NCBI GenBank assembly: GCA_044070495.1
Contig: JBIPSI010000007.1
Coordinates: 64,001 to 128,000, forward strand
Direction of reading: 5' to 3'
Length of the DNA: 64,000 nt
From: Spirulina sp.
GTDB lineage: Bacteria > Cyanobacteriota > Cyanobacteriia > Phormidesmidales > Phormidesmidaceae
Shown piece after piece: positions 1-64,000 of the stretch. The notes below the pieces were generated by a model that was not told where the DNA came from, did not search any database, and was given only the letters and a program-made list of their open reading frames with translations. Position 1 is the stretch's first letter. The number at the start of each line of letters is the position of its first letter. Made by a program: the position numbers and the translations under genes.

Positions 1-1415
1 ACGTCCCAAATCACCTTCCAGCCGAGGAAGCTGGCTAGGATGAAGACCGTTAGGTGGGTGAGGAAGGCTTGGGGTGCCCAGAGACCGATGGCGACGCAGG
101 CGAGGGCAATCAGCACGGGCCAAATCAGTTGGGCGATGAGGGATTTTTTGACGGGGGCGTCGTCCTTTGAGGTCGCCGTTGCGGTGGATTCAGCAGGGCT
201 AGGAGTCGCCGGGGCTTCGGGTTTGGGGGCAGGCCAAATCACTTGCCCCTGGTGGATAACGGTGGTGGCGCGGATCACCTCGTCCTCTAGGTTGAGGTCG
301 TAGGCTTTGGCACCGCCGAGGTCGCTGAGCAGGTGGTAGAGGTTGTTGCCGTAGAGTTGGCTGGCCTGGGCGGCCATGCGGCTGGGCAGGTCAGTCAGAC
401 CAATGATGGTAACGCCGTGGTGGGTGGAGATTTCTCCCGGCTGGGTGACTTCGCAGTTGCCGCCCTGTTCTGCGGCCATATCTACGATGATCGACCCCGG
501 TTTCATGCTTTCCACCATGGCTTGGGTGATCAGCAGGGGCGCTTTTTTGCCGGGGATCAGCGCCGTGGTAATGATAATGTCTACTTCCTTGGCCTGCTGG
601 GCAAACAGGGCCATTTCGGCGGCGATGAAGGCTTGGCTCATCACCTTGGCGTAGCCGCCTTCCCCGGTGCCATCCTCTTGGAAGTGCAGTTCCAAAAATT
701 CGGCCCCCATGCTCTGCACCTGTTCTTTGACGGCAGGACGAGTATCAAAGGCTTTGACCACCGCTCCTAGACCCCGTGCGGTGCCGATGGCGGCAAGTCC
801 AGCCACCCCTGCACCAATGATTAACACCCTGGCCGGAGGGGTTTTACCCGCCGCCGTAATTTGCCCCGTAAAGCAGCGGCCAAACTGGTTCGCCGCCTCC
901 ACCACGGCCCGGTATCCGGCGATGTTCGCCATGGAACTGAGGGCATCCAGCTTTTGGGCACGGGTAATGCGGGGAACAGAATCCATCGCCAGCACGGTGC
1001 CGCCCTGGTGGGCCAGTTTCTCCATCAGTTCGGGGTTCTGGGCGGGCCAGATGAAGCTAATTAGGGTGCCTTCGGGACGCAGCAGCTCGGCTTCGTGGCA
1101 GTTCAATTCGGGATGCCACTGGGGCGCACGCACTTTCAGCACAATATCCGCCGTTTGCCACAGGCTACGGGCATCGGGCAGAATCTTGCAGCCCACCGCT
1201 TCATAGGCCTGATCGCTAAAGCTAGCCGCCGCCCCCGCCTGGGATTCCACCCACACCTCAAAGCCCAGCTTTTGCAGCTTTTTGGCCGTATCTGGAGTGG
1301 CGGAAACGCGCTGTTCTCCGGCAAAAATTTCCTTCGGAATGCCCACGCTTAGCCCCGTGGGTTTAGTTGCAACAGCATCCGCCGTAGATTGTTCAATCGG
1401 GGTGGCAATAGTCAT
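1..1415 (-). CDS. pntA: NAD(P) transhydrogenase subunit alpha (3' end runs off the window)
   Basis: Own translation from ATG at 1415: MTIATPIEQ...VGIPKEIFAGEQRVSATPDT...AQKLDALSSMANIAGYRAVVEAA...VLIIGAGVAGLAAIG...GDGTGEGGYAKVMS. Absent from the ORF track because the frame is open at the window edge. Confidence 0.95.
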   Translation of the reverse strand, partial: MTIATPIEQSTADAVATKPTGLSVGIPKEIFAGEQRVSATPDTAKKLQKLGFEVWVESQAGAAASFSDQAYEAVGCKILPDARSLWQTADIVLKVRAPQWHPELNCHEAELLRPEGTLISFIWPAQNPELMEKLAHQGGTVLAMDSVPRITRAQKLDALSSMANIAGYRAVVEAANQFGRCFTGQITAAGKTPPARVLIIGAGVAGLAAIGTARGLGAVVKAFDTRPAVKEQVQSMGAEFLELHFQEDGTGEGGYAKVMSQAFIAAEMALFAQQAKEVDIIITTALIPGKKAPLLITQAMVESMKPGSIIVDMAAEQGGNCEVTQPGEISTHHGVTIIGLTDLPSRMAAQASQLYGNNLYHLLSDLGGAKAYDLNLEDEVIRATTVIHQGQVIWPAPKPEAPATPSPAESTATATSKDDAPVKKSLIAQLIWPVLIALACVAIGLWAPQAFLTHLTVFILASFLGWKVIWD

Positions 1416-1901
1416 AGGTGTTTATCCTTGATGGTGACTCCTGAAGGGCAAATATCACGCGGCGGCGATGGGGCGAAACGATTAAACAGAACTCAACGGA
1501 GACAGAGGCAAAACGAATATCAATCCTAGCTAGGGTCTCAAAGAAAATGGATGGCAATGCTTAAGAGAATCCGTATTTCAAGGATCAATGACTGCAAATC
1601 GTTTGCCATCTAGGGCATCTAGGCTAGAAACCTATAAATCTTACAATTTCCTTAAAAACGGATGCTTCTCCCAGGCAACATCCACGATTAAACCGAGAAA
1701 AATGTCTTCTCTGAATACTTCGCCAGTGCAATCAAGATCTCCCATTTAAGACAATCTTGACGATTCACAAAACGCAATCAAAATCCAAAGCTTTACTATC
1801 TGGATAGTAAAGGGAAGTTGGAGCCATGAGAAGGAAACTTCAAGAATGTTTTATTTGTCCGCAAATAATTACAGACCTCTGATGGGCAGCCACGAAGGTT
1901 G

Positions 1902-1963
1902 AGGGTCAGGAGACCTGCCCCCTACAGAATCTCAATGCGGTAGGGGCGCGGTTGCCGTGCCCG
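1902..1963. repeat. Inverted pair of GTAGGGG-type REP-like palindromes
   Basis: AGGGTCAGGAGACCTGCCCCCTAC...GTAGGGGCGCGGTTGCCGTGCCCG. Homologous to the core of the MITE at 51090-51219. Direct repeat CAGCCACG at 1887-1894 and 1989-1996. Confidence 0.7.
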
Positions 1964-2065
1964 TTGCAAAATTCTTGCGTTAGGCCGTCAGCCACGCCGA
2001 TCTGTTGACGGGATGCTAGTAGGTCTAAATTGGCTGGGGGCTAGTTTCGAGGCGATGGGCCAAGC

Positions 2066-2710
2066 TTAGACCGCTAGGGCCGTCTGTTCCCGAATTTGGG
2101 CGATCAGATCCCCTAGACCGTAGGGATTCACTCGATAGCTGAGGGGATGGGCGATGAGGCGGGCGGTGCTGTAGTAGAGCACCTCAAGTTCCGTGAGGTT
2201 GTTCTCTCGCAGGGTTTTGCCCGTAGACACCAAGTCCACAATGGCCTCGGACATCCCCGTGATGGGGCCAAGCTCCACTGAACCGGAGAGGGGCACAATA
2301 TCGACAGGTAGGTCAAGACTCTGAAAATAGTCCTGGGCGCAGTGGACAAACTTAGAGGCAATGCGGCTGTGGGCTGGAATATCTAGGGCCGACCGATAGG
2401 GGCTATCCGCCTTCACCGCCACCGAGAGCCGACAGCCGCCAAAGCCCAGATCCGCCAAATTGGCCACGGTGGGCTGTTTTTCCCGCAGCACGTCGTAGCC
2501 CACAATGCCCAACTGCGCCTGCCCATACTCCACATACACGGGCACATCCTGCGCCCGCACCAGCAGCGCTCTGGCTCGTCCGGTGGGGTCGAGGATTTGC
2601 AGTTGGCGGTTGGCCTTGTCTTGGAACAGGCTGAAATCTAGACCCACTCGCTGAAACAGTTGAATGCTGTCGCCGAGGAGGGCACCCTTGGGCAAGGCAA
2701 TGGTAAGCAT
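2066..2710 (-). CDS. hisG: ATP phosphoribosyltransferase, short form
   Basis: [50 protein letters not shown]; 214 aa. Confidence 0.97.
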
Positions 2711-2861
2711 AGGTCGGGTAGTCGATGGCCTTTGCTATCTTACCCCCCATTCCAGGGGCTATCCCTCATCCCGCTTGTATCTTGGCTTACCAAACCCTAT
2801 CCGACCGAGGCAACACCCGCTAGGATGGAACCGGATAGATGGGGTGTAACCGTTGAGAATC

Positions 2862-3314
2862 ATGGGTTCTGGAAGTAAGACCTACGGCATTATTGGTTGG
2901 CGCGAGTGGGTGGCGCTGCCCAATCTAGGGGTGCCTGCCATCAAGGCTAAGGTGGATACTGGGGCGCGATCCTCGGCGCTTCACGCCTTTGACCTAGAAC
3001 ATTTTGACCGCAACGGCGCAACCATGGTGCGGTTCCAGGCCCACCCCATTCAGCGGGATGATCAGTACATTATCTCGGTAGAGGCGGTGCTGCTGGAGGA
3101 GCGGTGGGTGCGTAACTCTGGTGGCCAAGAGGAACTGCGTCCGGTGATTGAAACCACCGTGCAGGTGGGAGAGCACATTTGGCCCATGGAACTGACCCTC
3201 ACCAACCGCGACGTGATGGGGTTTCGCCTCTTGCTGGGGCGACAGGCGGTGCGGCAGCGATACCTGGTGGATCCAGGGCACTCCTACCTACAACCCCTAC
3301 CAACGTCATCCTGA
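2862..3314 (+). CDS. RimK-associated retropepsin-like protease (RimB/ATP-dependent Zn protease family)
   Basis: [40 protein letters not shown]; directly upstream of rimK; ATG at 2862 preferred over TTG at 2853. Confidence 0.88.
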
Positions 3315-3390
3315 CAGTCAAGCGATTCAAGATCGGTCTTGGTTTATCCGTTTTTACCTTGTCTGCCCGTTAACGATCCTTAGGCCCGCT

Positions 3391-4305
3391 ATGAAGATTG
3401 TGATTTTATCTAGGGACGCCTCCCTCTATTCCACTCGGCGGCTGAAGGAGGCTGGCGAAGCGCGGGGCCATGACATGCAGGTGATTGACCACATGCGCTG
3501 CTACATGAACATCACCTCCCACAAACCCACGGTGCTCTACCAAGGCCAGCCCCTAGAAGGTGTGGATGCGGTAATCCCCCGCATTGGGGCGTCGAATACG
3601 TTCTACGGCACGGCGGTGGTGCGCCAGTTTGAGGTGATGGGGGTGTTTACCGCCAATACCTCCATGGCGATCTCGCGCTCGCGGGATAAGCTGCGATCTT
3701 TGCAAATTATGGCCCGCCGAGGCATTGGCCTACCCGTAACGGGCTTTGCCCATTCCACCAAAGACATCGATGGTTTAGTGGACATTGTGGGCGGTGCGCC
3801 CTTGGTCATCAAGCTGCTAGAAGGCACCCAAGGCATCGGGGTCGTCCTGGCCGAAACTCAGCAGGCGGCTAAGTCCGTAATTGAAGCCTTCCGGGGTCTC
3901 GATGCCAACATTCTGGTGCAGGAGTTTATCAAAGAAGCCGGGGGCATGGATATCCGCTGCTTTGTGATTGGCGATAAAGTCGTCGCCGCTATGAAACGCC
4001 AGGGCGCACCGGGGGAGTTTCGCTCCAACCTGCACCGGGGCGGTTCCGCCAGCCGGGTGCGCCTCACCCCAGAGGAACGCAGCACCGCCATTCGAGCCGC
4101 CAAAGCCATGGGCCTGCGCGTAGCCGGGGTGGATCTGTTGCGATCCAACCATGGCCCCGTGGTAATGGAGGTGAACTCCTCCCCTGGCTTAGAGGGCATC
4201 GAAAAGGCCACCGACATTGATGTAGGCGGCAAAATCATCGACTTTATCGTGAAACAAACCACCCCCAAAAACGCCAAACGAACTACCAATCGCACCAACT
4301 ATTGA
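3391..4305 (+). CDS. rimK: Ribosomal protein S6--L-glutamate ligase (ATP-grasp)
   Basis: [56 protein letters not shown]. Confidence 0.96.
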
Positions 4306-4908
4306 TCCCAAAGAGGATCTGGCTAACTCGTTTTGTCCGTCAACCCGATCAAACCGTCCAACCGTTTTTTGTGTGAAGCCTACTTCATACATACCCGTTT
4401 AACCTTGATATTTTCTTTATCAATTACTCGTCGGAAATTTAAGTATAAATACTGAGATTCTGGCTGACCTGATGTAGTTTCAATGAAATGGACTCCAATT
4501 TTCTGAGTTCATCCTAGCTGGCTATTCCGTAGGAGTACCCGCTAGATAAGACAATATTGAAAGATATGGATTCAGAAAGAAGAACGCATTGATAACAGGG
4601 CCGTTTATCTCCGCTACTTCACGGATTAAAAGGCTTGTCAGTGGTTTTACGGCCTTGAGACTCTACCACCTAAAGTCTATTTCAGACTATTTTTTATAGG
4701 GGTTTCACCCCTCTTAAGAGATTTTCAACCCTTCGCTAAGGTAAAGACATCGAAACATAGAACTGGGTGAATGTTCAGATCTTTGTGGTCAGTCTCGCTT
4801 TCCGTAAATAGGATGGCACGGGGCTAGGTTGATCTGTGTCTACCCTAGGCTTTGGCCAGGGCAGGCGGTTGGGGATGTAGCCCGGTTAGTCTCAGTAGGG
4901 TGCTCAAA

Positions 4909-7818
4909 ATGTCACGGGATGCACTAATTGTTGGTATTAACACTTATCAACACCTGCCCAGCCTGCGGGCCCCCGCCAACGATGCCGAGTCTGTTGCTCG
5001 TTGCCTTGAAAGCTTTGGAGAATGTCGAGTGCTGCGGATGCCGGAGGCCATTCGCCACAAAAAGCCCACGATTAGCCCCCAGGCGGCGGTGACCACCAAA
5101 ATGCTGGAGGAGGCGCTGATTCGCCTGTTTAAGCCGACGGGTAAAAATATTCCCCAGACCGCCCTTTTTTACTATTCTGGCCACGGCCTCCAGCGCAACG
5201 CCGGGATTCAAGAGGGCTATTTAGCCACCAGCGAGGCCAACCCCGCCGCAGGGCAATACGGGCTGTCGATGTATTGGCTGCGGCGGTTGCTGCAGGAAAG
5301 CCCTGTCCGTCAGCGAATTATTATCCTAGACTGCTGCAACAGCGGTGAGTTTCTCAATGTGCTAGAGGCTGATCCAGGGGCGCGGTCGGGCACGGATCGC
5401 CTCTTTATGGCCGCCTCGCGGGAATACGAGGAGGCCTACGAATCCCTAGAAGGGCATCACAGTGTGTTTACCCAGGCCCTGCTATCGGGGCTGAACCCCT
5501 ACAAGGTTAAGGGCGGCGTGGTTAATGGCCATTCCCTCACCCATACCATCAACCGCCAGCTTAAAGGGGAGCTTCAACAACCCCTGTTTGAAAGCTCTGG
5601 CGGCGAGATCGTCCTCACCCGCTTGTCTGGTACGACTCCTGTGATTCAGGCCTCTAAGGTCACGACCCTGGATCGTCTCAAGCACCTCAGCTATGGCTTT
5701 TGTCCCTTCCAGGGGCAGGCTCCCTTTGAGTCCTCCCACGCCAGCCTATTTTTTGGTCGCGAAGGGATCACCTCAGCCCTGCTAGATCGGGTGCAGCAGG
5801 ATCGGTTTTGTGCCCTAGTGGGGCCATCGGGATGTGGCAAAACCTCTATTTTGCAGGCGGGGCTAATGCACAGCCTGCAACGGCAGCGTCCGGCTGAGCA
5901 GGCTGCCCTGTGGGATGTGCGGTATCTGGCCCCTGGCCCTAGTCCCCTCAAGGCTTTGGCGGAGGTCTTTGTCGATCCAGGGGTAAAAGGGATTCAGCGG
6001 GCGGAGCAAATGCGCCAAGCCGAATCTTTTTTGCACCGGGGCGGCGAGGGGATGATCCAATTGGTGCAGGCCATTGCCCAACCCGACGACACCCAACCCC
6101 ATCGATCCCCGCAGGTGGTGCTGATTGTTGACCAGTTTGAGGATCTGCTGCGCCTCCCTGCCCATCCCGGTCTAGACGGAGATCAACGGGCCGTATTGGA
6201 TTGTCTGATGGCCGTCATCCAGCAGCCCCATTTACCCATTCATGTGGTGATTGGGCTACGGGCTAACCACCTGCGAGATCTCCAGCGCTTCCCGGAGGTC
6301 TACGCCCTGGTGGCCGAGCATGGCCTAACGGTGCCCGCCCTGACCTACGACCAGGTGAAATCCACCATCGTTGGCCCCCTAGAAAAGGTGGGGCTACGCT
6401 ATGACGCCAACCTGATTTATACCTTGCTGTTGGATGTGGTCGGAGCAGCGGGGGATTTGGCCCTGCTGCAGACGGCCCTCAAGGCGGTGTGGCAGCACCG
6501 AGAAATGGATCTTAAGGGCCAGGAGCCCCCACGATTAACCCTAGAGGCCTATGCCGAAATGGGCGGTATTCGCCACCTGCTGAGCCAGCGGGCGAGCCAG
6601 TTTTACCAGCAACTATCTCGCACCGATCAGCCCATTGCCGAGCGAATTTTGATGGGGCTGTGTGAACCGGGGGAAGGATCTACCCTCACCCGCCGCCAGG
6701 TACAGCTTTCGGAACTAGTGACCGCTGCCATGGAGGAGGGGCCAGTCTTAGCGGTGCTTGACCAGATGATGAAGGCTGGTTTAGTGGTGGCCCAAACTAA
6801 CCTTAGTCGCCCTGAATTGCCAGGGGAGGTTTCGGCGGCGGCCCTGGTTCCGGCTAGCGGCCTCACGGCGGACGTTTTGCCCGTGTCGGCGGAGCCTCGA
6901 CCCCTAGCGCAGGTGTTGGCGCGTCACCACCACGGAAATCTGTGCCATTGCCCCGATCTGGTGCCTCACTTTGACGTGGCCCACGAATCGCTCATCCGCA
7001 CCTGGCTGCCGATGCAGGCCTGGTTCCAGAATAGTCAGCCCCGCCTGAAGGCCCAGCGCGCCATCGAAGCGGCAGCCCAGGAGTGGTATCGCCAGCAATG
7101 CCCCAACCATCCTGAATATTTTCTGACCAAAACCCGCCTCCAGGAAGCCAAAGCACTGCACATGGAGTACCCAGGTTGCCTCTCACTCCAGGCCACGGGT
7201 TATCTCCAGGCTTGCCAAAACTACGCCCGTCGCTGTGCCCGCAAGCGCTACTTGATGAAGCTGCTCATCCCCATCAGTATGGGAACGGGGATGCTGGCAG
7301 CCTACGGCCACAACGTGATGACCGACTCCGCATCGGCCTGGAAAAAAACGCCTCCTAATCCGCCCACGGTGGCCACGGGGCCGGTGTTTCGTTCCGTAGA
7401 GGCTGAACCTAACGTAGCCGCCTCCGCGCCGACCGAGACCCCAGCCATGCCTAGCCCGCCGCCCCAGGTGGGGATGGTGCGGACGAACCTAATCGAAACC
7501 CTATTAAAGCGGGTGACGATCTCCCCCCCCAAGGTCACGACATCCCTTACCTCCCTGAGCCCGGAACTGCCTAGCCTCCTCCAACGCGCTTCTCAACGCA
7601 CCTTGCCCTGGGAAGCCAAGGCTAGATCCCTGCGACTTCCCCCCCCTTCCCTAGGGCTATCCAGCCCAAACACCAGTGCCCCCATGCCCACCGCCGCATC
7701 CCCAGAAAAGGTGGCCGAATGGGTTTCTCCCACCGATCCCAAGGTTATGGTGCAGGTCTGGTGTCTCCGGTCTGATGCCGAACCCGTTTGTTTCACCCTG
7801 CAGCAGCCCCTCCCCTGA
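4909..7818 (+). CDS. Caspase (peptidase C14)-domain + nSTAND1-type NTPase protein with Pro-rich C-terminus
   Basis: MSRDALIVGINTY, YYSGHG and ILDCCNSG (His/Cys dyad), CPFQGQAPF/LFFGRE, Walker A GPSGCGKT, Walker B LIVDQFED, DVAHESLIRTW; ATG at 4909 preferred. Confidence 0.85.
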   Translation: MSRDALIVGINTYQHLPSLRAPANDAESVARCLESFGECRVLRMPEAIRHKKPTISPQAAVTTKMLEEALIRLFKPTGKNIPQTALFYYSGHGLQRNAGIQEGYLATSEANPAAGQYGLSMYWLRRLLQESPVRQRIIILDCCNSGEFLNVLEADPGARSGTDRLFMAASREYEEAYESLEGHHSVFTQALLSGLNPYKVKGGVVNGHSLTHTINRQLKGELQQPLFESSGGEIVLTRLSGTTPVIQASKVTTLDRLKHLSYGFCPFQGQAPFESSHASLFFGREGITSALLDRVQQDRFCALVGPSGCGKTSILQAGLMHSLQRQRPAEQAALWDVRYLAPGPSPLKALAEVFVDPGVKGIQRAEQMRQAESFLHRGGEGMIQLVQAIAQPDDTQPHRSPQVVLIVDQFEDLLRLPAHPGLDGDQRAVLDCLMAVIQQPHLPIHVVIGLRANHLRDLQRFPEVYALVAEHGLTVPALTYDQVKSTIVGPLEKVGLRYDANLIYTLLLDVVGAAGDLALLQTALKAVWQHREMDLKGQEPPRLTLEAYAEMGGIRHLLSQRASQFYQQLSRTDQPIAERILMGLCEPGEGSTLTRRQVQLSELVTAAMEEGPVLAVLDQMMKAGLVVAQTNLSRPELPGEVSAAALVPASGLTADVLPVSAEPRPLAQVLARHHHGNLCHCPDLVPHFDVAHESLIRTWLPMQAWFQNSQPRLKAQRAIEAAAQEWYRQQCPNHPEYFLTKTRLQEAKALHMEYPGCLSLQATGYLQACQNYARRCARKRYLMKLLIPISMGTGMLAAYGHNVMTDSASAWKKTPPNPPTVATGPVFRSVEAEPNVAASAPTETPAMPSPPPQVGMVRTNLIETLLKRVTISPPKVTTSLTSLSPELPSLLQRASQRTLPWEAKARSLRLPPPSLGLSSPNTSAPMPTAASPEKVAEWVSPTDPKVMVQVWCLRSDAEPVCFTLQQPLP

Positions 7819-8027
7819 TTTGATCTTGGTGAACTCCGTTGATTTGGGTCGCGTGCGTCACTAGCCTGGCCTAGGCTAGGCGGGTGTCTTTACCAAGGAT
7901 TGAAAGCCTCGTAAATTTACTGAGTTAATTTTCCTGATGCATCCTGGCAGCGCCCAAGCCATTCATACTTGAGTAAGACATTTTCGGCAGTTGCGTCCGG
8001 CTGTAGCCGCGTTGTTTTTGGAGAACC

Positions 8028-9710
8028 ATGATGGTAGGAACTGTGCTTTACGATCCCCTCATCCATGCTAATCCTCTCGCATCGGGCTTTTTCGCCTATG
8101 GGCAGTTGCCCACCGCCCCGATTTTTCTCCAGAACTTCCCCCCCAGCAGCGTTGGGGATATCACAGATGTCTATGAGGTGTTGCCCCTGCCCCAGGTCAG
8201 TTCCTCCACGGGCACCAGGCTGAATACCAATGGCACGCTGATCAACATTTCCCCAGGCTACGAGCCGCTCACCTACTACGCCTCTAACGGCACCATCAAG
8301 ATCCCTACCGGGCGCACCCTCACCCTAACGCCCTTCCAAGGCTATGCCGGTTTTGCCAACCATACGATTGACTTGGATTTTGCCAATCTCGATCTGTTTA
8401 CCTTCGATCCCAATTCAGCGGAGCTCACCCCCGTCAATGGGGCCTTCCCTGTTTTAGATCCAGGCCAAGGCTTTGCGGTGGAGTTTGATCTGGCCATTGC
8501 CCTAGAACAAAGCAACGCCAATCGGGCTGGCTTCAGCGTTACCGTCATCAGTAACGATCTCAGTAAGGGGCTAGAGATCGGCTTTAAGGAAGCGGGTCTC
8601 AACAGCGATTATATTTTTGCCCAAAACGCCAACCTCAATGCTGCCAGCGAGGGGGAACGGAGCGTCTTACCGTTAGAAATTCAGGTGGCCCAGCGCTATC
8701 GACTGGCCATGCAGGGCAGTAGCTACACCCTCTCGGTGAATGGCACCACTCTGCTCACAGGCACCCTGCGAGATTATAGCTTCGACCCCACCCTCAGCAG
8801 TCCGCCCTTTCCTGAGGCCGTTAACCCCTACGAAACCCCTAATTTTCTTTTCTTTGGCGACAATACCGACCAGGGCTACGCCGACTTTACCCTAGGGCGG
8901 GTTGCCCTGGTCTCCCTGCCCCCTTCCCTGGCCCGCCGATCAGACTTTAGCGGCAATGGATCCGCTGATATCCTATGGCGCAACCAGGCCGGAGGACAGA
9001 CGCTGCTGTGGCAAATGGAGGGCACCACCCTCAAGGATGGGGCATTTTTTGGCCCGCCTGTCCCCGCCGAGTGGGCGATCAAAGCCGTTGGGGATCTGAA
9101 TGGGGACGGTCGGCCCGACATCGTGTGGCAGCATCAGCAGACCTCCGCCGTGGCGGCTTGGCAGATGGATGGCACAACGCTGACCACAGGGGATCTGCTG
9201 CCGCCGGTTGACCCCCTTTGGCAACTCACCGCCGCCAGCGACTTTAACCAGGATGGCAAGGATGACCTGCTGTGGCGGCACCAAACCACCGGGAACCTAG
9301 TGGTCTGGTATATGGACGGTCTGACTCAAACGGGAGGAGACCTGCTCACGGCTCCCGCCGTGGCCGATGCCGCCTGGGAAATAGGTGCCGTGGGCGACTT
9401 TAGCAACGATGGCAATCCAGATATTCTCTGGCACAACCGCACCACCGGCGCGATTGGTTTTTGGTCAATGACGGGCATCACCTTCAATGGGGTTACCTCT
9501 GTGACCCAGGGGGGCAGTCCCTTGACCACCGTTGATCCGGCGTGGCAGGCCATTGGTACCGCCGACTTCAACCAGGATGGTCAGCTTGATGTGCTGTGGC
9601 GGCATCGTCAGAACGGCGGCACGGTGCTATGGCTGATGGATAATTTCTCGATTATCAGCGGTGTCGGGCTGCCCACAGTGGATCCAGCGGGCTGGACAGC
9701 ATCGGTATAG
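8028..9710 (+). CDS. Surface protein: N-terminal beta-rich domain (choice-of-anchor Y-like) + C-terminal FG-GAP/VCBS repeats
   Basis: NRAGFSVTVISNDLSKGLEIGF in the N-half; five D(F/L)xxDGxxD(I/L/V)(L/V)W repeats in the C-half. Confidence 0.75.
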   Translation: MMVGTVLYDPLIHANPLASGFFAYGQLPTAPIFLQNFPPSSVGDITDVYEVLPLPQVSSSTGTRLNTNGTLINISPGYEPLTYYASNGTIKIPTGRTLTLTPFQGYAGFANHTIDLDFANLDLFTFDPNSAELTPVNGAFPVLDPGQGFAVEFDLAIALEQSNANRAGFSVTVISNDLSKGLEIGFKEAGLNSDYIFAQNANLNAASEGERSVLPLEIQVAQRYRLAMQGSSYTLSVNGTTLLTGTLRDYSFDPTLSSPPFPEAVNPYETPNFLFFGDNTDQGYADFTLGRVALVSLPPSLARRSDFSGNGSADILWRNQAGGQTLLWQMEGTTLKDGAFFGPPVPAEWAIKAVGDLNGDGRPDIVWQHQQTSAVAAWQMDGTTLTTGDLLPPVDPLWQLTAASDFNQDGKDDLLWRHQTTGNLVVWYMDGLTQTGGDLLTAPAVADAAWEIGAVGDFSNDGNPDILWHNRTTGAIGFWSMTGITFNGVTSVTQGGSPLTTVDPAWQAIGTADFNQDGQLDVLWRHRQNGGTVLWLMDNFSIISGVGLPTVDPAGWTASV

Positions 9711-9887
9711 ATAATCGTTGTGGCGTCTAGTCGCTCTCGTGCCTGGGTTGGCCTGAGGTTGGGTTCTCCCTTGGACACCCTTGCCGATTGTCTGGTTTAC
9801 GTGGACTCCTAGGCTAGGGTATTAGCGCTATCCTAGGCAGGAGAGCGCACCGGTGCTGGATGCTAGCAGGAGTCGGAGGAGCCAACC

Positions 9888-9995
9888 ATGGTCAAGATTG
9901 TCAGCCGTCAGTCCTTGGGGGTGCAGCCCGTCTACGACATTGGCGTGGCGGCGGATCACAACTTTCTCCTAGCCGATGGCCGGGTGGCCTCGAAC
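9888..9995 (+). other. Split DnaE intein C-fragment (36 aa)
   Basis: 36 residues ending ASN before the CFN extein, the typical cyanobacterial trans-splicing Int-C. Confidence 0.95.
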
Positions 9996-11243
9996 TGCTT
10001 TAACAAATCCCACTCTACGGCCTACGGGTTTGTGACCTTCCAAACGGCGTATCTGAAGGCCAACTATCCCGTGGAGTACATGGCGGCGCTGCTGACCTCC
10101 AACAGCGGCGACCAAGACAAGGTGCAGATGCACATCGCCAACTGCATCGCCATGGGCATTGAGGTGCTGCCGCCCGATATCAACCGCTCCCTGGTGGATT
10201 TTACCCCCGAAGGGCAAAATATTCTCTTTGGCCTCTCAGCGGTGCGCAATGTTGGGTTGGGGGCGATTGAGTGCCTGATTAAAGAGCGGGATAAGGACGG
10301 CCCCTTCAAGTCCTTAGCGGAACTGTGCGACCGCATTGACCTCCATGCTGTTAACCGTCGGGCCTTGGAATCGCTGATTTTGGCGGGGGCGCTGGACACC
10401 ATCAACCCCAATCGCCAACAGCTCATGCAGCACTTGGCGCTAATGATTGACTGGGCGCAGGGACGGGCCAAGGATCGTGAAATTGGCCAGGGCAACCTGT
10501 TCGATATGATGCTGGGCGGCGGCGAGACCTCGGCGGCTCCAGTCCCCGGTGGCTATGAGGGAGCCCCTGAGGCTCCGAAGGTGGATGATTTTGACGACCA
10601 AGAAAAGCTGCGCCAGGAGAAGGAAATCCTCGGCTTTTACATTTCCAACCATCCCCTCAAATCGGTGCAGCGTCCGGCCCGCATCCTCGCCCCCATCAAC
10701 CTGGCAGAACTGGGGGAACAGCCCGACAATGTCACCCTCAGCGCCATTGTGCTACTGTCCTCCGTAAAGCCTGTGATCACCAAAAAAGGGGATCGCATGG
10801 CTATTGTGCAGATTGAAGACCTAACCGGACAGTCTGAGGCGGTGGTCTTTCCCAAGTCCTTTGAGCGCATTGGCCAACACATCGTGGCCGACAAGCGCCT
10901 GATGCTGTGGGGCAAGGTAGACCGCCGGGACGACCGGGTGCAGTTCATCATCGACGATGCCGAACCCATCGAAGAGGTGCGCATGGTGATGGTTGAGCTG
11001 GATCCAAAGCTGGCGGGCGACATTGAACAGCAGCACCGCCTCCGCAACGTCATCCGCAACCACCAGGGCGAAGATCCTAAGTATGCCCGTGTGCCCGTCA
11101 TTGCGGTGATTGGTACTAGCCACCAGCGGCAGTTTGTTCGCCTAGGGGCACAGTTCCGAGTTAACGATCCCGAAGCCGCTGTCAATGCCTTGGTACAGGC
11201 CAACTTCAACGCCAAAGCCACGCCCCTGGTGGCTTCGGCCTGA
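9888..11243 (+). CDS. dnaE: DNA polymerase III alpha C-terminal part (split DnaE) with N-terminal Int-C
   Basis: [36 protein letters not shown] followed by [10 protein letters not shown]...[24 protein letters not shown]. Confidence 0.97.
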   Translation: [451 protein letters not shown]

Positions 11244-11263
11244 TGGCCTGCCCCATCTCCAAA

Positions 11264-11348
11264 GTAGGTTGGGTGCAGCGAAGCGGAACCCAACACTTTC
11301 CGAGGATATCGGGCTTGTTGGGTTCTGCTATCGCGCCACCCAACCTAC
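11264..11348. repeat. Inverted REP-like pair (GTAGGTTGGG...CCCAAC type)
   Basis: GTAGGTTGGGTGCAGCGAAGCGGAACCCAACA ... TGTTGGGTTCTGCTATCGCGCCACCCAACCTAC between convergent dnaE-c and glyS. Confidence 0.8.
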
Positions 11349-11453
11349 GAGAGATAAAGGCTTTTCGGCGATGTGTCAGTCAGCCAGGGCTTCGGCCTAG
11401 TGGCGTTCCAGACCATTTACCGCTACGGATGATCAGCGCGATTCAACCATGGC

Positions 11454-13610
11454 CTAGCCTTTGACGATGGCTCCAAAGTTGGCCAGGACTAAGGCGTGGT
11501 TCCGTAATAAACCCAGCAAATTTAGACGGTTTTGGCGGATGGCGGGGTTTTCGTCCATCACCAGTACGCTGTCGGGGCCATCGAAGAAACCGCTGACCAC
11601 GGGGGCCGCCTGCTGAAGGCCAGCGAGCAACTGCTGGTAGTCGCGGCTGGCCTGGGCGGCTTGGGTTTGGGGCAAGAGGGTTTCTAGGGTATCTAAAAAC
11701 GCTTGCTCGGCGGGGGATTGGAACTGTTTAGCATCCACCAATCCGGTGGGATCGAGGACGGTGGTGGCCAGATCGCCCTGGGCGGCAAGGCGGGTGGCAC
11801 GAGTCACCGTTTCATAAATGGTGGCGAGGCGGCCATCCTGGCGGATTTCCTGGAGGAACAGCGCCCGGTTCTTGGCATCGAGCAAATCCACCAAGGCGCG
11901 GTCGGCGTAGGTGGGATTGTCTTCTCCGAGGGTGGCGTTTACTAGGTCGTAGTCAATGCCGAGTTCATCCTGGAGCAGAGTTTGCACCCGTTGCAGGAAA
12001 AAGTCGCGCAGTTGACCCAGCAGCGGTTCGGCTTCGGTAATGGGGACATCTGGATTGGCGACGGCATCGGCCACCACCGCCTGAAGCAGGGCCAGCAGAT
12101 TGAGAGGAAGCCCCGCCGCCCAGATGATATTCACCACGGCGTTGGCGGCGCGGCGCAGGGCAAAGGGGTCTGAAGACCCGCTGGGCTTTTCGCCGAGGCT
12201 GAAGATGCTGACCAGGGTATCTAGTCGATCCGCCAAACCCACCCCTTGGCCCACCAGGGTTTGGGGCAGTTGATCGTGGGCACCACGGGGTAGGTAGTGC
12301 TCAAAGATAGCGGTGGCGACGGCATTGGGTTCGCCGCTGTGGCTAGCGTAGGTTTGGCCCATCACCCCCTGGAGTTCGGGGAATTCTCCCACCATTTGGG
12401 AAACCAAATCCGCCTTGCACAGGTGGGCGGCCCGCTGGAGGTGCTGGCGGGTAGCGGTCTCTAGCCCAAGCTGGTCGGCAATGCGGGCGGCGATGGCTTC
12501 GATGCGCTGCACCTTGGCGGCCATGGAACCCAGCCGTTCCTCAAAGGTGACGGTTTCCAGCTTGGTGACGAAGTCTTCTAGGGGAACAGCCCGGTCGGCA
12601 TCGAAGAAAAACTTACCGTCCGACAGGCGGGCACGGATCACCCTGGCGTTGCCCTCGGCGATGATGGCGGCTTTGGCTGGATCGCCGTTGGAAATGGTGA
12701 TGAAGTAGGGCATCAACTCGGCGGACTGGGCCGACTTTCGCACCGGGAAATAGCGCTGGTGGCTCTCCATTTCCATGGTGGCGACCTCCGGCGGCAGTTC
12801 CAAAAATTCCGCGTCAAACTGGCCGACGACAGCGGTGGGCCACTCTACCAAGTTGGTGACTTCATCGAGGAGCGATTCCGAAATCACGGGCACTCCGCCT
12901 AGTTCCTTGGCCGCTTTTTCCACCTGCTTTTGAATCAGCAAACGGCGGGCGGCGGGGTCAATTTCCACAAAGGCGTGGCGCAGGGTTTCCACATAGTCTT
13001 GGGCCTGCTTCAGGGAGATAGCGTCTGGAGCCAAGACACGATGGCCCTGGGAATGACGACCGCTTTGGCAGGTAATCGACCCATTTTCGAGGGTGAGGGG
13101 CAGCACCTCAGCATCCAACAGTGTCACCAGCCAGCGAATGGGCCGAGGAAAGCGCAGGTCGCCATCACCCCAGCGCATGAACCGCTTGCCCTCCAGGTTC
13201 AAAATCCAGCCAGGGATCAGTTCCGTCAGCACCTCGGCGGCGGGGCGTCCGGCGATGGCCTGGGTGACAAACACAAAGGCTCCCTTATCGGTCTCGCGCA
13301 CTTCAAGCGCATCGAGTTCGACCCCACGGGAACGGGCAAAGCCTTCAGCGGCCTTGGTGGGCTGGCCATCTTTAAATGCCGCCTGGGCCGGGGGGCCTTT
13401 CACTTCCTCCGTGCGGTCAGGCTGGCGATCTGGTAAGCCTTCTAACACCATGGCCAACCGCCGAGGCGTGCCGTAAAACCGCACCAGTTCTGGGGCGAGG
13501 GCCTGTTCTTCCAGATCCGCCACCACCCGCTGTTGCCACTGAGCCAGGGCATCGCTTACAAAACTGGCGGGCAATTCTTCGGTGCCCACTTCCAGCAAAA
13601 ATGTCGCCAT
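11454..13610 (-). CDS. glyS: Glycine--tRNA ligase beta subunit
   Basis: [65 protein letters not shown]. Confidence 0.97.
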
Positions 13611-13829
13611 AGGATAATCGAGAGAATAAACCGAAAATAAACCGTAGATCGCCGTGCTGCTGGGTTGGCTAGGGGATGGAGGACGCCCTCAACCGTACTT
13701 TTGCAGCGTTATCAGTCTACCAAGAACCGTTGGCGCTTTTGCTCGATACCCAGACTGGCCCTAGCTACCCCATGGCCTGGTAGGATCAGCCTATTTCGTT
13801 GAACTGTACACCCGTTTAAGCGCACACCA

Positions 13830-14099
13830 ATGGCCAAATATGTACTGTGGGGCCGCTATTGCGAGAACGCCCTAGAAAAGCGCACCCCCTACCGCGAAGC
13901 CCATTTGCAGGGGCTTCAGGCCCAAAAAGATCAGGGCATTTTGCAAGCCCTCGGCCCCACCACCGACAATACCAAGGTGTTTGGCATCTACGAAGCCGAG
14001 GACGAAGCCACCGTCCGCGCCCTGATCGAGTCTGACCCCTACTGGCAAAACGGCATTTGGACAGAGTACGAAATCCACCCCTGGAACCAGGTCTTTTAG
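13830..14099 (+). CDS. YciI family protein
   Basis: KRTPYREAHL, GPT, LIESDPYWQNGIW. Confidence 0.85.
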   Translation: MAKYVLWGRYCENALEKRTPYREAHLQGLQAQKDQGILQALGPTTDNTKVFGIYEAEDEATVRALIESDPYWQNGIWTEYEIHPWNQVF

Positions 14100-14165
14100 C
14101 CTCGATTCGGGTTAGACCAAGCATCGGGGAAATCGGAAACTTCACCGAGACCTGCACACCTCCTG

Positions 14166-14224
14166 CCAATCCTCTTCAGAGGATTTCGGCTTTAAGCCAA
14201 GGACTTCAGCCTTGGCTTAAAGCC
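14166..14224. repeat. Double-hairpin REP-like repeat (same family as 39620-39958)
   Basis: CCAATCCTCTTCAGAGGATTTCGGCTTTAAGCCAAGGACTTCAGCCTTGGCTT matches the reverse complement of 39798-39838. Confidence 0.7.
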
Positions 14225-14290
14225 AGCCTAAGCGCTTGCCCCACCCTCGCCACTCTGCAACCTTCTCTGTTCCCTAACGACTTTTCCCCT

Positions 14291-14956
14291 GTGTCCTACG
14301 CCAACCCCATTGATGATGTGTCCGATGCCCGCCGCCATGCTCCGGCTACCCAGCGCAACCGAGAGCCAATTTTGGCGGTGCTAGAGCGGGTATTGCCGCC
14401 GACGGGAACCGTGCTGGAGATTTCCAGCGGTACCGGGGAACATGCGGTGTTTTTTGCCCCTCGGTTGGCCCCGCGCCAGTGGCTTCCTTCGGATCCTGAT
14501 GCCCTATCCCGCCAGAGTATCTTGGCTTGGCAAAGGGCGACCCCCGCCGACAACCTGCACCCGCCCCTGGCCCTAGATGCAAGTACGACTCCCTGGCCTG
14601 TAGACGATTCCCAAGCGAGCCTGGGGGTGAATTTGACCGATCATCCCATCACCGCCATCGTGAATATCAATATGATTCACATTGCCCCCTGGGAGGCTTG
14701 CTTGGGGCTGATGGCTGGGGCTGGGCGACTGTTGCCCCAGGGTGGCATTCTCTATCTCTATGGCCCGTATAAGCAGGGTGGCCAACATACTGCTCCTAGC
14801 AATGCGGCCTTTGATCAAAGCCTTCAGGCCCAAAATCCGGCCTGGGGTGTGCGGGATTTAGAAACAGTGGTGGCGGTGGCCGAATCGGTTGGACTGAGCT
14901 TCCTTGAAACCGTCGCCATGCCTGCCAATAACCTCTCGGTGGTGTTTTGGGCCTAG
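14291..14956 (+). CDS. DUF938 family SAM-dependent methyltransferase
   Basis: APATQRNREPIL, VLEISSGTGEH, NINMIHIAPW, YGPY, SNAAFD, MPANN; start uncertain (GTG at 14291 or 14318). Confidence 0.85.
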   Translation: MSYANPIDDVSDARRHAPATQRNREPILAVLERVLPPTGTVLEISSGTGEHAVFFAPRLAPRQWLPSDPDALSRQSILAWQRATPADNLHPPLALDASTTPWPVDDSQASLGVNLTDHPITAIVNINMIHIAPWEACLGLMAGAGRLLPQGGILYLYGPYKQGGQHTAPSNAAFDQSLQAQNPAWGVRDLETVVAVAESVGLSFLETVAMPANNLSVVFWA

Positions 14957-15061
14957 CGTCCTATCGACCTTGGCGCGGGAACATTGTGATTAACGGAGGC
15001 TAAGCTTAAAGTCCCTAGGCTTCTGGGAGTCTGGTCGTTCAGGATACACGGGTGAGCCGCG

Positions 15062-15745
15062 ATGAATGTGCTGCTGGTGGAGGATGAAGCCAAAATTGCC
15101 AGCTTTGTGGTGCAAGGGCTGCGAGAGCAGGGCTTTGTGGTGGATCACTGCGCCAATGGCAACGAGGGCTACGATTGGGCCACAGAGCGGGAGTATGATG
15201 TGCTGCTGCTGGATATTATGGTGCCCGGTAAGGATGGGCTGGCGATTTTGAAGGATCTGCGCCAGGGGGGGCAAACGGTGCCGATTATCCTCCTCACCGC
15301 CCGCAATGCCCTGGATGATCGGCTGACTGGGCTGAACCTAGGGGCCGATGATTACCTGGCCAAACCCTTCTACGTGGAGGAACTGGTGGCCCGCATCCAT
15401 GCCGTGGTGCGCCGTACCCAGGGAGAACGGCAGAATATCCTGGCCCAGGGGCCGCTGCGGCTGGATCGCATTACCCGCACGGTAACCAGTGGGGATCGCC
15501 AGGTAGACCTAACCGGCAAGGAATTCAACCTGCTGGAATACCTGATGCGGTCGCCCGGACGGGTCTTCACTCGCACCCAAATTTTGGAGCATGTCTGGGG
15601 CTACGACTTCAACCCCAGTACCAACGTGGTGGATGTAGCCATCCAACGTCTCCGCAAAAAGCTAGATCCCGTTGAAGCGGCCCACTGGATCGAAAGCGTG
15701 CGCGGCGTGGGCTATCGGTTTCGCCCTCCGGAGGCCAACCCATGA
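15062..15745 (+). CDS. OmpR-family response regulator (CusR/CzcR-like)
   Basis: LLVEDE, LLDIMVPG, GADDYLAKPF, VWGYDFNPSTNVVDV, SVRGVGYRF. Confidence 0.92.
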   Translation: MNVLLVEDEAKIASFVVQGLREQGFVVDHCANGNEGYDWATEREYDVLLLDIMVPGKDGLAILKDLRQGGQTVPIILLTARNALDDRLTGLNLGADDYLAKPFYVEELVARIHAVVRRTQGERQNILAQGPLRLDRITRTVTSGDRQVDLTGKEFNLLEYLMRSPGRVFTRTQILEHVWGYDFNPSTNVVDVAIQRLRKKLDPVEAAHWIESVRGVGYRFRPPEANP

Positions 15746-17238
15746 CGCGGCCTTCCCTGCGCTGGCGGCTGGCCCTGCTGTCTTCAGCCCTGGCGGGGGG
15801 CGTGCTGCTGGGGTTTGCCCTGCTGTCGGGCTGGCTCATCTACCAGGCCAAGCTCGACCGATTGGATGCCCAGTTGATCAGCGGTTTGCAACCCCTGGGG
15901 CGGCCCCGCAACGGCGACCCCCTCGCCAATCCTGAAATGGCCCTTGCCCAAACCCTCGGTTTGGCCGAACCGGAGGCCGTCGCCCTGGTGATTTTCGACC
16001 GCAACCACAGCCTGCGCTACCAATCCCCCTGGTGGCCTGAGAATCTGGCCCTGCCAAACTCCCTCCGTCCCGACATCCACCCTAGCCCAGCTAGCCCCAG
16101 CCTCGATGCGCCGCGTCCCTCGCTGCCCGCCCCCCCCGCTACCCAACCCCGGCGCGGCATGGATCGGGCGATGCCCCTGGAGGTCGTCACCCTTGGCCCC
16201 ATCACCGCACGGGGTTCTGGCCAGCGCTGGCGAGTGGTGGGGCGTTCTGGGCCGCTGGGTCGGGTGGTGATTGCCGTCAGCCTTCAGGCCATTCACCAAG
16301 AAATGGGTGCCCTGGGGCGGATTTACGGATTGACCATCCCCGGTGCCCTAGCCCTCGTCGCCGTGGGATCTTGGGCCTTGGCAGGGCGGGCCTTGCAACC
16401 AGTGCAAACCCTCAGCCAAGCCATTGCCCAGGTGACGGCCCAGGGTTTACATCAGCGCATTGTGAATGCCGAGGTCGATCAGGAATTTGAGCCGCTGATC
16501 ACGGCCTTCAACGCCATGCTAGAACGGCTGGAACGCAGCTTTCACCAGGCCACCCGCTTCAGTGGCGACGCCGCCCACGAACTCAAAACCCCCCTTGCCA
16601 TCCTCCAGGGCGAACTCGAACAAGCCCTGCAACAGGCCGAGGCCGGATCCCCCATCCAGCAAACCCTGGGGCGATTATTGGATGAGGTCAGCCGCCTGGG
16701 GGGCATTGTGCGCAAGCTGCTGCTGCTGTCCCTCGCTGATGCCGGACAGATGACCCTGCACCAAGCCCCCGTGAACCTGAGCCAATTGGTAGCCGACCAA
16801 CTGGAAGACCTAGCCCTACTGGCCCCCGATCTCACCGTTACCGCCGAGTTGCCCCCCAACCTCTGGGTCAATGGAGACAGTGACCTGCTGATTCAGGTGA
16901 TCCAAAACCTACTGGGCAACGCCATCAAATACAACCTGCCCCAGGGCTGGATTCGGGTGGTGGGTGAGGTGCACCAAGGCCAGAGCCAAATCACGATCAC
17001 CAATGCGGCCCAACCCCTTTCCGCCCAGGATCGGCAACACCTGTTTGATCGGTTTTACCGAGGCGATCCGGCCCGTAGCCGCACCACCGATGGCCTCGGT
17101 CTGGGCCTCAGTTTGGCCCGCGAAATTGCCCGCGCCCACGGCGGCGACCTCACCCTAGCCACTCCCCATCCCTCACCCCAGGAACCCTCTGCCGTCGGGT
17201 TGCGGCTGTGTCTGCCCTACGCCCAAGCGCAGACCTAG
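15742..17238 (+). CDS. Sensor histidine kinase (heavy-metal sensor-like; 2 TM, HAMP)
   Basis: ATGA overlap with the regulator; H-box FSGDAAHELKTPL, NLLGNAIKY, FDRFYR, GLGLGLSLA. Confidence 0.92.
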   Translation: MTRPSLRWRLALLSSALAGGVLLGFALLSGWLIYQAKLDRLDAQLISGLQPLGRPRNGDPLANPEMALAQTLGLAEPEAVALVIFDRNHSLRYQSPWWPENLALPNSLRPDIHPSPASPSLDAPRPSLPAPPATQPRRGMDRAMPLEVVTLGPITARGSGQRWRVVGRSGPLGRVVIAVSLQAIHQEMGALGRIYGLTIPGALALVAVGSWALAGRALQPVQTLSQAIAQVTAQGLHQRIVNAEVDQEFEPLITAFNAMLERLERSFHQATRFSGDAAHELKTPLAILQGELEQALQQAEAGSPIQQTLGRLLDEVSRLGGIVRKLLLLSLADAGQMTLHQAPVNLSQLVADQLEDLALLAPDLTVTAELPPNLWVNGDSDLLIQVIQNLLGNAIKYNLPQGWIRVVGEVHQGQSQITITNAAQPLSAQDRQHLFDRFYRGDPARSRTTDGLGLGLSLAREIARAHGGDLTLATPHPSPQEPSAVGLRLCLPYAQAQT

Positions 17239-17261
17239 CCGCCACCGATAGAACCACGGGA

Positions 17262-18437
17262 TTAAGTTAGATCTAGGGGCAAATTCATGAAGGGTGTGTC
17301 GTCCTTGGCTTCGGCTTCTTTGGCGATGGCGTTGCGGTAGACATCGATTAAGTGGTTGGGGGCAATATCCCCATGGTGGGACAGAAACGACCACGGTTCA
17401 CCCGCATGGACAAAGTTGACAATCAGCAAGTTGCTGAGGGGCGTCATCGGCACCATATCCGCCAGATTTACCACCCGATAGTGGTTGGGCAGAAGCTTGC
17501 TGTGGGCTTCCACAAAGGCGAGATCACCGACGCGGGGGGTGCCGTAGGTGTAGATATGCAGGTTGGGCTGAAAATCGGGATAGTGCAGCGCCACATCCAT
17601 CGCCGCCAGGTTGGCCAGGGCACCGCCCAGGCTGTGGCCCGAAATCACCAGGGGTTTGGTGGGATCTAGGGTTTGCACCGCCGCCCTCACGGCCTCGGCC
17701 AGTTGGTTGAAGTACAGGGAAGAAAACCCCAAATGCACCTGGCCCAGCGCCTCCTCGGTTTGCGGATGCTTGTAGCTGGTTTGCAGGGTAAGCAAATCCC
17801 CCAGCACTTCGAGGGTGCGCTGGGTGCCCCGAAACATCAGCAGATTAAACACTTCGGAGGTGAGCAGAAACCCGTAGTACACCGGAACGGCCTGACGAAT
17901 TTGCACCACCTGCTCTACCTGCTGCTCGATGGCATCCGTGGTGCGCTCCAGCCGCCGTTGCAGACTGGGGATATCCTCGGTTTCTGACATCAGTTCCGCC
18001 AGGGGCACCTCAAAGCGAATGCGCTCCTGGGCCTGCTCTAGGGCGGTAAAGGAGGCCACCTGTTGAAACGCCTCCAGGCCCGCTTCGGGGTAAAAGGGCA
18101 GACGATCAATGCGGCCATCGTAGTCGGCCTGATACTTGCCCTGGAAATATTGCAGGGTGGACAGCCTAGCCGCCGCGATGATCTGCTTCGACCAATCGCG
18201 ATTGTAGGGAACCGTGGGCAATTGTTGTTGCGCCTGGGTTTGCCCCGTGGCCAGGTTTTGGATGGTTTCTAAGCTGGCCTGGTAGGCTTGCTGCACCAGG
18301 GCTTGGGGGTCGTACAACGCCTCTAGGGCAACCTGTTCGGCCTCAGCGGCACGTAGTTTTCGGGTATTGCGCCCCACAATGGCCGCTACAGAAGCCCCCA
18401 ATCCGCCCCAAAGGGCCTGCCGTCGCTTAAGTTTCAT
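17262..18437 (-). CDS. Class 3 lipase with probable Tat signal
   Basis: N-terminal KRRQALWGG; FRGT, VHLGF, GHSLGGALA, YTYGTPRVGD, DMVP. Confidence 0.88.
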   Translation of the reverse strand: MKLKRRQALWGGLGASVAAIVGRNTRKLRAAEAEQVALEALYDPQALVQQAYQASLETIQNLATGQTQAQQQLPTVPYNRDWSKQIIAAARLSTLQYFQGKYQADYDGRIDRLPFYPEAGLEAFQQVASFTALEQAQERIRFEVPLAELMSETEDIPSLQRRLERTTDAIEQQVEQVVQIRQAVPVYYGFLLTSEVFNLLMFRGTQRTLEVLGDLLTLQTSYKHPQTEEALGQVHLGFSSLYFNQLAEAVRAAVQTLDPTKPLVISGHSLGGALANLAAMDVALHYPDFQPNLHIYTYGTPRVGDLAFVEAHSKLLPNHYRVVNLADMVPMTPLSNLLIVNFVHAGEPWSFLSHHGDIAPNHLIDVYRNAIAKEAEAKDDTPFMNLPLDLT

Positions 18438-18897
18438 GGGGGTTGTCCTCCTCCGGGACGGGCGCGATTGAGGTCGCTGGACTGGCTGGACTGGCTGGAC
18501 TGGCTGAACTGGTTGGGGAAAGGGCGCTGAGGTAGCAGTGGTTCACCGCCTGCCCCACCCCCCAAAAAAGGGCAAAAAATGCCAGCCCTGGGGCCAACCC
18601 CGCCAACCACGGCACCCGCACCCCCAGGACAATGCCAACAAACCCCGACGCAACGCCCAGCAGCACCGCTCCGGTAAGGCCCGCCAGCAAGCTGAGTTTG
18701 GCGACCACATCTGGAGTGTAGCCCTGCCATAGGCGTAAAATGCCCCGCACCATCAGGCCCAGCAGCACGGGCAGCGCAATAATCTTGAAAAAAATGCTGT
18801 AGGGGATGGGCAGCAGCGCCACCACAGCCGCCCCCAGGGCATAGTCCACCATTAGCCCTCTGGCCCGGTGGTTGAGACTGGCAGGCGAATGGGTCAC
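18427..18897 (-). CDS. Small integral membrane protein (about 4 TM), overlapping the lipase start
   Basis: Hydrophobic helices; C-terminal SPASPASPA from a 9-bp tandem repeat at about 18476-18510. Confidence 0.7.
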   Translation of the reverse strand: MTHSPASLNHRARGLMVDYALGAAVVALLPIPYSIFFKIIALPVLLGLMVRGILRLWQGYTPDVVAKLSLLAGLTGAVLLGVASGFVGIVLGVRVPWLAGLAPGLAFFALFWGVGQAVNHCYLSALSPTSSASPASPASPATSIAPVPEEDNPHET

Positions 18898-18903
18898 CGT
18901 GGG

Positions 18904-19353
18904 TTAATCCTCCAGGGGCAAGGACGACGCATCGGCCAAGATCAACGCCAGGGCTTGGTCAACGATCAGTTGCGGGTTGACCCATTGCCCCAGTTCCGCC
19001 GCCCCATAGCGACCCTCAAAGGCTTCTAGGGCCGCCTGCCGCAGGGCCGAACTGTAGGCATCTTCCAGGGTTTCACGCAGTTCCCCCAGGGAGAGGTAGG
19101 TGCCGCCAGCCTTGCGCCGCTGGTTGGTGCGCTGAATTTGCTTGACCGCGTTGAAGATCGAGACCTCCCAGGAACGGGTAGATCGCTGCTCTGCGGCCTG
19201 TTGCATTAAATGCATCAGCAAGATGACACCGAAACTAAAGATCCGGTTGAGCTTGTCATCCTTCCCCATTTCGGCCATTTCCTCCACCAAAAGCAGGGCC
19301 TCGGTGACACGGTTGGCCCGCAGGAGATCCTGAAGTTCTAGCAGTTCTTCCAT
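18904..19353 (-). CDS. DUF29 family protein
   Basis: ILLMHL..TRSWEVSI..LEDAYSSALRQA pattern. Confidence 0.75.
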   Translation of the reverse strand: MEELLELQDLLRANRVTEALLLVEEMAEMGKDDKLNRIFSFGVILLMHLMQQAAEQRSTRSWEVSIFNAVKQIQRTNQRRKAGGTYLSLGELRETLEDAYSSALRQAALEAFEGRYGAAELGQWVNPQLIVDQALALILADASSLPLED

Positions 19354-19724
19354 GACAGGACACCACAGCGGCAGGGTAGTTCTATGCTATATCGAGACGA
19401 CGACTCTGGCCGAACCCCCAGTCTATCCGTAGGGCACTGCCCACCATTCACCTGTAATCGCAGCCAGCCAGCCCTAAGTTTTTCCGCAGCTTCAGAAATG
19501 ACTTTGGCATTCAACAACGTAAAAATACGGTCTAACGCTAGAATGCCTGTCAATTCTGCTTCCTCATCAGGATTAAGGCCAGATATTCTCTGTTTTTCGT
19601 TTAAGCTTTCTAGCCTTTCTTGCAAGGGCTCACTAAATTTAAACAGATATAACCCTCTAACCATCTTCATTTGAATGTCTGCATCAATGAAGGCTGAAGG
19701 CTGAATCATAAGCTGTGCATTCAT
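19338..19724 (-). CDS. Hypothetical antitoxin-like small protein (C-terminus possibly read-through)
   Basis: LQERLESLNEKQ..LNPDEEAEL..LDRIFTLLNAK motif of cyanobacterial small proteins; RBS AGGAGA. Confidence 0.55.
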   Translation of the reverse strand: MNAQLMIQPSAFIDADIQMKMVRGLYLFKFSEPLQERLESLNEKQRISGLNPDEEAELTGILALDRIFTLLNAKVISEAAEKLRAGWLRLQVNGGQCPTDRLGVRPESSSRYSIELPCRCGVLSWKNC

Positions 19725-19768
19725 GGATTCAATCTCCTAGCAATGTACTAATCAAAAATAATCTAAGA

Positions 19769-20101
19769 CTATATGTAACGCTTCATATCCTCAAGTGGCT
19801 CATCGAAATCATCAGACATCGTGATTTTTCCAGCTAGGCTACCGTAGCCATATTTTTTCTCAAGAACTTCTCTCTGTTCAACGCTCATAGATTCTATGGG
19901 GCGATCAAAATGTGCTGGCAGAGGCAACCTGAAAGTTCCTTCAATAAAGACTGGTGGATTATCTTCAGAATCATGCTCTGTTTCCTCTAGATTTTGCTTA
20001 CGGTACTGATGGGCCAAAAACTCCGTATAAATAAATACAGCCTCTTTGACAGAATCGGGTAGGTTCTCAATATTTTTCAAAATTGCTGATTCTATGGTCA
20101 T
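19769..20101 (-). CDS. DUF2281-domain antitoxin-like protein
   Basis: IENLPDSVKEAV..EFL and C-terminal GYGSLAGKITMSDDFDEPLEDMKRY. Confidence 0.75.
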   Translation of the reverse strand: MTIESAILKNIENLPDSVKEAVFIYTEFLAHQYRKQNLEETEHDSEDNPPVFIEGTFRLPLPAHFDRPIESMSVEQREVLEKKYGYGSLAGKITMSDDFDEPLEDMKRYI

Positions 20102-20147
20102 CTTTACTTCTCCTCTCGTTTTCATGATGAATGCTATGGATCTTTAC

Positions 20148-20396
20148 TCAAGAAGCTTTTAATTGAGGTTGATAAGCCAACACATCCACAGAAATAGATT
20201 TAATCGGTTGTACGTCACTATGTAGCATGAGTCGAATGTGTTCGGTCGTTTCTCGGCTAAAGCTTTCTTCTCCACAATGAGAACAAACCGTTGCGGGAAT
20301 ACCCTCAACCAAGTAAAACTTGCCATCAATCTGAAAAATCTCAGTGACCAAATCTTCGTGAAATTTCTCTGAGCCACAAACATGACACTTAACCAT
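20148..20396 (-). CDS. YgiT-type zinc finger (MqsA-like) antitoxin
   Basis: KCHVCG ... VEGIPATVCSHCGE; TAATG coupling with the upstream DUF4258 gene. Confidence 0.85.
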   Translation of the reverse strand: MVKCHVCGSEKFHEDLVTEIFQIDGKFYLVEGIPATVCSHCGEESFSRETTEHIRLMLHSDVQPIKSISVDVLAYQPQLKAS

Positions 20397-20707
20397 TACT
20401 TCCTCCTGATTTTGCAATCAATCCATTCATTTTCGTCAGGCTCATACAGCGTAATTATCTTCGTTAACTCCGATTCTATCGTTGAAACCTGGATGTGTAG
20501 GGCGCGACTATCCTTCGTAAAGCCTAGTAACAGAGAACTGGGCGAATACTTATCCTCTGGATAGTTCTCAATCACAATGATATTTTCACCCGCTTCTCGA
20601 ATTTCTTGTTCACTAATATTTCGTTCAACAGCTCGCTTAAGAGCATGACGAGTAAATTCAAAATATCCCGCTTTCAACTGCCGCTGAATTTCAGAGAGAG
20701 GTTTCAT
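20396..20707 (-). CDS. DUF4258 family putative toxin
   Basis: EFTRHALKR..RNI, IENYPEDKYSPSSLLLG, LHI, IITLYEPD..W. Confidence 0.85.
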   Translation of the reverse strand: MKPLSEIQRQLKAGYFEFTRHALKRAVERNISEQEIREAGENIIVIENYPEDKYSPSSLLLGFTKDSRALHIQVSTIESELTKIITLYEPDENEWIDCKIRRK

Positions 20708-20812
20708 TTCGTTTTTCCTTACTCTCTCGGGTTCGGACTAAAAACATCACCGCAATGCCAGCCTGTATGCCAAACGCATTATTCTTGGTGCCAGAAGTTT
20801 TAGGATGGTTGC

Positions 20813-21505
20813 TCACGGCAGATTGCGTTGATTGAGTGTCCAGTCGTAGGGCAGGTAGCGAACCTCGGCGGTTGCGGGCACTTGGGGGTTGTATTGGGCG
20901 ATGTAGGCGGCGATGGAGGGGGCCGCTGCCAGAAAGTCTTTCTCGTACCACTGGAAGATTTTGCTGCAATAGAGAATCTTCTGGTCGCTATCGTAGCGGA
21001 CTTTTTCGGGGTTGTTGAGGAAGCGCTGGGCGTCGGTATCGAGCTGGGCTTCCACAATTCCGGGCAAGTAGGCTTCGTTGCGTAGGATGGGGCACCCTAG
21101 GGAGGCGCAGACCAGGGCAAAGTGAATGCGCGGATCGCCAAAGGTGGCCCGCAGTTTGCGGTGTTCGATGTGGTTGAGGCTGAGGGGTTGGCCGTTGAGC
21201 CGATAGACGGGGCGGCTGAGAAACGTCAACAGCCCCAGCCAGTTGGGGATGCCCAGAAGTTTGGGCCGAATGGAGGCGATGGGGTAGCGCAGCAGCACCT
21301 CCTGCACCATCAGCGCGTTGTAGAGATTGAGCCAAAAGGCGAGGTGTTCCTCTGGGGTGAGATCGGCCACGACGACGGTGCGCAGTTCTTCCAGCCAGTC
21401 CGTCAGTAGGGCCATGGATTCCTGTCGCCAGCGGCTATAGTCTACCAAGCCCTGGTCGTCAACGTAGGCTTGGAGGAGAAAGTCCCAGGAGGCAAAGGTC
21501 AGCAT
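20813..21505 (-). CDS. DUF547 domain protein
   Basis: LAFWLNLYNA, SLNHIEH, DPRIHFALVCASLGCP, SKIFQWY, YDWTLN. Confidence 0.88.
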   Translation of the reverse strand: MLTFASWDFLLQAYVDDQGLVDYSRWRQESMALLTDWLEELRTVVVADLTPEEHLAFWLNLYNALMVQEVLLRYPIASIRPKLLGIPNWLGLLTFLSRPVYRLNGQPLSLNHIEHRKLRATFGDPRIHFALVCASLGCPILRNEAYLPGIVEAQLDTDAQRFLNNPEKVRYDSDQKILYCSKIFQWYEKDFLAAAPSIAAYIAQYNPQVPATAEVRYLPYDWTLNQRNLP

Positions 21506-21596
21506 AGGGCAGGCTCAGGGCAGGAAGGGGAAAGACCTAGGGCGACCTGGGCCATCGGGGTAGACGGGCAGGCCTCAGGGCGGCGTTGTCGAGGGG

Positions 21597-22625
21597 TTAC
21601 GCATCGGCCAGGATGGGCTGGGCGGAAGGGGTCTCGTGGGCCTTGAACAGGGCGGCCAACTGTCGGCGCATGACGATCCCCGGCTGATCCGAGGGCATGT
21701 GCTGCTCGGTGACCACATCCACGGGGGTATCGTAGTCGGTGGATTCCAGTACGATCTTGTCTTCGTTGACCACCTGGCGATCAAAGGCAATGATGGCCTC
21801 GGCGCTGGCCTCGGCTTCGGTGTCGTTGCGCACACAGAACTGTACCACCTGGGAGGTGCCATCATTGATGGGGGTGGCCGCCGTAAAGATTAGGTGCATG
21901 AGGCCGTTGGGATAGGTGATCTTGAGGGTACGGCTAAAGGGCACATACCAGGTCGATTCCACCTCGCGCAGGGTGAGGCGGTCGGGGATGTTGAGGATTT
22001 GCTGCTGGAGGGGCGGGTTGACCACGGGCACCGTCGCGTAGGCCTTGAGGCCGAGTTCTAGCGGCACCAGTTCTGACCTAACGGGCTTGGGTTGTTCCGT
22101 CACGCCAAAGGATTCGGCATGGACAATGCTGAAGTGGGCGTTGTCGAAGGAGTTTTCCATCACCCGCAGGCCGCTACAGTGCCAGGGTTCGCAGAATTGG
22201 GGAATCATGCGGTTCTGGGGGTCGTCTGCTTCAGGAATTTCCGGCAGGGGCAGCAGCGGATCGTGAGACAGGCAAACCCACACATAGCCGTAGCGTGCTT
22301 GGCACGGAAAGGCGTCTACCCGATAGGATTTTGGAATCGTCGATCCGGCCTCTAGCTGGGGCACGCGGATACAAGCGCCTTCACGATTGTAGGCCCAGCC
22401 GTGGTAGGGGCAGCGCACACCGCCGTTTTCCACCACGCCCATCGACAGCTTGGCGGAACGATGGCAGCAGCGATCCCGCAGGGCAGCGGGTTGTCCGGTT
22501 TCCGTGATCCACAGCACGAGGGATTGCCCCAGCAGCGTAAAGGACTGGGGGCCAGCGGCCAGATCGGCCAGCGGCAGAACCGGATACCAAAACCGTTGTA
22601 GGACAGGATGTTGGGTCGCTAGCAT
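21597..22625 (-). CDS. Rieske non-heme iron oxygenase (VanA/N-demethylase-like)
   Basis: Rieske motif DRCCHR...CPYHGW; mononuclear Fe site ENSFDNAHFSIVH; VVNEDKIVLE. Confidence 0.9.
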   Translation of the reverse strand: MLATQHPVLQRFWYPVLPLADLAAGPQSFTLLGQSLVLWITETGQPAALRDRCCHRSAKLSMGVVENGGVRCPYHGWAYNREGACIRVPQLEAGSTIPKSYRVDAFPCQARYGYVWVCLSHDPLLPLPEIPEADDPQNRMIPQFCEPWHCSGLRVMENSFDNAHFSIVHAESFGVTEQPKPVRSELVPLELGLKAYATVPVVNPPLQQQILNIPDRLTLREVESTWYVPFSRTLKITYPNGLMHLIFTAATPINDGTSQVVQFCVRNDTEAEASAEAIIAFDRQVVNEDKIVLESTDYDTPVDVVTEQHMPSDQPGIVMRRQLAALFKAHETPSAQPILADA

Positions 22626-22912
22626 TGACGTCTCTCCAAAAAATGGCCCCGGTGCTTGCCTAGTCTTGTGGCTGGTCTAGCCTGATATCGCCATACTTTA
22701 GGGATAACTGTACCCTAGGGTTATCGTGGCCTCAAGGGGACGAGGAAACCTCGCCCCTACGGTTTGCCAGGAGGAGAATCAGGGTTTCTACGGCGGATTG
22801 GTATCCGTTCCCGCCGATCTGCGATCCGGCCCGATCCTAAGGCCGCCGCCCGACCCCCGATTGTCCATGAATGCTGTGCCGAATTTGTCCAATGGGTCTA
22901 CCCCGATTGTCC

Positions 22913-23662
22913 ATGAATGCTGTGCCTAATTCGTCGAATGGGTCTACCCCGGTGCCGGTGATTCGGATGGAGGGGATTTCGCGGGTCTACGGCAGCGGCG
23001 AGGCAGTGGTACGGGCCTGCGACCAGGTGAATTTGGCGATTTATCCCGGCGAATATTGCGCCATTATGGGGCAATCGGGTTCTGGCAAATCTACCCTGAT
23101 GAACCTGATTGGCTGTTTAGATCGGCCCACCAGCGGGCGCTACTGGCTCGACGGGCTGGATGTCTCTAAGCTGGGCAAAACGCGGCTTACCCGGATTCGC
23201 AACCGCAAAATTGGCTTTATTTTTCAGCGCTACGAACTGCTGCCCAGCCTCACCGCCCTAGAAAATGTGGTGCTGCCCATGATGTATGCCGGGATGGGAC
23301 GCACCCAGCGGCGTAAACGGGCCATCCAAGCCCTCACCTATATGGGTTTGGCGAATCGCATGGATAAACGCCCCAGCCAGCTTTCTGGGGGGCAACAGCA
23401 GCGGGTGGCCATTGCCAGAGCGATTGTCAACCAGCCCGCCCTGCTGCTGGCCGATGAACCCACCGGGGCCTTGGATTCGGCCTCGGCGGCGGAGGTGCTG
23501 GCCATTTTTGCCCAGCTTCACCAGCGGGGCATCACCATTGTCAACATCACCCATTCCCACGAAGTCGCTCGCCACAGCCAGCGCATCATCACCATGGGCG
23601 ATGGCCGGGTGACGGCGGATCACCTCCACCCCAGCGACCTGCAATCGTTGACGCCCCTGTAA
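22913..23662 (+). CDS. ABC transporter ATP-binding protein (MacB/LolD/DevA-like)
   Basis: [35 protein letters not shown]; start ATG at 22913. Confidence 0.92.
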
Positions 23663-23756
23663 AAGAAGTCCCCGATCTCCCTAGGGGGAGCGGGGCTAAA
23701 GGAGGAGGGCCATGGCTAGACGGATGTGGTGAACATCCGCCTATAGCGTTTACGAC

Positions 23757-26700
23757 CTACACGTACACCTGCCAACCGGCGGGGGGATCGGGATAGTCGA
23801 TGGTGCTGGCGACGGTGGTGCCGTTCATGGCCCAGGCGAAGGTATCCCCGGTGGTGGGGTTACGCCAGAGCAGATCGGTTTGGTTGTCGCCATTGAGGTC
23901 GGTGGCCCCCCGCAGTTCGTAGGCCGGATCCAGCGCGGGCAGCAGCACACCGTTGGCGATGGTGCCGTTTGGCCCCATTTCCCACACCACCACTGCCGGG
24001 GCAAACTGGTGCTGCCAGACAAAGTCCTCGATGCCATCCCCCGTAAAGTCGGCGGTGGCCACAAGGTCGTAGGCCGGATCCACTGCTGTCAGGTTTGTGT
24101 CGCTGGAGAAGGTGGTACCGTTCATCAACCAGACTAGGTTTTGGCCCGTGGTGGGATTGCGCCACACGATATCGTCAAAGCCATTCTGGTTGATGTCGGT
24201 GAGGGCCGCCATCTCAAAGCTGGGATCCAAGGAGGGCAGCACCACGCCATCCACCAGTTCTCCCGCTTGGAGCGTCCAGATCACGTTAGCCCCCGTGACA
24301 TTGCGCCACAGCACATCCTGGCTGCCATCGTTGTTGAAATCGGTGAAGCCGACAATGCTCCAGGTAGGATCCACCACGGGCAGAAGGATTCCCCCTTGCA
24401 CCGTGGCCCCATCCATCAGCCAGATGCCCATGTCACCGGAGGCGGAGTTCCGCCAGAAGACATCGTTGCGGCCATCGTTGTTGAAGTCTGCCACCGACTG
24501 GATGCTAAAGGCGCTATCTAGGGGGCGCACGGGCAGGCCGTTGGTGAGGTTGCCGGAGGCATCCAAGGTCCAGATCACGTTATCCACGCCGGGTTCAAAC
24601 CGCCAGAAAACATCGGGCAACCCATTCCCCGTAAAGTCCGTAATCGGATAGAGAATCGTGGCGGTTTCGGTGCCGCCGCTAAAGGACTGCCCCTGGTTGT
24701 CAATGGCGGTAACGGTAATGGTGTAGGTACCAAAGGCTTTGTACACCTTGGTGACATCCCCCGGCTGGGTGGCGGTGCTGGTGGTGCCATCGCCCCAATC
24801 CACCTGGAAGGCGACGTATTGGTCATCACCGGGGTCTACGGGGGTACCAATGGTGAGGGTGTAGGGGCTGTTGGCCTTGACGGGGCCAGACCCCGACAGG
24901 GCGATGGTGGGCGGCACGTCGTTGACCGTCACGGTGGTGGTGCCCTGGGCCGTGGCCTGGCCATCGTTGACGGTGACGGTAATCACAAACACCCCATCAT
25001 CGGCGTAGGTGCGGTTAACGGCGGGCAAGCTAAAGTTGCCGCCCCCGTTGTTGACGATTTGGCTGGTGGGGATGGTGGTGGTGGTGCCATTGCCCCAGTT
25101 GACGGTGACCGTGTGGACGGTGGAATCCACATCCACGAAGGTGCCGTTGAGGATGACCGCGCTGCCCTCGTTGATAGTGGTGGTGCTGAGGGTGAGCACC
25201 ACGCTCTCCGGTGCATCGTTGACCCGGGTAAAGGTAACGTTGGCCGGAACTGCTGGCAGGGTGACGGTGCCGTCGGTGAGGGTGAGGGTAAAGCTAGGGG
25301 CTGCCTCATTGCCATCGTGGACAAAGAAGATCAACCCGTCCAGCACATCCTGCTGGCTAAAGGTGGTGATCCCCGGTGCATCGGGTACGCCATCGAGATT
25401 CGTATCGCGGCTAAACTGCCCGCCCGCTAGGCCACCCACCGTATACCGCAACTGGGCCGGGGTGTTGTCGGGATCCACCACCGATAGGTTGGTCGCCGAT
25501 AGCTTCAGGGTGCCCCCCTCGGTCACGGGGAAGGCATTGATCGACAACACCGGCGGATCGTTGGTTGGGGTAAAGATCACGTTGCCTGGGGCTACCGTGG
25601 TGCCTCCACTGCCATCGGCTAGGGAGAGGGTGAAGGCGGCGGGGGTTTCGCTGCCGTTGTGGCGGAAGAAAATCAGCCGATTATCCACATCCAGTTGGCT
25701 AAAGGAGGTGACGTTCGACCCGGTGCCGACATTAAAGAAGACCCCGCCCTGCAACCCAGACACCGTGTAGACCAGTTGGCTGCGATTGGTGGTTTCCTCG
25801 TCGGTGGCATCCAAGTTGGCCGTAGAGAGTTCCAGGTTGCGCCCTTCGGTGATGGGGAAGTTGTTCACCGTGATCTGAGGCAGATCGTTGACGGGGGTAA
25901 AGTTGACCGTAGCGACGCGGGTGGCGGGCCGAGACCCCAGCGGATCGTTGTCGTTGACGGTGAGGGTGTAGGCCGGAGTGAGACCATCATCGCTGGCGGT
26001 GAAGGACACCTGCCCCAGCACCAGTTGGGTGCGGGTAAAGGTATCGCCCGCCGCCAATACGGTGCCATCTACGGTAAAGAAGCCGTTTTGCACCGTATCC
26101 ACCGTGAAGGTCAGCAAGCTCAGGGGCGTATCAATGTCGCTCACCGTGATATCGCTGGTGGACAGCACCACGGTTTGGCCCTCGGCAATGGTGAGCACAT
26201 TGCGGCTAAACACCGGCGCATCGTTCACGCGGTTGTAGGTAATTACCGCTGGCACCTGGCCGGAGGTGCCGCCATTGGGATCCGTGACCTCCAGGGTAAA
26301 GGCGGGCGTGGTTTCAGACCCATCGTGGCGGAAGACAATCTCGTTGCCCGCATTGATCTGGGCCTGGGTGAAGGTAAACACCTCGTCGCCATCGGGGATG
26401 GTGAAGAATCCGCCCCCGGTCACGTTCCGCACCCGGTAGATCAGCCGTGTGGGGTCGGTGGTTTCTTCGTCGGTGGCCCGCAGGTTGGCATCGCTCAGCA
26501 CCAGGGGTTGGCCTTCGGTAATGGTGAACTGGTTCACCGCTAGTACGGGGGCATCGTTGAGGGCGGTAAAGGTTACCGTGGCGGCGACGGTGGTCGCGTC
26601 TCCGTCGGGATCGGTGGCCACGAGATCGAAGGTGGGTGGCGCATTGTTGCCATCATCCACAAAGGTGAGCCGACCGAGGGAGAGATCCACGGCATTAAAG

Positions 26701-29700
26701 GTCGTGGCGGGGGTTAGGGCCGCACCGTTGAAGAAGAAACTGCCGCCCACCACGTTGGTTACGGAGTAGACAATCTGGTCGTCGGGGTGGTCGGGGTCGG
26801 TGGCGTTGATGTTGCTCAAATCCAGGGTCACCGTAGCCCCCTCCGTTACCGTTAGGTTGCTGGCCTGGAAGGTGGGAGGATCGTTGAGGTTCGTGAAGTT
26901 GATGGTGCTAGCACGGGTCACCGTAGCCCCATCCCCATCGGTCACCACCAGGGTATAGGTGGGAGCCTGCTCGCTGCCGCTGTGGACAAACTGCACCCGA
27001 CCATTGGCCACATCATCTTGGCTGAAGCTAGTGATCGCCGTACCGGGGGTAGCTACCCGCTCAAACCGACCATTAGTCACGCTTTGCACCTGGTAGGTCA
27101 GGTCGGCATCCCCCGATTCCTCGTCCTCAGTCAGCAGGTTAGCGATGCCTAGCACAACGGTTTGGCCCTCGTTGAGGGTGAGGGTGTTGACCGAGAACAC
27201 CGGATCATCGTTGACCGGCTCAAAGGTAATGGTGGCGGATCGTTCCGCAAACCCGGTCTCGCTGTCGGTGACGCGCAGGGTATAGGCGGGGGCGGTTTCC
27301 GTGCCATCGTGGACAAACTGGATGGCTGCGGCCTCCACCTGGGCCTGGGTAAAGCTGGTGATAGCGGTTTGGGTGGGGTCGCTGGCGAGGACAAACTTGC
27401 CGCCGGTGACGGTGCCCACGATGCTGTAGGTCAGATCCGCCACGCCGTCTTCCTCATCGCTAGATAGGAGGTTGGCGGTCGTGAGGGTAACGGTGGTGCC
27501 TTCGGTGATGGTAAGGGCGTTCACCGAGAATACCGGATTATCGTTGACGCGGTTAAAGGTAATGGTGGCGTCACTGGGGTCGCTGAGGGCACCTTCGCTA
27601 TCCTGCGCCCGCAGGGTGTAGGTGGGCGGGGTTTCCCCACTGGCCGGATCGTGAACAAACCGCACTTCGCCACTATTCAACTGCACCTGGGTAAAGGTGG
27701 TGATAGCGGTGCCTGGGGCGGTAGTGAGTTCAAAGCGACCATTGGTAACGGCATCCACCACATAGACGAGATCCAGAACGGCGGTTTCCTCATCGCTGGC
27801 CGTGAGGTTGGTGCCAAGGGCATTCAGCACCACCGATCCTTCTTCGGCGATGGTCAGCGTATTGGTGCCAATGGTGGGCCGATCATTCACCCGACTAAAG
27901 TCGATAGTGGCGTTGCTGGGGGCCGTTGTCAGCGGTGCCCCCGACACCGAGCCACCATCCGTCAGGGTGAGGGTATAGGTGGGCGGGGTTTCCGTACCAT
28001 TATGGACAAACTGAATCGCGCCAGCGTTGACCTCCGCCTGGGTAAAGCTGGTAATGGCCGTCCCTGGGGTAGCGACCCGCTCAAACTGTCCTGCGGTCAC
28101 GCCCGTGACCGTATAGGTAACCTGGGCGGGGCTAGATTCTTCGTCGCTGTACTGAAGGTTGGCGCTGCCCAGCACCACCGTTTGCCCCTCGGTGATGGTC
28201 AGGGTATTGCGGGTAATCGCCGGAGGATCGTTGACATCGGTGAAGGTGACGGTGGGGGTGCCCGTTCCCGTCAGATCCTGGGGATCCTTCACGGTCACGG
28301 TGTAGTTGGGCACCACGCTGGTACCGTTTTGCACAAAGCGCACCTGGTTCGCCGTCACCTGGGCCTGGGTAAAGCTGAACACGGCGGTTCCCGGCGTGCT
28401 GGTGAGCTCAAACTGGCCCCCCACCACGCTAGACACCTCAAAGCGGAGTTCCCCAGCCGGGGTTTCTGGATCGCTGGCCCGCAGCACGCCACCAGTGGTG
28501 CCGCCTGTGACGCCATCGCCAAAGATTACCGTGCCGCCCTCGGCAATGGTGAGGGTATTGGCGACGATGGTGGGGGCATCGTTAATCGGCGTGAAGTTCA
28601 CGGTGCCCACCTGGGTGGTGGTGCGCGGAGTGGTGGGGTCGTCGTCGGTGACGGTGATGGTGTAGGTGGGTGGGGTTTCTTCGTCGGCGGGGGGCTGGGT
28701 AAACTGAATATCTCCCAGAATGATGTCCCCTAGGGTAAAGCTCAAGATCGCCGTCCCCGGAGCACTCACCCGCTCGAAGCGCCCCCCGGTCACCGCCGTA
28801 ATATCGAAGCGCAGGTTGGTATCCAGGCTTTCCACATCGGTAGCATTGATGTTAGCGGTGGAAAGCACCAGGGTGCCGCCTTCGGTAAGGTCAAAGCTGT
28901 TGGCCGTAAAGGTCGGCGCATCGTTGACGTTGGTGAAGGTAACGTTGCCGTTGCTGGTCACCACGCCGCCCGTGCTATCGCTAACGCTGAGGGTGTAGCT
29001 GGGGGTTTCTTCGGTGCCGTTGTGGACAAAGCGAATGGTCTGGTCGTCTAGTTGCTGCTGGGTGAAACTGGTGATGGCTACCCCGGCATTGGAGACATCC
29101 TCAAACTGCCCTGCCGTTACGGCGGTGACGGTGTAGACAATCTGGGTTTTGTCGAGGGTTTCCTCGTCGGTGGTCACCAGATCGGGATTGAGGGGATCGG
29201 CATTGAACAGGAACGCCCCCTCTTCTTCGATGATCAGCCGATTGCGCTGCACCACGGGCAGATCGTTCACCGAGGTAAAGGTCACCTCGGCGTTCCTAAA
29301 GGTGTTGCCGCCGTCGCTGTCGAGTACCTGAATGGCGTAGGTTGGGCGGGTTTCGGTGCCATTGTGCACAAACCGCACCCGTTGGTTAATGATGTCCTCG
29401 CGGGTGAAGCGGCTGGTCTTCACAAACACGCCGCTGCCGTCCTTAAGCTGGAACTCGCCCCCGGCAAAGGTATCGTTTTCCACAAACACGCTGGCCGCAA
29501 TCTGCCCCACCACAAAGGTGAGGGTGTTGTCGTTGTCTTCAACGTCGCTGGCGTTGATGTCGGTGGTGGTAATCAGCCGGGTTTGGCCCTCGGTGATGGT
29601 GAGGCGATTGTTAATCAGGTTCGGCGCATCGTTGAGGTTGGTAAAGACAATATTGGCCTCGCTTTCCACCTCGTTCACCCCATCGCTGACGGTGAGGGTG

Positions 29701-32700
29701 TAGGTGGGGGCCGCTTCGTCGCCATTGTGGACAAACTGCACCCGGCTATTGTCGATGTCGTCTTGGGTGAAGCTGGTAATCGCCGTGCCGGGATTGGCCA
29801 CCAGTTCAAACCGCCCACCGCTGAGGCCGCTGACGGTGTAAGTGAGGCCCGTGGCGGGGGTCTCTTCGTCGCTGGTGGCAATGTTGCTGCCCGATAGCAC
29901 CAGGGTCTGCCCTTCGTCGATGGTGAGGGTATTGGTGCCAAAGATAGGGATGTCGTTCACGGTGGTGAAACTCACCGTGGCGGGGCCGCTGGCGGTGAGG
30001 GGTTCCGCATCCCGCACCGTGAGGGTGTAGGCGGGGGCCACCTCGTTGCCGGAATGCACAAACCGCACGTTGCCGTTGAGGATGTCTTGGCGGCTGAAGG
30101 TGGTGGTGGGGCTAAAGGGCGTGGTGCTGCTGGCCCGCCGTTCAAAGGTGCCCGCCGCCGGATTGAGGCCGCTAATGTCAAAGATCAGGGTGTTGTCGTC
30201 GTTGTCGGGGTCGGTGGCGTCGATATTTTGCAGGGTGATGGTCACGACGTCGCCCTCGGTGAGGGTGAGGCTGTTGGCCAAAATCCGAGGCGGGTCGTTG
30301 ACGTTAATAAAGGTAACCACGGCAGAACTGGGGGTAGAGAGCAATCCGTCGCTGACGGTGTATTCCAACACAGGCACAATGTCTTCGCCACCATGGACAA
30401 AGGTGACCCGACCACCGTCAATGTCGGCCTGGGTAAAGGTAGTTTGGGTGGTACCACTCACCTGAATCACGCCGCCTTCGATGCGGGTAATGGTGTATTG
30501 CAACTCACCCTCACGATTCGTCAGCGCCAGTTCTTCATCGGTGGCGCTGAGGCTCGCACTGGTGATCAACGTCGGTTGGCCCTCGGTTACCGTAAAGCTG
30601 CGGTTGCCGATCACCGGGGCATCGTTGACCGGAATAAAGGTGATGTTGGCCGGAGTGGTGACTACGCCGCCAGTGCTGCCATCCCGCACCGTAATGCTGA
30701 AGGCAGGGCGCGTTTCGTTACCGTCATCAATAAAGGTGACGCGCCCCTCAATCACATCCAGCAGGTTAAAGAAGTTGTCGGATCCGCCCGCCACGGCAAA
30801 CCGTTCCCCCGTTGCTAGGCCAGTAATCTCAAAGGCGAGGTTGGGGTCAAAGGTTTCAATGTCGGTGGCATTGAGGTTGGCCTGGGTAATCAGCAGCGGC
30901 TGCCCCTCGGTGATGGTGAACTGGTTGGCCGTAATCACCGGCAGGTCGTTCACCGCATCCAGGAATAGGTTGACCACCACGGTATCTACGCCGCCGTCGC
31001 CATCGCTCAGTTCTAGGGTAAAGAAATCGGCCCCAGAGACATTCGGGTTGGGCGTGTAGCGAAATTCCTGGGGTTGTCCGGCCACGGCGGGCAGAATCGT
31101 TACCGTGCCCTGGTTGGGAGCTGCCGAAACGCGCCACTGCAAGGTATCGGTCACCCCCGGATCCTGTGCTCCTAGGGAGAAGAGAATCGGGGTATCTTCC
31201 TGGCCCAGGGGCAGGGTAATGCTGGGGGGCACCGCCGTCCCACCCGCATCGGTAATGGTGGGGGCCACGTTGTTGACGGTGATCGCCTGGGTGCGGCTGG
31301 TCATGGCCCCAGCGGCGTCCTCCACCATGACGGTGACGGTGTAGTTGCCCTCATCGGCGTAGGTGTGGCTGCGGGCGGGCAGGGTGTAGGTGGTGCCCGC
31401 TAGGGTCAGATCCGTGGCGGCTAGGGTGGTCACGGGAGTGCCATCACCCCAGTCAATGGTGACCGTGTGGCTGTCGCCGCTGTCTACGTCCGTAAAGCTG
31501 CCCGTCAGGCTAATGCTGCTGCCTTCATTGATCGTGGTGAAGTCCGGGGTAATCGCTAAGCTCGTCGGATCGTCGTTGACGGGCTCCACATCCACCAGCA
31601 CGTTGATGATGCTGACCCCGCCGTTGCCGTCGCTGACCTGAACATCAAAGCTGGTGTTTTGGTCAAAGTTAGCCGCTGGGGTAAAGACTAGGGTTTGGCT
31701 ACCGGAACCGTTGGGGTTGGTGACAAAGGTGACGGTGCCGTTGGGGGGCTGGGCCACCACCGACCACTGGAAGGTCGTATCTGCCGGATCGGTGGCGTCC
31801 AGATCGAAGGTGAGGGGGGTGTCTTCGTCGGTGCTGAGCGCCAGGAATGCCCCCTGCACAATGCTAGGAGCCACATTGGCCACCGGTAAAGATAGGGTAT
31901 CGCTGACGGTCAAATTGGCGGAATCCCGCACAATGGCGCTAATGGAGAACGCCCCAGCGCCGCTATCGGCTAGGTAGGTGTGGCTGGTGGTAAAGCGATA
32001 GTTGCCGTTGCCGAGGTTGGTCACATCGCCGTTAGACAGCACTACGGCGGGGGTGCCATCGCCCCAGTTGATGGTGACCGTAAAGGTATCCCCCAGGTCA
32101 GGGTCCGAGAAGATCCCGGTTAGGGTGAAGGTATCCCCTTCGTTGATGGTTGCCACATCCCCTAGGATATTGAGGCCCCTCGGTGGGTCGGGCTGGGGCA
32201 CCACGGTGACGTTCACCACAATGGTGTCGAAGCCGCCATTGTTATCCGCCACCTGCACCTCAAAGGTGTCGGTGCCCGCAAAGTCGGGGTTGGGCAGGTA
32301 GGAAATAATTTGGTTGCGGCCCGTGGGCGAGGTGGAAACGCTGGCCGTACCGTTGCTGGCCTGGTTGAGAATGTCCCAGGTGAGGGTATCCAGGCGTCCT
32401 GGATCGGTGGCATTGAGGGTGAAGGTGGTGGGGCTGTCTTCGTTTACCGAAATCGCCAGCGTTGCCCCCTGGGTAATGGTGGGCGGCACGTTATTGACCA
32501 CTACGGCAACGGTGCGCGGGGCTGAGGTGAGGCCGCTGGCATCTTCCACCGTCATGGTGATGGTGTAGGTGGCGTTGTCTTGGTAGGTGTGGCGCAGGTT
32601 GGCGAAGGAAAAATTACCGTCGGCATCGGGGCCAGCCAGGTTTGCGCCGCCGATCACATCGCTGGTGCCATCGCCCCAACTAATGGTGACCGTATGCAGA

Positions 32701-34025
32701 TCGTCGGCATCGGCGTCCCTAAAGCTGCCCGACACCGTAATCTGACCACCCTCGTTAATACTGCTTTGGTTCGTGGTTAGCCCGGTGATGATCGGGGCTT
32801 CGTTGACATCCAAAATGTTGACGGTGACCAACTGCTCGTTGCTTAGCCCCCCGGCATCGGTGGCCCGCACCAACAGGTTATAGGCGGTGGCAAAGGTTTC
32901 AAAGTTGAGATCGTCCGCATCGTTGACGGTGATCGCCCCCGTGCTGGCGTTAATCAGAAAGGCTCGGTTGCCGTCGTTGTCGTTGTCGGGGTTGCCCGAC
33001 ACCAGCGACCAGGTCAGTCCGGGCTCGTTGGCGGTTACCGTACCCACCGCCACCCCATTGGCCGAGTGCTCGTTAATGTTAAAGACTTGGTTCGGCGTAA
33101 TCTGCGGGGCCGTATTCAGGTTGAGCTGTACCGCCCCCGTGGCCGACCCTACCCCATCCACCGCAAAGTAGTAGGTGGTGCCCGCCACGGCGGTAAAGGT
33201 CACCTGGCTCTTGAGGTTGCTGCCGCTGATGTTGTCGTTAAAAGCCACCTGGTTAAGGCTGTTGACGGAACCGCCCGTATACACCGCCAGCACCGTGTTG
33301 TTGAGGGCGCTGCCGATGGTATCCAACGTAATCAGCCCCGTGGTGGTCGCCGTCCACTGCCACCAGATCGAATTGTTGAGGCTCTCCTGCACGGACTGGT
33401 TCAATCCGCTTACATTGGGGTCGTGGATGGGTTCGCCCAACTGGTGGGTCGCCCCTACGGTGGTTCCGGTGTTGGTGCTGGGCGTCCACACCGTGGCACC
33501 AGCAAAGTTGTCGGTTCCCAGCACCGCTCGGTATTGGGCCGCCAAAGCAGCACCGACCAACAACCGAGGCGAAACCTGCCCCACGGTGGTATCGAGCCGC
33601 CAGTCGCCCCCCAAATCGCCATGGCCCACCAGCCGAGGGGAAGCCGCAACCCCTGCCCCGGTCAAATGGTGGATTCTCGCCAAAAACTCAGCCCCGGCAT
33701 CCCCCGCCGCCACCTGACAACCGTAGAGGTAAATTTGGGGCGAGGAATCGGTGGCGAACCAGTGACCTAGGGCCTCGGTGTAGCGATCCAGGCTGTCCAA
33801 ATCCAGGTGGGTGTTGCCTAGGCTGAGGCGTCCCGGCGCACCGTGGGCCACCACAATCAGGGTATCCGTTGGGTGATGCCCCAGGGCCTCGGTGATCACC
33901 GCCACCCCATCCTCATCGGCCTGGATAACGCGGAGAGAACCCTGGCCGCCTAGCTCATCCATCAAGCGCCAGCATTCATCTACCTGAGAATCGACAACAA
34001 TGAGAGGACTAGGGTAGTTTGCCAT
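23757..34025 (-). CDS. Giant adhesin-like protein: DUF4347, cadherin/PKD/Ig repeats, about 17 cadherin-like repeats, C-terminal FG-GAP repeats
   Basis: 3422 aa; AHGAPG..LYGCQVA..GGDWRL (DUF4347), TVTIxWGDG (PKD), VNDxP linkers, NxLTIxEG...FTQ..I..G.V.FVHxG repeats, DFNNDGxxDVxW tail. Confidence 0.88.
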   Translation of the reverse strand: MANYPSPLIVVDSQVDECWRLMDELGGQGSLRVIQADEDGVAVITEALGHHPTDTLIVVAHGAPGRLSLGNTHLDLDSLDRYTEALGHWFATDSSPQIYLYGCQVAAGDAGAEFLARIHHLTGAGVAASPRLVGHGDLGGDWRLDTTVGQVSPRLLVGAALAAQYRAVLGTDNFAGATVWTPSTNTGTTVGATHQLGEPIHDPNVSGLNQSVQESLNNSIWWQWTATTTGLITLDTIGSALNNTVLAVYTGGSVNSLNQVAFNDNISGSNLKSQVTFTAVAGTTYYFAVDGVGSATGAVQLNLNTAPQITPNQVFNINEHSANGVAVGTVTANEPGLTWSLVSGNPDNDNDGNRAFLINASTGAITVNDADDLNFETFATAYNLLVRATDAGGLSNEQLVTVNILDVNEAPIITGLTTNQSSINEGGQITVSGSFRDADADDLHTVTISWGDGTSDVIGGANLAGPDADGNFSFANLRHTYQDNATYTITMTVEDASGLTSAPRTVAVVVNNVPPTITQGATLAISVNEDSPTTFTLNATDPGRLDTLTWDILNQASNGTASVSTSPTGRNQIISYLPNPDFAGTDTFEVQVADNNGGFDTIVVNVTVVPQPDPPRGLNILGDVATINEGDTFTLTGIFSDPDLGDTFTVTINWGDGTPAVVLSNGDVTNLGNGNYRFTTSHTYLADSGAGAFSISAIVRDSANLTVSDTLSLPVANVAPSIVQGAFLALSTDEDTPLTFDLDATDPADTTFQWSVVAQPPNGTVTFVTNPNGSGSQTLVFTPAANFDQNTSFDVQVSDGNGGVSIINVLVDVEPVNDDPTSLAITPDFTTINEGSSISLTGSFTDVDSGDSHTVTIDWGDGTPVTTLAATDLTLAGTTYTLPARSHTYADEGNYTVTVMVEDAAGAMTSRTQAITVNNVAPTITDAGGTAVPPSITLPLGQEDTPILFSLGAQDPGVTDTLQWRVSAAPNQGTVTILPAVAGQPQEFRYTPNPNVSGADFFTLELSDGDGGVDTVVVNLFLDAVNDLPVITANQFTITEGQPLLITQANLNATDIETFDPNLAFEITGLATGERFAVAGGSDNFFNLLDVIEGRVTFIDDGNETRPAFSITVRDGSTGGVVTTPANITFIPVNDAPVIGNRSFTVTEGQPTLITSASLSATDEELALTNREGELQYTITRIEGGVIQVSGTTQTTFTQADIDGGRVTFVHGGEDIVPVLEYTVSDGLLSTPSSAVVTFINVNDPPRILANSLTLTEGDVVTITLQNIDATDPDNDDNTLIFDISGLNPAAGTFERRASSTTPFSPTTTFSRQDILNGNVRFVHSGNEVAPAYTLTVRDAEPLTASGPATVSFTTVNDIPIFGTNTLTIDEGQTLVLSGSNIATSDEETPATGLTYTVSGLSGGRFELVANPGTAITSFTQDDIDNSRVQFVHNGDEAAPTYTLTVSDGVNEVESEANIVFTNLNDAPNLINNRLTITEGQTRLITTTDINASDVEDNDNTLTFVVGQIAASVFVENDTFAGGEFQLKDGSGVFVKTSRFTREDIINQRVRFVHNGTETRPTYAIQVLDSDGGNTFRNAEVTFTSVNDLPVVQRNRLIIEEEGAFLFNADPLNPDLVTTDEETLDKTQIVYTVTAVTAGQFEDVSNAGVAITSFTQQQLDDQTIRFVHNGTEETPSYTLSVSDSTGGVVTSNGNVTFTNVNDAPTFTANSFDLTEGGTLVLSTANINATDVESLDTNLRFDITAVTGGRFERVSAPGTAILSFTLGDIILGDIQFTQPPADEETPPTYTITVTDDDPTTPRTTTQVGTVNFTPINDAPTIVANTLTIAEGGTVIFGDGVTGGTTGGVLRASDPETPAGELRFEVSSVVGGQFELTSTPGTAVFSFTQAQVTANQVRFVQNGTSVVPNYTVTVKDPQDLTGTGTPTVTFTDVNDPPAITRNTLTITEGQTVVLGSANLQYSDEESSPAQVTYTVTGVTAGQFERVATPGTAITSFTQAEVNAGAIQFVHNGTETPPTYTLTLTDGGSVSGAPLTTAPSNATIDFSRVNDRPTIGTNTLTIAEEGSVVLNALGTNLTASDEETAVLDLVYVVDAVTNGRFELTTAPGTAITTFTQVQLNSGEVRFVHDPASGETPPTYTLRAQDSEGALSDPSDATITFNRVNDNPVFSVNALTITEGTTVTLTTANLLSSDEEDGVADLTYSIVGTVTGGKFVLASDPTQTAITSFTQAQVEAAAIQFVHDGTETAPAYTLRVTDSETGFAERSATITFEPVNDDPVFSVNTLTLNEGQTVVLGIANLLTEDEESGDADLTYQVQSVTNGRFERVATPGTAITSFSQDDVANGRVQFVHSGSEQAPTYTLVVTDGDGATVTRASTINFTNLNDPPTFQASNLTVTEGATVTLDLSNINATDPDHPDDQIVYSVTNVVGGSFFFNGAALTPATTFNAVDLSLGRLTFVDDGNNAPPTFDLVATDPDGDATTVAATVTFTALNDAPVLAVNQFTITEGQPLVLSDANLRATDEETTDPTRLIYRVRNVTGGGFFTIPDGDEVFTFTQAQINAGNEIVFRHDGSETTPAFTLEVTDPNGGTSGQVPAVITYNRVNDAPVFSRNVLTIAEGQTVVLSTSDITVSDIDTPLSLLTFTVDTVQNGFFTVDGTVLAAGDTFTRTQLVLGQVSFTASDDGLTPAYTLTVNDNDPLGSRPATRVATVNFTPVNDLPQITVNNFPITEGRNLELSTANLDATDEETTNRSQLVYTVSGLQGGVFFNVGTGSNVTSFSQLDVDNRLIFFRHNGSETPAAFTLSLADGSGGTTVAPGNVIFTPTNDPPVLSINAFPVTEGGTLKLSATNLSVVDPDNTPAQLRYTVGGLAGGQFSRDTNLDGVPDAPGITTFSQQDVLDGLIFFVHDGNEAAPSFTLTLTDGTVTLPAVPANVTFTRVNDAPESVVLTLSTTTINEGSAVILNGTFVDVDSTVHTVTVNWGNGTTTTIPTSQIVNNGGGNFSLPAVNRTYADDGVFVITVTVNDGQATAQGTTTVTVNDVPPTIALSGSGPVKANSPYTLTIGTPVDPGDDQYVAFQVDWGDGTTSTATQPGDVTKVYKAFGTYTITVTAIDNQGQSFSGGTETATILYPITDFTGNGLPDVFWRFEPGVDNVIWTLDASGNLTNGLPVRPLDSAFSIQSVADFNNDGRNDVFWRNSASGDMGIWLMDGATVQGGILLPVVDPTWSIVGFTDFNNDGSQDVLWRNVTGANVIWTLQAGELVDGVVLPSLDPSFEMAALTDINQNGFDDIVWRNPTTGQNLVWLMNGTTFSSDTNLTAVDPAYDLVATADFTGDGIEDFVWQHQFAPAVVVWEMGPNGTIANGVLLPALDPAYELRGATDLNGDNQTDLLWRNPTTGDTFAWAMNGTTVASTIDYPDPPAGWQVYV

Positions 34026-35027
34026 GATCTGACGCTCCTAAACTTTGGGGGATAAATAAATGAGGGGGTGACGGTAGACAAGGGTATTTAGTCAGCAATC
34101 AACATCGCAAAACGAACGCCCTAAATCCACAAACAGCGGGCCGCAGAACATCGGGCATCACCAAGGGCCAACCCACCCTTATCAGCACTCGCCGCAGTGA
34201 ATTAGCACGCCTAAAACTAGGGCTAGGAATCGGGGTCAAGGGGCTAACTCCAGGGGTCATTAGGGAATCATCTTGGGCAAGTTTTCCCGGATCGAGCTTG
34301 GCCCGTCCAAGACTAGGATCATTCATCAGCATTCCCCGATGCTCCACGAAAGTTTCACGGTTAACATATCCGTGCTTTTGTTGATATTTTTTAACGATCT
34401 CTTGTGAATTCTAAAAACGACCCAAGCTCGGCAAAACGAAGCGAGATCGTATCCAGTACGATGCCCCTAACGACCGACCACTGGGAAGCCAGGGTGGCGA
34501 ATGGCGGTGTTTATTTAGACATTGAACCTACCTAACTAGACCCTCAGGTCACCCATGGAGACCCCATCAACGGCAGAGTAGCCGTGGTCTCACTGTTCTA
34601 TCGTTCACTCATTCCCTATCCTAGGAAGCAAACCTAAGAATGGTATAGGAATGGTATAAAAACTTACGAAGAGGAAAATCTGGAGCGAACCGAAAACCCT
34701 AGGGATTGACCGCTAGCAATTAACCCTAGCGACTACAGTGCAGCCCCAAAAAACCTCGGTATCCTTAGACACCTCATCGACTCATTTTAATTGCCCTAAC
34801 TCAGGGCAACTCAGCGCCCTACGTAGGCGCGGATCTCTCGTAAAAATTTATCTCTGGGTTGGGCGAACTCAGCCCAGGCGCGATACGAGGAAAAACCACT
34901 GGGTAGACCATAGCAATAAGGCTAAGAAACAGCCGCTAGCTTGGCCTAAATGATACTGAAGGTCGCGGAGGATGGATCAGTTATTTATGTATCTTTTCTA
35001 TCCCGTGGTGATCGTGGTGGATCCGTC

Positions 35028-35678
35028 CTAGATCGTCGTTAAGGGAGGCGTTAGGGGTTTTTGGGCCTGGATAACCTGGAGGCTCCCTCCAGCGTAGAGG
35101 CGGGACGTAACGGAATGGAAACCCAGGCGATCGAGTTCTTCAGGAATATCGGCCTTGAGCATGGCCCAGGCGGTATGGGTCTCAAACAACCATAGAAACG
35201 TGGCCAACCCCGGCCAATAAATAGGATTGTGGGGCCGGTGAAAGTCCACCACTGCCACTATGCCCCCAGGCCGCAGAACCCGCAAGATTTCTGCAAAGAT
35301 TTGTTGCCGTTGTCCGGGTTCCATCTCATGGAGGGCGGCACTGCTGTGGACAAGGCCAAAGGAATTATCCTCCAAGGGCATCCGTTCGGCCCAGCCCTCC
35401 ACAAATGTAGCCTGGGGCACGTTGCGCCTAGCTCGTTCGATGGATCGCGGAGAGGCATCCAGCCCCGTTACCCGCTGGCTATAGTTCACCAAAAATGCCG
35501 TGGTTTGGCCACTACCGCAGCAGAGATCCAGCACCGGGGTTTCTGGGGTGAGGGTGAGGTTTTGCAGCGATAGGGTACGAAACCGGGTCTCGCCACCCAC
35601 CGAAAGGGCTGCCGTGCGGGAAATGCCATCGTATAACCACTGATGGCGATAGCTGAGGGGACGTAAAAAAGTTGCCAT
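35028..35678 (-). CDS. Class I SAM-dependent methyltransferase
   Basis: VLDLCCGSG, TGLDAS, ALHEM, RVLRPGG. Confidence 0.88.
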   Translation of the reverse strand: MATFLRPLSYRHQWLYDGISRTAALSVGGETRFRTLSLQNLTLTPETPVLDLCCGSGQTTAFLVNYSQRVTGLDASPRSIERARRNVPQATFVEGWAERMPLEDNSFGLVHSSAALHEMEPGQRQQIFAEILRVLRPGGIVAVVDFHRPHNPIYWPGLATFLWLFETHTAWAMLKADIPEELDRLGFHSVTSRLYAGGSLQVIQAQKPLTPPLTTI

Positions 35679-35954
35679 TTTTCTATTATGACGGAATTAT
35701 TTACCGCCATCCTGGCCGCAGTATCCGCAATAATCACGGGCAACAATGGCCTGAAGCTCTATCTGGCAAGGGTTTTCGGCCCTGTCCCGGCTCTGCTTGC
35801 CCCCACGGCAGGGCACAGTAGAGTAGTATCGGGGGTATGGCAGCGACTTTAACCTACCCATTGCGTCTATTGCGCTGGCGCTCAGGTCTTTTAAAGCGGT
35901 GGCTAGGATGGCCTGAGCACAGCCGTCCCAGGATGTTGTTTATCTGGGAATCCC

Positions 35955-36524
35955 ATGGATAAGTTTGCCCTATATGCCTGCCCAACCGGATCCCTAGCGG
36001 ATCAAATTCAAGCCTTCTTAGACCGCAGCCAAGCCACCTGGGGCACGGAGGCTACCCCCTTGGGCCTGCCCTGCTGCAAGCTGATCGACCCCTTTGAGGA
36101 ACAGGGCCACACCCTGCCCATCTATACCCAAACCCTAGAACGGGCCTACAAACGCGGCATGCGCTCTTGCCCCGATATGGCCCTTCAGGTAGACGGATGG
36201 CAGCAGACCACCGACAGCCTCACCCTCGCCCTTACGGCCCCCTGGTTGCGCCAGGTGATGGTGAACTTTGCCTGCACGGTGAAATCCCCCACCCGCAAAA
36301 TGCCCCTGCGTATTCAAGAACACCTGCGCCTAGTGCTGGCCCAGGGGCAAGGCAAGGCCCAAACCCAGGCCATGGCCCAATTGGCAGAGGAGATGATCGA
36401 TCTCAACCGTCCCAGCCATTGGGAAATGCGGTTTTATCAGCGCACCGCCCGCCAAACCTGGATGGTACGCCAAACCTGGGTCTTGGGCGAAGGACTCCGC
36501 AACGTTGAGGCGCTGGTGGGGTAG
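35955..36524 (+). CDS. Cyanobacterial hypothetical protein (possible degenerate 2H fold)
   Basis: YACPTGSLADQI N-terminus; abuts the RibD-like gene. Confidence 0.6.
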   Translation: MDKFALYACPTGSLADQIQAFLDRSQATWGTEATPLGLPCCKLIDPFEEQGHTLPIYTQTLERAYKRGMRSCPDMALQVDGWQQTTDSLTLALTAPWLRQVMVNFACTVKSPTRKMPLRIQEHLRLVLAQGQGKAQTQAMAQLAEEMIDLNRPSHWEMRFYQRTARQTWMVRQTWVLGEGLRNVEALVG

Positions 36525-37241
36525 ATGGATCGGCCTTGGATCACCCTGGTGTTGGCCATGAGCCTGGATGGCAAAATTGCCGATACCCAGCGACGGGCGG
36601 CGCGATTTTCTTCCCAGGCCGATCTTGAACACCTGGAGGCCAGGGTAGCGGCGGCGGATGGCGTGCTGTTTGGCGGCGGCACCCTGCGAGCCTACGGCAC
36701 CACCCTCAGCGTCCGCAATCCTGCGCTGATTGAAGCCCGCCGTCAGCGAGGCCAACCCAATCAGCCCATTCACATTGTTTGGTCACCATCGGGGCAACTA
36801 GATCCGCAGTGGCGCTTTTTTCAGCAGCCCATCCCCCGTGGACTGATTACCACCACCGCCGGGGCAAAACCCTGGCAATCGGGGGCGCACTTTGATCGCC
36901 TGTGGGTGATGCCCGATGACCAGATCGCTCCCTGGAATTGGCCAGAACTGCTAGCTCAGTTTCCCGCCCAAGGGCTCCACAGCCTAGCCCTCCTCGGCGG
37001 CGGTTACCTCACCGCCGAACTCCTTCGCCACGGGCTGGTTCATGAGGTTTACATTACCCTCTGCCCCCTACTGCTGGGGGGTGCCACCGCCCCCACCCCC
37101 GTGGATGGCGAGGGGTTTTTGGCCGAAGTCGCCCCCCGCCTTACCCTCTTGGAAAGCCACGTTGTGGGCGACGAAGTGTTTCTGCACTACCTCGTCCAAT
37201 CACCGCCCCACCGGCCCACGGCCCGTCGTACCAGGCCTTGA
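36525..37241 (+). CDS. RibD C-terminal (reductase-like) domain protein
   Basis: LAMSLDGKIA, GGGTLRA, LLGGGYL, EVYITLCPLLLGG, EVFLHY. Confidence 0.88.
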   Translation: MDRPWITLVLAMSLDGKIADTQRRAARFSSQADLEHLEARVAAADGVLFGGGTLRAYGTTLSVRNPALIEARRQRGQPNQPIHIVWSPSGQLDPQWRFFQQPIPRGLITTTAGAKPWQSGAHFDRLWVMPDDQIAPWNWPELLAQFPAQGLHSLALLGGGYLTAELLRHGLVHEVYITLCPLLLGGATAPTPVDGEGFLAEVAPRLTLLESHVVGDEVFLHYLVQSPPHRPTARRTRP

Positions 37242-37256
37242 TGCTAAGCAAAGTTT

Positions 37257-37272
37257 TGTAATCAACGCTACA
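37257..37272. promoter_or_regulatory. NtcA box 1
   Basis: TGTA-ATCAACGC-TACA, a perfect GTA-N8-TAC. Confidence 0.75.
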
Positions 37273-37296
37273 GTTTTAGGGCAAGATCCGCAAAAA

Positions 37297-37312
37297 TGTA
37301 GTTGTCGCTACA
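37297..37312. promoter_or_regulatory. NtcA box 2
   Basis: TGTA-GTTGTCGC-TACA, a perfect GTA-N8-TAC. Confidence 0.75.
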
Positions 37313-37330
37313 GATTGCAGGAGACTTGCC

Positions 37331-37462
37331 ATGCTTCCTCCCAGCTCCAGCCAGAATCGTCGCCAAGTCATCAGCGAACTGCGCCACCAGCTCCGCTACG
37401 CCAGCATTGAAGAACGGTCTCGCATTCGCCAGGAACTGAATTTCTGGATGCAGCACCGCTAA
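37331..37462 (+). CDS. Unannotated 43-aa small protein
   Basis: MLPPSSSQNRRQVISELRHQLRYASIEERSRIRQELNFWMQHR; RBS AGGAGA just upstream; fills the intergenic gap; two NtcA boxes upstream. Confidence 0.7.
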   Translation: MLPPSSSQNRRQVISELRHQLRYASIEERSRIRQELNFWMQHR

Positions 37463-37651
37463 GGGCCATTTCTCCCATTCCCTAATGGCCTATTCCCTGA
37501 TGGCCTGAGATGATCCTAAGCCCTCCTACTCCTCAATTGGGCTGAGGCAAGGGGATAGCTGTGGTCATCGGCCCATGGGGATAGGCGTTCACCGCCACCC
37601 AAGGTACCCTAAATGGACAGGCGACCTCAGGGGATGGGGGAATTACGAACC

Positions 37652-38059
37652 ATGCAAGGCGAAACCGATCTGAAGACGCTGATCGCAACCATGCGGCCCC
37701 ATCTGCACGGATCGCCCTACGTTTTTTGCACCGTCAACCGGGAGGCCGATGTCGGTCTCCCGGTTTCTCCCGTGGGCACCTTCCAGGAGGAAGAGGGTAT
37801 GACCCTGATCCTGACCCAGCAGCAAGCCTTGGATCAGGGGCTGGCCTTTGAGATGCTGTGGGCCTGTGTCACCCTGACGGTGCATTCCGCGTTGTCTGCG
37901 GTCGGGTTTCTGGCCGCCATCACCACTCGGCTGGCGGAGGCGGGTGTTAGCGTTAACCCCGTTTCCGCCTACTACCACGATCACCTCTTTGTGCCCTGGG
38001 AACGACGGCAGGAGGTCGTCGCTATCCTAGAAGACTTGCAGCAAACCTCTGCCGCCTAG
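37652..38059 (+). CDS. ACT-domain protein (DUF2241-like)
   Basis: GETDLKTLI, YVFC, FQEEEGMTLI, LTVHSALSAVGF, SAYYHDHLFVP. Confidence 0.88.
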   Translation: MQGETDLKTLIATMRPHLHGSPYVFCTVNREADVGLPVSPVGTFQEEEGMTLILTQQQALDQGLAFEMLWACVTLTVHSALSAVGFLAAITTRLAEAGVSVNPVSAYYHDHLFVPWERRQEVVAILEDLQQTSAA

Positions 38060-38236
38060 GCCAATCCCCAATCCGAATTCCGTACCCCCGCATCTCAACC
38101 CGTCTCATTGTAGGTAGGGGCGAGGTCTCCTCGCCCAGGAGTTGGTGTAGGTCTAACAACTCCGATTCAGGCTATTCCTCGGTGATGTAATGTTTCGTTA
38201 AGCTATGGGAGTAGCGTTGCCGAGCGGCCCTTTTCC

Positions 38237-38716
38237 ATGACCTCTCCCTCCCTAAAGCCAGCCTCTGCGTCCCCCTCGACTGCCCCCACCTGGCGCATTA
38301 ACCTGCTCTACGATGGCCAATGCCCGCTCTGCCTGTGGGAGGTGGAGATGCTGAAACGCAAGGACAAGGGCCGGGGGCTGGTGAAATTTACCGACATTGC
38401 CGAGGACGATTACTCCGCTGCCGAAAATGGTGGGGTAGACTACGCGACCGCCATGGGGCGCATCCATGCGGTGCGGGCCGATGGCACCGTAATCAAGAAT
38501 GTGGAAGTCTTTCGCCAGGTGTACCAAGTGCTGGGGGCTGGCTGGATCTATGCCCCCACCGGCTGGCCCATCCTTGGCCCGGTGGTGGATTGGGTCTATG
38601 GTCTGTGGGCGCGGTGGCGCTTGGCGATCACCGGCAGACCCAGCCTAGAAACCCTACTGGCCGAACGGGAAGCCCGCCTTGCCGCTGGTTGTGGGGATCG
38701 TTGCCGAGCAGAGTAA
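38237..38716 (+). CDS. DCC family thiol-disulfide oxidoreductase (DUF393)
   Basis: LLYDGQCPLC, MGRIHAV, WARWRLAITGR. Confidence 0.88.
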   Translation: MTSPSLKPASASPSTAPTWRINLLYDGQCPLCLWEVEMLKRKDKGRGLVKFTDIAEDDYSAAENGGVDYATAMGRIHAVRADGTVIKNVEVFRQVYQVLGAGWIYAPTGWPILGPVVDWVYGLWARWRLAITGRPSLETLLAEREARLAAGCGDRCRAE

Positions 38717-38736
38717 CCGCCGACTGGATCGAGGGA

Positions 38737-38807
38737 GAGAAACCCGGTTTCTTCCTTTGGAACGGCCAAATCCCCTAGGTACACCAACGAAGAAACCGGG
38801 TTTCTGT
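38737..38807. repeat. Inverted pair of AGAAACCCGGTTTCT palindromes
   Basis: AGAAACCCGGTTTCTTC ... GAAGAAACCGGGTTTCT. Confidence 0.7.
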
Positions 38808-38894
38808 ATCGATGTTCTAGGCCAAGGGGCGCGGAGGGGCAAGGCTCCACCGTTCCCTCAGGCCCATGGAGGATGCCCTATAATGAGGACAGAC

Positions 38895-38912
38895 AATGTA
38901 AACAGATGTAAC
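38895..38912 (-). promoter_or_regulatory. Putative HLR1 (RpaB) site upstream of the HEAT-repeat gene
   Basis: Minus strand GTTACATC-TG-TTTACATT, one mismatch to (G/T)TTACA(T/A)(T/A)-N2-repeat; TATAAT at 38879-38884. Confidence 0.55.
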
Positions 38913-38927
38913 ATTTCTGAGATTCCT

Positions 38928-39590
38928 ATGGCCTCCGTGGATTTAGATCAGATTTCGGCCCAACTGCAAAGCCAAAACTCTAAAGACCGGATGTTGGCCT
39001 TGGCGTCCTTGCGAGATGTGCCAGCAGCCCAGGCGGCCCCGCTGATTCGGCAGGTCTTGGACGACGACAACATGCAAATTCGATCCATGGCGGTGTTTGC
39101 CCTTGGCCTCAAGCCCGATGATCAGGCCTTCGATATTCTCATTAAGCTCGTCACCTCCGACCCCGACTACGGCATTCGCGCCGATGCCGCCGGAGCCTTG
39201 GGCTATTTAGAAGATCCCCGCGCCTTTGAAACCCTGGTGCGAGCCTTCTACGAAGATACCGATTGGCTGGTGCGCTTCAGTGCCGCCGTGGCCCTCGGCA
39301 ACCTAAAAGATCCCCGCGCCCACGATGTCCTCATGCAGGCGCTTCAGAGCGATGAGGTGGTGATACAGCAGGCCGCTATTGCCGCCGTAGGGGAAATTGG
39401 CGATGTAGAGGCCGTAGACGAGATCCTCAAATTCGCCCAGGCCGAAGACTGGCTGGTGCGGCAGCGATTGGCGGAAGCCCTCGGCCATTTGCCCACTCCA
39501 AAAACCGAAGCGGCCCTGCGCTACCTCGAAAAAGACGCCCATTTCCAAGTGGCCGAAGCCGCCCGGATTTCCTTAGCCCGCCTTCAGTAA
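38928..39590 (+). CDS. nblB: HEAT-repeat (PBS lyase-like) protein, NblB-like
   Basis: RSMAVFALG, DPDYGIRADAAGALGYL, DTDWLVRFSAAVALGNL, DWLVRQRLAEALG; ATG at 38928. Confidence 0.72.
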   Translation: MASVDLDQISAQLQSQNSKDRMLALASLRDVPAAQAAPLIRQVLDDDNMQIRSMAVFALGLKPDDQAFDILIKLVTSDPDYGIRADAAGALGYLEDPRAFETLVRAFYEDTDWLVRFSAAVALGNLKDPRAHDVLMQALQSDEVVIQQAAIAAVGEIGDVEAVDEILKFAQAEDWLVRQRLAEALGHLPTPKTEAALRYLEKDAHFQVAEAARISLARLQ

Positions 39591-39619
39591 CCCAACCCCA
39601 ATTCCGGTGACCGAGGGAG

Positions 39620-39958
39620 GAGCTAGGGACTTAAGAGTAGTCCAATTAGTAAACCATCCAAGCTAGCCCTCATCCCCCAACCCCCTCTCCGTAGGGAGAA
39701 GGGGAGCCGGATTCAGAACCCCTCTCCTGGGGGAGAGGGGCAGGGGTGAGGGTAAATGGTTACGGCCAATGGATAGTTATTTTCATGGAGCACTCTAAAG
39801 TCCTTAGCTCAACGCTGAAATCCTCTAAAGAGGATTGGGGTTCCTGTGGGAACAGGGAACCGTAAGGGAGGCCACGGCTTACCCAGGAGTCTTGACCAAA
39901 TCCGCCCTCAGTCTGCTTCAGCAGACTTTCGCCATCAGCTAGGGAGTGAACTCCCTAG
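39620..39958. repeat. Composite repeat: REP-like inverted pair with a MITE-like insert (39634-39795)
   Basis: Hairpin GAGCTAGGGACTT/AAGTCCTTAGCTC split by a 162-bp insert flanked by TA; imperfect terminal IRs; CCCTCTCC..GGAGAGGG cargo. Confidence 0.65.
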
Positions 39959-39971
39959 ATTTAGCAGCCAT

Positions 39972-40829
39972 TTAGCGGCCATAGTCGGTCTCGTTGTAGA
40001 GAGCCAGGGCGCTGCGCCAGACTAGGTAGCCATTGGCGTTGAGGTGTAGGCCATCGGTCGAGAGATCGGGCCGTAGATAGCCGTCACCATCAACGAACAG
40101 TGGGTAAAGGTCGAGGTATTCCACCCCGGCTTCGGCAGCAATTTGTTTGATTTGGGCATTCACTGCCACGATGCGCTCTGGGGGCAAGGCCAATAGACGG
40201 TCACGGCCTTCCCAGGTAGCGGTGGGGCCACCGTGGGGTAGGATGGACTGCACCACAATTTGGGCCTGGGGATGCTGAGTTTTGAGGGCGTTGACGATGG
40301 CTCTCAGATTGCCAACCAGTTCGGCATCGGATCCGCCCCAGATCAGATCGTTAATGCCGATCATGATGAAGGCGCTTTCCACCGAGTTTTGATCCAGCAG
40401 GGCCAGGCGGTTGAGTAGACCGCTGGAGTTTTCCCCAGAAATGGCCTGGTTCATCCAGGTTCGGCGTCCCGGCAGCAGGCTTTGGGGAAACCAGAGGGTA
40501 ATGGAATCCCCCAGCAGCACCGTTTGGCGGGGCAAATCCGCTAGGGCAGCGGCGGTGGCTTCGGTTTCGAGTAAGGCTACCCACTGTTGATAGTCGAGGG
40601 TGCGACGATCTCCCAGGGTGGGCAGGGGGTGCGGTTGACCTTCGGAGGCAAAGGCATTGGCGGCGGACAAGACACTATCCGCCGGACGATGCACCTGTCG
40701 GAACAGCACCAGCACCGTGAGAAATAGCAGCCCATTCAGCACCAAAGATAGGATTACCCACAGGGGCACCTCCCCCAGCCGTCGTAGGGCTGAGACCAGT
40801 TGGGGATGTAGGGAGGAACGTGACGCCAC
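39972..40829 (-). CDS. GDSL/SGNH hydrolase with N-terminal membrane anchor
   Basis: LLGDSIT, NQAISG, MIGINDL, DGLHLN. Confidence 0.88.
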   Translation of the reverse strand: MASRSSLHPQLVSALRRLGEVPLWVILSLVLNGLLFLTVLVLFRQVHRPADSVLSAANAFASEGQPHPLPTLGDRRTLDYQQWVALLETEATAAALADLPRQTVLLGDSITLWFPQSLLPGRRTWMNQAISGENSSGLLNRLALLDQNSVESAFIMIGINDLIWGGSDAELVGNLRAIVNALKTQHPQAQIVVQSILPHGGPTATWEGRDRLLALPPERIVAVNAQIKQIAAEAGVEYLDLYPLFVDGDGYLRPDLSTDGLHLNANGYLVWRSALALYNETDYGR

Positions 40830-41187
40830 TGCGCTAGGCTGCCAGAGAGGAAAGCAACAATCTTTGGAGAAGACAGGGCCAAAGGGAGAGTCTCTCCGTG
40901 GCCCAGATTTTAAGCCTAAATCATCATGACTGTGACTGAAACGCTGGGGTTCTTTTCGGTGATAGCTCTAATTCTATATTCCTAATTCTGTGGCCCTAAG
41001 GTTTCCAGGTGGGGGCACCTCTAAACTACCCCCCGCACACTGATCATCGCCCCAAGCCCTGGATGCTATGGCTGGATAACACGGTCTGAAGCGTACGCCA
41101 TGAAGCCTATGGGCCGGGATGATGGGGTCGGTGGCGAGTTATGGAAATTTTCTCTAGATTGGGGCTAGCCGCATTCCCCGTTGCCCC

Positions 41188-41988
41188 ATGACTACTCCCG
41201 CCATCCCTAGACCATCGGTGTTGCAGGATTTGCCCGACGACTTTGCTGACCTCAGGCCGATACTAGAGGCCAACCTGGAACCCTACATCAAGATGACCGA
41301 AACCCAGGTGACTCCGCCCCAGGTTAAGCATCCAGCGGACCCCCTGACACTGTGGCAAAGCAAGCTAGGGGGGAATCCCTATTTCCCAAAACAGGCCACC
41401 TATCCCACCGACCCCAGTACCCAGTTACCCATGGCCCTGTTGGTGCAGATTAACTGTTCCGAGGTACCCACCATTGCCGGATTTGATTTCCCCACCCAGG
41501 GCCTTCTGCAATTCTATGTGGGGGGTGCTCAACTGGCCGAAGCCTACCGTACCAAAAGCGTCCAGGTGCTCTACTTTCCAGAGGTGACCGAGGATATCGA
41601 GGCCCTGATGACGGACTTTAGCTTCATCCCCCTGCGGGAAACCTATCGCGACACCTTTGATGCCGTTTATAGCCTCTCCTTCAGCGTCAGCCAGGATGTG
41701 TTCCTCGATTGGCATCCTCCCGACCTGGAGAACTTCGACCCGGACTTGGTGGCCGACTTCGAGGACTGGATCTACGACTACTACATCGACAACGGCGCAA
41801 ACCACCTAGGCAGCAAGTTGGCGGGCTGGCCCGATCCCCACGGTTCCGTTCCCGGCCATTGGCAGCGATTGTTGTTGGAGGTGGCCAACCTAGGGGGGGT
41901 GAGCGAGTCGGTCTATTTCTTTTTAGAAGACGACAGGCTTCGCGCCCGCGACTTTAGTGCCGTGCGGTTCTATCACGAATGCGACTAA
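41188..41988 (+). CDS. YwqG/DUF1963 family protein
   Basis: SKLGGNPYFP, LLVQIN, PTQGLLQFY, SKLAGWP, RDFS. Confidence 0.8.
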   Translation: MTTPAIPRPSVLQDLPDDFADLRPILEANLEPYIKMTETQVTPPQVKHPADPLTLWQSKLGGNPYFPKQATYPTDPSTQLPMALLVQINCSEVPTIAGFDFPTQGLLQFYVGGAQLAEAYRTKSVQVLYFPEVTEDIEALMTDFSFIPLRETYRDTFDAVYSLSFSVSQDVFLDWHPPDLENFDPDLVADFEDWIYDYYIDNGANHLGSKLAGWPDPHGSVPGHWQRLLLEVANLGGVSESVYFFLEDDRLRARDFSAVRFYHECD

Positions 41989-42011
41989 ATCCGGCGCGGC
42001 GCGGCGCGGCG

Positions 42012-43103
42012 CTACACATTAAACCGGAACAGCATCACATCGCCCTCCTGCACCACGTACTCTTTACCTTCGCTGCGGACGAGACCCTTGTCCTTGGCGG
42101 CGGCCATGGATCCGTTATCAACAAGATCCTGATAGGCAACGGTTTCGGCCCGAATGAAACCCCGTTCAAAGTCGGTGTGGATGACGCCAGCGGCCTGGGG
42201 GGCCAGCATTCCGGCTTTGATCGTCCAGGCGCGGGTTTCCTTGGGGCCAGTGGTGAAGTAGGTGCGTAGGCCCAGCAGTTCGTAGGTGGCGCGAATCAGG
42301 GTCAGTAGCCCTCCCTCGGTGACGCCCAGGGCATCGAGGAAGTCCCGCCGTTCCTCGTCGTTGAGGTCGATCAGTTCCGATTCTACCTGGGCTGAAATCA
42401 CCACGACTTGTGCCCCCTCCTCGGCGGCGACTTGGCGCACCTGTTCTACCCAGGCATTGCCGCTGGCCAGGTCATCTTCGGAGACATTGGTGGCGTAGAT
42501 AACGGGCTTGCGGGTGAGCAGTCCCAGGGGTTTGATGATGGCCTCGGCCTCTTCGTCCAGTTCCACCTGGCGGGCGGTTTTGCCCTCGTTGAGAACGGGC
42601 AGAATTTTCTCCAGAATAGCTAACTCCGCCTGGGCTTCTTTGTCAGCGCGGGCCAGCTTGCGGACTCGGTCAACCCGACGCTCTAGCTGGGCCAAATCCG
42701 CCAGGGCCAGTTCCAGGTTAATCACCTCCATGTCGCGCACCGGGTCTACGGAACCGGAGACATGGATGATGTCGTCGTCCTCAAAGCAGCGCACCACATG
42801 GACAATGGCATCCACCTCGCGAATGTTGGCCAAAAACTGGTTGCCCAAGCCTTCCCCTTGGCTAGCCCCCTTCACTAGTCCAGCAATGTCCACAAATTCC
42901 ACCCGCGCAGGCACGGTTTCGGCGGAACTGGACAGATCGGCTAGCACCTGAAGCCGAGGGTCGGGCACCGCCACCACTCCCACGTTCGGCTCGATGGTGC
43001 AGAAGGGAAAGTTGGCGGCTTGGGCCTTGGCGTTGGCAACCACGGCATTGAAGAGGGTCGATTTTCCAACGTTGGGCAGGCCCACAATTCCGGCTCGCAG
43101 CAT
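42012..43103 (-). CDS. ychF: Redox-regulated ATPase YchF
   Basis: [64 protein letters not shown]. Confidence 0.98.
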
Positions 43104-43279
43104 GGTTTAGGTCTTGAGATAAGGGGACAGGACATACCATCATACCCCTTCAGCATAGGGGAAGCCGCCGCCAATGGAGCGGCCTGTCGCAAGACCTGAG
43201 GGTTGCTATACCCTAGGGTTGCTATACCCTTAAGGCGGCAGGGGCCGTAAGACGACGTAGGTAGGGGAGGACGGGTGCG

Positions 43280-43984
43280 ATGGTAAGCGAGGGCTGGCAG
43301 GATCGGTTTAACCAGGTGGCGCAACCCCCACGGGAAGTGGGCTATCTCCAGCCAAGCGCAGCCCCCACGAGCTATCAACGGGTCTTTAGACGGCGATCTT
43401 GGTTCATCGGCCTGGGCCTGGGCCTGGGGCTGCTGCTGTCGGGCTGCGAAACCCTGGGGCTATCGGGATCATCCCCCGATGCCGATACGGAAGCGGGGAA
43501 TCAGTACGTGAGTCGTTCGGTACGGGGGAGTCGGTTAATGAGCCGCACCATGCCCGCCAGTTTGGGGCTGCGACGAGGCTGGCAAATGGCTCCACCCCAA
43601 TCGCTCCACCCCAACGCCGACCTGCAAGCCCACCACCCAGGACAGGGAATCTTTTTGGTGGTGCTGGGGGAAAGCAAGGCCAGCGTGATGCCAGGAACCT
43701 TGGAACAACAGGCCATGCAGTATCTTCAACTGATGCGAATGGGCTTTGACCAAGTGACGAGTCCAGAATCGCGCACGGGGGTAAGCCAGGTCGGCACCTA
43801 CCCAGCAGTGCAGTACGCCCTCCAAGCCAATGTGCGGGGGGAATCGGTGGCCTACCTCCATACCACCGTGGAAATGGGGGAGCACTACTACCAAGTGGTG
43901 ACCTGGACAAAGGCGGATCGCTACTCCTCCAATGCCGACGAAATGCGGGCGGTGGTGCAAGAATTTAGCCCCGATCAGCGTTGA
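43280..43984 (+). CDS. Hypothetical lipoprotein
   Basis: Lipobox LLLSGC; YLHTTVE..YYQVVTWT conserved-looking C-terminus. Confidence 0.65.
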   Translation: MVSEGWQDRFNQVAQPPREVGYLQPSAAPTSYQRVFRRRSWFIGLGLGLGLLLSGCETLGLSGSSPDADTEAGNQYVSRSVRGSRLMSRTMPASLGLRRGWQMAPPQSLHPNADLQAHHPGQGIFLVVLGESKASVMPGTLEQQAMQYLQLMRMGFDQVTSPESRTGVSQVGTYPAVQYALQANVRGESVAYLHTTVEMGEHYYQVVTWTKADRYSSNADEMRAVVQEFSPDQR

Positions 43985-44062
43985 GCGTCCTCAGATGAAA
44001 AAGCCCGCCGGGGAACCGACGGGTCAATAGCAAAGGATTAGGGGCGATTCGAGAATTAAAGA

Positions 44063-44710
44063 CTACCCTAAAATGGATGCCGAGAGGAAAGCTACACCAA
44101 TGCCTGAGAGAGTAAAACCCGCGAAACGTAGGTTAAGTGGCTTTACCTCACTACTTGCCCCTAGCTGCTTAGCCAACAGATAAGCACTAATAGAGATGAA
44201 CATCTGAATAGCAGAGAAACCTACTAAGTAAGCAATCAATGATGACATTTCTGCCCCAATGACAGCCTCTCCATACGCATAGCCATGGAACATGCCAGCC
44301 ATCGAAGCCAGGAGAATCATGGCTCCCGCAGGCAATGAGTTCTTGGCAGCTAGAAGCAAGCCAAATACCAAAACAGATGAAGCAATAAAGAATTCTGGTG
44401 CAGGCAAGTTAAGGTTAGACAAATGAATCCCTGTACCCAGAAGTGAAGCTAGAACAAACGCCACAGGAATGAACAAGCCTCGATTAAAGATAGCGGCTAG
44501 CAAACCAATGGTGATTACAAAGGCGAGGTGATCAAGACCAATCACTGGATGTCCAACACCAGAGAGAAATCCCTCCATCGCAGTTGTTGGAGAGTCCCCA
44601 CCAAATGGATGGTGAGCCAGGGCTGGGAAACATAGGGTTAACGAGGTAATAGCTACTAGACTGCTGATGATAATCTTCGGTCTCAAGTTAGAAAAAGACT
44701 GGATATGCAT
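44063..44710 (-). CDS. HupE/UreJ family Ni/Co transporter
   Basis: ALAHHPFGG, GVGHPVIGLDHL, GMFHGYAYG. Confidence 0.92.
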   Translation of the reverse strand: MHIQSFSNLRPKIIISSLVAITSLTLCFPALAHHPFGGDSPTTAMEGFLSGVGHPVIGLDHLAFVITIGLLAAIFNRGLFIPVAFVLASLLGTGIHLSNLNLPAPEFFIASSVLVFGLLLAAKNSLPAGAMILLASMAGMFHGYAYGEAVIGAEMSSLIAYLVGFSAIQMFISISAYLLAKQLGASSEVKPLNLRFAGFTLSGIGVAFLSASILG

Positions 44711-44766
44711 GGTGGGTTAGTCCTAACGGTAGTTCTAGGTTTTACAGAAGTATCAAAAGGTAGCTA

Positions 44767-45156
44767 TCAGATTGCACTAGAGGAAGCATCAGAGAGAATA
44801 GGCTCATCATGGGCACTTGCACAATCTAATAAAGTAGATAACTTTGCCTCTAGCTCTGTCTTATCTACAAGACCTGTATCTATGACAAGCTTTTCTAAAA
44901 CGGTATACCAGCGCTGGTAGTAGTCCCAGGTTGGATCGTCTAGATTATGCTCTGACTCCCACTCATCAATGGTGGAAATTAAATTTTTACGAAAGTCTTC
45001 CCACTCGTAATGCCCTTTTTTAGATAGGGCTATGGCAAGCGCAAAGGCAACCTGTTCCCAACTTCGCTTGAAAGCAAGACTTCCATTCTCTCGAGGAGGA
45101 GATTCTTCACTGCCCATTAAGCTAGAAGCAGCAAAATGTTCAAATCGGGTAAACAT
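44767..45156 (-). CDS. Nitrile hydratase accessory/activator protein (P14K-like)
   Basis: PPRENGSLAFKRSWE..AFALAIAL..G.YEWEDFR..L, YYQRW..LEKL; ATG at 45156 preferred. Confidence 0.88.
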   Translation of the reverse strand: MFTRFEHFAASSLMGSEESPPRENGSLAFKRSWEQVAFALAIALSKKGHYEWEDFRKNLISTIDEWESEHNLDDPTWDYYQRWYTVLEKLVIDTGLVDKTELEAKLSTLLDCASAHDEPILSDASSSAI

Positions 45157-45271
45157 GGGAAATAAACCTTCTCCCTGGCTAAAGTAAAGCTTGTCCAAGC
45201 CCAGCGGCATAGTTTTAGCTAGGGGAAAATTTCAATCCCTAAGCTGGACTTGGAAAAAAGTTCGTAACTTT

Positions 45272-45901
45272 CTAAGGAATAGCTACTGTAGCCACACCCA
45301 TCATGGATTCTGGGGTAACAAGGTTGGCCAAATCATCTTCACTCATATGCTCGGTACCAGCAGGTCGTTCTGGCAGCACCCACCAGCGAATCTGTCCGCT
45401 ACTATCCCAAACTCGAACCTCGATAGAATCATCTAGCTCAAGGCCAAACTCCTTTAGAACCTTGCGAGGCTCACGGGCCGCTCTAGATCTGAAGGTTGGA
45501 TCTTTATACCAGTAGGGAGGTAAACCTAACGTCGGCCAAGGGTAGCAGGAACATAGGGTGCAGATGATCAAGTTATGAACAGACGAGGTATTCTCAGCTA
45601 CTCGCATGTGTTCACCTTCCGCACCAGACATGCCAGTTGTCATGCCCATCGCGTCACAGGCCGCATTGCAATCTTTGATTAAAAGCTCCTTGAACTCCGG
45701 ATCAACCCATGCCTTTGCGACCAATTTAGCCCCGTTAAACGGCCCCATCTTGGACTCGAAATATTCCAGCACCTTATTGACAGTTTCACTACCAATAATG
45801 CCTTTTTCAATCAACAAAGCTTCGAGTGCTCTAACCTTTGCAGCACTTTCTAGCTCACGATTGGGACTATAGTTAAAGATCTCATCACCAGGAATAGACA
45901 T
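45272..45901 (-). CDS. nthA: Cobalt-type nitrile hydratase alpha subunit
   Basis: GAKLVAKAWVDPEFK, metal site ICTLCSCYPWPTLGLPPYWYK (Thr/Tyr indicate Co-type), RVWDSS, VLPERP. Confidence 0.95.
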   Translation of the reverse strand: MSIPGDEIFNYSPNRELESAAKVRALEALLIEKGIIGSETVNKVLEYFESKMGPFNGAKLVAKAWVDPEFKELLIKDCNAACDAMGMTTGMSGAEGEHMRVAENTSSVHNLIICTLCSCYPWPTLGLPPYWYKDPTFRSRAAREPRKVLKEFGLELDDSIEVRVWDSSGQIRWWVLPERPAGTEHMSEDDLANLVTPESMMGVATVAIP

Positions 45902-45934
45902 CGGTATCTCACCTCACTTCAAAAAATTCTAGGT

Positions 45935-46681
45935 CTAGGCTGCATCGAGATAGATCTCGAAAATGTCGGCGTAAAAAGTAGATCCAGGTTCAGCGAGATC
46001 TTCACCCCAGATTTCCTTAGGATCAAAGCGGACGCTATAGCTGGGCTGGGCTGGGCCTAATCCATCAGAGGGGCCAGGAAAGTAGGCATAGCACCCTTCA
46101 TAAACGAGGTCAATAACTCCGGTCTTACCACGCAAATGCCCTGGCAGTCGAGTATGTTCAACCACTGGCATATCCTTGACCACTACAGTCTCACCTACGG
46201 AGAACTTTGGCTGAATATTGACGTCTCGCTTCGGAGAGTCACCCAGTTCTAAGTACTTGATGACTTGCTCATCAATAGCGGCAATTTCCTTCTGAGGAAG
46301 TGGGAAGGGGTCAACGTTCCCCTCTTTCAGATAAAAACTGATTTTCTGATCCAGTTCTTCTTGGGAAATATACCCTTTCTCAACAAAGAAGCCAGAGATA
46401 CCACCTAACCACTTTTCGTAGTATCGAAATTTGAAGTAGTCGAAGGGGTTCATGGCTTCTGCCCCTCGCCGCAAATCAGCCCAAGTCCAGATATCCTTAA
46501 AGGTTGTAGGAACCTGCTCAATGGGATAATTAGGTAATGCATCCTTGAGGTGAGCACTTAAACCCATCATGGCTGTATGAATGCCGAAGATGCGCTTTTC
46601 CCATTGCTCAACAAATACTTTCTTCTGAAAGTCTACGGGGCCAAGTCCTTCTAGGCTGCCTAGAGAATGCTGTAATTTCAT
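45935..46681 (-). CDS. nthB: Nitrile hydratase beta subunit
   Basis: WEKR, DLRRGAE, YYEKWL, HTRLPGHLRGKTG, YSVRF..EIWG, DIFEIYL. Confidence 0.92.
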   Translation of the reverse strand: MKLQHSLGSLEGLGPVDFQKKVFVEQWEKRIFGIHTAMMGLSAHLKDALPNYPIEQVPTTFKDIWTWADLRRGAEAMNPFDYFKFRYYEKWLGGISGFFVEKGYISQEELDQKISFYLKEGNVDPFPLPQKEIAAIDEQVIKYLELGDSPKRDVNIQPKFSVGETVVVKDMPVVEHTRLPGHLRGKTGVIDLVYEGCYAYFPGPSDGLGPAQPSYSVRFDPKEIWGEDLAEPGSTFYADIFEIYLDAA

Positions 46682-46731
46682 AAACTCTTTAGCTCCATTT
46701 CACTGATTTCAAGATTTGAATTGTGCTGATT

Positions 46732-47262
46732 TTAGATGTCCTTAGCGGTTTCCCTAGCCGCCTCAACGACAGCAGGAGTTGTCGTCATCGCTTTGCCCCA
46801 AGCTTCGGAAAGATAGCCAAAGATGTTTCCTAGAATCATGGCTGCAATAGCAATTAAAACTGGGTTATTGGGTAAGGGAGCTGTCACCGATAAGCCTGTC
46901 ACGGCAACAGTACCAACGGTTTGTGAAAAACCCCACACAATGGCAGGAGTAATACCGTGGGTGAAAGGAAGCTTTGAGGCCTGCACCATGCCAGCGCTAC
47001 CAATACCAACACAAATGGCGGCAACGAGGGGACTCGGCCCAATTAGATCAATGGCCAATAAAGAAAGAGCTGCAATGATAATCCCCGTAATATTACAGGA
47101 AACAGATTTAGTAAATCCTCGAACGCCACCCCCAACGATAAAAAAGGAGGCCCAGGCCGTGAAGGTAACCCAAACGGGTACAGGGATGACAGTTGCCGTC
47201 AAAAATACATCTACACCGCCAAGAACACCGATGCTAATACTCAGGGCTTCGGACTGTTTCAT
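46732..47262 (-). CDS. DUF1097-like integral membrane protein
   Basis: About 6 TM; PVWVTFTAWASFF, GNIFGYLSE. Confidence 0.7.
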   Translation of the reverse strand: MKQSEALSISIGVLGGVDVFLTATVIPVPVWVTFTAWASFFIVGGGVRGFTKSVSCNITGIIIAALSLLAIDLIGPSPLVAAICVGIGSAGMVQASKLPFTHGITPAIVWGFSQTVGTVAVTGLSVTAPLPNNPVLIAIAAMILGNIFGYLSEAWGKAMTTTPAVVEAARETAKDI

Positions 47263-47288
47263 AATAGGCTTGGCTCCGAATTATTTGG

Positions 47289-48245
47289 TCACATTAAGCA
47301 ATCATGAAAACCGCGCCGCAACTCATCTTCATTTAGGTTGCGACCAATAAAGACCAGTTCATTCCGTCGAGTTTCCCCAGGCTGCCAGGGACGACCTGGG
47401 CGACCATCTAGGGTCATATGAACTCCCTGAAAAACAAACCTTCGATCTTCATAGTCCATGTCGAGGATGCCTTTCATCCGAAAAATATCAGCCCCTCGCT
47501 CTTGCACCAGTTGATAAAGCCAGCGGTTGAATTTATCACCATTGACAACCCCACCTTCTTGCATGGCTACTGAGGCAACGGTCTCATCATGCTCGTGGGC
47601 ATCTTCGTCTAGAAACTCTGGATCGACACTGAGAGCATTCTTCAGATCAAAAGCTCCAACTCCTAACACAGAATCTAGGCTAATTTCACAGTTTTGGGTC
47701 TGATGAATTTTGGCGATTACATTCATCTGTCGAATTCTCTGCTCCAGTTCTTCCAGAATTGGGGGAGAGACTAAATCAACTTTGTTTAGTAAAATGACAT
47801 CGGCAAAAGCAATTTGCTCTTGGGCTTCACTGCTATCCCAATGCTCCCAGATATATTTAGCGTCAACAACGGTGACGATGGCATCTAGAAGAAGCCGTGA
47901 TCGCATGACTTCATCCACAAAAAAAGACTGAATGACAGGGGCAGGATCAGCTAGGCCCGTCGTTTCAATCATGAGGTAGTCAAAATCCTCAGAGCGCTCC
48001 ATCAAGCTACTAATGATGCGAATCAAATCACTTCGCACTGTGCAGCAAATGCAGCCATTATTCATTTCAAGAATTTCTTCGTCAGCACCTATCACAAGCT
48101 GGTTATCGATGCCAACTTCGCCAAATTCATTGACAATCACAGCAATTCGCTTGCCGTGCTGTGCAGTAAGAATATAGTTCAGTAATGTGGTCTTGCCTGC
48201 ACCTAGATATCCAGTCAGTACCGTGGTAGGAATCTGATTCTGCAA
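47289..48245 (-). CDS. CobW/COG0523 GTP-binding metallochaperone
   Basis: [52 protein letters not shown] start with RBS GAGAGG. Confidence 0.93.
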
Positions 48246-48288
48246 AGATGACAGCCTCTCTTATTTTTTCCTTATTTTGTATAAGAGG

Positions 48289-48331
48289 AAAATAAGGGAG
48301 GATGAAAATGATAACTGTATATTAGGCGACA
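48289..48331 (-). promoter_or_regulatory. Putative NtcA class II promoter of the nitrile hydratase operon
   Basis: Minus strand TGTC-N8-TACA (48331-48316); exactly 22 nt after the TAC is TATTTT (TAN3T, 48294-48289). Confidence 0.5.
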
Positions 48332-48395
48332 CATTGAGAACTTAAAAACGTTGGTCGATCTACTTATTGATGCTCTATGGCCTAGACATCGCCTT

Positions 48396-48671
48396 TAGTC
48401 AATGCCCCCAAAATCCCTAAGTAATTGCAACGACAGAGAGGACGATCAATTCTGGTGGACCAGGGTTATCATCCGGCCATGTTGCGAGAGGCCCTTGAAC
48501 CGGACTATCCGCAGCTGATGCGAAAGATTAAGTTCGAGCGGTCGCTGAAGCCTTCAAAAGCCGAAGTTGAGAGACCCCTGCCTCATACCACCACGCATCT
48601 CAATCTATGCTTCGTCAGGCTCATATTCAAATGACTGGCGGCTCCTACCTAGGGATCTCAAATGGGTTCCA
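48396..48671 (+). mobile_element. IS5-family transposase remnant (internally deleted 3' end plus right end)
   Basis: ILVDQGYHP..LEPDYPQLMRKIKFERSLKPSK and ERPLPHTTTHLNLCFVRLIFK, premature stop, then GATCTCAAATGGGTTC end-like sequence; recognised from memory of cyanobacterial IS5 C-termini. Confidence 0.65.
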
Positions 48672-48753
48672 TAGCTATCTCTGCCTTCTCTGGGGTCTAC
48701 CTGTCGCCCATCTGTGGCCTAATAGAAAGGGACAAAACGCGCAGAAGGAGATC

Positions 48754-49392
48754 GTGGGCGTGAGTAAGCAGTGGCTCGGTGGCCTCAACACAATCGGTAG
48801 AGATGGCCTGCGGCCAAGGCTGGAATCCTGGTGTCGGGGCCTCTGGCAAGGGGTGATGGTTCTGAGCTTGGTCGCTCTATTGTGGATTGGCCTCGGTGGG
48901 CAACCCAGCGCCCAGGCAGGGCTGACCGACGACAATTTCGATGGCAATATCTTTGCCCTCTATGCCGGAAATGGCTCTCTAGTACCGCCCAAGGTCTCCC
49001 TAGAGCAGTCTTTGAAGTACAACAAACCCGCCATTGTTGTGATCTACGTGGACGACAGCAGCGACTGCAAACTGTTCTCCTCCACCATTTCCCAACTGCA
49101 AGCCCCCTACGGTCGGGTGGCCAACTTCATCCCGGTCATGGCCGATGCTATCCCGGTCAAGGCTGAGTATGCCCCTAACGAACCGGGCTACTATTTCAAA
49201 AATGCCGTCCCCCAAACCCTGGTGTTCGATGCAGAGGGCAACCTGCGCTTCAACGAAACGGGAACCGTCAGCTACGAAGCCATTGACGACGTAATGCGAG
49301 AGGTCTTTGACCTGCTACCCCGCACCGAGTCTGTAGAACTGCGCCGCCGCCCCGTCAACGAAGTCAACGTAGAACTCGTCCCCGCCGATTAA
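48754..49392 (+). CDS. Thioredoxin-like thylakoid photosystem I accumulation factor
   Basis: DNFDGNIFALYAGNGSLVPP, YVDDSSDCK, VPQT, REVFDLLPR; GTG at 48754 with RBS AAGGAG. Confidence 0.8.
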   Translation: MGVSKQWLGGLNTIGRDGLRPRLESWCRGLWQGVMVLSLVALLWIGLGGQPSAQAGLTDDNFDGNIFALYAGNGSLVPPKVSLEQSLKYNKPAIVVIYVDDSSDCKLFSSTISQLQAPYGRVANFIPVMADAIPVKAEYAPNEPGYYFKNAVPQTLVFDAEGNLRFNETGTVSYEAIDDVMREVFDLLPRTESVELRRRPVNEVNVELVPAD

Positions 49393-49524
49393 GCGCTCCA
49401 TCGTAGGGCGCACAACGCCAAGGCGAGACTGCGTCAACGCGAAGCCATGCCCTACCCAGAGACTTCGCTAGTGTGCCACTAGCCCCGACTCCCAAGGGGC
49501 GGATGGGTCGCGTTTACCTAATCC

Positions 49525-50691
49525 CTAGGCTAACAGGAGCGAGACGCCCAATAATGCCCCTGGGATGATGAAAAACACGCCCAAAATATAGGCCAAGGCC
49601 CACCCTTTATTGTCGGTAGCCATTGTGGCCAGCTTTTGTGAACCTTCGTAGGGAATGCGATATAGAAAGGGCACAAAGAAAATCAAAATGGCGGCCAACA
49701 GGTTAAACAGCAAGTGCACCATGGCAATTTGCAAGGCGGGTAAGGCCGTTGGCCCGCTGACGCTGGTGGCCGCTAGCAGGGATGTCACGGTCGTACCAAT
49801 GTTGGCCCCAATGGTAAAGGGATAGATCTGGGCTAGGGTTAAAACGCCCAACCCAGCCAGAGGCACCATCAAGCTCGTTGTGGTTGAGGACGACTGTACC
49901 AGAATGGTGATGAGAATGCCCGATAACACTCCAGACACTGGCCCCCGGCCAATTGCTGTGTTCATAATTTCCTTGGCTTTTCCCACCATCAAGCGCTTCA
50001 TCACTTTGCCCAGGAAATAAATGGAGAAGAAAATTAACCCCATGCCAATCAGAATCTGCAAGATAGCACTATAGGGTTCGGGGAGAAGAGAACTGGTAAT
50101 ATTGCGAATCAAATCCCTTAGAGGTCGAATTAATGCACCCACAAAATCAAGCTCATCAACACTGAGATCTGAATCGCCAACAAAAAGTCCTGCCAATGGC
50201 TTGCTCAGCCGTTCCAGCAAGCCAAACATCATTTCTAGGGGAAAGAAAATGGCCACAGCAAGCAAATTGAACAAGTCCAGCACTGTGGCAGCAGAAAAGG
50301 CTAGCTTGAACTCATCTTTGTTCTTAATGTGTCCGAGGCTAACCAGGGTATTGGTCACCGAGGTTCCCAAGTTTGCCCCCATGATCATGGGAATAGCAAT
50401 GGTCACGGGTAAGCCACCCGCCACCAGGGAAACGATGATGGAGGTTGTTGTACTAGAGGACTGCACAAGTGCCGTTGAAATAATCCCTACCATCAAGCCT
50501 AGAAAAGGGTTGGTGGCAAAGGTGAATAGATACTCCGCCTCATCGCCAACGGCGGCTCGAAAGCCTCGACTGATGACGCTTACGGCAACGATCAGCAGAT
50601 AAAGAAGAACAAGGACAGAAATCCAACCAATCGTTTGCTGTCGAGGACTAAGGTTTTCTGATTCGTGTTTTGTGAGAGGCTTTGAAGTCAC
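49525..50691 (-). CDS. Na/Pi cotransporter (NptA-like)
   Basis: Two QSSSTTTS repeats, GANLGTSVT and GANIGTTVT. Confidence 0.92.
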   Translation of the reverse strand: MTSKPLTKHESENLSPRQQTIGWISVLVLLYLLIVAVSVISRGFRAAVGDEAEYLFTFATNPFLGLMVGIISTALVQSSSTTTSIIVSLVAGGLPVTIAIPMIMGANLGTSVTNTLVSLGHIKNKDEFKLAFSAATVLDLFNLLAVAIFFPLEMMFGLLERLSKPLAGLFVGDSDLSVDELDFVGALIRPLRDLIRNITSSLLPEPYSAILQILIGMGLIFFSIYFLGKVMKRLMVGKAKEIMNTAIGRGPVSGVLSGILITILVQSSSTTTSLMVPLAGLGVLTLAQIYPFTIGANIGTTVTSLLAATSVSGPTALPALQIAMVHLLFNLLAAILIFFVPFLYRIPYEGSQKLATMATDNKGWALAYILGVFFIIPGALLGVSLLLA

Positions 50692-51089
50692 AGTATCAAC
50701 TCCTTAAAATATTTTTAGCCAACAACGTTAAACGTCGCTGACCTAGAACCCAATCAAAAATTTTCATCGAAGCATCAAAAATCAAAGCTATCAGTCAATC
50801 AATGACAGCTCCACTGACCTTCCGAATAACAGTGCTTAATCCCAAAAATCTTGACAATATCTTAGGAGCGGGATTGACTTAAACGAAATAGATTTTTTGG
50901 AAATCTGAGCCTAGAGTACTATCAACTAAAATCCGAGACAACTAGCGAAATAAAATCTGAACTTAATCTATAGTTAACCTGCGAGATCAGGCCTTTCACT
51001 TAGCAAGTAGAGTGAGTCATTATAGGAAACTGATATGAAAAGTTGGCGAGAAGCTAATGTGACAAAATAGATATTTCACTGCTCGATCA

Positions 51090-51219
51090 CTGGTTGACTG
51101 ACAAAAGATCCTGCGCCGGACGCGGAAACCGCGCCCCTACAAGATTTGGATAATGTAGGGGTCAGGTCTCCTGACCCTTTGGCGGATCTGGGTTCTCGCA
51201 AGTTTTGTCAGTCAACCAG
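51090..51219. mobile_element. 130-bp MITE with 17-bp perfect TIRs and 9-bp target duplication
   Basis: CTGGTTGACTGACAAAA ... TTTTGTCAGTCAACCAG flanked by GCTCGATCA (51081-51089 and 51220-51228). Confidence 0.88.
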
Positions 51220-51379
51220 GCTCGATCATCGGACTTAATCTATGTTTAATGAGTCGTGGGTGCGTTCCAGTCTGCCTCTGGGTGGTGCAATAGTGGAATC
51301 TATCCGACAAAGCCAACAGAATCCAAGGCACAGTATGTTGTCCTTCGGGTCTTCTCTAGTCCACCTAATCGACTGAGCG

Positions 51380-52102
51380 ATGCAGCGGATTATTATCCAG
51401 CCCGACCAAATTCAGGACCATCACCTCACCCTTACCGCCGATCAGCAGCATTACCTCCATCGAGTGCTGCGGCTGGTGGCGGGGGATCGGTTTATGGCCC
51501 TGGATGGTCAAGGTCAACAGTGGGTGGCGACGTTGGGTAAGGATCCTGGATTCGCCCACCTCGCCCCCTTGGCAACGGCTGCCCCTGTTCTGCCAAACGT
51601 CACCCTAGCCATCGCGCTCCCCAAGGGCAGCGGCTTTGACGATGTGGTGCGCCAAACCACCGAGATCGGCGTGGACACCCTACAACCGTTGATTACCCAG
51701 CGCACCCTGCACCAGCCCAACCTCAAAAAGCTGGAACGCTGGCAGCGCATTGCCGCCGAAGCCACCGAACAATGCGAGCGTCCCAACCTGCCGAACCTTC
51801 AGTCACCCATGCCCTGGGCCGACTACCTGCGCCAAGACCTGCCCCCCCAGCGCTGGATCTGCCTTGCCCGTGGAGAATCCCAGCCCTTACTCACCGTCGC
51901 CCAGGCTAGCGATCCCAACCTCGGCACCGTGATCGCCATCGGGCCAGAGGGGGGCTGGACAGAGGCCGAAATCACTGCCGCCCTCGCCGCCGGATTTCAG
52001 CCCGCTTCCCTAGGGCCAACGGTGCTCCGGGCCGTGACTGCCCCCATGGTGGCCCTGGCCCTGGCCCTGGCTGGCCTTGATTCAGGGAATCCGCAGCGGT
52101 AA
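51380..52102 (+). CDS. rsmE: 16S rRNA m3U1498 methyltransferase
   Basis: HYLHRVLRL, TEIGV, RWQRIAAEATEQCER, IGPEGGW, LGPTVLRAVTA. Confidence 0.95.
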   Translation: MQRIIIQPDQIQDHHLTLTADQQHYLHRVLRLVAGDRFMALDGQGQQWVATLGKDPGFAHLAPLATAAPVLPNVTLAIALPKGSGFDDVVRQTTEIGVDTLQPLITQRTLHQPNLKKLERWQRIAAEATEQCERPNLPNLQSPMPWADYLRQDLPPQRWICLARGESQPLLTVAQASDPNLGTVIAIGPEGGWTEAEITAALAAGFQPASLGPTVLRAVTAPMVALALALAGLDSGNPQR

Positions 52103-52179
52103 GCCGCCATGCCCTGAGGCCCTAGCGCCTTTAGAATAGAGAGGTCATTTTACGTTGCGTCTAACGCCGTTCTTGCCCT

Positions 52180-52461
52180 ATGCCGCCCCGCTGGCCCCGT
52201 AAACCCACCCGCGAAGATCCCGCCTACCGTCGCCTAGAAGACCGCATCAACTTTGCGGTGCATGTGGCGGCCTTCATTGCCGTCAATTCTGGGCTGTGGT
52301 TTTTCCATACCCTCAACCCCGCCTGGGTAAGCTGGGTGCAGTGGGTTACCCTGGCTTGGCTCCCCGCCCTGGTGGGGCACGGCATCTACATCTTCGCCAT
52401 TGCCGATTATTCGCCCATCCCCCTATCCCCCGTAGAACCCAACGATCCAGGAGAGGTTTAA
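52180..52461 (+). CDS. Cyanobacterial 2TM domain protein
   Basis: MPPRWPRKP.R.DPAYRRLEDRINFAVH; two TM helices. Confidence 0.8.
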   Translation: MPPRWPRKPTREDPAYRRLEDRINFAVHVAAFIAVNSGLWFFHTLNPAWVSWVQWVTLAWLPALVGHGIYIFAIADYSPIPLSPVEPNDPGEV

Positions 52462-52463
52462 CC

Positions 52464-52772
52464 ATGGCTAGCGCCGGAAGCAGTCGCGCAATTGAAGCCC
52501 TCGCCGCCGCCATTGGCGATCAAGCCTATATCGATGTGGCCAAGTGGCATCTCTACCTCGGCGATGCCAAACTCCATACGTCCTTAGCCGAACGGATCTA
52601 TCCGCTCATTGATGACGGCACCTTTGATGAATCGGCCCTAATGGATGTCCTGGCTAGCTTTTCCGTCGCCCTGGGGGGAGGCAAGAAAACCGTTTCCCTC
52701 GCCGATCTGATTCCGTCGGGCAGTCAGGCCGATCTACTCCGCGCCATCGAAGACTACCAGCGAGATCGGTAA
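52464..52772 (+). CDS. DUF3181 family protein
   Basis: IEALAAAIG..YIDVAKWHLYLGDAKL, LGGG..LADLIP. Confidence 0.8.
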   Translation: MASAGSSRAIEALAAAIGDQAYIDVAKWHLYLGDAKLHTSLAERIYPLIDDGTFDESALMDVLASFSVALGGGKKTVSLADLIPSGSQADLLRAIEDYQRDR

Positions 52773-52821
52773 CGTTACCCCCCATCCACACGCCTACTTC
52801 TATGGATAGGAGAACATTTCC

Positions 52822-53172
52822 ATGCCACTAATCAAGGTGCAAACCTCGGTACCCTCCCCCGATAAGGCCCAAGTGGAGAGCCTGCTGAAGGATCTGTCGG
52901 CCCGCTTGGCCAGCCATTTGGGCAAGCCCGAATCCTACGTGATGACCTCCTTCACCGCCGATGTACCCATGACCTTTGCGGGCACCACCGACCCCGTCTG
53001 CTACATCGAAATCAAAAGCGTCGGCACGATGGGCAGCAAAACCAAAGCCATGAGCCAAGATTTCTGTACCCAGGTGGAAAGCGCCCTTGGCGTACCGAAA
53101 AATCGGGTGTATATCGAATTTGCCGATGCCCCAGGGGCCATGTGGGGCTGGAACGGCGGCACCTTTGGGTAG
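52822..53172 (+). CDS. MIF/phenylpyruvate tautomerase family protein
   Basis: N-terminal Pro (MPLI), GKPESYVM, IKSVG, RVYIEF, WGWNGGTF. Confidence 0.92.
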   Translation: MPLIKVQTSVPSPDKAQVESLLKDLSARLASHLGKPESYVMTSFTADVPMTFAGTTDPVCYIEIKSVGTMGSKTKAMSQDFCTQVESALGVPKNRVYIEFADAPGAMWGWNGGTFG

Positions 53173-53199
53173 ATTTATGGTTAACGCAAAGTCCTCGCA

Positions 53200-53293
53200 G
53201 CCCTCACCCTAAATCCCTCTCCCCAAGGGAGAGGGACTTTGAAACAGGTTCTGGCTCCCCTCTCCCACAGGGAGAGGGGCTGGGGGTGAGGGC
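53200..53293. repeat. CCCTCTCCC..GGGAGAGGG palindromic repeat pair
   Basis: GCCCTCACCCTAAATCCCTCTCCC..GGGAGAGGG ... CCCTCTCCC..GGGAGAGGGGCTGGGGGTGAGGGC; same family as 39665-39751. Confidence 0.8.
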
Positions 53294-53335
53294 CATACCG
53301 TAGGTTGCCGTGGTTTTGTCATGGACTGAACTGGC

Positions 53336-55918
53336 CTAAAAGGGCACATCCTTATCGGGGTGGGAGGGCTGATGAGCCGCTGCCTTAGAGGGTTTTGGAC
53401 TAGGGCCACCCAGCAGCGCATCGAGGTCGTCGTCAATATCTACCACCTGCCCATTGAAAAACTGGGCAAAGTTCTTCACGGCCCGATCAAAGTCGCTGGC
53501 GATCTCCGGCAGGGGTGGCCTTGTGGGTATGGCGTTGGCCATCGGAGCAGATGGGGCCGAGTTCCCATTGGCAGGTACGGGCGCAGCCACGGGGGCAGCA
53601 GCCGGGATGGAAGTGTTGGTTTCTGCGGTTTGGGACGGGTTGACCACAGGGGCAGGAACCGCATTGGTCGGGGGATGCGGCGGGTAGGGCGGGTAGGGCG
53701 TAGCAGGCGGCTCGGATACCCCCTGCCCCGGTGCCTGGGAAATGTTGGGGGCTGGGGCCTCAGGCTTTGGGTCGGGCAGCACCTCCAGGGAAACCACCAC
53801 TTTTCGATTCAGCACTTTCTGGAAGGCCGCTTCCACATTTTCGACCCTGCCCTGGGCCATCTTAAACAGGGGCCGAGAGCTAATCCCCACCCTGGCCACA
53901 GACCCATCAAAAAAGACTAGGCTACCCTGCTGAAGCATCAACGCACGGGTACCCAGGGGTTCTAAGACCGCAATCACCTGCGCCCACAGATGGGGTAAAT
54001 CGGCATTCGCGACGGTGGCACCCTGGCCATTATTCGGCGGCGGCGGAATATAATCCGATGCGGGTACTGGCGTTGGTTCTGCGGGGCGATCCGCTTGGGG
54101 TTGTGCCGCTGGGGGCCGATCTGGCGTGGACTGATCTGGCGGCGGGGCTGGCGTTGGCGGCGGCGTGAAAGCCGTCGTCGGTGGCGGAGCGCTGGGAGTA
54201 ATGGTTCTCTCCGGTGCGGGGGCGGCAGGTTGAGAAGACACCGCCGGACGAGGAGCCATACCCATAGCGGGACTCGTCGTAACCAAACTGGCTAGGGTCG
54301 ATGGCAACAGCCCTAATAATGTGACCTCTAGCCAAAGGCGCGGCTGGGTGGTGTTTTTCACCTGGGCTTCGGCACTGCGGAGGTGCTGTTGGCCCATCAG
54401 CAACAGGGGGGTATCCAGGGCTTGAACCAAAGTCTGCATGTCAGCCCAGGTGGGGGGCGTGATGGCTACCAAATCCTGACGACCGCCCGCCGTTTTGGCA
54501 ATCAGCAAATCTCGGTAGAACCCGGCCAAATTTTGCAGCACAATCAGCGGCTCTCGGCCCCGATCCATCAATTTACGGGCCTGGTCTAAAACCGTGCTGC
54601 CATCATCGCTGAGGATGGCCTGCACCAGGGCCAGCAAATCCCGCTCTGGCACCGCCCCCACCAAATCCCACACGGCATCGGCGGTGATGGGCGGCTCTAG
54701 CAAACTGAGCTGATCCAGCAAACTCTGGGCATCCCGCAAGCCCCCCTGAGACACCTGGGCCACCAGCCGCAGGGCTTCATCGTTAATGGCAATCTCTTCC
54801 TGAGTGGCGATGTTCCGCAGGTGGAGAATCATCGGCTCTAGGGGAATGCGCCGATAATCAAACCGCTGACAGCGAGAAATGATCGTCGGCAACACCCGCT
54901 GGGGATCGGTTGTGGCCAGCACAAACACCACATTGCTGGGCGGCTCCTCCAGGGTTTTCAGCAGGGCATTGAACGCGGCGGTACTCAACATGTGGCAGTT
55001 GTGCACCAGCAAGCTATTGGCCACAAAGTTGTGGTTGTCTTCCACCTCAATGTCGTAAACCGCCTCAACCCCAGCGGGGCGGACAGATACGACCGTCTCC
55101 AAATTTGTAGCCCATAGCTGGGATTGAGATTTATCGAGCAGCGCTGTAGGACTTTTGGCCGTAGGTGTTGCCCTTAAATTGGTGTCCCCGAACGAAGCGG
55201 CGCGGTCGGTGGTCGGAGCCAACGGCAGGGATGAGGGTGCCGCATCCACAGGCGCAGGGGATAAGATTTGGTGCCCTGCTTGAAGTTCTCCGGCGGCTAT
55301 CCATCCTTCCGTTGTCCTAATCAAATGATTCTCAGTACATCGGATCCGACGATGGGTGGTCTGAATGTCCAAGATGGGACGAACACCTTGGTCTAGCCAG
55401 CGCACCGCCCGCTTAAATTCCCATTGTTGAGATGCTTCGTTGTAGCTGAGTACCTGTTTTCCCTCAATGGTGGGGTCGTCAATCCTCATGGGGCCATCGG
55501 CGGTGAGAACGAGGGAATCTCCGGTCAGGCACTCGTCGATCACGTAAACCTTGTACCGACACTGCACTGGGGCAAACTGGGCGCGTTCGATTAGTTCCCG
55601 GATGTTGTCCACCCCGGTGTTGCTGGCGGCGTCGATTTCAATGAAATCCAGCGCTGAACCGTTGGTGATGGAACGGCAGGTTTCGCAGGTGCCGCAGGGT
55701 TCGGGGGTAGGGTGGTCTTGGTTGATGCAGTTGAGGGATTTGGCCAAAATCCGGGCGCTGGAAGTTTTGCCCGTGCCCCTGGGGCCACAGAACAGGTAGG
55801 CCGGAGCAATCCGTTGCTGGTTGAGGGCGTTGGACAGCGTGGTGGCAATGGCATCTTGGCCCACCAGTTGGTTAAACCGCTGGGGACGATACTTGTGGTG
55901 CAGGGGTTCGTAGGCCAT
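53336..55918 (-). CDS. dnaX: DNA polymerase III gamma/tau with intein
   Basis: YEPLHHKYRPQ, GPRGTGKTS, EIDAASN, YVIDE|intein|CHMLSTAAFNALLKTLEEPP. Confidence 0.97.
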   Translation of the reverse strand: MAYEPLHHKYRPQRFNQLVGQDAIATTLSNALNQQRIAPAYLFCGPRGTGKTSSARILAKSLNCINQDHPTPEPCGTCETCRSITNGSALDFIEIDAASNTGVDNIRELIERAQFAPVQCRYKVYVIDECLTGDSLVLTADGPMRIDDPTIEGKQVLSYNEASQQWEFKRAVRWLDQGVRPILDIQTTHRRIRCTENHLIRTTEGWIAAGELQAGHQILSPAPVDAAPSSLPLAPTTDRAASFGDTNLRATPTAKSPTALLDKSQSQLWATNLETVVSVRPAGVEAVYDIEVEDNHNFVANSLLVHNCHMLSTAAFNALLKTLEEPPSNVVFVLATTDPQRVLPTIISRCQRFDYRRIPLEPMILHLRNIATQEEIAINDEALRLVAQVSQGGLRDAQSLLDQLSLLEPPITADAVWDLVGAVPERDLLALVQAILSDDGSTVLDQARKLMDRGREPLIVLQNLAGFYRDLLIAKTAGGRQDLVAITPPTWADMQTLVQALDTPLLLMGQQHLRSAEAQVKNTTQPRLWLEVTLLGLLPSTLASLVTTSPAMGMAPRPAVSSQPAAPAPERTITPSAPPPTTAFTPPPTPAPPPDQSTPDRPPAAQPQADRPAEPTPVPASDYIPPPPNNGQGATVANADLPHLWAQVIAVLEPLGTRALMLQQGSLVFFDGSVARVGISSRPLFKMAQGRVENVEAAFQKVLNRKVVVSLEVLPDPKPEAPAPNISQAPGQGVSEPPATPYPPYPPHPPTNAVPAPVVNPSQTAETNTSIPAAAPVAAPVPANGNSAPSAPMANAIPTRPPLPEIASDFDRAVKNFAQFFNGQVVDIDDDLDALLGGPSPKPSKAAAHQPSHPDKDVPF
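54998..55531 (-). other. DnaX mini-intein (178 aa, no in-frame endonuclease)
   Basis: Starts CLTGDSLV after E129, block B CTENH, ends VYDIEVEDNHNFVANSLLVHN before Cys. Confidence 0.93.
55131..55304 (-). CDS. 57-aa out-of-frame ORF nested in the DnaX intein (CxCGCG motif)
   Basis: MDSRRRTSSRAPNLIPCACGCGTLIPAVGSDHRPRRFVRGHQFKGNTYGQKSYSAAR; purine-rich AGGACAACGGAAGG before the ATG. Confidence 0.55.
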   Translation of the reverse strand: MDSRRRTSSRAPNLIPCACGCGTLIPAVGSDHRPRRFVRGHQFKGNTYGQKSYSAAR

Positions 55919-55971
55919 AGCATTAAGATACCCTGCCTACCCAACCTTGGGCCAAGGCCAAGACGTTAGCC

Positions 55972-56472
55972 TTAGGAATCGCTTTGCCAATGCTCTGGAA
56001 ACTCAACAATTAAGGTGTCCATCTCCGCAATGCTACAGCCAGCCGGGACGGGGCAATTGCGGTTTACCTGGGATCGTTGCATCCGGGCTTGGGCCTGGTT
56101 AGCCAACTGTCGCACCTGCTCAACGGCAGCGGAAATTTCCTGCTTTTGTACCTGCTCAGGGGGCGCTTGGGCCGTGGCTGGGGCCAAGGTGGCGGCGGTG
56201 GCGGCGACTGGGGGAACCGTGGGTCTGGGTGACGCTGGCGCTGGGCGAGACTGGCGAGGAATGTAGCCCTGAAAGTAGGCAATGGCCAGCCGTCGAAACA
56301 AGATCTTCAGGTGATCGGGGAGCGATTTCTCGACCTGATCGGGCTTTTCCACAAGATCAACAATTTGCCCCATGGCGTGGGCAATCAGGGTATTATCTTG
56401 GCGGCTGGTGGGGTAAGTATCTTTGAGATCAAGCCAACAGGCTTCAAAAGCCTCAAGTTCGCGTAGCAGCAT
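55972..56472 (-). CDS. Hypothetical protein
   Basis: 166-aa ORF filling the gap upstream of dnaX; no family recognised. Confidence 0.55.
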   Translation of the reverse strand: MLLRELEAFEACWLDLKDTYPTSRQDNTLIAHAMGQIVDLVEKPDQVEKSLPDHLKILFRRLAIAYFQGYIPRQSRPAPASPRPTVPPVAATAATLAPATAQAPPEQVQKQEISAAVEQVRQLANQAQARMQRSQVNRNCPVPAGCSIAEMDTLIVEFPEHWQSDS

Positions 56473-56652
56473 GGGATCACCTGGGCAGCAGGTAGATGTG
56501 GGCCGTGACGAAACAGGTGCACCCGTCCCATGACCTGAGCGGTTGATGCTGGGGGAGAATGGGGTTCTTAATTATTAATGTGCCCTAAAATGGCCCCCTT
56601 CAGCCCTCCCCTAGCGTGAAGATTTGATGTATTGAGGAGTTGTAACAAATCC

Positions 56653-57138
56653 ATGGCGGTTGTCGAAAAAATCTATACCGATGGAGCCTGTTCCGGCAAT
56701 CCGGGGCCAGGGGGCTGGGGCACCGTGCTCTATTTTGCCGATGGCGGCATCCACGAACTGGGGGGTGGATCGCGCCAAACCACCAACAACCGCATGGAAA
56801 TGCAGGCCGCCATTGCCGGACTAACCTGGCTGCGAGACAGCGGCCAAACCCAGCCCGTCGCCATCTACACCGATAGCGAGTATGTGCTTAAGGGAATTAC
56901 CCAGTGGATCGCCGGATGGAAGCGGCGGGGCTGGGTGAATTCCGCCAAAAAGCCCGTTCTCAACCGCGACCTGTGGGAACAGCTTGACCAAGTCACCACC
57001 GAGGTGAACAAAACCCTGGATAAGCCCTTGCAGTGGGTTTATGTGCGGGGGCATTCAGGCAACGTGGGCAACGAACGCTGCGACACCATTGCCCGTGCCT
57101 TTGCCGCCAACCGCCCCATTGACCTCACGACCCTCTAG
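56653..57138 (+). CDS. rnhA: Ribonuclease HI
   Basis: [48 protein letters not shown]. Confidence 0.96.
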
Positions 57139-57353
57139 GAATCCAGATCTCCCAGCGGGCTATCTATTTTGATGACGTGCGGCGATCTGTCCGAAATGCG
57201 GGGGGACGGGCTTGTATCTAATGCTCCGACGACGTGCACTCCCATCGTCGGGGAGGCCACTGGACGGCGAGGTTTGGCCGGAAACCCACCACCGCTCCCC
57301 TCGACCGATACTATTTATATGTAGAAAAAATTTGATCATTTGCGGGGGCTGCC

Positions 57354-58508
57354 GTGTTGCTATCAAAAGGGTTTGAAGTCGAGATGTACACGGGCACCCC
57401 CAGCGGGAACGTGGTCGGCCTGTCCGACCGCATTGTGGCTAACCTCAACGGCTTTGTGCGCGAACCCGACAGCCGCAATGTGGAATACACCACCCCGCCC
57501 CTCTGCCAGTACGAAAAGCTGCTGTGCGAACTGGTGCGCCCCCGCCATGAATTACGGCAATACCTGCACGGCCTGGGCGACTATACCCTCATTCCCGGCA
57601 GTACTCTTTCCCTTGGGCCAACGGATCGCTTCTTCCGTTCAGACCCCAGCAACCCCTACCACTCCTACATCGAGCAAACCTACGGCACCACCGTCGTCAC
57701 CGCCAGCATTCACATTAATATCGGCATTTCCGACCCCGAACTGCTGATGCGGGCCTGCCGCCTGGTGCGGGTAGAAGCGCCCCTCTACCTAGCCCTCACC
57801 GCTTCCTCCCCCTTCCTGAATGGGGAAGTCACGGGATCCCACTCTAGCCGCTGGCAGGTGTTCCCCAAAACCCCCGCCGATGTGCCCTTGTTTGAGAGCC
57901 ACCTGCACCACATTCGCTGGATGGAGGAGCAACTGGCGGTGGGCACCATGCAAAATGTGCGTCACCTGTGGTCTTCGGTGCGGCCCAATGGCGACCGTCG
58001 CCCCTACAGCCTCAACCGCCTAGAACTGCGAATCTGCGACCTGATTAGCGACCCCATCGCCCTCCTAGCGGTGACCGCGTTGCTAGAGGCCCGTCTGATT
58101 CAGATGATGCAGAACCCCGATCTCGATCCCCTGCTACAGAGCCAGTTTCCCCAGGACAGCCGCAACCACGATCTCGTCCTCCTTAGCGACGCTAACGAAA
58201 TGGCCGTCGCCAAGCACAGCCTGGAGGCCGAGCTGCACCATTGGCAGGATGGTCGGCCCATTTTGGCTAAGGAATGGATCCAAAATCTCTATGATGAGGT
58301 GTGGCCCATCGCCAAGGCCAACGGGATTAGCTGTTTTCTCAGCCCGGTGAAGAAAATTTTGCGGGAAGGCAACGAGGCCCAGCACTGGCTGCGGCAGTAC
58401 GAGGCCGGACAGTCGGTGTCCGCTGTTCTGATGACGGCGATTCAAGCGGTTCAACACCAAGAGGATCAGTTGGCTAAGGATCTCTGTGAACCCTGTGTAG
58501 CGGCGTGA
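57354..58508 (+). CDS. gshA: Glutamate--cysteine ligase (cyanobacterial type)
   Basis: LLSKGFEVEMYTG, EPDSRNVEY, VVTASIHINIG, NVRHLWSSVRPNG, RLELRICD. Confidence 0.93.
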   Translation: MLLSKGFEVEMYTGTPSGNVVGLSDRIVANLNGFVREPDSRNVEYTTPPLCQYEKLLCELVRPRHELRQYLHGLGDYTLIPGSTLSLGPTDRFFRSDPSNPYHSYIEQTYGTTVVTASIHINIGISDPELLMRACRLVRVEAPLYLALTASSPFLNGEVTGSHSSRWQVFPKTPADVPLFESHLHHIRWMEEQLAVGTMQNVRHLWSSVRPNGDRRPYSLNRLELRICDLISDPIALLAVTALLEARLIQMMQNPDLDPLLQSQFPQDSRNHDLVLLSDANEMAVAKHSLEAELHHWQDGRPILAKEWIQNLYDEVWPIAKANGISCFLSPVKKILREGNEAQHWLRQYEAGQSVSAVLMTAIQAVQHQEDQLAKDLCEPCVAA

Positions 58509-58760
58509 TCGACAACGACCTCAGATCTCTCCACAACCCCGCTTGCCTCCGCCATGACCGTCAACGTGGGGCAATTGAATATAGATAACTTTAGGTTATA
58601 GCGGTCATCCTTCTCCGTTATCTGGTGCCATCGGTTCCCAGGTTGCCAGGGCATCCGGCTCAACGGATCAATTTGGCACCGAAAGATTAAACTTTTCTAT
58701 CGGTACTAGACATTGCTCCTGTTTTGTGATTTTAATTTTGACCCTCTGTTCACTGCCGTT

Positions 58761-59231
58761 ATGCCACGCCTCGTTCTTGTAAATCCTCAAATTCCGCCGA
58801 ATACTGGCAACATTGCCCGTACCTGCGCCGCAACCAATACACCGCTTCATCTGGTTGCCCCCCTAGGCTTTGATCTCAGCGACCGCTACCTCAAACGGGC
58901 TGGGTTAGACTACTGGCCCTATGTCAACCTCACCCTCCATGACGACTGGGTCGCCTTTGCCCAGCATCAACAAGCCATCGGCGGGCGAACCATGGCCTTC
59001 TGTACCTCTGGAACCCGTCGCTACACCGACGTTGCCTACCAACCCGATGACTGGCTTCTCTTTGGCAGCGAAACCGAGGGACTGCCTGCCACCGTGCTCC
59101 AACAGTGCACCCAGGTGGTTTCCATTCCGATGAATCGCCGTGCGGTGAGAAGCCTGAACTTGGCCAACAGTGCCGCCATCGGACTCTTTGAGGCCCTGCG
59201 CCAGATTGACTGTTGGCCCGAGGACACCTGA
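58761..59231 (+). CDS. trmL: tRNA (cytidine34-2'-O)-methyltransferase
   Basis: PQIPPNTGNIARTCA, LKRAGLDYW, FGSETEGLP, RSLNLANS. Confidence 0.93.
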   Translation: MPRLVLVNPQIPPNTGNIARTCAATNTPLHLVAPLGFDLSDRYLKRAGLDYWPYVNLTLHDDWVAFAQHQQAIGGRTMAFCTSGTRRYTDVAYQPDDWLLFGSETEGLPATVLQQCTQVVSIPMNRRAVRSLNLANSAAIGLFEALRQIDCWPEDT

Positions 59232-59878
59232 GAAGAAGGGCTTCCGTTTCCCCGCTGGAGGATCTCCCCCAGGGGGAGTAAGGGATTGCGCTAGGCAGGA
59301 TTGAGAGATTCTTTCTAAGAAGAAGTCATGCCCGATACAAAATGTTGCCTTCCTAGATAAGAAATTCATATGCTCGATCCCTAGAGCACAAAAAACGGGG
59401 ATCAATTGAGGTTTGGGTACCTTACTTTAGGGTGTAAAAGAGTCGCGAAAAGGCTTGCCATGAAAGGGTTTCAGTCTTTTATTTTTGCAATTGCGCCGCC
59501 CCCTTGCCTCGATTCTCACGCTCCGCGCAGCTAGGGGACGCTCTAGGGGACTACGCTTGCCAAATCGTTTTTTATGAGGTTAAACCTATATGTTGTGTTC
59601 GGGATTCTCCGATTTTCCCATCGGCCTATCCCGTACCCATGAATCAGCCCTAGGCATTGATTTTTGCGTTTACTTGTGTAAACTTGCCTAAGTCTCATAG
59701 CACAGGGTATTCTTACCTAGCTAAGACTGGTTCCGTAAGTTCGCTGTTGTTCTACCGTTTGAGTTCCGCTGTTTGTCTGGTTTCCAGAACCGTAGGTTGA
59801 GGGCCTTTTATTGCCTCTGCAAGCGGTTACAGCGGCAATGTTCAAGACGTCGAGCACTGGTTTACAGGAGGTCGTTCC

Positions 59879-62002
59879 TTGAAGCGTGTATTTAGAAAAC
59901 AGTCCCTAGTCGAAGCTCCTCTCCCAAGTGGGGCGGCTGAGACCATTGGGCTACTGGGAGTCTGCCGCCAGCAGGTTAACGCTCCGGTCAGCATGTTAGG
60001 TTTTGCATTATCGGTGGGGGCTACGGCCTCTGTGGTCTCGATGCCCGGTTTGGCCCTGGCCTCCGAAGGCTCCACGGTTGTGGTGTTGCCCGCTGTCGGT
60101 AGCTCCATGCAAGCCTCGGACACTGCGGCTCCCTTGAGCTTGTCCGCAGCGGGACAGACCGACTTCTATACGGTGAGCGAAGGCGACACCCTATGGCACA
60201 TTGCGGCTCGCCACCAAGCCGATGTCGATGCCATTAAAACCGTTAACGGAATTTCCCAGAACGATGTCCTGCACGAAGGGCAGGTGCTGCGCGTTCCCAC
60301 CGACAGCCTCACGACGACGGCTCCTGTAGGGGCTGTGGGGGGCGAAGACCTCGCCATGACTGACGATACCAGCGCTGTGGCCTTGCTCTCTGTCGATGCC
60401 CTGGAGCAGGGCTGGGTCACCCTAGGGGAAGAGTCTGCGACCCTGGATGACGAAGACCTAGAGGCCGATGCCGACGCCCTCGACGATGAAGCCCTGAGCC
60501 AAGAGGACGACGAAGCGGCTACCACCCTAGCCACGGCGGCTATCGAGTCTCCCTGGTCTGGGTCATCGGTAACGGAAGCCCTGAATCAAGCCCCAGATGT
60601 TTCCCCTGAGGCAGCAGCCACCGAGGAAACGGTGTCCTTGGCCGCAGCCCAGCCAGCCACCGCTGGCGCTGCGTCTAGCGGTTGGCAAGATGCCGCCGTG
60701 GACTTGGCGGCTGTTCCTGCGGATGAGGCATCGGCCCCAGGCCCGGCTCAACTGGCCAACGCCGAAACTGAATCTGAAGCGGTGTCGTCCGCTCAATCAC
60801 CCTCGGCCCTGCCCATGAGCATGGCACTCCACGATCCCAGCCAGCCCGTGGCCCCTCGGACGCTGGTGAAGCCTGAGTCCCGTCCTGTGGAAGCTGATTC
60901 CCAGGTCAGTGCGGCCCAGCCCACCCCAGTTGATTCAGCCGACACCTTGGCGGCTGCGGAAAGCAGCACCCCCGTTACGTCTGCAAGCTCCGCCCGTACC
61001 CGTGAGCAAGTGATCCAAGATCACCTGGCCCGCATCCGCGAATCCAATGGGGCGATGGTGAATCGGGACGAGCTGAATGAGCGTATTCGTCAGGCCCGTC
61101 TAGAGCTAGAGCGCAGCCGCACCGAGACCACCCCCCTCAGTTCTGGTCAGACCGCCCCCGCAGCTAGCCGTCCGATCACCCAAAGTTCGGCTCTGCTAGC
61201 CCGTGAATCGACCTTTGGGGCCGAACCTACGGCATCGGCACCCACCGCTACTACCCCCAACCGCATCGTGAGGGCCAGCGCCACGGAGCCTGTGCTCCCC
61301 AACCTGCCGAATCGGTTAGCTACGTCTGCGGCTACCCCAGCGGTAGAGGTTAATCGGCAAGGATGGACCGTGACCGATGCGGCCACCGAGGCCGAAGCTG
61401 CCCCCACCGAAGTTGCCGTAGCACCCCGGACGGCCCTACCCAACGAATCAGCGGCTGTCATCGACGCTCCAACCCTGGAAAATCGTCAGCTACTGGCGGC
61501 AGCTCCCCTAGGGGCAGAGGCCTATCGTCCCTTCCCCATGGTTGAAACGGGGCAAACGGTTTCCCCAGGTATGCCCATGCTGCCCGGATCCGATAGCTTC
61601 TTGCCTGAAGCTCCTAATCGGTTCAACGGCTATGTTTGGCCCGCCCGAGGCACCTTTACCTCTGGCTATGGCTGGCGCTGGGGCCGGATGCACCGTGGTA
61701 TTGACGTAGCTGGGCCTGTGGGTACGCCCATTGTTGCCGCAGCCAGCGGTGTTGTGGTTCGCTCCGGCTGGAACTCCGGCGGCTACGGCAACCTAGTGGA
61801 TATCCGCCACGCCGATGGTAGTCTCACCCGCTATGCTCACAACAGCCGTTTGCTGGTGCGAGAAGGTCAACAGGTAGCCCAGGGTCAACAAATTGCTGAG
61901 ATGGGCAGCACGGGCCGCAGCACAGGCCCTCACCTTCACTTTGAGATCCACCTCCCTGGCACAGGCACTGTCAACCCTATGGCCTACCTGCCTAGCCGCT
62001 AG
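59879..62002 (+). CDS. LysM + M23 peptidase (NlpD-like)
   Basis: LysM YTVSEGDTLWHIA; M23 WGRMHRGID, YAHN, MGSTGRSTGPHLHFEI; RBS AGGAGG. Confidence 0.92.
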   Translation: MKRVFRKQSLVEAPLPSGAAETIGLLGVCRQQVNAPVSMLGFALSVGATASVVSMPGLALASEGSTVVVLPAVGSSMQASDTAAPLSLSAAGQTDFYTVSEGDTLWHIAARHQADVDAIKTVNGISQNDVLHEGQVLRVPTDSLTTTAPVGAVGGEDLAMTDDTSAVALLSVDALEQGWVTLGEESATLDDEDLEADADALDDEALSQEDDEAATTLATAAIESPWSGSSVTEALNQAPDVSPEAAATEETVSLAAAQPATAGAASSGWQDAAVDLAAVPADEASAPGPAQLANAETESEAVSSAQSPSALPMSMALHDPSQPVAPRTLVKPESRPVEADSQVSAAQPTPVDSADTLAAAESSTPVTSASSARTREQVIQDHLARIRESNGAMVNRDELNERIRQARLELERSRTETTPLSSGQTAPAASRPITQSSALLARESTFGAEPTASAPTATTPNRIVRASATEPVLPNLPNRLATSAATPAVEVNRQGWTVTDAATEAEAAPTEVAVAPRTALPNESAAVIDAPTLENRQLLAAAPLGAEAYRPFPMVETGQTVSPGMPMLPGSDSFLPEAPNRFNGYVWPARGTFTSGYGWRWGRMHRGIDVAGPVGTPIVAAASGVVVRSGWNSGGYGNLVDIRHADGSLTRYAHNSRLLVREGQQVAQGQQIAEMGSTGRSTGPHLHFEIHLPGTGTVNPMAYLPSR

Positions 62003-62025
62003 ATAGGGGTTCCTTAGGTTCATGG

Positions 62026-62058
62026 ACAGGTTAGCTCTTCTGGGCTAGCCTGTTTTTT
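62026..62058 (+). terminator. Intrinsic terminator after the nlpD-like gene
   Basis: ACAGGTTAGC-loop-GCTAGCCTGT followed by a T run. Confidence 0.75.
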
Positions 62059-62121
62059 ATGAGGCTTGAATTCTGGGTGTTTGCTCCTAGGGTTTTGCAG
62101 AGCACTGGTGCAAGAATATGA

Positions 62122-62269
62122 CAGCAATTCTCATTTTGGTCAATTGGCCGTTCGCCCTGAGCCTGTCGAAGGGTGAAAAGGCTTGCTCCCTAAGGGAGCC
62201 ACTGCGTGAACGGCAGGTTCAGCCTGAGCGGTATTTTATTCACCAGTCTAGTCATACTGAGAATTGCTG
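62122..62269. mobile_element. 148-bp MITE with TIRs and near-perfect 9-bp target duplication
   Basis: CAGCAATTCTCA ... TGAGAATTGCTG flanked by AGAATATGA (62113-62121) and AGAATATTA (62270-62278). Confidence 0.78.
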
Positions 62270-62358
62270 AGAATATTATGTCTAGATCTTTGTGGCGATA
62301 GTTCTGTGATATATTTATTAACCGTGGGTTGAGTTTTATGAATTCAGCGCCATGCTAC

Positions 62359-62430
62359 GGCTCAGTAGCTCAGTGGTAGAGCAGGGGACTCATAAGCCCT
62401 TGGTCGCGTGTTCAAATCACGCCTGAGCCA
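62359..62430 (+). tRNA. trnM: tRNA-Met(CAT), probably elongator
   Basis: GGCTCAG acceptor stem pairs with CTGAGCC, D-arm AGCTCAGTGGTAGAGC, anticodon loop CTCATAA, T-loop GTTCAAATC; CCA not encoded. Confidence 0.92.
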
Positions 62431-62638
62431 TTCTTTAACGACAGCTAGTCACCTCAACACCCTTGATTTACTGGTGCTCTTAGGGGGCCGCGTTTTGCTA
62501 ACCCTTACCCATCCTTTCGTAGGCCCTGACTAATCTTGCTGATACTGACTAGCTGAACGGGGAATTTTAGGACGAATTGTAGGCTACCGAATAGCCAAGG
62601 GTAACTGAAGCAGACGAAGGACTCCTGCGGCGGTGTGG

Positions 62639-64000
62639 CTAGACGAGTCGGTTTTCCTCAATACAGTGCCGATACCAGTGAAAGCTGGCTTTGGGGATGC
62701 GTTGCTGGGTGGGGTAGTCTACGTAAACAAGGCCAAAGCGGCGATCATAGCCGTAGGCCCACTCAAAGTTATCGAGAAAACTCCAGAGATAGTAGCCCAG
62801 TAGCGGGTAGCCTTCCTGAATGGCGCGGTGGGCGGATTGCAGGTATTGGCGCAGGTAATGGATGCGGTCGAGGTCGAGCACTTCGCCCTGGGGGGTGAGG
62901 GTATCTTGGGTGGCGCAGCCGTTTTCGGCGATCACCATGGGCAGGTCGGGGCGGTTGAGGGTGTCGCTGATGTGGCGCACGCCCCAGTAGAGGCTATCGG
63001 GTACTAGGTGAAGCCAGGGTATATGCAGGCGGGGATAGCCCTGGGGAAAGGGCAGTACCTCGTAGCCCTGGGGGTGGTCTGCGGCCCGCACGTAGAGGCC
63101 GCTGTAGACGTTGTAGCCCAAGGCATCGAGGGGCTGATGGATAGTAGCGAGATCGTCGGGTTGGATATCGGGGGCCTCTGGGCCGAGGCGCTCTAGCAGG
63201 GCAGGGTGATAGGATCCGGTGAGGGCGGGAAAAATTACGCCGCCATTGGTGCCCACGGTGGCAAAGGCGGCCTGGGCAGCGGCGATGTCGGCGGGGGTGT
63301 CGGTGAGGGGCACCGTGGCCCTGTAGTTGTCTACGAGGGAAACCTGGCAGGGGCGGGGAGAGGCGGCGCGAATCGCTTGGCAGCCGAGGCCATGGGCCAG
63401 CAGGGCATGGTGGGAGGTTTGCCAAACCTCTTTCACGGTATTGACCACGGTGCCGGGGGCCATGGCGGGTACTTGGCCGACGCCGTAGCCGTTGTGGGTG
63501 AAGCACCAGATTTCGTTGAGGGTGGTCCAACGGTTGACCCGATCCCCCAGGTGTTTTACGGCCACGGTGGCGTAGTCTGCAAAGTCTTGGGCCATCTGCC
63601 GACTGCGCCAGGAACCGTAGGCATCCTCTAGGGCCTGGGGGCTATCCCAGTGAAACAGCGTCACCTGGGGGGTGATGTCGTAGCTGAGCAGGGTGTCTAC
63701 CAGCTCGTCGTAAAAGGCTAGTCCCTGGGCGTTCACCTGGCCCCGTCCCTCTGGCAAAAGGCGCGGCCAGGACAGGCTAAAGCGATAGTGGCGCACCCCT
63801 AGTTCTGCCATCAGGGCGATGTCTTCCCGAAACCGGGCCAGGTGATCGCAGGCGATGGCTCCGGTGTCGCCCTTCAAAACTCGGCCTGGGGTTTGGCTGA
63901 AGGTATCCCAAATGCTGATCCCCCGTGCCGCTGCGGCCCCTTCGATTTGGTAGGCGGAGGTGGCGACGCCCCATTGAAAGCCCGATGGAAAGGTGTAGAA
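62639..64000 (-). CDS. GH1 beta-glucosidase (5' end outside the window)
   Basis: FPSGFQWGVATSAYQIEG at the window edge, YRFSLSWPR, TLFHWD, TLNE, IAENG, WSFLDNFEW. Confidence 0.93.
   Translation of the reverse strand, partial: FYTFPSGFQWGVATSAYQIEGAAAARGISIWDTFSQTPGRVLKGDTGAIACDHLARFREDIALMAELGVRHYRFSLSWPRLLPEGRGQVNAQGLAFYDELVDTLLSYDITPQVTLFHWDSPQALEDAYGSWRSRQMAQDFADYATVAVKHLGDRVNRWTTLNEIWCFTHNGYGVGQVPAMAPGTVVNTVKEVWQTSHHALLAHGLGCQAIRAASPRPCQVSLVDNYRATVPLTDTPADIAAAQAAFATVGTNGGVIFPALTGSYHPALLERLGPEAPDIQPDDLATIHQPLDALGYNVYSGLYVRAADHPQGYEVLPFPQGYPRLHIPWLHLVPDSLYWGVRHISDTLNRPDLPMVIAENGCATQDTLTPQGEVLDLDRIHYLRQYLQSAHRAIQEGYPLLGYYLWSFLDNFEWAYGYDRRFGLVYVDYPTQQRIPKASFHWYRHCIEENRLV

Follow-up and report, generated by a model that had tools for sequence, protein, structure and literature searches.

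Rapid post-translational control of nitrogen metabolism in cyanobacteria depends in large part on the small proteins IF7, IF17, PirA, PirC, NirP1 and NblD, and to our knowledge all of them were discovered in a few model strains. IF7 is natively disordered. The usual mark of an NtcA-activated promoter is a box near -41.5, with a TAN3T hexamer about 22 nt downstream of its TAC half. NtcA sites that lie away from -41.5 or over the start repress, according to the promoter passages of two studies (PMC11848123, PMC5714215). PirA (Ssr0692) of Synechocystis sp. is a small basic protein of 51 aa, almost only cyanobacterial; NtcA represses it, it builds up once ammonium is added, and it works by binding proteins. 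Its gene stands alone, and the promoter contains a pair of NtcA motifs at -33.5 and -48.5, a spacing of 15 bp (as described in passages of PMC8092223). The proteins IF7 (GifA), IF17 (GifB) and IF17-like are also small, arginine-rich and NtcA-repressed (in the parts of PMC6316151 and PMC6212724 that describe them). The NtcA sites given for Anabaena gifA are at -28.5 and -77.5 (PMC6316151, promoter passage), DUF4278 is the domain reported in IF17 and IF17-like proteins, and in one IF17-like gene from marine picocyanobacteria a perfect NtcA site overlaps the transcription start (PMC6212724, same parts). NblD (66 aa) and NirP1 (81 aa) are short as well, have NtcA-dependent promoters and bind abundant protein complexes (PMC11848123, relevant passages).

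We compared these systems with a locus in a stretch of 64,000 nucleotides from Spirulina sp., called here the window. As with pirA, a stand-alone gene for a small basic protein follows two NtcA-type boxes, which in the window are 40 bp apart. The features, in window coordinates, are the following:

37250-37261, plus strand: conserved upstream motif AAAGTTTTGTAA, containing the left (GTA) half of box 1; found in the alignment of relatives.
37257-37272 (centre 37264.5), no strand: distal NtcA-type box (box 1), TGTA-N8-TACA, TGTAATCAACGCTACA; read from the sequence.
37292-37297, plus strand: putative -10 hexamer AAAAAT, which abuts box 2 and shares its first T; proposed from conservation.
37297-37312 (centre 37304.5), no strand: proximal NtcA-type box (box 2), TGTA-N8-TACA, TGTAGTTGTCGCTACA; kept in relatives.
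37319-37324, plus strand: Shine-Dalgarno-like AGGAGA, 6 nt 5' of the ATG; read from the sequence.
37331-37462 (stop included), plus strand: gene for a 43-aa basic protein; from the reading frame, homologues, coding selection and structure prediction.

The two perfect boxes at 37257 and 37297, the AGGAGA and the ORF had been reported in a first-pass annotation of this DNA; all can be read directly, and the peptide is exactly the one quoted there. The ORF runs from the ATG at 37331 to the stop codon at 37460-37462 (43 codons plus stop) and sits within the 371 nt that separate two genes of its own strand, one for a RibD_C-type reductase upstream (36525-37241) and one for an ACT_3/ACT_7 protein downstream (37613-38059, plus strand). 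It had been described as hidden, which is right insofar as it falls below the ORF-length cutoff, but near-identical proteins are already annotated publicly as "hypothetical protein", including one of 98% identity in Phormidium sp. FACHB-1136.

All 15 candidates returned by a first protein search are close homologues (71-98% identity), with Phormidium sp. FACHB-1136 and Nodosilinea sp. among the named sources and "hypothetical protein" as the name throughout. A locus scan with one genome per species yielded 51 related loci from Nodosilinea, Leptolyngbya, Phormidium, Tildeniella, Shackletoniella, Trichocoleus and other Leptolyngbyaceae, hence 52 sequences with the window, and an ATG-started frame of 39-45 codons is present in 51 of the 51 loci. 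On the ungapped 26-codon core (52 sequences, 1326 pairs), the in-frame mean pS is 0.658 and the mean pN 0.106, a ratio of 0.16, against 2.2 and 2.1 when the same core is read in the +1 and +2 frames. The entropy sums by codon position (8.25, 5.94 and 31.29) place the variation mostly at third positions. Because the ATG frame is conserved and pN/pS is 0.16 in frame versus about 2.1 in shifted frames, the small ORF is a real protein-coding gene under purifying selection, and the conservation check proposed in the first-pass annotation came out in its favour. At the position equivalent to AGGAGA the relatives have purine-rich GGAG/GAGG-type stretches. The minus strand opposite the small gene has stop-free stretches of 36 to 104 codons across sequences; in the window, a minus-strand ORF of 62 aa (37268-37456) is without family match and was taken as an antisense artefact, given the coding evidence on the plus strand.

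A profile built from 28 sequences and scored against 1.84 billion cluster representatives matched 35 clusters at E ≤ 1e-3 (11 at E ≤ 1e-10), with lengths of 39-84 residues, and every one of the 35 bears the motif ELRHQLRYA...ER..IR..L.FW. A profile search of a 5.8-billion set found 143 proteins, 120 of them listed. Among the matches listed, additional sources are Almyronema, Leptothermofonsia, Kovacikia and a Pseudanabaena sp. FACHB strain, and the names given by the sources are "hypothetical protein" with two exceptions: a JGI label "YdhG (YjbR/CyaY superfamily)" on a 45-residue member, and one metaclust entry whose label is empty. No fused or longer family members were found in these searches; the longer motif-bearing proteins are the same ORF called from an upstream start. 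Leptolyngbyaceae cyanobacterium M33_DOE_097 has clear tandem paralogues at 2819, 2995 and 3158 of one locus (L050, region 2646-3319), with a degenerate fourth at 2646, and a further copy on a second contig (L051:2995-3123). A literature search, including a full-text search for the family motif, found no published description of a 43-aa family of this kind. The family, previously uncharacterised, occurs in thin filamentous cyanobacteria such as Nodosilinea, Leptolyngbya and their relatives. Culturable strains that carry it include Nodosilinea nodulosa PCC 7104 and Phormidium sp. FACHB-1136.

The window protein has a pI of 11.5, a mass of 5.4 kDa and 8 Arg+Lys versus 4 Asp+Glu; the median pI among 34 family members is 10.9. 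Across 28 diverse members, 13 alignment columns never vary (M1, R10, E16, L17, R18, Q20, L21, R22, A24, R29, R33, F38 and W39). AlphaFold2, run on a 34-sequence alignment, models helices at residues 6-23 and 26-41 with a tight turn between them (mean pLDDT 83.7), so that the protein is predicted to be a basic two-helix hairpin, in agreement with the basic, helical-looking character noted in the first pass. Many of the invariant residues, in the ELRHQLRYA stretch and at R29 and R33, are charged or polar, which suggests that a surface for binding, and not the fold core alone, has been conserved.

The first-pass annotation had been unable to match the peptide to GifA, GifB or PirA, and searches for relatives of known function gave little: matches in Pfam, NCBIfam, Rfam and the PDB are all below threshold. 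At E ≤ 1, neither Pfam nor NCBIfam assigns a family to the window protein. A PDB profile search had no hits with the first alignment and five with a second one (A3), at E values from 0.014 to 1.6 and none of them meaningful: a de novo designed protein, the phycobilisome linkers CpcJ and CpcN (E around 1), RESC10 and a GABA-B coiled coil. Foldseek against the PDB returned eight hits, all at E ≥ 4.5, including the PipX chains of 2xko at E 8.9, which is no evidence of relationship because helical hairpins are common. In the ESM Atlas the best score is 0.79, to unnamed clusters and within the chance range. DUF6800 (PF20607) matches 3 of the 34 members below threshold (best 17.3 bits, E 5.5e-3, cutoff 25), in register with the 43-position profile, and is a lead only.

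The TGTA-N8-TACA palindrome is found in only two places in the window, 37257 and 37297, with an expectation of 0.34; at least two occurred in 4 of 100 shuffles. By this measure, confined to the window, such a pair would be no more than moderately improbable by chance. Both boxes fit the NtcA-box pattern GTA-N8-TAC perfectly, NtcA binding itself being predicted, and both have a G at position 10. In the passage of PMC11850224 on the NtcA-DNA crystal structure, R191 contacts a guanine 3 bp from the dyad. The looser GTA-N8-TAC occurs six times in the window. One of the six (2777-2790) falls in the gap that separates hisG (minus strand) from a Zn-protease/RimK-like pair (plus strand); it was rejected as an NtcA site, with no TAN3T or -10 at the canonical spacing, and is probably a chance occurrence. 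Another, at 45588, is inside the alpha-subunit gene of a nitrile hydratase cluster (44770-48245, minus strand) that comprises beta and alpha subunits, a beta-like accessory gene, a CobW-type metallochaperone, a DUF1097 protein and a HupE/UreJ metal transporter.

What argues strongly for the proximal box is its conservation across loci. A GTA-N8-TAC at most 60 nt 5' of the ATG is present in 44 of the 52 sequences (43 of 51 loci plus the window), and the full TGTA-N8-TACA in 42 of 52. The distance from the G of the box to the ATG is 29-37 nt in 43 sequences (mode 32, n = 21) and 44 nt in one. Outside these sites, the 276 kb of loci contain the pattern 24 times, or 0.088 per kb, a background rate that predicts about 0.3 proximal hits where 43 of 51 loci have one. 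The distance between box and ORF stays constant whether the upstream gene encodes a RibD_C protein, an MFS transporter, a metallophosphatase or a GidA-family protein, and whichever its strand. Since the spacing is independent of the upstream gene and of its strand, the proximal box belongs to the small gene. Within the box, GTA and TAC are fixed and positions 4 and 11 vary without compensation (G/C, A/C, T/C, G/A), which points to a constraint on a protein-binding DNA site rather than on an RNA hairpin. The proximal NtcA-type site is predicted to be a conserved operator of the small gene, and we infer that NtcA is the protein that binds it.

Some members of the family depart from this pattern. 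The box is at -64 and -61 in two loci (L025 and L031), is a one-base variant in two others (L005 and L048) and is absent from four (L046, L049, L050 and L051). An exact GTA-N8-TAC within 200 nt of the ATG is missing in 6 of the 52 sequences, and the pattern is absent from the whole 6.1 kb of L050, the locus of the tandem array. Because of these sequences without box and of the boxless tandem paralogues, NtcA control is not universal in the family. In Trichocoleus-like loci, a conserved block of chorismate synthase, cupin and AstE/AspA-family deacylase genes precedes the small ORF (L025:611-1753, L031:1447-2580, L040:1679-2809), ACT and GNAT genes lie 3' of it, and the box, with a different inner sequence (GTAGCAAnGACTAC), is 44-64 nt from the ATG.

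The distal box is another matter. The box-conservation check proposed in the first-pass annotation is borne out by the proximal box (44 of 52) but not by the perfect distal one, which is found in 5 of 52 sequences only (the window and L001-L004); most of the others retain only its GTA half. The motif AAAG[AT][AT]TTG[TC][AG]A begins 46-48 nt 5' of the proximal-box G in 37 of 44 sequences. The reverse complement of this upstream motif resembles one half of the RpaB HLR1 repeat; an HLR1 site was rejected, the second repeat being absent.

The geometry of the promoter bears on the direction of control. The centre of box 2 is 26.5 nt 5' of the ATG, and a start 41.5 nt downstream of it would be 15 nt inside the ORF, so box 2 cannot be a -41.5 activator site for the small ORF. 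The hexamer 22 nt after its TAC is CTTCCT (37334-37339), not TAN3T. The one 22 nt after the TAC of box 1 is AAATGT (37294-37299), with AAAAAT at +20 (TAAACT in relatives), and the earlier observation that neither box is followed by a TAN3T at this distance thus holds. Since box 2 is not in the class-II position, repression is the more likely mode, and repression through box 2 is likely from the arrangement of the sites. The aligned hexamer 5' of box 2 is TAAACT in 34 of 44 sequences, TAAAAT in 3, AAAAAT, the variant of the window's clade, in 4, CAAAAT in 1 and something else in 2; 42 of 44 retain its A at position 2 and its T at position 6. By conservation only, it is a putative -10. The transcription start would then be around 37303-37305, inside box 2, with a leader of about 26 nt carrying the Shine-Dalgarno sequence. 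The conservation of TAAACT may also partly reflect an extended palindrome, AAACTGTAG..CTACAGTTT, in which it mirrors AGTTT across the box. A repressor-type geometry fits this arrangement, in which box 2 abuts a conserved -10-like hexamer and the start is a predicted one.

Other promoter elements were tried and set aside. A simple scan found no sigma-70 consensus promoter, -35 included. The -10 of the first-pass annotation, TACAGT (37269-37274, inside box 1), does not hold up: the right half of box 1 is found only in the window and four close relatives, and the hexamer has no -35 partner. TTGTAA (37256-37261) as a -35 has no -10-like hexamer 16-18 nt further on, in the window or in relatives, and an NtcA-activated promoter reading from box 2 on the minus strand would have no TAN3T at the right spacing. 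Relative to the predicted start, box 1 is centred at about -39.5. This falls 2-3 bp short of the canonical spacing and is closer to the activator register than are the repressing sites given for pirA and Anabaena gifA (promoter passages of PMC8092223 and PMC6316151). Because the conserved -10-like hexamer places it near -39.5, box 1 is not clear evidence for repression, its register being activator-like. The earlier claim that the boxes point to repression is therefore kept, as likely, for box 2, while box 1 may act in either direction.

The reading we prefer, which we hold with moderate confidence, is that NtcA represses the gene, and that its small product is synthesised under ample nitrogen and binds a partner. 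A -10-like hexamer adjoins a perfect NtcA box, and the box would cover the predicted start. At high 2-oxoglutarate (nitrogen limitation), NtcA would sit on box 2 and keep RNA polymerase out; with abundant nitrogen, it would come off box 2 and the small protein would be made, a control logic as known for gifA, gifB and pirA. In the window's clade, the second perfect box 40 bp upstream would probably tighten or modulate this control. The protein most likely binds and modulates a larger protein, because it is too small for an enzyme and has an invariant surface motif. By analogy, its partner may belong to nitrogen or carbon-nitrogen metabolism, e.g., glutamine synthetase or PII. We consider the protein a good candidate to be a new small player in nitrogen control, and the main inference of the first-pass annotation, that of a new small regulator of nitrogen metabolism, a reasonable one. 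A more specific version can be entertained tentatively: an effector of nitrogen excess evolved independently in Nodosilinea, Leptolyngbya and allied lineages, whose arginine-rich hairpin would switch off glutamine synthetase, PII or another (e.g., ACT-domain) target, and whose site in activator register would, together with the operator over the start, give a pulse in a narrow band of 2-oxoglutarate.

The register of box 1 could also be read in the opposite sense, i.e., that the gene is NtcA-activated and induced by starvation, like nblD, with box 1 or its GTA motif recruiting the polymerase and box 2 limiting or timing expression to a pulse at intermediate NtcA activity. The position of box 1 at about -39.5 with 20 nt between TAC and hexamer, the lack of a -35 consensus, the fixed distance of the upstream GTA motif in 37 of 44 sequences and the precedent of Synechocystis gifA, for which a passage of PMC5714215 proposes an activating degenerate site at -45 beside the repressing one, are all consistent with it. 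We nevertheless find it rather unlikely. The distal TAC half is missing in most relatives, and the box perfect in 5 of 52, whereas the ten most-induced Synechocystis promoters keep GTA and TAC well (as presented in the part of PMC5714215 that deals with them). Moreover, the spacing is 2-3 bp short of canonical, and the best-conserved, perfect site sits over the start. The latter also separates the small gene from the longer NblD and NirP1, in that its best-conserved box is outside the activating position (compare the passages on both in PMC11848123).

Returning to the NtcA-repressed protein with a binding partner, one may ask if nitrogen comes into it at all. The protein could be a nucleic-acid- or ribosome-associated, or a structural, micro-protein, and the palindrome could be bound by another factor or couple the protein's level to growth state. 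Ribosomal protein S21 (bS21; PF01165/TIGR00030) matches 3 of the 34 members below threshold, the best at 19.9 bits (E 6.2e-4) against a cutoff of 27, the pI is 11.5, nitrogen genes are absent nearby and some paralogues are boxless. Yet the window protein itself has no S21 match, and the PDB profile search at E ≤ 10 contains no S21 chain. The invariant bases of the palindrome are GTA and TAC with their 8-bp spacing, which is the NtcA signature, and they are kept down to about 60% protein identity. We therefore regard a protein with no direct role in nitrogen as quite improbable. As to the setting, neither glnA, glnB nor other nitrogen-control genes are found elsewhere in the 64-kb window, which otherwise resembles an ordinary cyanobacterial chromosome, and no recurring nitrogen-metabolism gene is seen near the small ORF among the neighbours scanned.

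Some other genes of the window are worth recording in their own right. A 3422-residue ORF (23760-34025, minus strand) with about 17 cadherin-like repeats and Big_9, PKD, FG-GAP and DUF4347 domains probably encodes a giant surface or adhesion protein. The dnaX gene (DNA polymerase III gamma/tau; 53339-55918, minus strand) contains an intein splicing domain at residues 146-307. A 988-residue protein (4852-7815, plus strand) combines a caspase (Peptidase_C14) and an nSTAND1 NTPase domain, the architecture of candidate defence or programmed-cell-death systems.

Among the described systems, the small gene is most like those of the NtcA-repressed IF7, IF17 and PirA, and it cannot be placed demonstrably in either family. 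It might still be a very divergent, lineage-specific form of one of them, PirA or the IF7-like C-terminal region of IF17: size class, basic charge, arginine richness and NtcA boxes in the promoter are shared, and the two boxes of the window recall those of pirA (promoter passage of PMC8092223). The first residues of PirA, as derived from the cloning primers in Table S1 of PMC8092223, are likewise rich in Asn, Arg and Lys. The C-terminus derived from the same primers is different, without a Phe-Trp motif, and it is on these primer-derived ends that PirA was compared (Table S1 of PMC8092223). In the profile search of 1.84 billion representatives the 35 hits all carry the family's own motif, and no named family is hit in Pfam or NCBIfam at E ≤ 1. 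DUF4278 is found in none of the 34 members at E ≤ 10, a comparison that concerns this domain and not the IF7-like region. The promoters differ too: unlike in pirA, the proximal box covers the predicted start, and only one full box is found in most relatives (against the two motifs given in PMC8092223). A glutamine riboswitch of the gifB type is not found in the leader by Rfam. The small protein is modelled as a folded hairpin, from which IF7, as a disordered protein, would differ. We regard a divergent form of a known family as improbable.

The neighbourhood of the gene offers one recurrent association. In the window and at 5 of the 51 loci, the small ORF is followed on its own strand by a gene for a two-ACT-domain protein (ACT_3 + ACT_7); the loci are L004, L031 (3301-3729), L032 (3391-3807), L040 (3279-4178) and L048 (3152-3580). 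The ACT protein is 46-51% identical in distant loci; in L040 it is fused to a GNAT acetyltransferase, and in L048 its gene starts 28 nt after the small ORF. The two genes may represent an ancestral pairing or a functional link. Elsewhere the 3' neighbours include a convergent cdsA-like gene (17 loci) and an enoyl-CoA hydratase gene (10 loci), as counted by Pfam on 83 of 97 nearest-neighbour ORFs. That the ORF is a leader peptide, or the region a non-coding RNA, for the ACT-domain gene at 37613-38059 is suggested by this order of genes, but is scarcely credible and largely refuted, as the other 46 loci have a different and often convergent downstream gene, the peptide sequence is under strong purifying selection and Rfam has no match. 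At the gathering score, the only Rfam match in the whole window is a tRNA at 62359, and at E ≤ 10 the region 37100-37750 has no riboswitch, glutamine riboswitch included, and no known sRNA. A simple scan found no terminator 3' of the ORF, and the RNA fold of 37456-37620 is without an obvious one. The best explanation for 37331-37462 is a stand-alone gene with its own promoter.

The locus adds a conserved family of 43-residue proteins that bears a clear NtcA signature and comes from lineages without a model organism. If the protein is a regulator, it would be a new node in the NtcA regulon, possibly with a new target. Should this reading be true, members of the regulon can be found by sequence conservation alone.

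Follow-up and report, generated by a model that had tools for sequence, protein, structure and literature searches.

Does a short, cysteine-rich open reading frame (ORF) nested out of frame in the intein of an essential gene encode a protein in its own right, or is it left over from a larger gene? The question is raised by the dnaX gene of a Spirulina sp. genome, located in a stretch of 64,000 nucleotides of contig JBIPSI010000007.1 (hereafter the window). A first-pass annotation of the letters had pointed to a 57-aa ORF in an alternative frame of the DnaX intein and proposed either an intermediate of endonuclease loss or a retained mini-protein. The idea that an endonuclease may be encoded out of frame within the dnaX intein was, according to a later preprint, reportedly first put forward by Gorbalenya in 1998 (Nucleic Acids Res 26:1741). 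Based on the analysis described here, we consider it highly probable (roughly 93%) that the nested ORF is a relic without function, namely what a decayed homing-endonuclease gene has left of its 5' end. The features of the locus are compiled in Table 1.

Table 1. Features of the dnaX locus, in positions of the window
Feature	Position	Strand	Remarks
dnaX (DNA polymerase III gamma/tau)	53336..55918	minus	860 codons, intein included
DnaX mini-intein, 178 aa	54998..55531	minus	Cys1 ... His-Asn, then Cys+1
Purine-rich Shine-Dalgarno-like tract AGGACAACGGAAGG	55305-55318	minus	directly 5' of the ATG
Nested ORF, 57 codons, stop included	55131..55304	minus	ATG at 55304, TAA at 55131-55133
Surviving endonuclease codons 1-55	55140..55304	minus	from alignments to G027/G032 and G067
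Module 1, codons 17-41	55182..55256	minus	C-x-C-G-C-G ... R-R-F-x-R-G-H, putative Cys3-His metal site, from alignment
Deletion junction filler, 9 nt (CTCGATAAA)	55130..55138	minus	matched by neither full-length flank; holds the TAA at 55131-55133
3' endonuclease remnant (SIPAMGYKFGDGRICPPRWG region)	55065..55129	minus	+2 frame, last 21 codons and original TGA at 55065-55067

The host gene and its mini-intein

The host gene is identified as dnaX by matches to NCBIfam NF011510 (E 4.9e-244, in two stretches divided at the intein) and to Pfam DNA_pol3_delta2 (E 1.7e-40). As read from the sequence, the intein starts with CLTGD, contains the block IRCTENH and ends with LLVHN, followed by CHM; all features of a class 1 HINT domain are present, i.e. 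Cys at position 1, the T-x-x-H block, the C-terminal His-Asn and Cys at position +1 of the C-extein. The intein is matched by Pfam Intein_splicing (PF14890, E 2.1e-12) and by the structure of the Spl DnaX mini-intein (7cfv, E 1.6e-38). Intein-free alleles from runs X3 and X5 join exactly at 54997|55532, the limits of the intein, and the insertion site after VYVIDE is common to all 64 parsed cyanobacterial dnaX intein loci. Since the splicing residues are intact and dnaX is essential, the intein probably still splices.

The nested ORF matches the N-terminus of an intein-nested endonuclease

The position and alternative frame of the ORF, and the intein reading of the same DNA (SPAPVDAAPSSLPLAPTTDRAAS...), were confirmed as first annotated. 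The ORF lies wholly within the intein, and its start, 614 nt past that of dnaX, places it in the +2 frame; the 57-aa product, P0001, reads MDSRRRTSSRAPNLIPCACGCGTLIPAVGSDHRPRRFVRGHQFKGNTYGQKSYSAAR. The purine-rich, RBS-like tract noted earlier in front of the ATG is indeed there and encodes R-T-T-E-G in the intein frame, while in 59 of the 64 loci the ATG itself falls within the GGA TGG that the intein reads as Gly-Trp. With regard to length, the ORF does not stand out from chance, as 67 ORFs of at least 40 aa overlap positions 52000..59000, a good part of which lie inside genuine genes. It is by homology, and not by length, that the nested ORF counts as real: in a search of 5.8 billion sequences, P0001 matched the N-terminus of 331-aa PF03161 proteins with an E value of 9.8e-27, 91% identity and 100% coverage. 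It aligns with residues 1-57 of twelve longer proteins, ten of which have 331 or 330 aa and carry PF03161, and all homologues from this search of longer proteins are long endonucleases or their fragments. The homology to intein-nested endonuclease ORFs that had been called for as a check is thus present. Scans of the 57-aa peptide against Pfam, NCBIfam and PHROGs returned nothing significant (best matches PCYCGC, E 0.16, and phrog_5395, E 0.18), and neither the ORF nor the endonuclease was found a second time in the source genome, which is 97% complete (two other matches, E 1.01).

In relatives, dnaX inteins of 430 aa harbor a 331-aa LAGLIDADG ORF in the +2 frame while the intein frame remains open. 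In two of these loci (G027 and G032) dnaX runs on for more than 1030 codons without a stop and the 331-aa ORF lies in its +2 frame, and the remaining long alleles share this arrangement. The full-length protein is matched by Pfam LAGLIDADG_2 (PF03161, E 3.2e-18) and by the PDB profile 6x1j (E 4e-8), and its AF2 model (pLDDT 84.1) resembles I-WcaI and I-SceI in a Foldseek comparison (E 2e-10, target TM 0.75-0.76). Its LAGLIDADG motifs are LGLIYGTLLGDG, at residues ~128-139, and WWYMDDG, at residues ~233-239. The annotator's statement that longer cyanobacterial DnaX inteins encode an out-of-frame LAGLIDADG endonuclease behind a Cys/Gly domain is therefore borne out by the relatives and, as far as its main text goes, by a preprint on the subject (Phillips, DeSimone and Gogarten, bioRxiv 10.64898/2026.09.14.751524). 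The label 'dual-coding' is justified for these full-length relatives and overstates the case for the intein of the window.

As a route by which the endonuclease might be produced, a programmed frameshift from dnaX into the endonuclease frame was rejected because the +2 frame contains a TAG four codons ahead of the ATG; the open +2 frame around the nested ORF comprises 61 aa. Scanning positions 54900-56100 for sigma-70 consensus promoters yielded 0 sites, a result which does not argue against an internal promoter. The contigs of RNA run X15 represent the full-length allele and not that of the window, and cannot show transcription or translation.

A single deletion separates the window from full-length alleles

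Compared with a full-length allele the window has a net loss of 756 nt (252 codons), which appears as a single gap of 756 columns in the DNA alignment with G027/G032. Its sequence matches residues 1-57 and 310-331 of the full-length relative P0003 back to back and in one frame, with identities of 91% (codons 1-57) and 77% (codons 310-331), by which the ORF can be taken to descend from a member of the LAGLIDADG_2 family. The junction was fixed by the comparison with G067 and G027, and the contigs of runs X3, X5 and X15 that carry the full-length allele diverge from the window at 55139, breaking at 55129|55139 and continuing into full-length sequence. No microhomology was seen at the junction, where the unmatched letters are found instead. 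Both LAGLIDADG motifs fall into the deleted codons 56-310, and Pfam gives no match to P0001. Thus, what the window holds is a pseudogene of the out-of-frame dnaX-intein endonuclease family rather than a functional member: frame, start and original stop are present, and the deletion and the TAA break the ORF. Of the two proposals of the first-pass annotation, that of an intermediate of endonuclease loss is upheld by codons 1-55 and the last 21 codons flanking the deletion.

We therefore propose the following course of events. The ancestor would have been a dnaX intein of ~430 aa, as occurs in many cyanobacteria, carrying a 331-codon gene for a monomeric LAGLIDADG endonuclease of the I-SceI/I-WcaI type. 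This gene would have been an overprinted one, using the +2 frame of the segment that separates the two splicing lobes, with an ATG within the GGA TGG of the N-terminal splicing domain and a stop codon just within the C-terminal one. An in-frame event then most likely removed the net 756 nt, turning the 430-aa intein into the 178-aa mini-intein with every splicing residue kept and leaving, in the +2 frame, codons 1-55, the filler with a TAA that arose by chance, and the final 21 codons up to the original TGA. As neither LAGLIDADG motif is left and the conserved second Cys module is missing as well, a nuclease can no longer be produced. The start codon, the Shine-Dalgarno-like tract and module 1 likely persist because the deletion, by its appearance, is young and because the first ~18 codons overlap a part of the intein that is constrained by splicing. 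The deletion is thus probably recent, and the peptide presumably functionless.

The Cys modules

Every putative ligand of module 1 (C17, C19, C21 and H41) is retained in the window, and the module may bind metal. In the AF2 model of the full protein, residues 11-43 reach a pLDDT of 71-76, with two short beta strands in the module 1 stretch. The intactness of these four residues, together with that of the start codon and the Shine-Dalgarno-like tract, is not in full agreement with a plain relic. Module 2 is the invariant one (C69, C71, C73 and H100/H106 across 31 aligned proteins) and has been lost from the window. Five intact endonucleases of 276 aa are devoid of module 1, and in one intact endonuclease of 331 aa the first Cys is replaced by Tyr. 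Pfam DUF6527 was rejected as a name for the modules, as it covers just the CxCGCG motif with only ~11 to 18 matching residues (P0003, E 0.029; a protein with three modules, E 3.3e-7); papers on DUF6527 deal, in the portions available, with bacterial ubiquitin-like systems.

Decay across cyanobacterial dnaX inteins

Among the 64 parsed cyanobacterial loci, 30 are mini-inteins. Intein length in complete loci ranges from 129 to 512 aa, with many different breakpoints, and full, point-mutated (G007), partly deleted, mini and intein-free alleles occur in relatives and in the same metagenome runs. The whole of module 1, read from the canonical start, is found in only five of the 30 mini-inteins and is lost or truncated in the other 25; all four mini-inteins of the genus retain the module or most of it. 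The canonical ATG is present in 34/34 loci of 324 aa or more versus 25/30 mini-inteins, the start being gone in the remaining five. A retention of 25/30 exceeds what would be expected for an old neutral third position of a Gly codon; the mini-intein loci are related and their deletions possibly young, which bears on this number. As the deletions are many and differ from each other, as module 1 and the start are repeatedly lost, and as endonucleases of 276 aa exist without module 1, the nested ORF is most likely a relic.

Is the remnant under selection?

With G027 as outgroup, the branch of the window shows 0 changes over the 165 nt of codons 1-55 versus 8 on that of G067, and three-taxon polarisation gives 0, 8 and 13 lineage-specific changes. 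The branch of the window's intein is short overall (4/227 nt changed upstream of the ORF); at the upstream rate ~2.9 changes would be expected in codons 1-55, so that seeing none has a Poisson probability of ~0.05. We rejected these counts as evidence for constraint, since they are low and polarisation is unreliable for a mobile element. Between the window and the contig of run X1 (see below), the +2 frame of the ORF differs by two synonymous and two non-synonymous changes among the 28 listed of 31 differences, too few for measuring selection. No close allele with the same deletion was found among 80 metagenome loci of 240 confirmed relatives (best N-terminal identity 72%), and no post-deletion dN/dS could therefore be derived from them.

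Alternative explanations

The remnant might be a retained mini-protein, a 57-aa Cys-rich peptide translated from its own start and binding metal and DNA, e.g. the dnaX homing site. This would agree with the intact ATG, Shine-Dalgarno-like tract and module 1 ligands, with the lack of window-specific substitutions in codons 1-55, and with the mini-inteins of the genus. However, such conservation does not extend across the class, in which module 1 is mostly lost or truncated and the start has drifted in several mini-inteins, and endonucleases can be intact without module 1 or with an altered first Cys, the invariant module being the one that the window lacks. In addition, the ORF ends at a stop made by the junction filler rather than at a conserved end, the peptide belongs to no Pfam, NCBIfam or PHROG family, and its homologues are all long endonucleases or fragments thereof. 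In-frame deletions leave the +2 frame open automatically, and open remnants thus need no selection. The second proposal of the first-pass annotation is accordingly unsupported and highly improbable. In a more specific version, which we regard as a shade less probable still, the stump is active: a Cys3-His peptide would be made from the dnaX mRNA and bind the DNA recognised by the full endonuclease, be it the dnaX site without an intein or the joints between intein and exteins. If so, it might be speculated that it is a small regulator or a blocker of re-invasion by full-length elements, and that a DNA-binding module from a homing endonuclease has here begun to be domesticated within an essential gene.

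An assembly artefact, i.e. a true genome with a full-length intein and a deletion brought about by mis-assembly, might be suspected as the draft genome is split into 74 contigs and full-length alleles circulate in related samples. However, an 11.5-kb contig from X1, an independent public run, is ~96% identical and spans the junction, with 31 differences and no gap across 54900-55650. Because this second sample has the same deletion, we consider an artefact very improbable; the exactly preserved dnaX frame and the nine unmatched junction letters, which are unlike a repeat collapse, also argue against it. A chance ORF in GC-rich DNA without relation to any gene would be in line with the abundance of nested ORFs of this length, but is rendered virtually negligible by the match to endonuclease N-termini and by the place and frame shared with relatives.

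Comparison with known systems

The homing cycle of Goddard and Burt (1999) is said to proceed through invasion, fixation, decay of the endonuclease and loss. The decayed gene of the window represents one stage of this cycle, with no specific difference from it.

The preprint cited above already describes, in the part available to us, the out-of-frame dnaX-intein endonuclease and its repeated loss leading to mini-inteins, credits the first proposal to Gorbalenya 1998, and refers to alleles like that of the window simply as 'mini-inteins'; the words 'remnant' and 'zinc' are absent from its main text, to which this search was confined. As the arrangement has been published, the window adds a further decayed copy to those known from the well-described life cycle of this selfish element, whose decay here is of the ordinary kind. 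Short Cys-rich ORFs inside dnaX mini-inteins will be encountered again in gene calling and annotation, and can be labelled as endonuclease remnants instead of candidate micro-proteins. The alleles assembled here, which comprise full, point-mutated, partly deleted and mini forms as well as endonucleases with one to three Cys modules, may also aid studies on how an overprinted gene decays while the frame of its host must remain open.

Like I-WcaI and I-SceI (PDB 6x1j and 1r7m), which are monomeric and intron-encoded, the full-length relatives possess the fold and PF03161, at ~17% sequence identity; in contrast to these, the dnaX proteins carry one to three additional N-terminal CxCGCG modules, and none of the fold is retained in the window. 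With the published out-of-frame endonuclease the remnant shares host gene, insertion site, +2 frame, the start at Gly-Trp and 91% identity to full-length members over the surviving codons, but it is a stump that lacks 252 codons, module 2 and both LAGLIDADG motifs. Residues 2-99 of the intein align to residues 3-99 of the solved chain of the Spl DnaX mini-intein (7cfv). This solved intein has 137 aa, whereas that of the window has 178 aa, and the 41 extra residues result from reading the endonuclease remnants in the intein frame.

The dnaX mini-intein and its nested ORF

As the first-pass annotation had described, a short Cys/Gly-rich ORF lies out of frame within the dnaX mini-intein, preceded immediately by the tract AGGACAACGGAAGG. 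A TAG is located four codons 5' of its ATG in the same +2 frame, and the ORF can therefore not be entered by read-through from far upstream. The intein matches Pfam Intein_splicing (E 2.1e-12) and the solved Spl DnaX mini-intein (7cfv, 137 aa; E 1.6e-38), and judged by its sequence it probably still splices. The length of the 57-aa ORF says nothing by itself because 67 ORFs of at least 40 aa, many of them inside genes, occur within 7 kb around the site. Long antisense or out-of-frame ORFs are usual in GC-rich coding DNA, and two of 186 and 117 aa accompany dnaX itself, so that ORF length alone is weak evidence here. The same genome has, outside the window, at least one further intein-like match (34% identity) on contig 32 (32792-33067), inside an open frame of 1371 codons and probably in another replication gene.

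Features of the dnaX region (window positions)
Feature	Position	Strand	Remarks
dnaX	53336..55918	minus	860 codons; NCBIfam NF011510, E 4.9e-244, two matched stretches with insertion between
dnaX intein, 178 aa	54998..55531	minus	Cys start (CLTGD...), IRCTENH block, ...LLVHN end, then Cys
Nested ORF, 57 aa	55131..55304	minus	ATG at 55304, TAA at 55131-55133; wholly within intein, +2 frame of dnaX
Endonuclease 3' remnant	TGA at 55065-55067	minus	last 21 codons and original TGA; same frame as nested ORF
ORF, 186 aa	53360..53920	plus	antisense to dnaX
ORF, 117 aa	55591..55944	minus	same strand as dnaX, in another frame

A full-length endonuclease in relatives

The 57-aa peptide matched no family in Pfam, NCBIfam or PHROG, and no paralogue was found in its own genome. 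A homologue search restricted to longer proteins returned 12 relatives, ten of which are 330-331 aa long with PF03161 (LAGLIDADG_2) and match the entire peptide with their N-terminus (identity up to 91%, E 9.8e-27); one is a hypothetical protein that NCBI assigns to Leptolyngbya sp. PCC 6406. The 331-aa protein was matched in 9 of 61 relatives' genomes. Two of these relatives, G027 and G032, have a dnaX frame that stays open over more than 1030 codons and includes a 430-aa intein, with the 331-aa ORF nested in the +2 frame; between the splicing lobes the intein frame is of low complexity and free of stops, while the +2 frame encodes a well-conserved protein. Matches to Pfam LAGLIDADG_2 (E 3.2e-18) and to the PDB profile of I-WcaI (6x1j, E 4e-8), together with an AlphaFold2 model (mean pLDDT 84.1) whose top Foldseek matches are I-WcaI and I-SceI (target TM 0.75-0.76), identify it as a monomeric LAGLIDADG enzyme. 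The first-pass annotation was right that longer DnaX inteins encode an alternate-frame LAGLIDADG endonuclease, as also follows from a recent preprint (10.64898/2026.09.14.751524; bioRxiv, September 2026).

One to three CxCGCG modules precede the LAGLIDADG core, depending on lineage, and ORFs of 276 aa (L070, L075, L079, L085, L086), 355 aa (L071, L074) and 405-409 aa (L091, L063) occur; the one-module form seems to stem from a deletion between the CxCGCG repeats of modules 1 and 2. Genome G202 carries two dnaX-type loci on separate contigs (L058, contig 43; L099, contig 8), one an intein of 430 aa whose 331-aa endonuclease is intact, the other of 452 aa with the endonuclease frame broken after 255 codons, which could reflect a second dnaX copy, a second strain or contamination. 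The nearest phage relatives (26-33% identity over residues 69/91-323) come from Xanthomonas phage FoX3 (27444-28070) and Pectobacterium phages; they overlap or adjoin genes with a DNA helicase annotation, which suggests related endonucleases in, or next to, phage helicase inteins.

The deletion

In the window's own genome the 331-aa protein gives two adjoining matches in a single frame, with 55134-55304 corresponding to residues 1-57 and 55068-55133 to residues 310-331, and DNA alignment with G027 and G032 contains one gap of 756 columns. Set against G067, the closest full-length allele, and G027, the 5'-side homology stops at 55139 and the 3'-side homology restarts at 55129, the nine junction letters CTCGATAAA, TAA included, matching neither side. 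The ORF is therefore composed of endonuclease codons 1-55 and two codons from the junction, which also supplies the stop. Every nuclease-making part is lost, namely both LAGLIDADG helices and the second Cys module. The deleted length is divisible by three, a requirement for a readable dnaX, and the +2 frame consequently stays in register automatically.

Public runs were compared over 54900-55650. In run X1 an 11.5-kb contig spans all of it without a gap and with 31 differences; it represents a separate allele (about 96% identical) that shares the deletion. Several contigs from X3, X5 and X15 (RNA library) cease to match at 55129 and 55139, their loose ends continuing into the full-length endonuclease, and further X3 and X5 contigs are intein-free alleles with the exteins joined exactly at 54997|55532. 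Both the intein ends and the deletion junction are thus fixed, and mis-assembly is ruled out as the source of the deletion.

Relic or retained mini-protein

We consider it highly probable (about 0.93) that the nested ORF is a pseudogene, the stump left by an overprinted homing-endonuclease gene of a known kind. Both possibilities raised in the first-pass annotation were weighed: an intermediate of endonuclease loss agrees with codons 1-55 and the last 21 codons flanking the deletion, whereas a functional mini-protein, kept after loss of the nuclease, is very improbable, one reason being that only 5 of 30 mini-inteins retain all of module 1 when translated from the canonical start.

These numbers derive from dnaX-type inteins gathered from the genus and an even draw of the class. 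Ten of 53 genus genomes carry one; 26 more gave weak matches (E 1e-9 or worse), taken as other inteins and not checked one by one. Of the 401 genomes drawn from the class, 58 match at E 1e-12 or better, two of them without the dnaX pattern. The 64 parsed loci comprise 30 mini-inteins of 129-243 aa, nine inteins of 324-382 aa and 25 of at least 394 aa; one more mini-intein, L047, was missed by the pattern and left out of the counts. Breakpoints vary widely, and the four mini-inteins of the genus (149, 178, 229 and 238 aa) each have a different junction. Many mini-inteins still have a short +2 ORF made up of 17-25 codons from the start of the endonuclease gene joined to 12-15 from its end, as expected, given that both gene ends lie over parts of the splicing domain and that in-frame deletions leave the register unchanged. 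In the 430-aa intein of G007 the own frame is open, the +2 frame has a TAA at codon 48 and the first LAGLIDADG motif is altered (LLGDRS), a case of point-mutation decay preceding any deletion.

The canonical ATG, whose A must fall on the silent third base of a Gly codon, occurs in 34/34 loci of at least 324 aa but in 25/30 mini-inteins, the others having GTG (two) or CTG (three). Module 1 is wholly absent from the five apparently intact 276-aa endonucleases (376-aa inteins), its first Cys is Tyr in one intact 331-aa protein, and the invariant Cys and His are those of module 2 (alignment of 31 proteins). Being lost or truncated in most mini-inteins and absent or altered in some intact endonucleases, module 1 appears accessory and dispensable even in working enzymes, and nothing indicates its retention once the nuclease is lost.

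Retention would be favored by the lack of change in codons 1-55 on the window's branch (0/165 nt, compared to 8 on that of G067; outgroup G027). However, the branch is short for the window's whole intein (4/227 nt upstream of the ORF vs 12/387 nt in the N-extein), about 2.9 changes are expected at the intein's rate with a probability of about 0.05 for seeing none, and three-taxon polarisation is unsafe because the element moves between genomes. Among the 28 of 31 window/X1 differences listed, four fall in the ORF. In the +2 frame two of them are synonymous and two change residues (S3R, H32R); in the intein frame one is synonymous and three are not. Like the branch counts, they are too few to distinguish a recent relic from a gene under constraint, and we read these numbers as a young deletion. 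A metagenome scan found no alleles closer to the window's.

Comparison with known systems

Literature searches retrieved no further paper on the out-of-frame dnaX-intein endonuclease. The preprint describes the +2 LAGLIDADG endonuclease in cyanobacterial dnaX inteins with its predicted fold superposed on 6x1j, Shine-Dalgarno motifs, recurrent loss to mini-inteins and a +2 frame under purifying selection; it credits Gorbalenya 1998 with first proposing alternative-frame homologues, Liu 1997 having taken the domain as in-frame. In its main text neither 'remnant' nor 'zinc' appears. Both the Cys modules and the remnant ORFs of mini-inteins may thus be undescribed details, though a direct consequence of the known arrangement, of which the window's stump is one more instance. 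The predicted fold of the relatives' 331-aa protein is similar to those of I-WcaI and I-SceI, and the metagenome runs X3 and X5 each contain intein-free and full-length-intein dnaX contigs (85-99% match to the window's flanks), consistent with the coexistence of allele classes described in the preprint.
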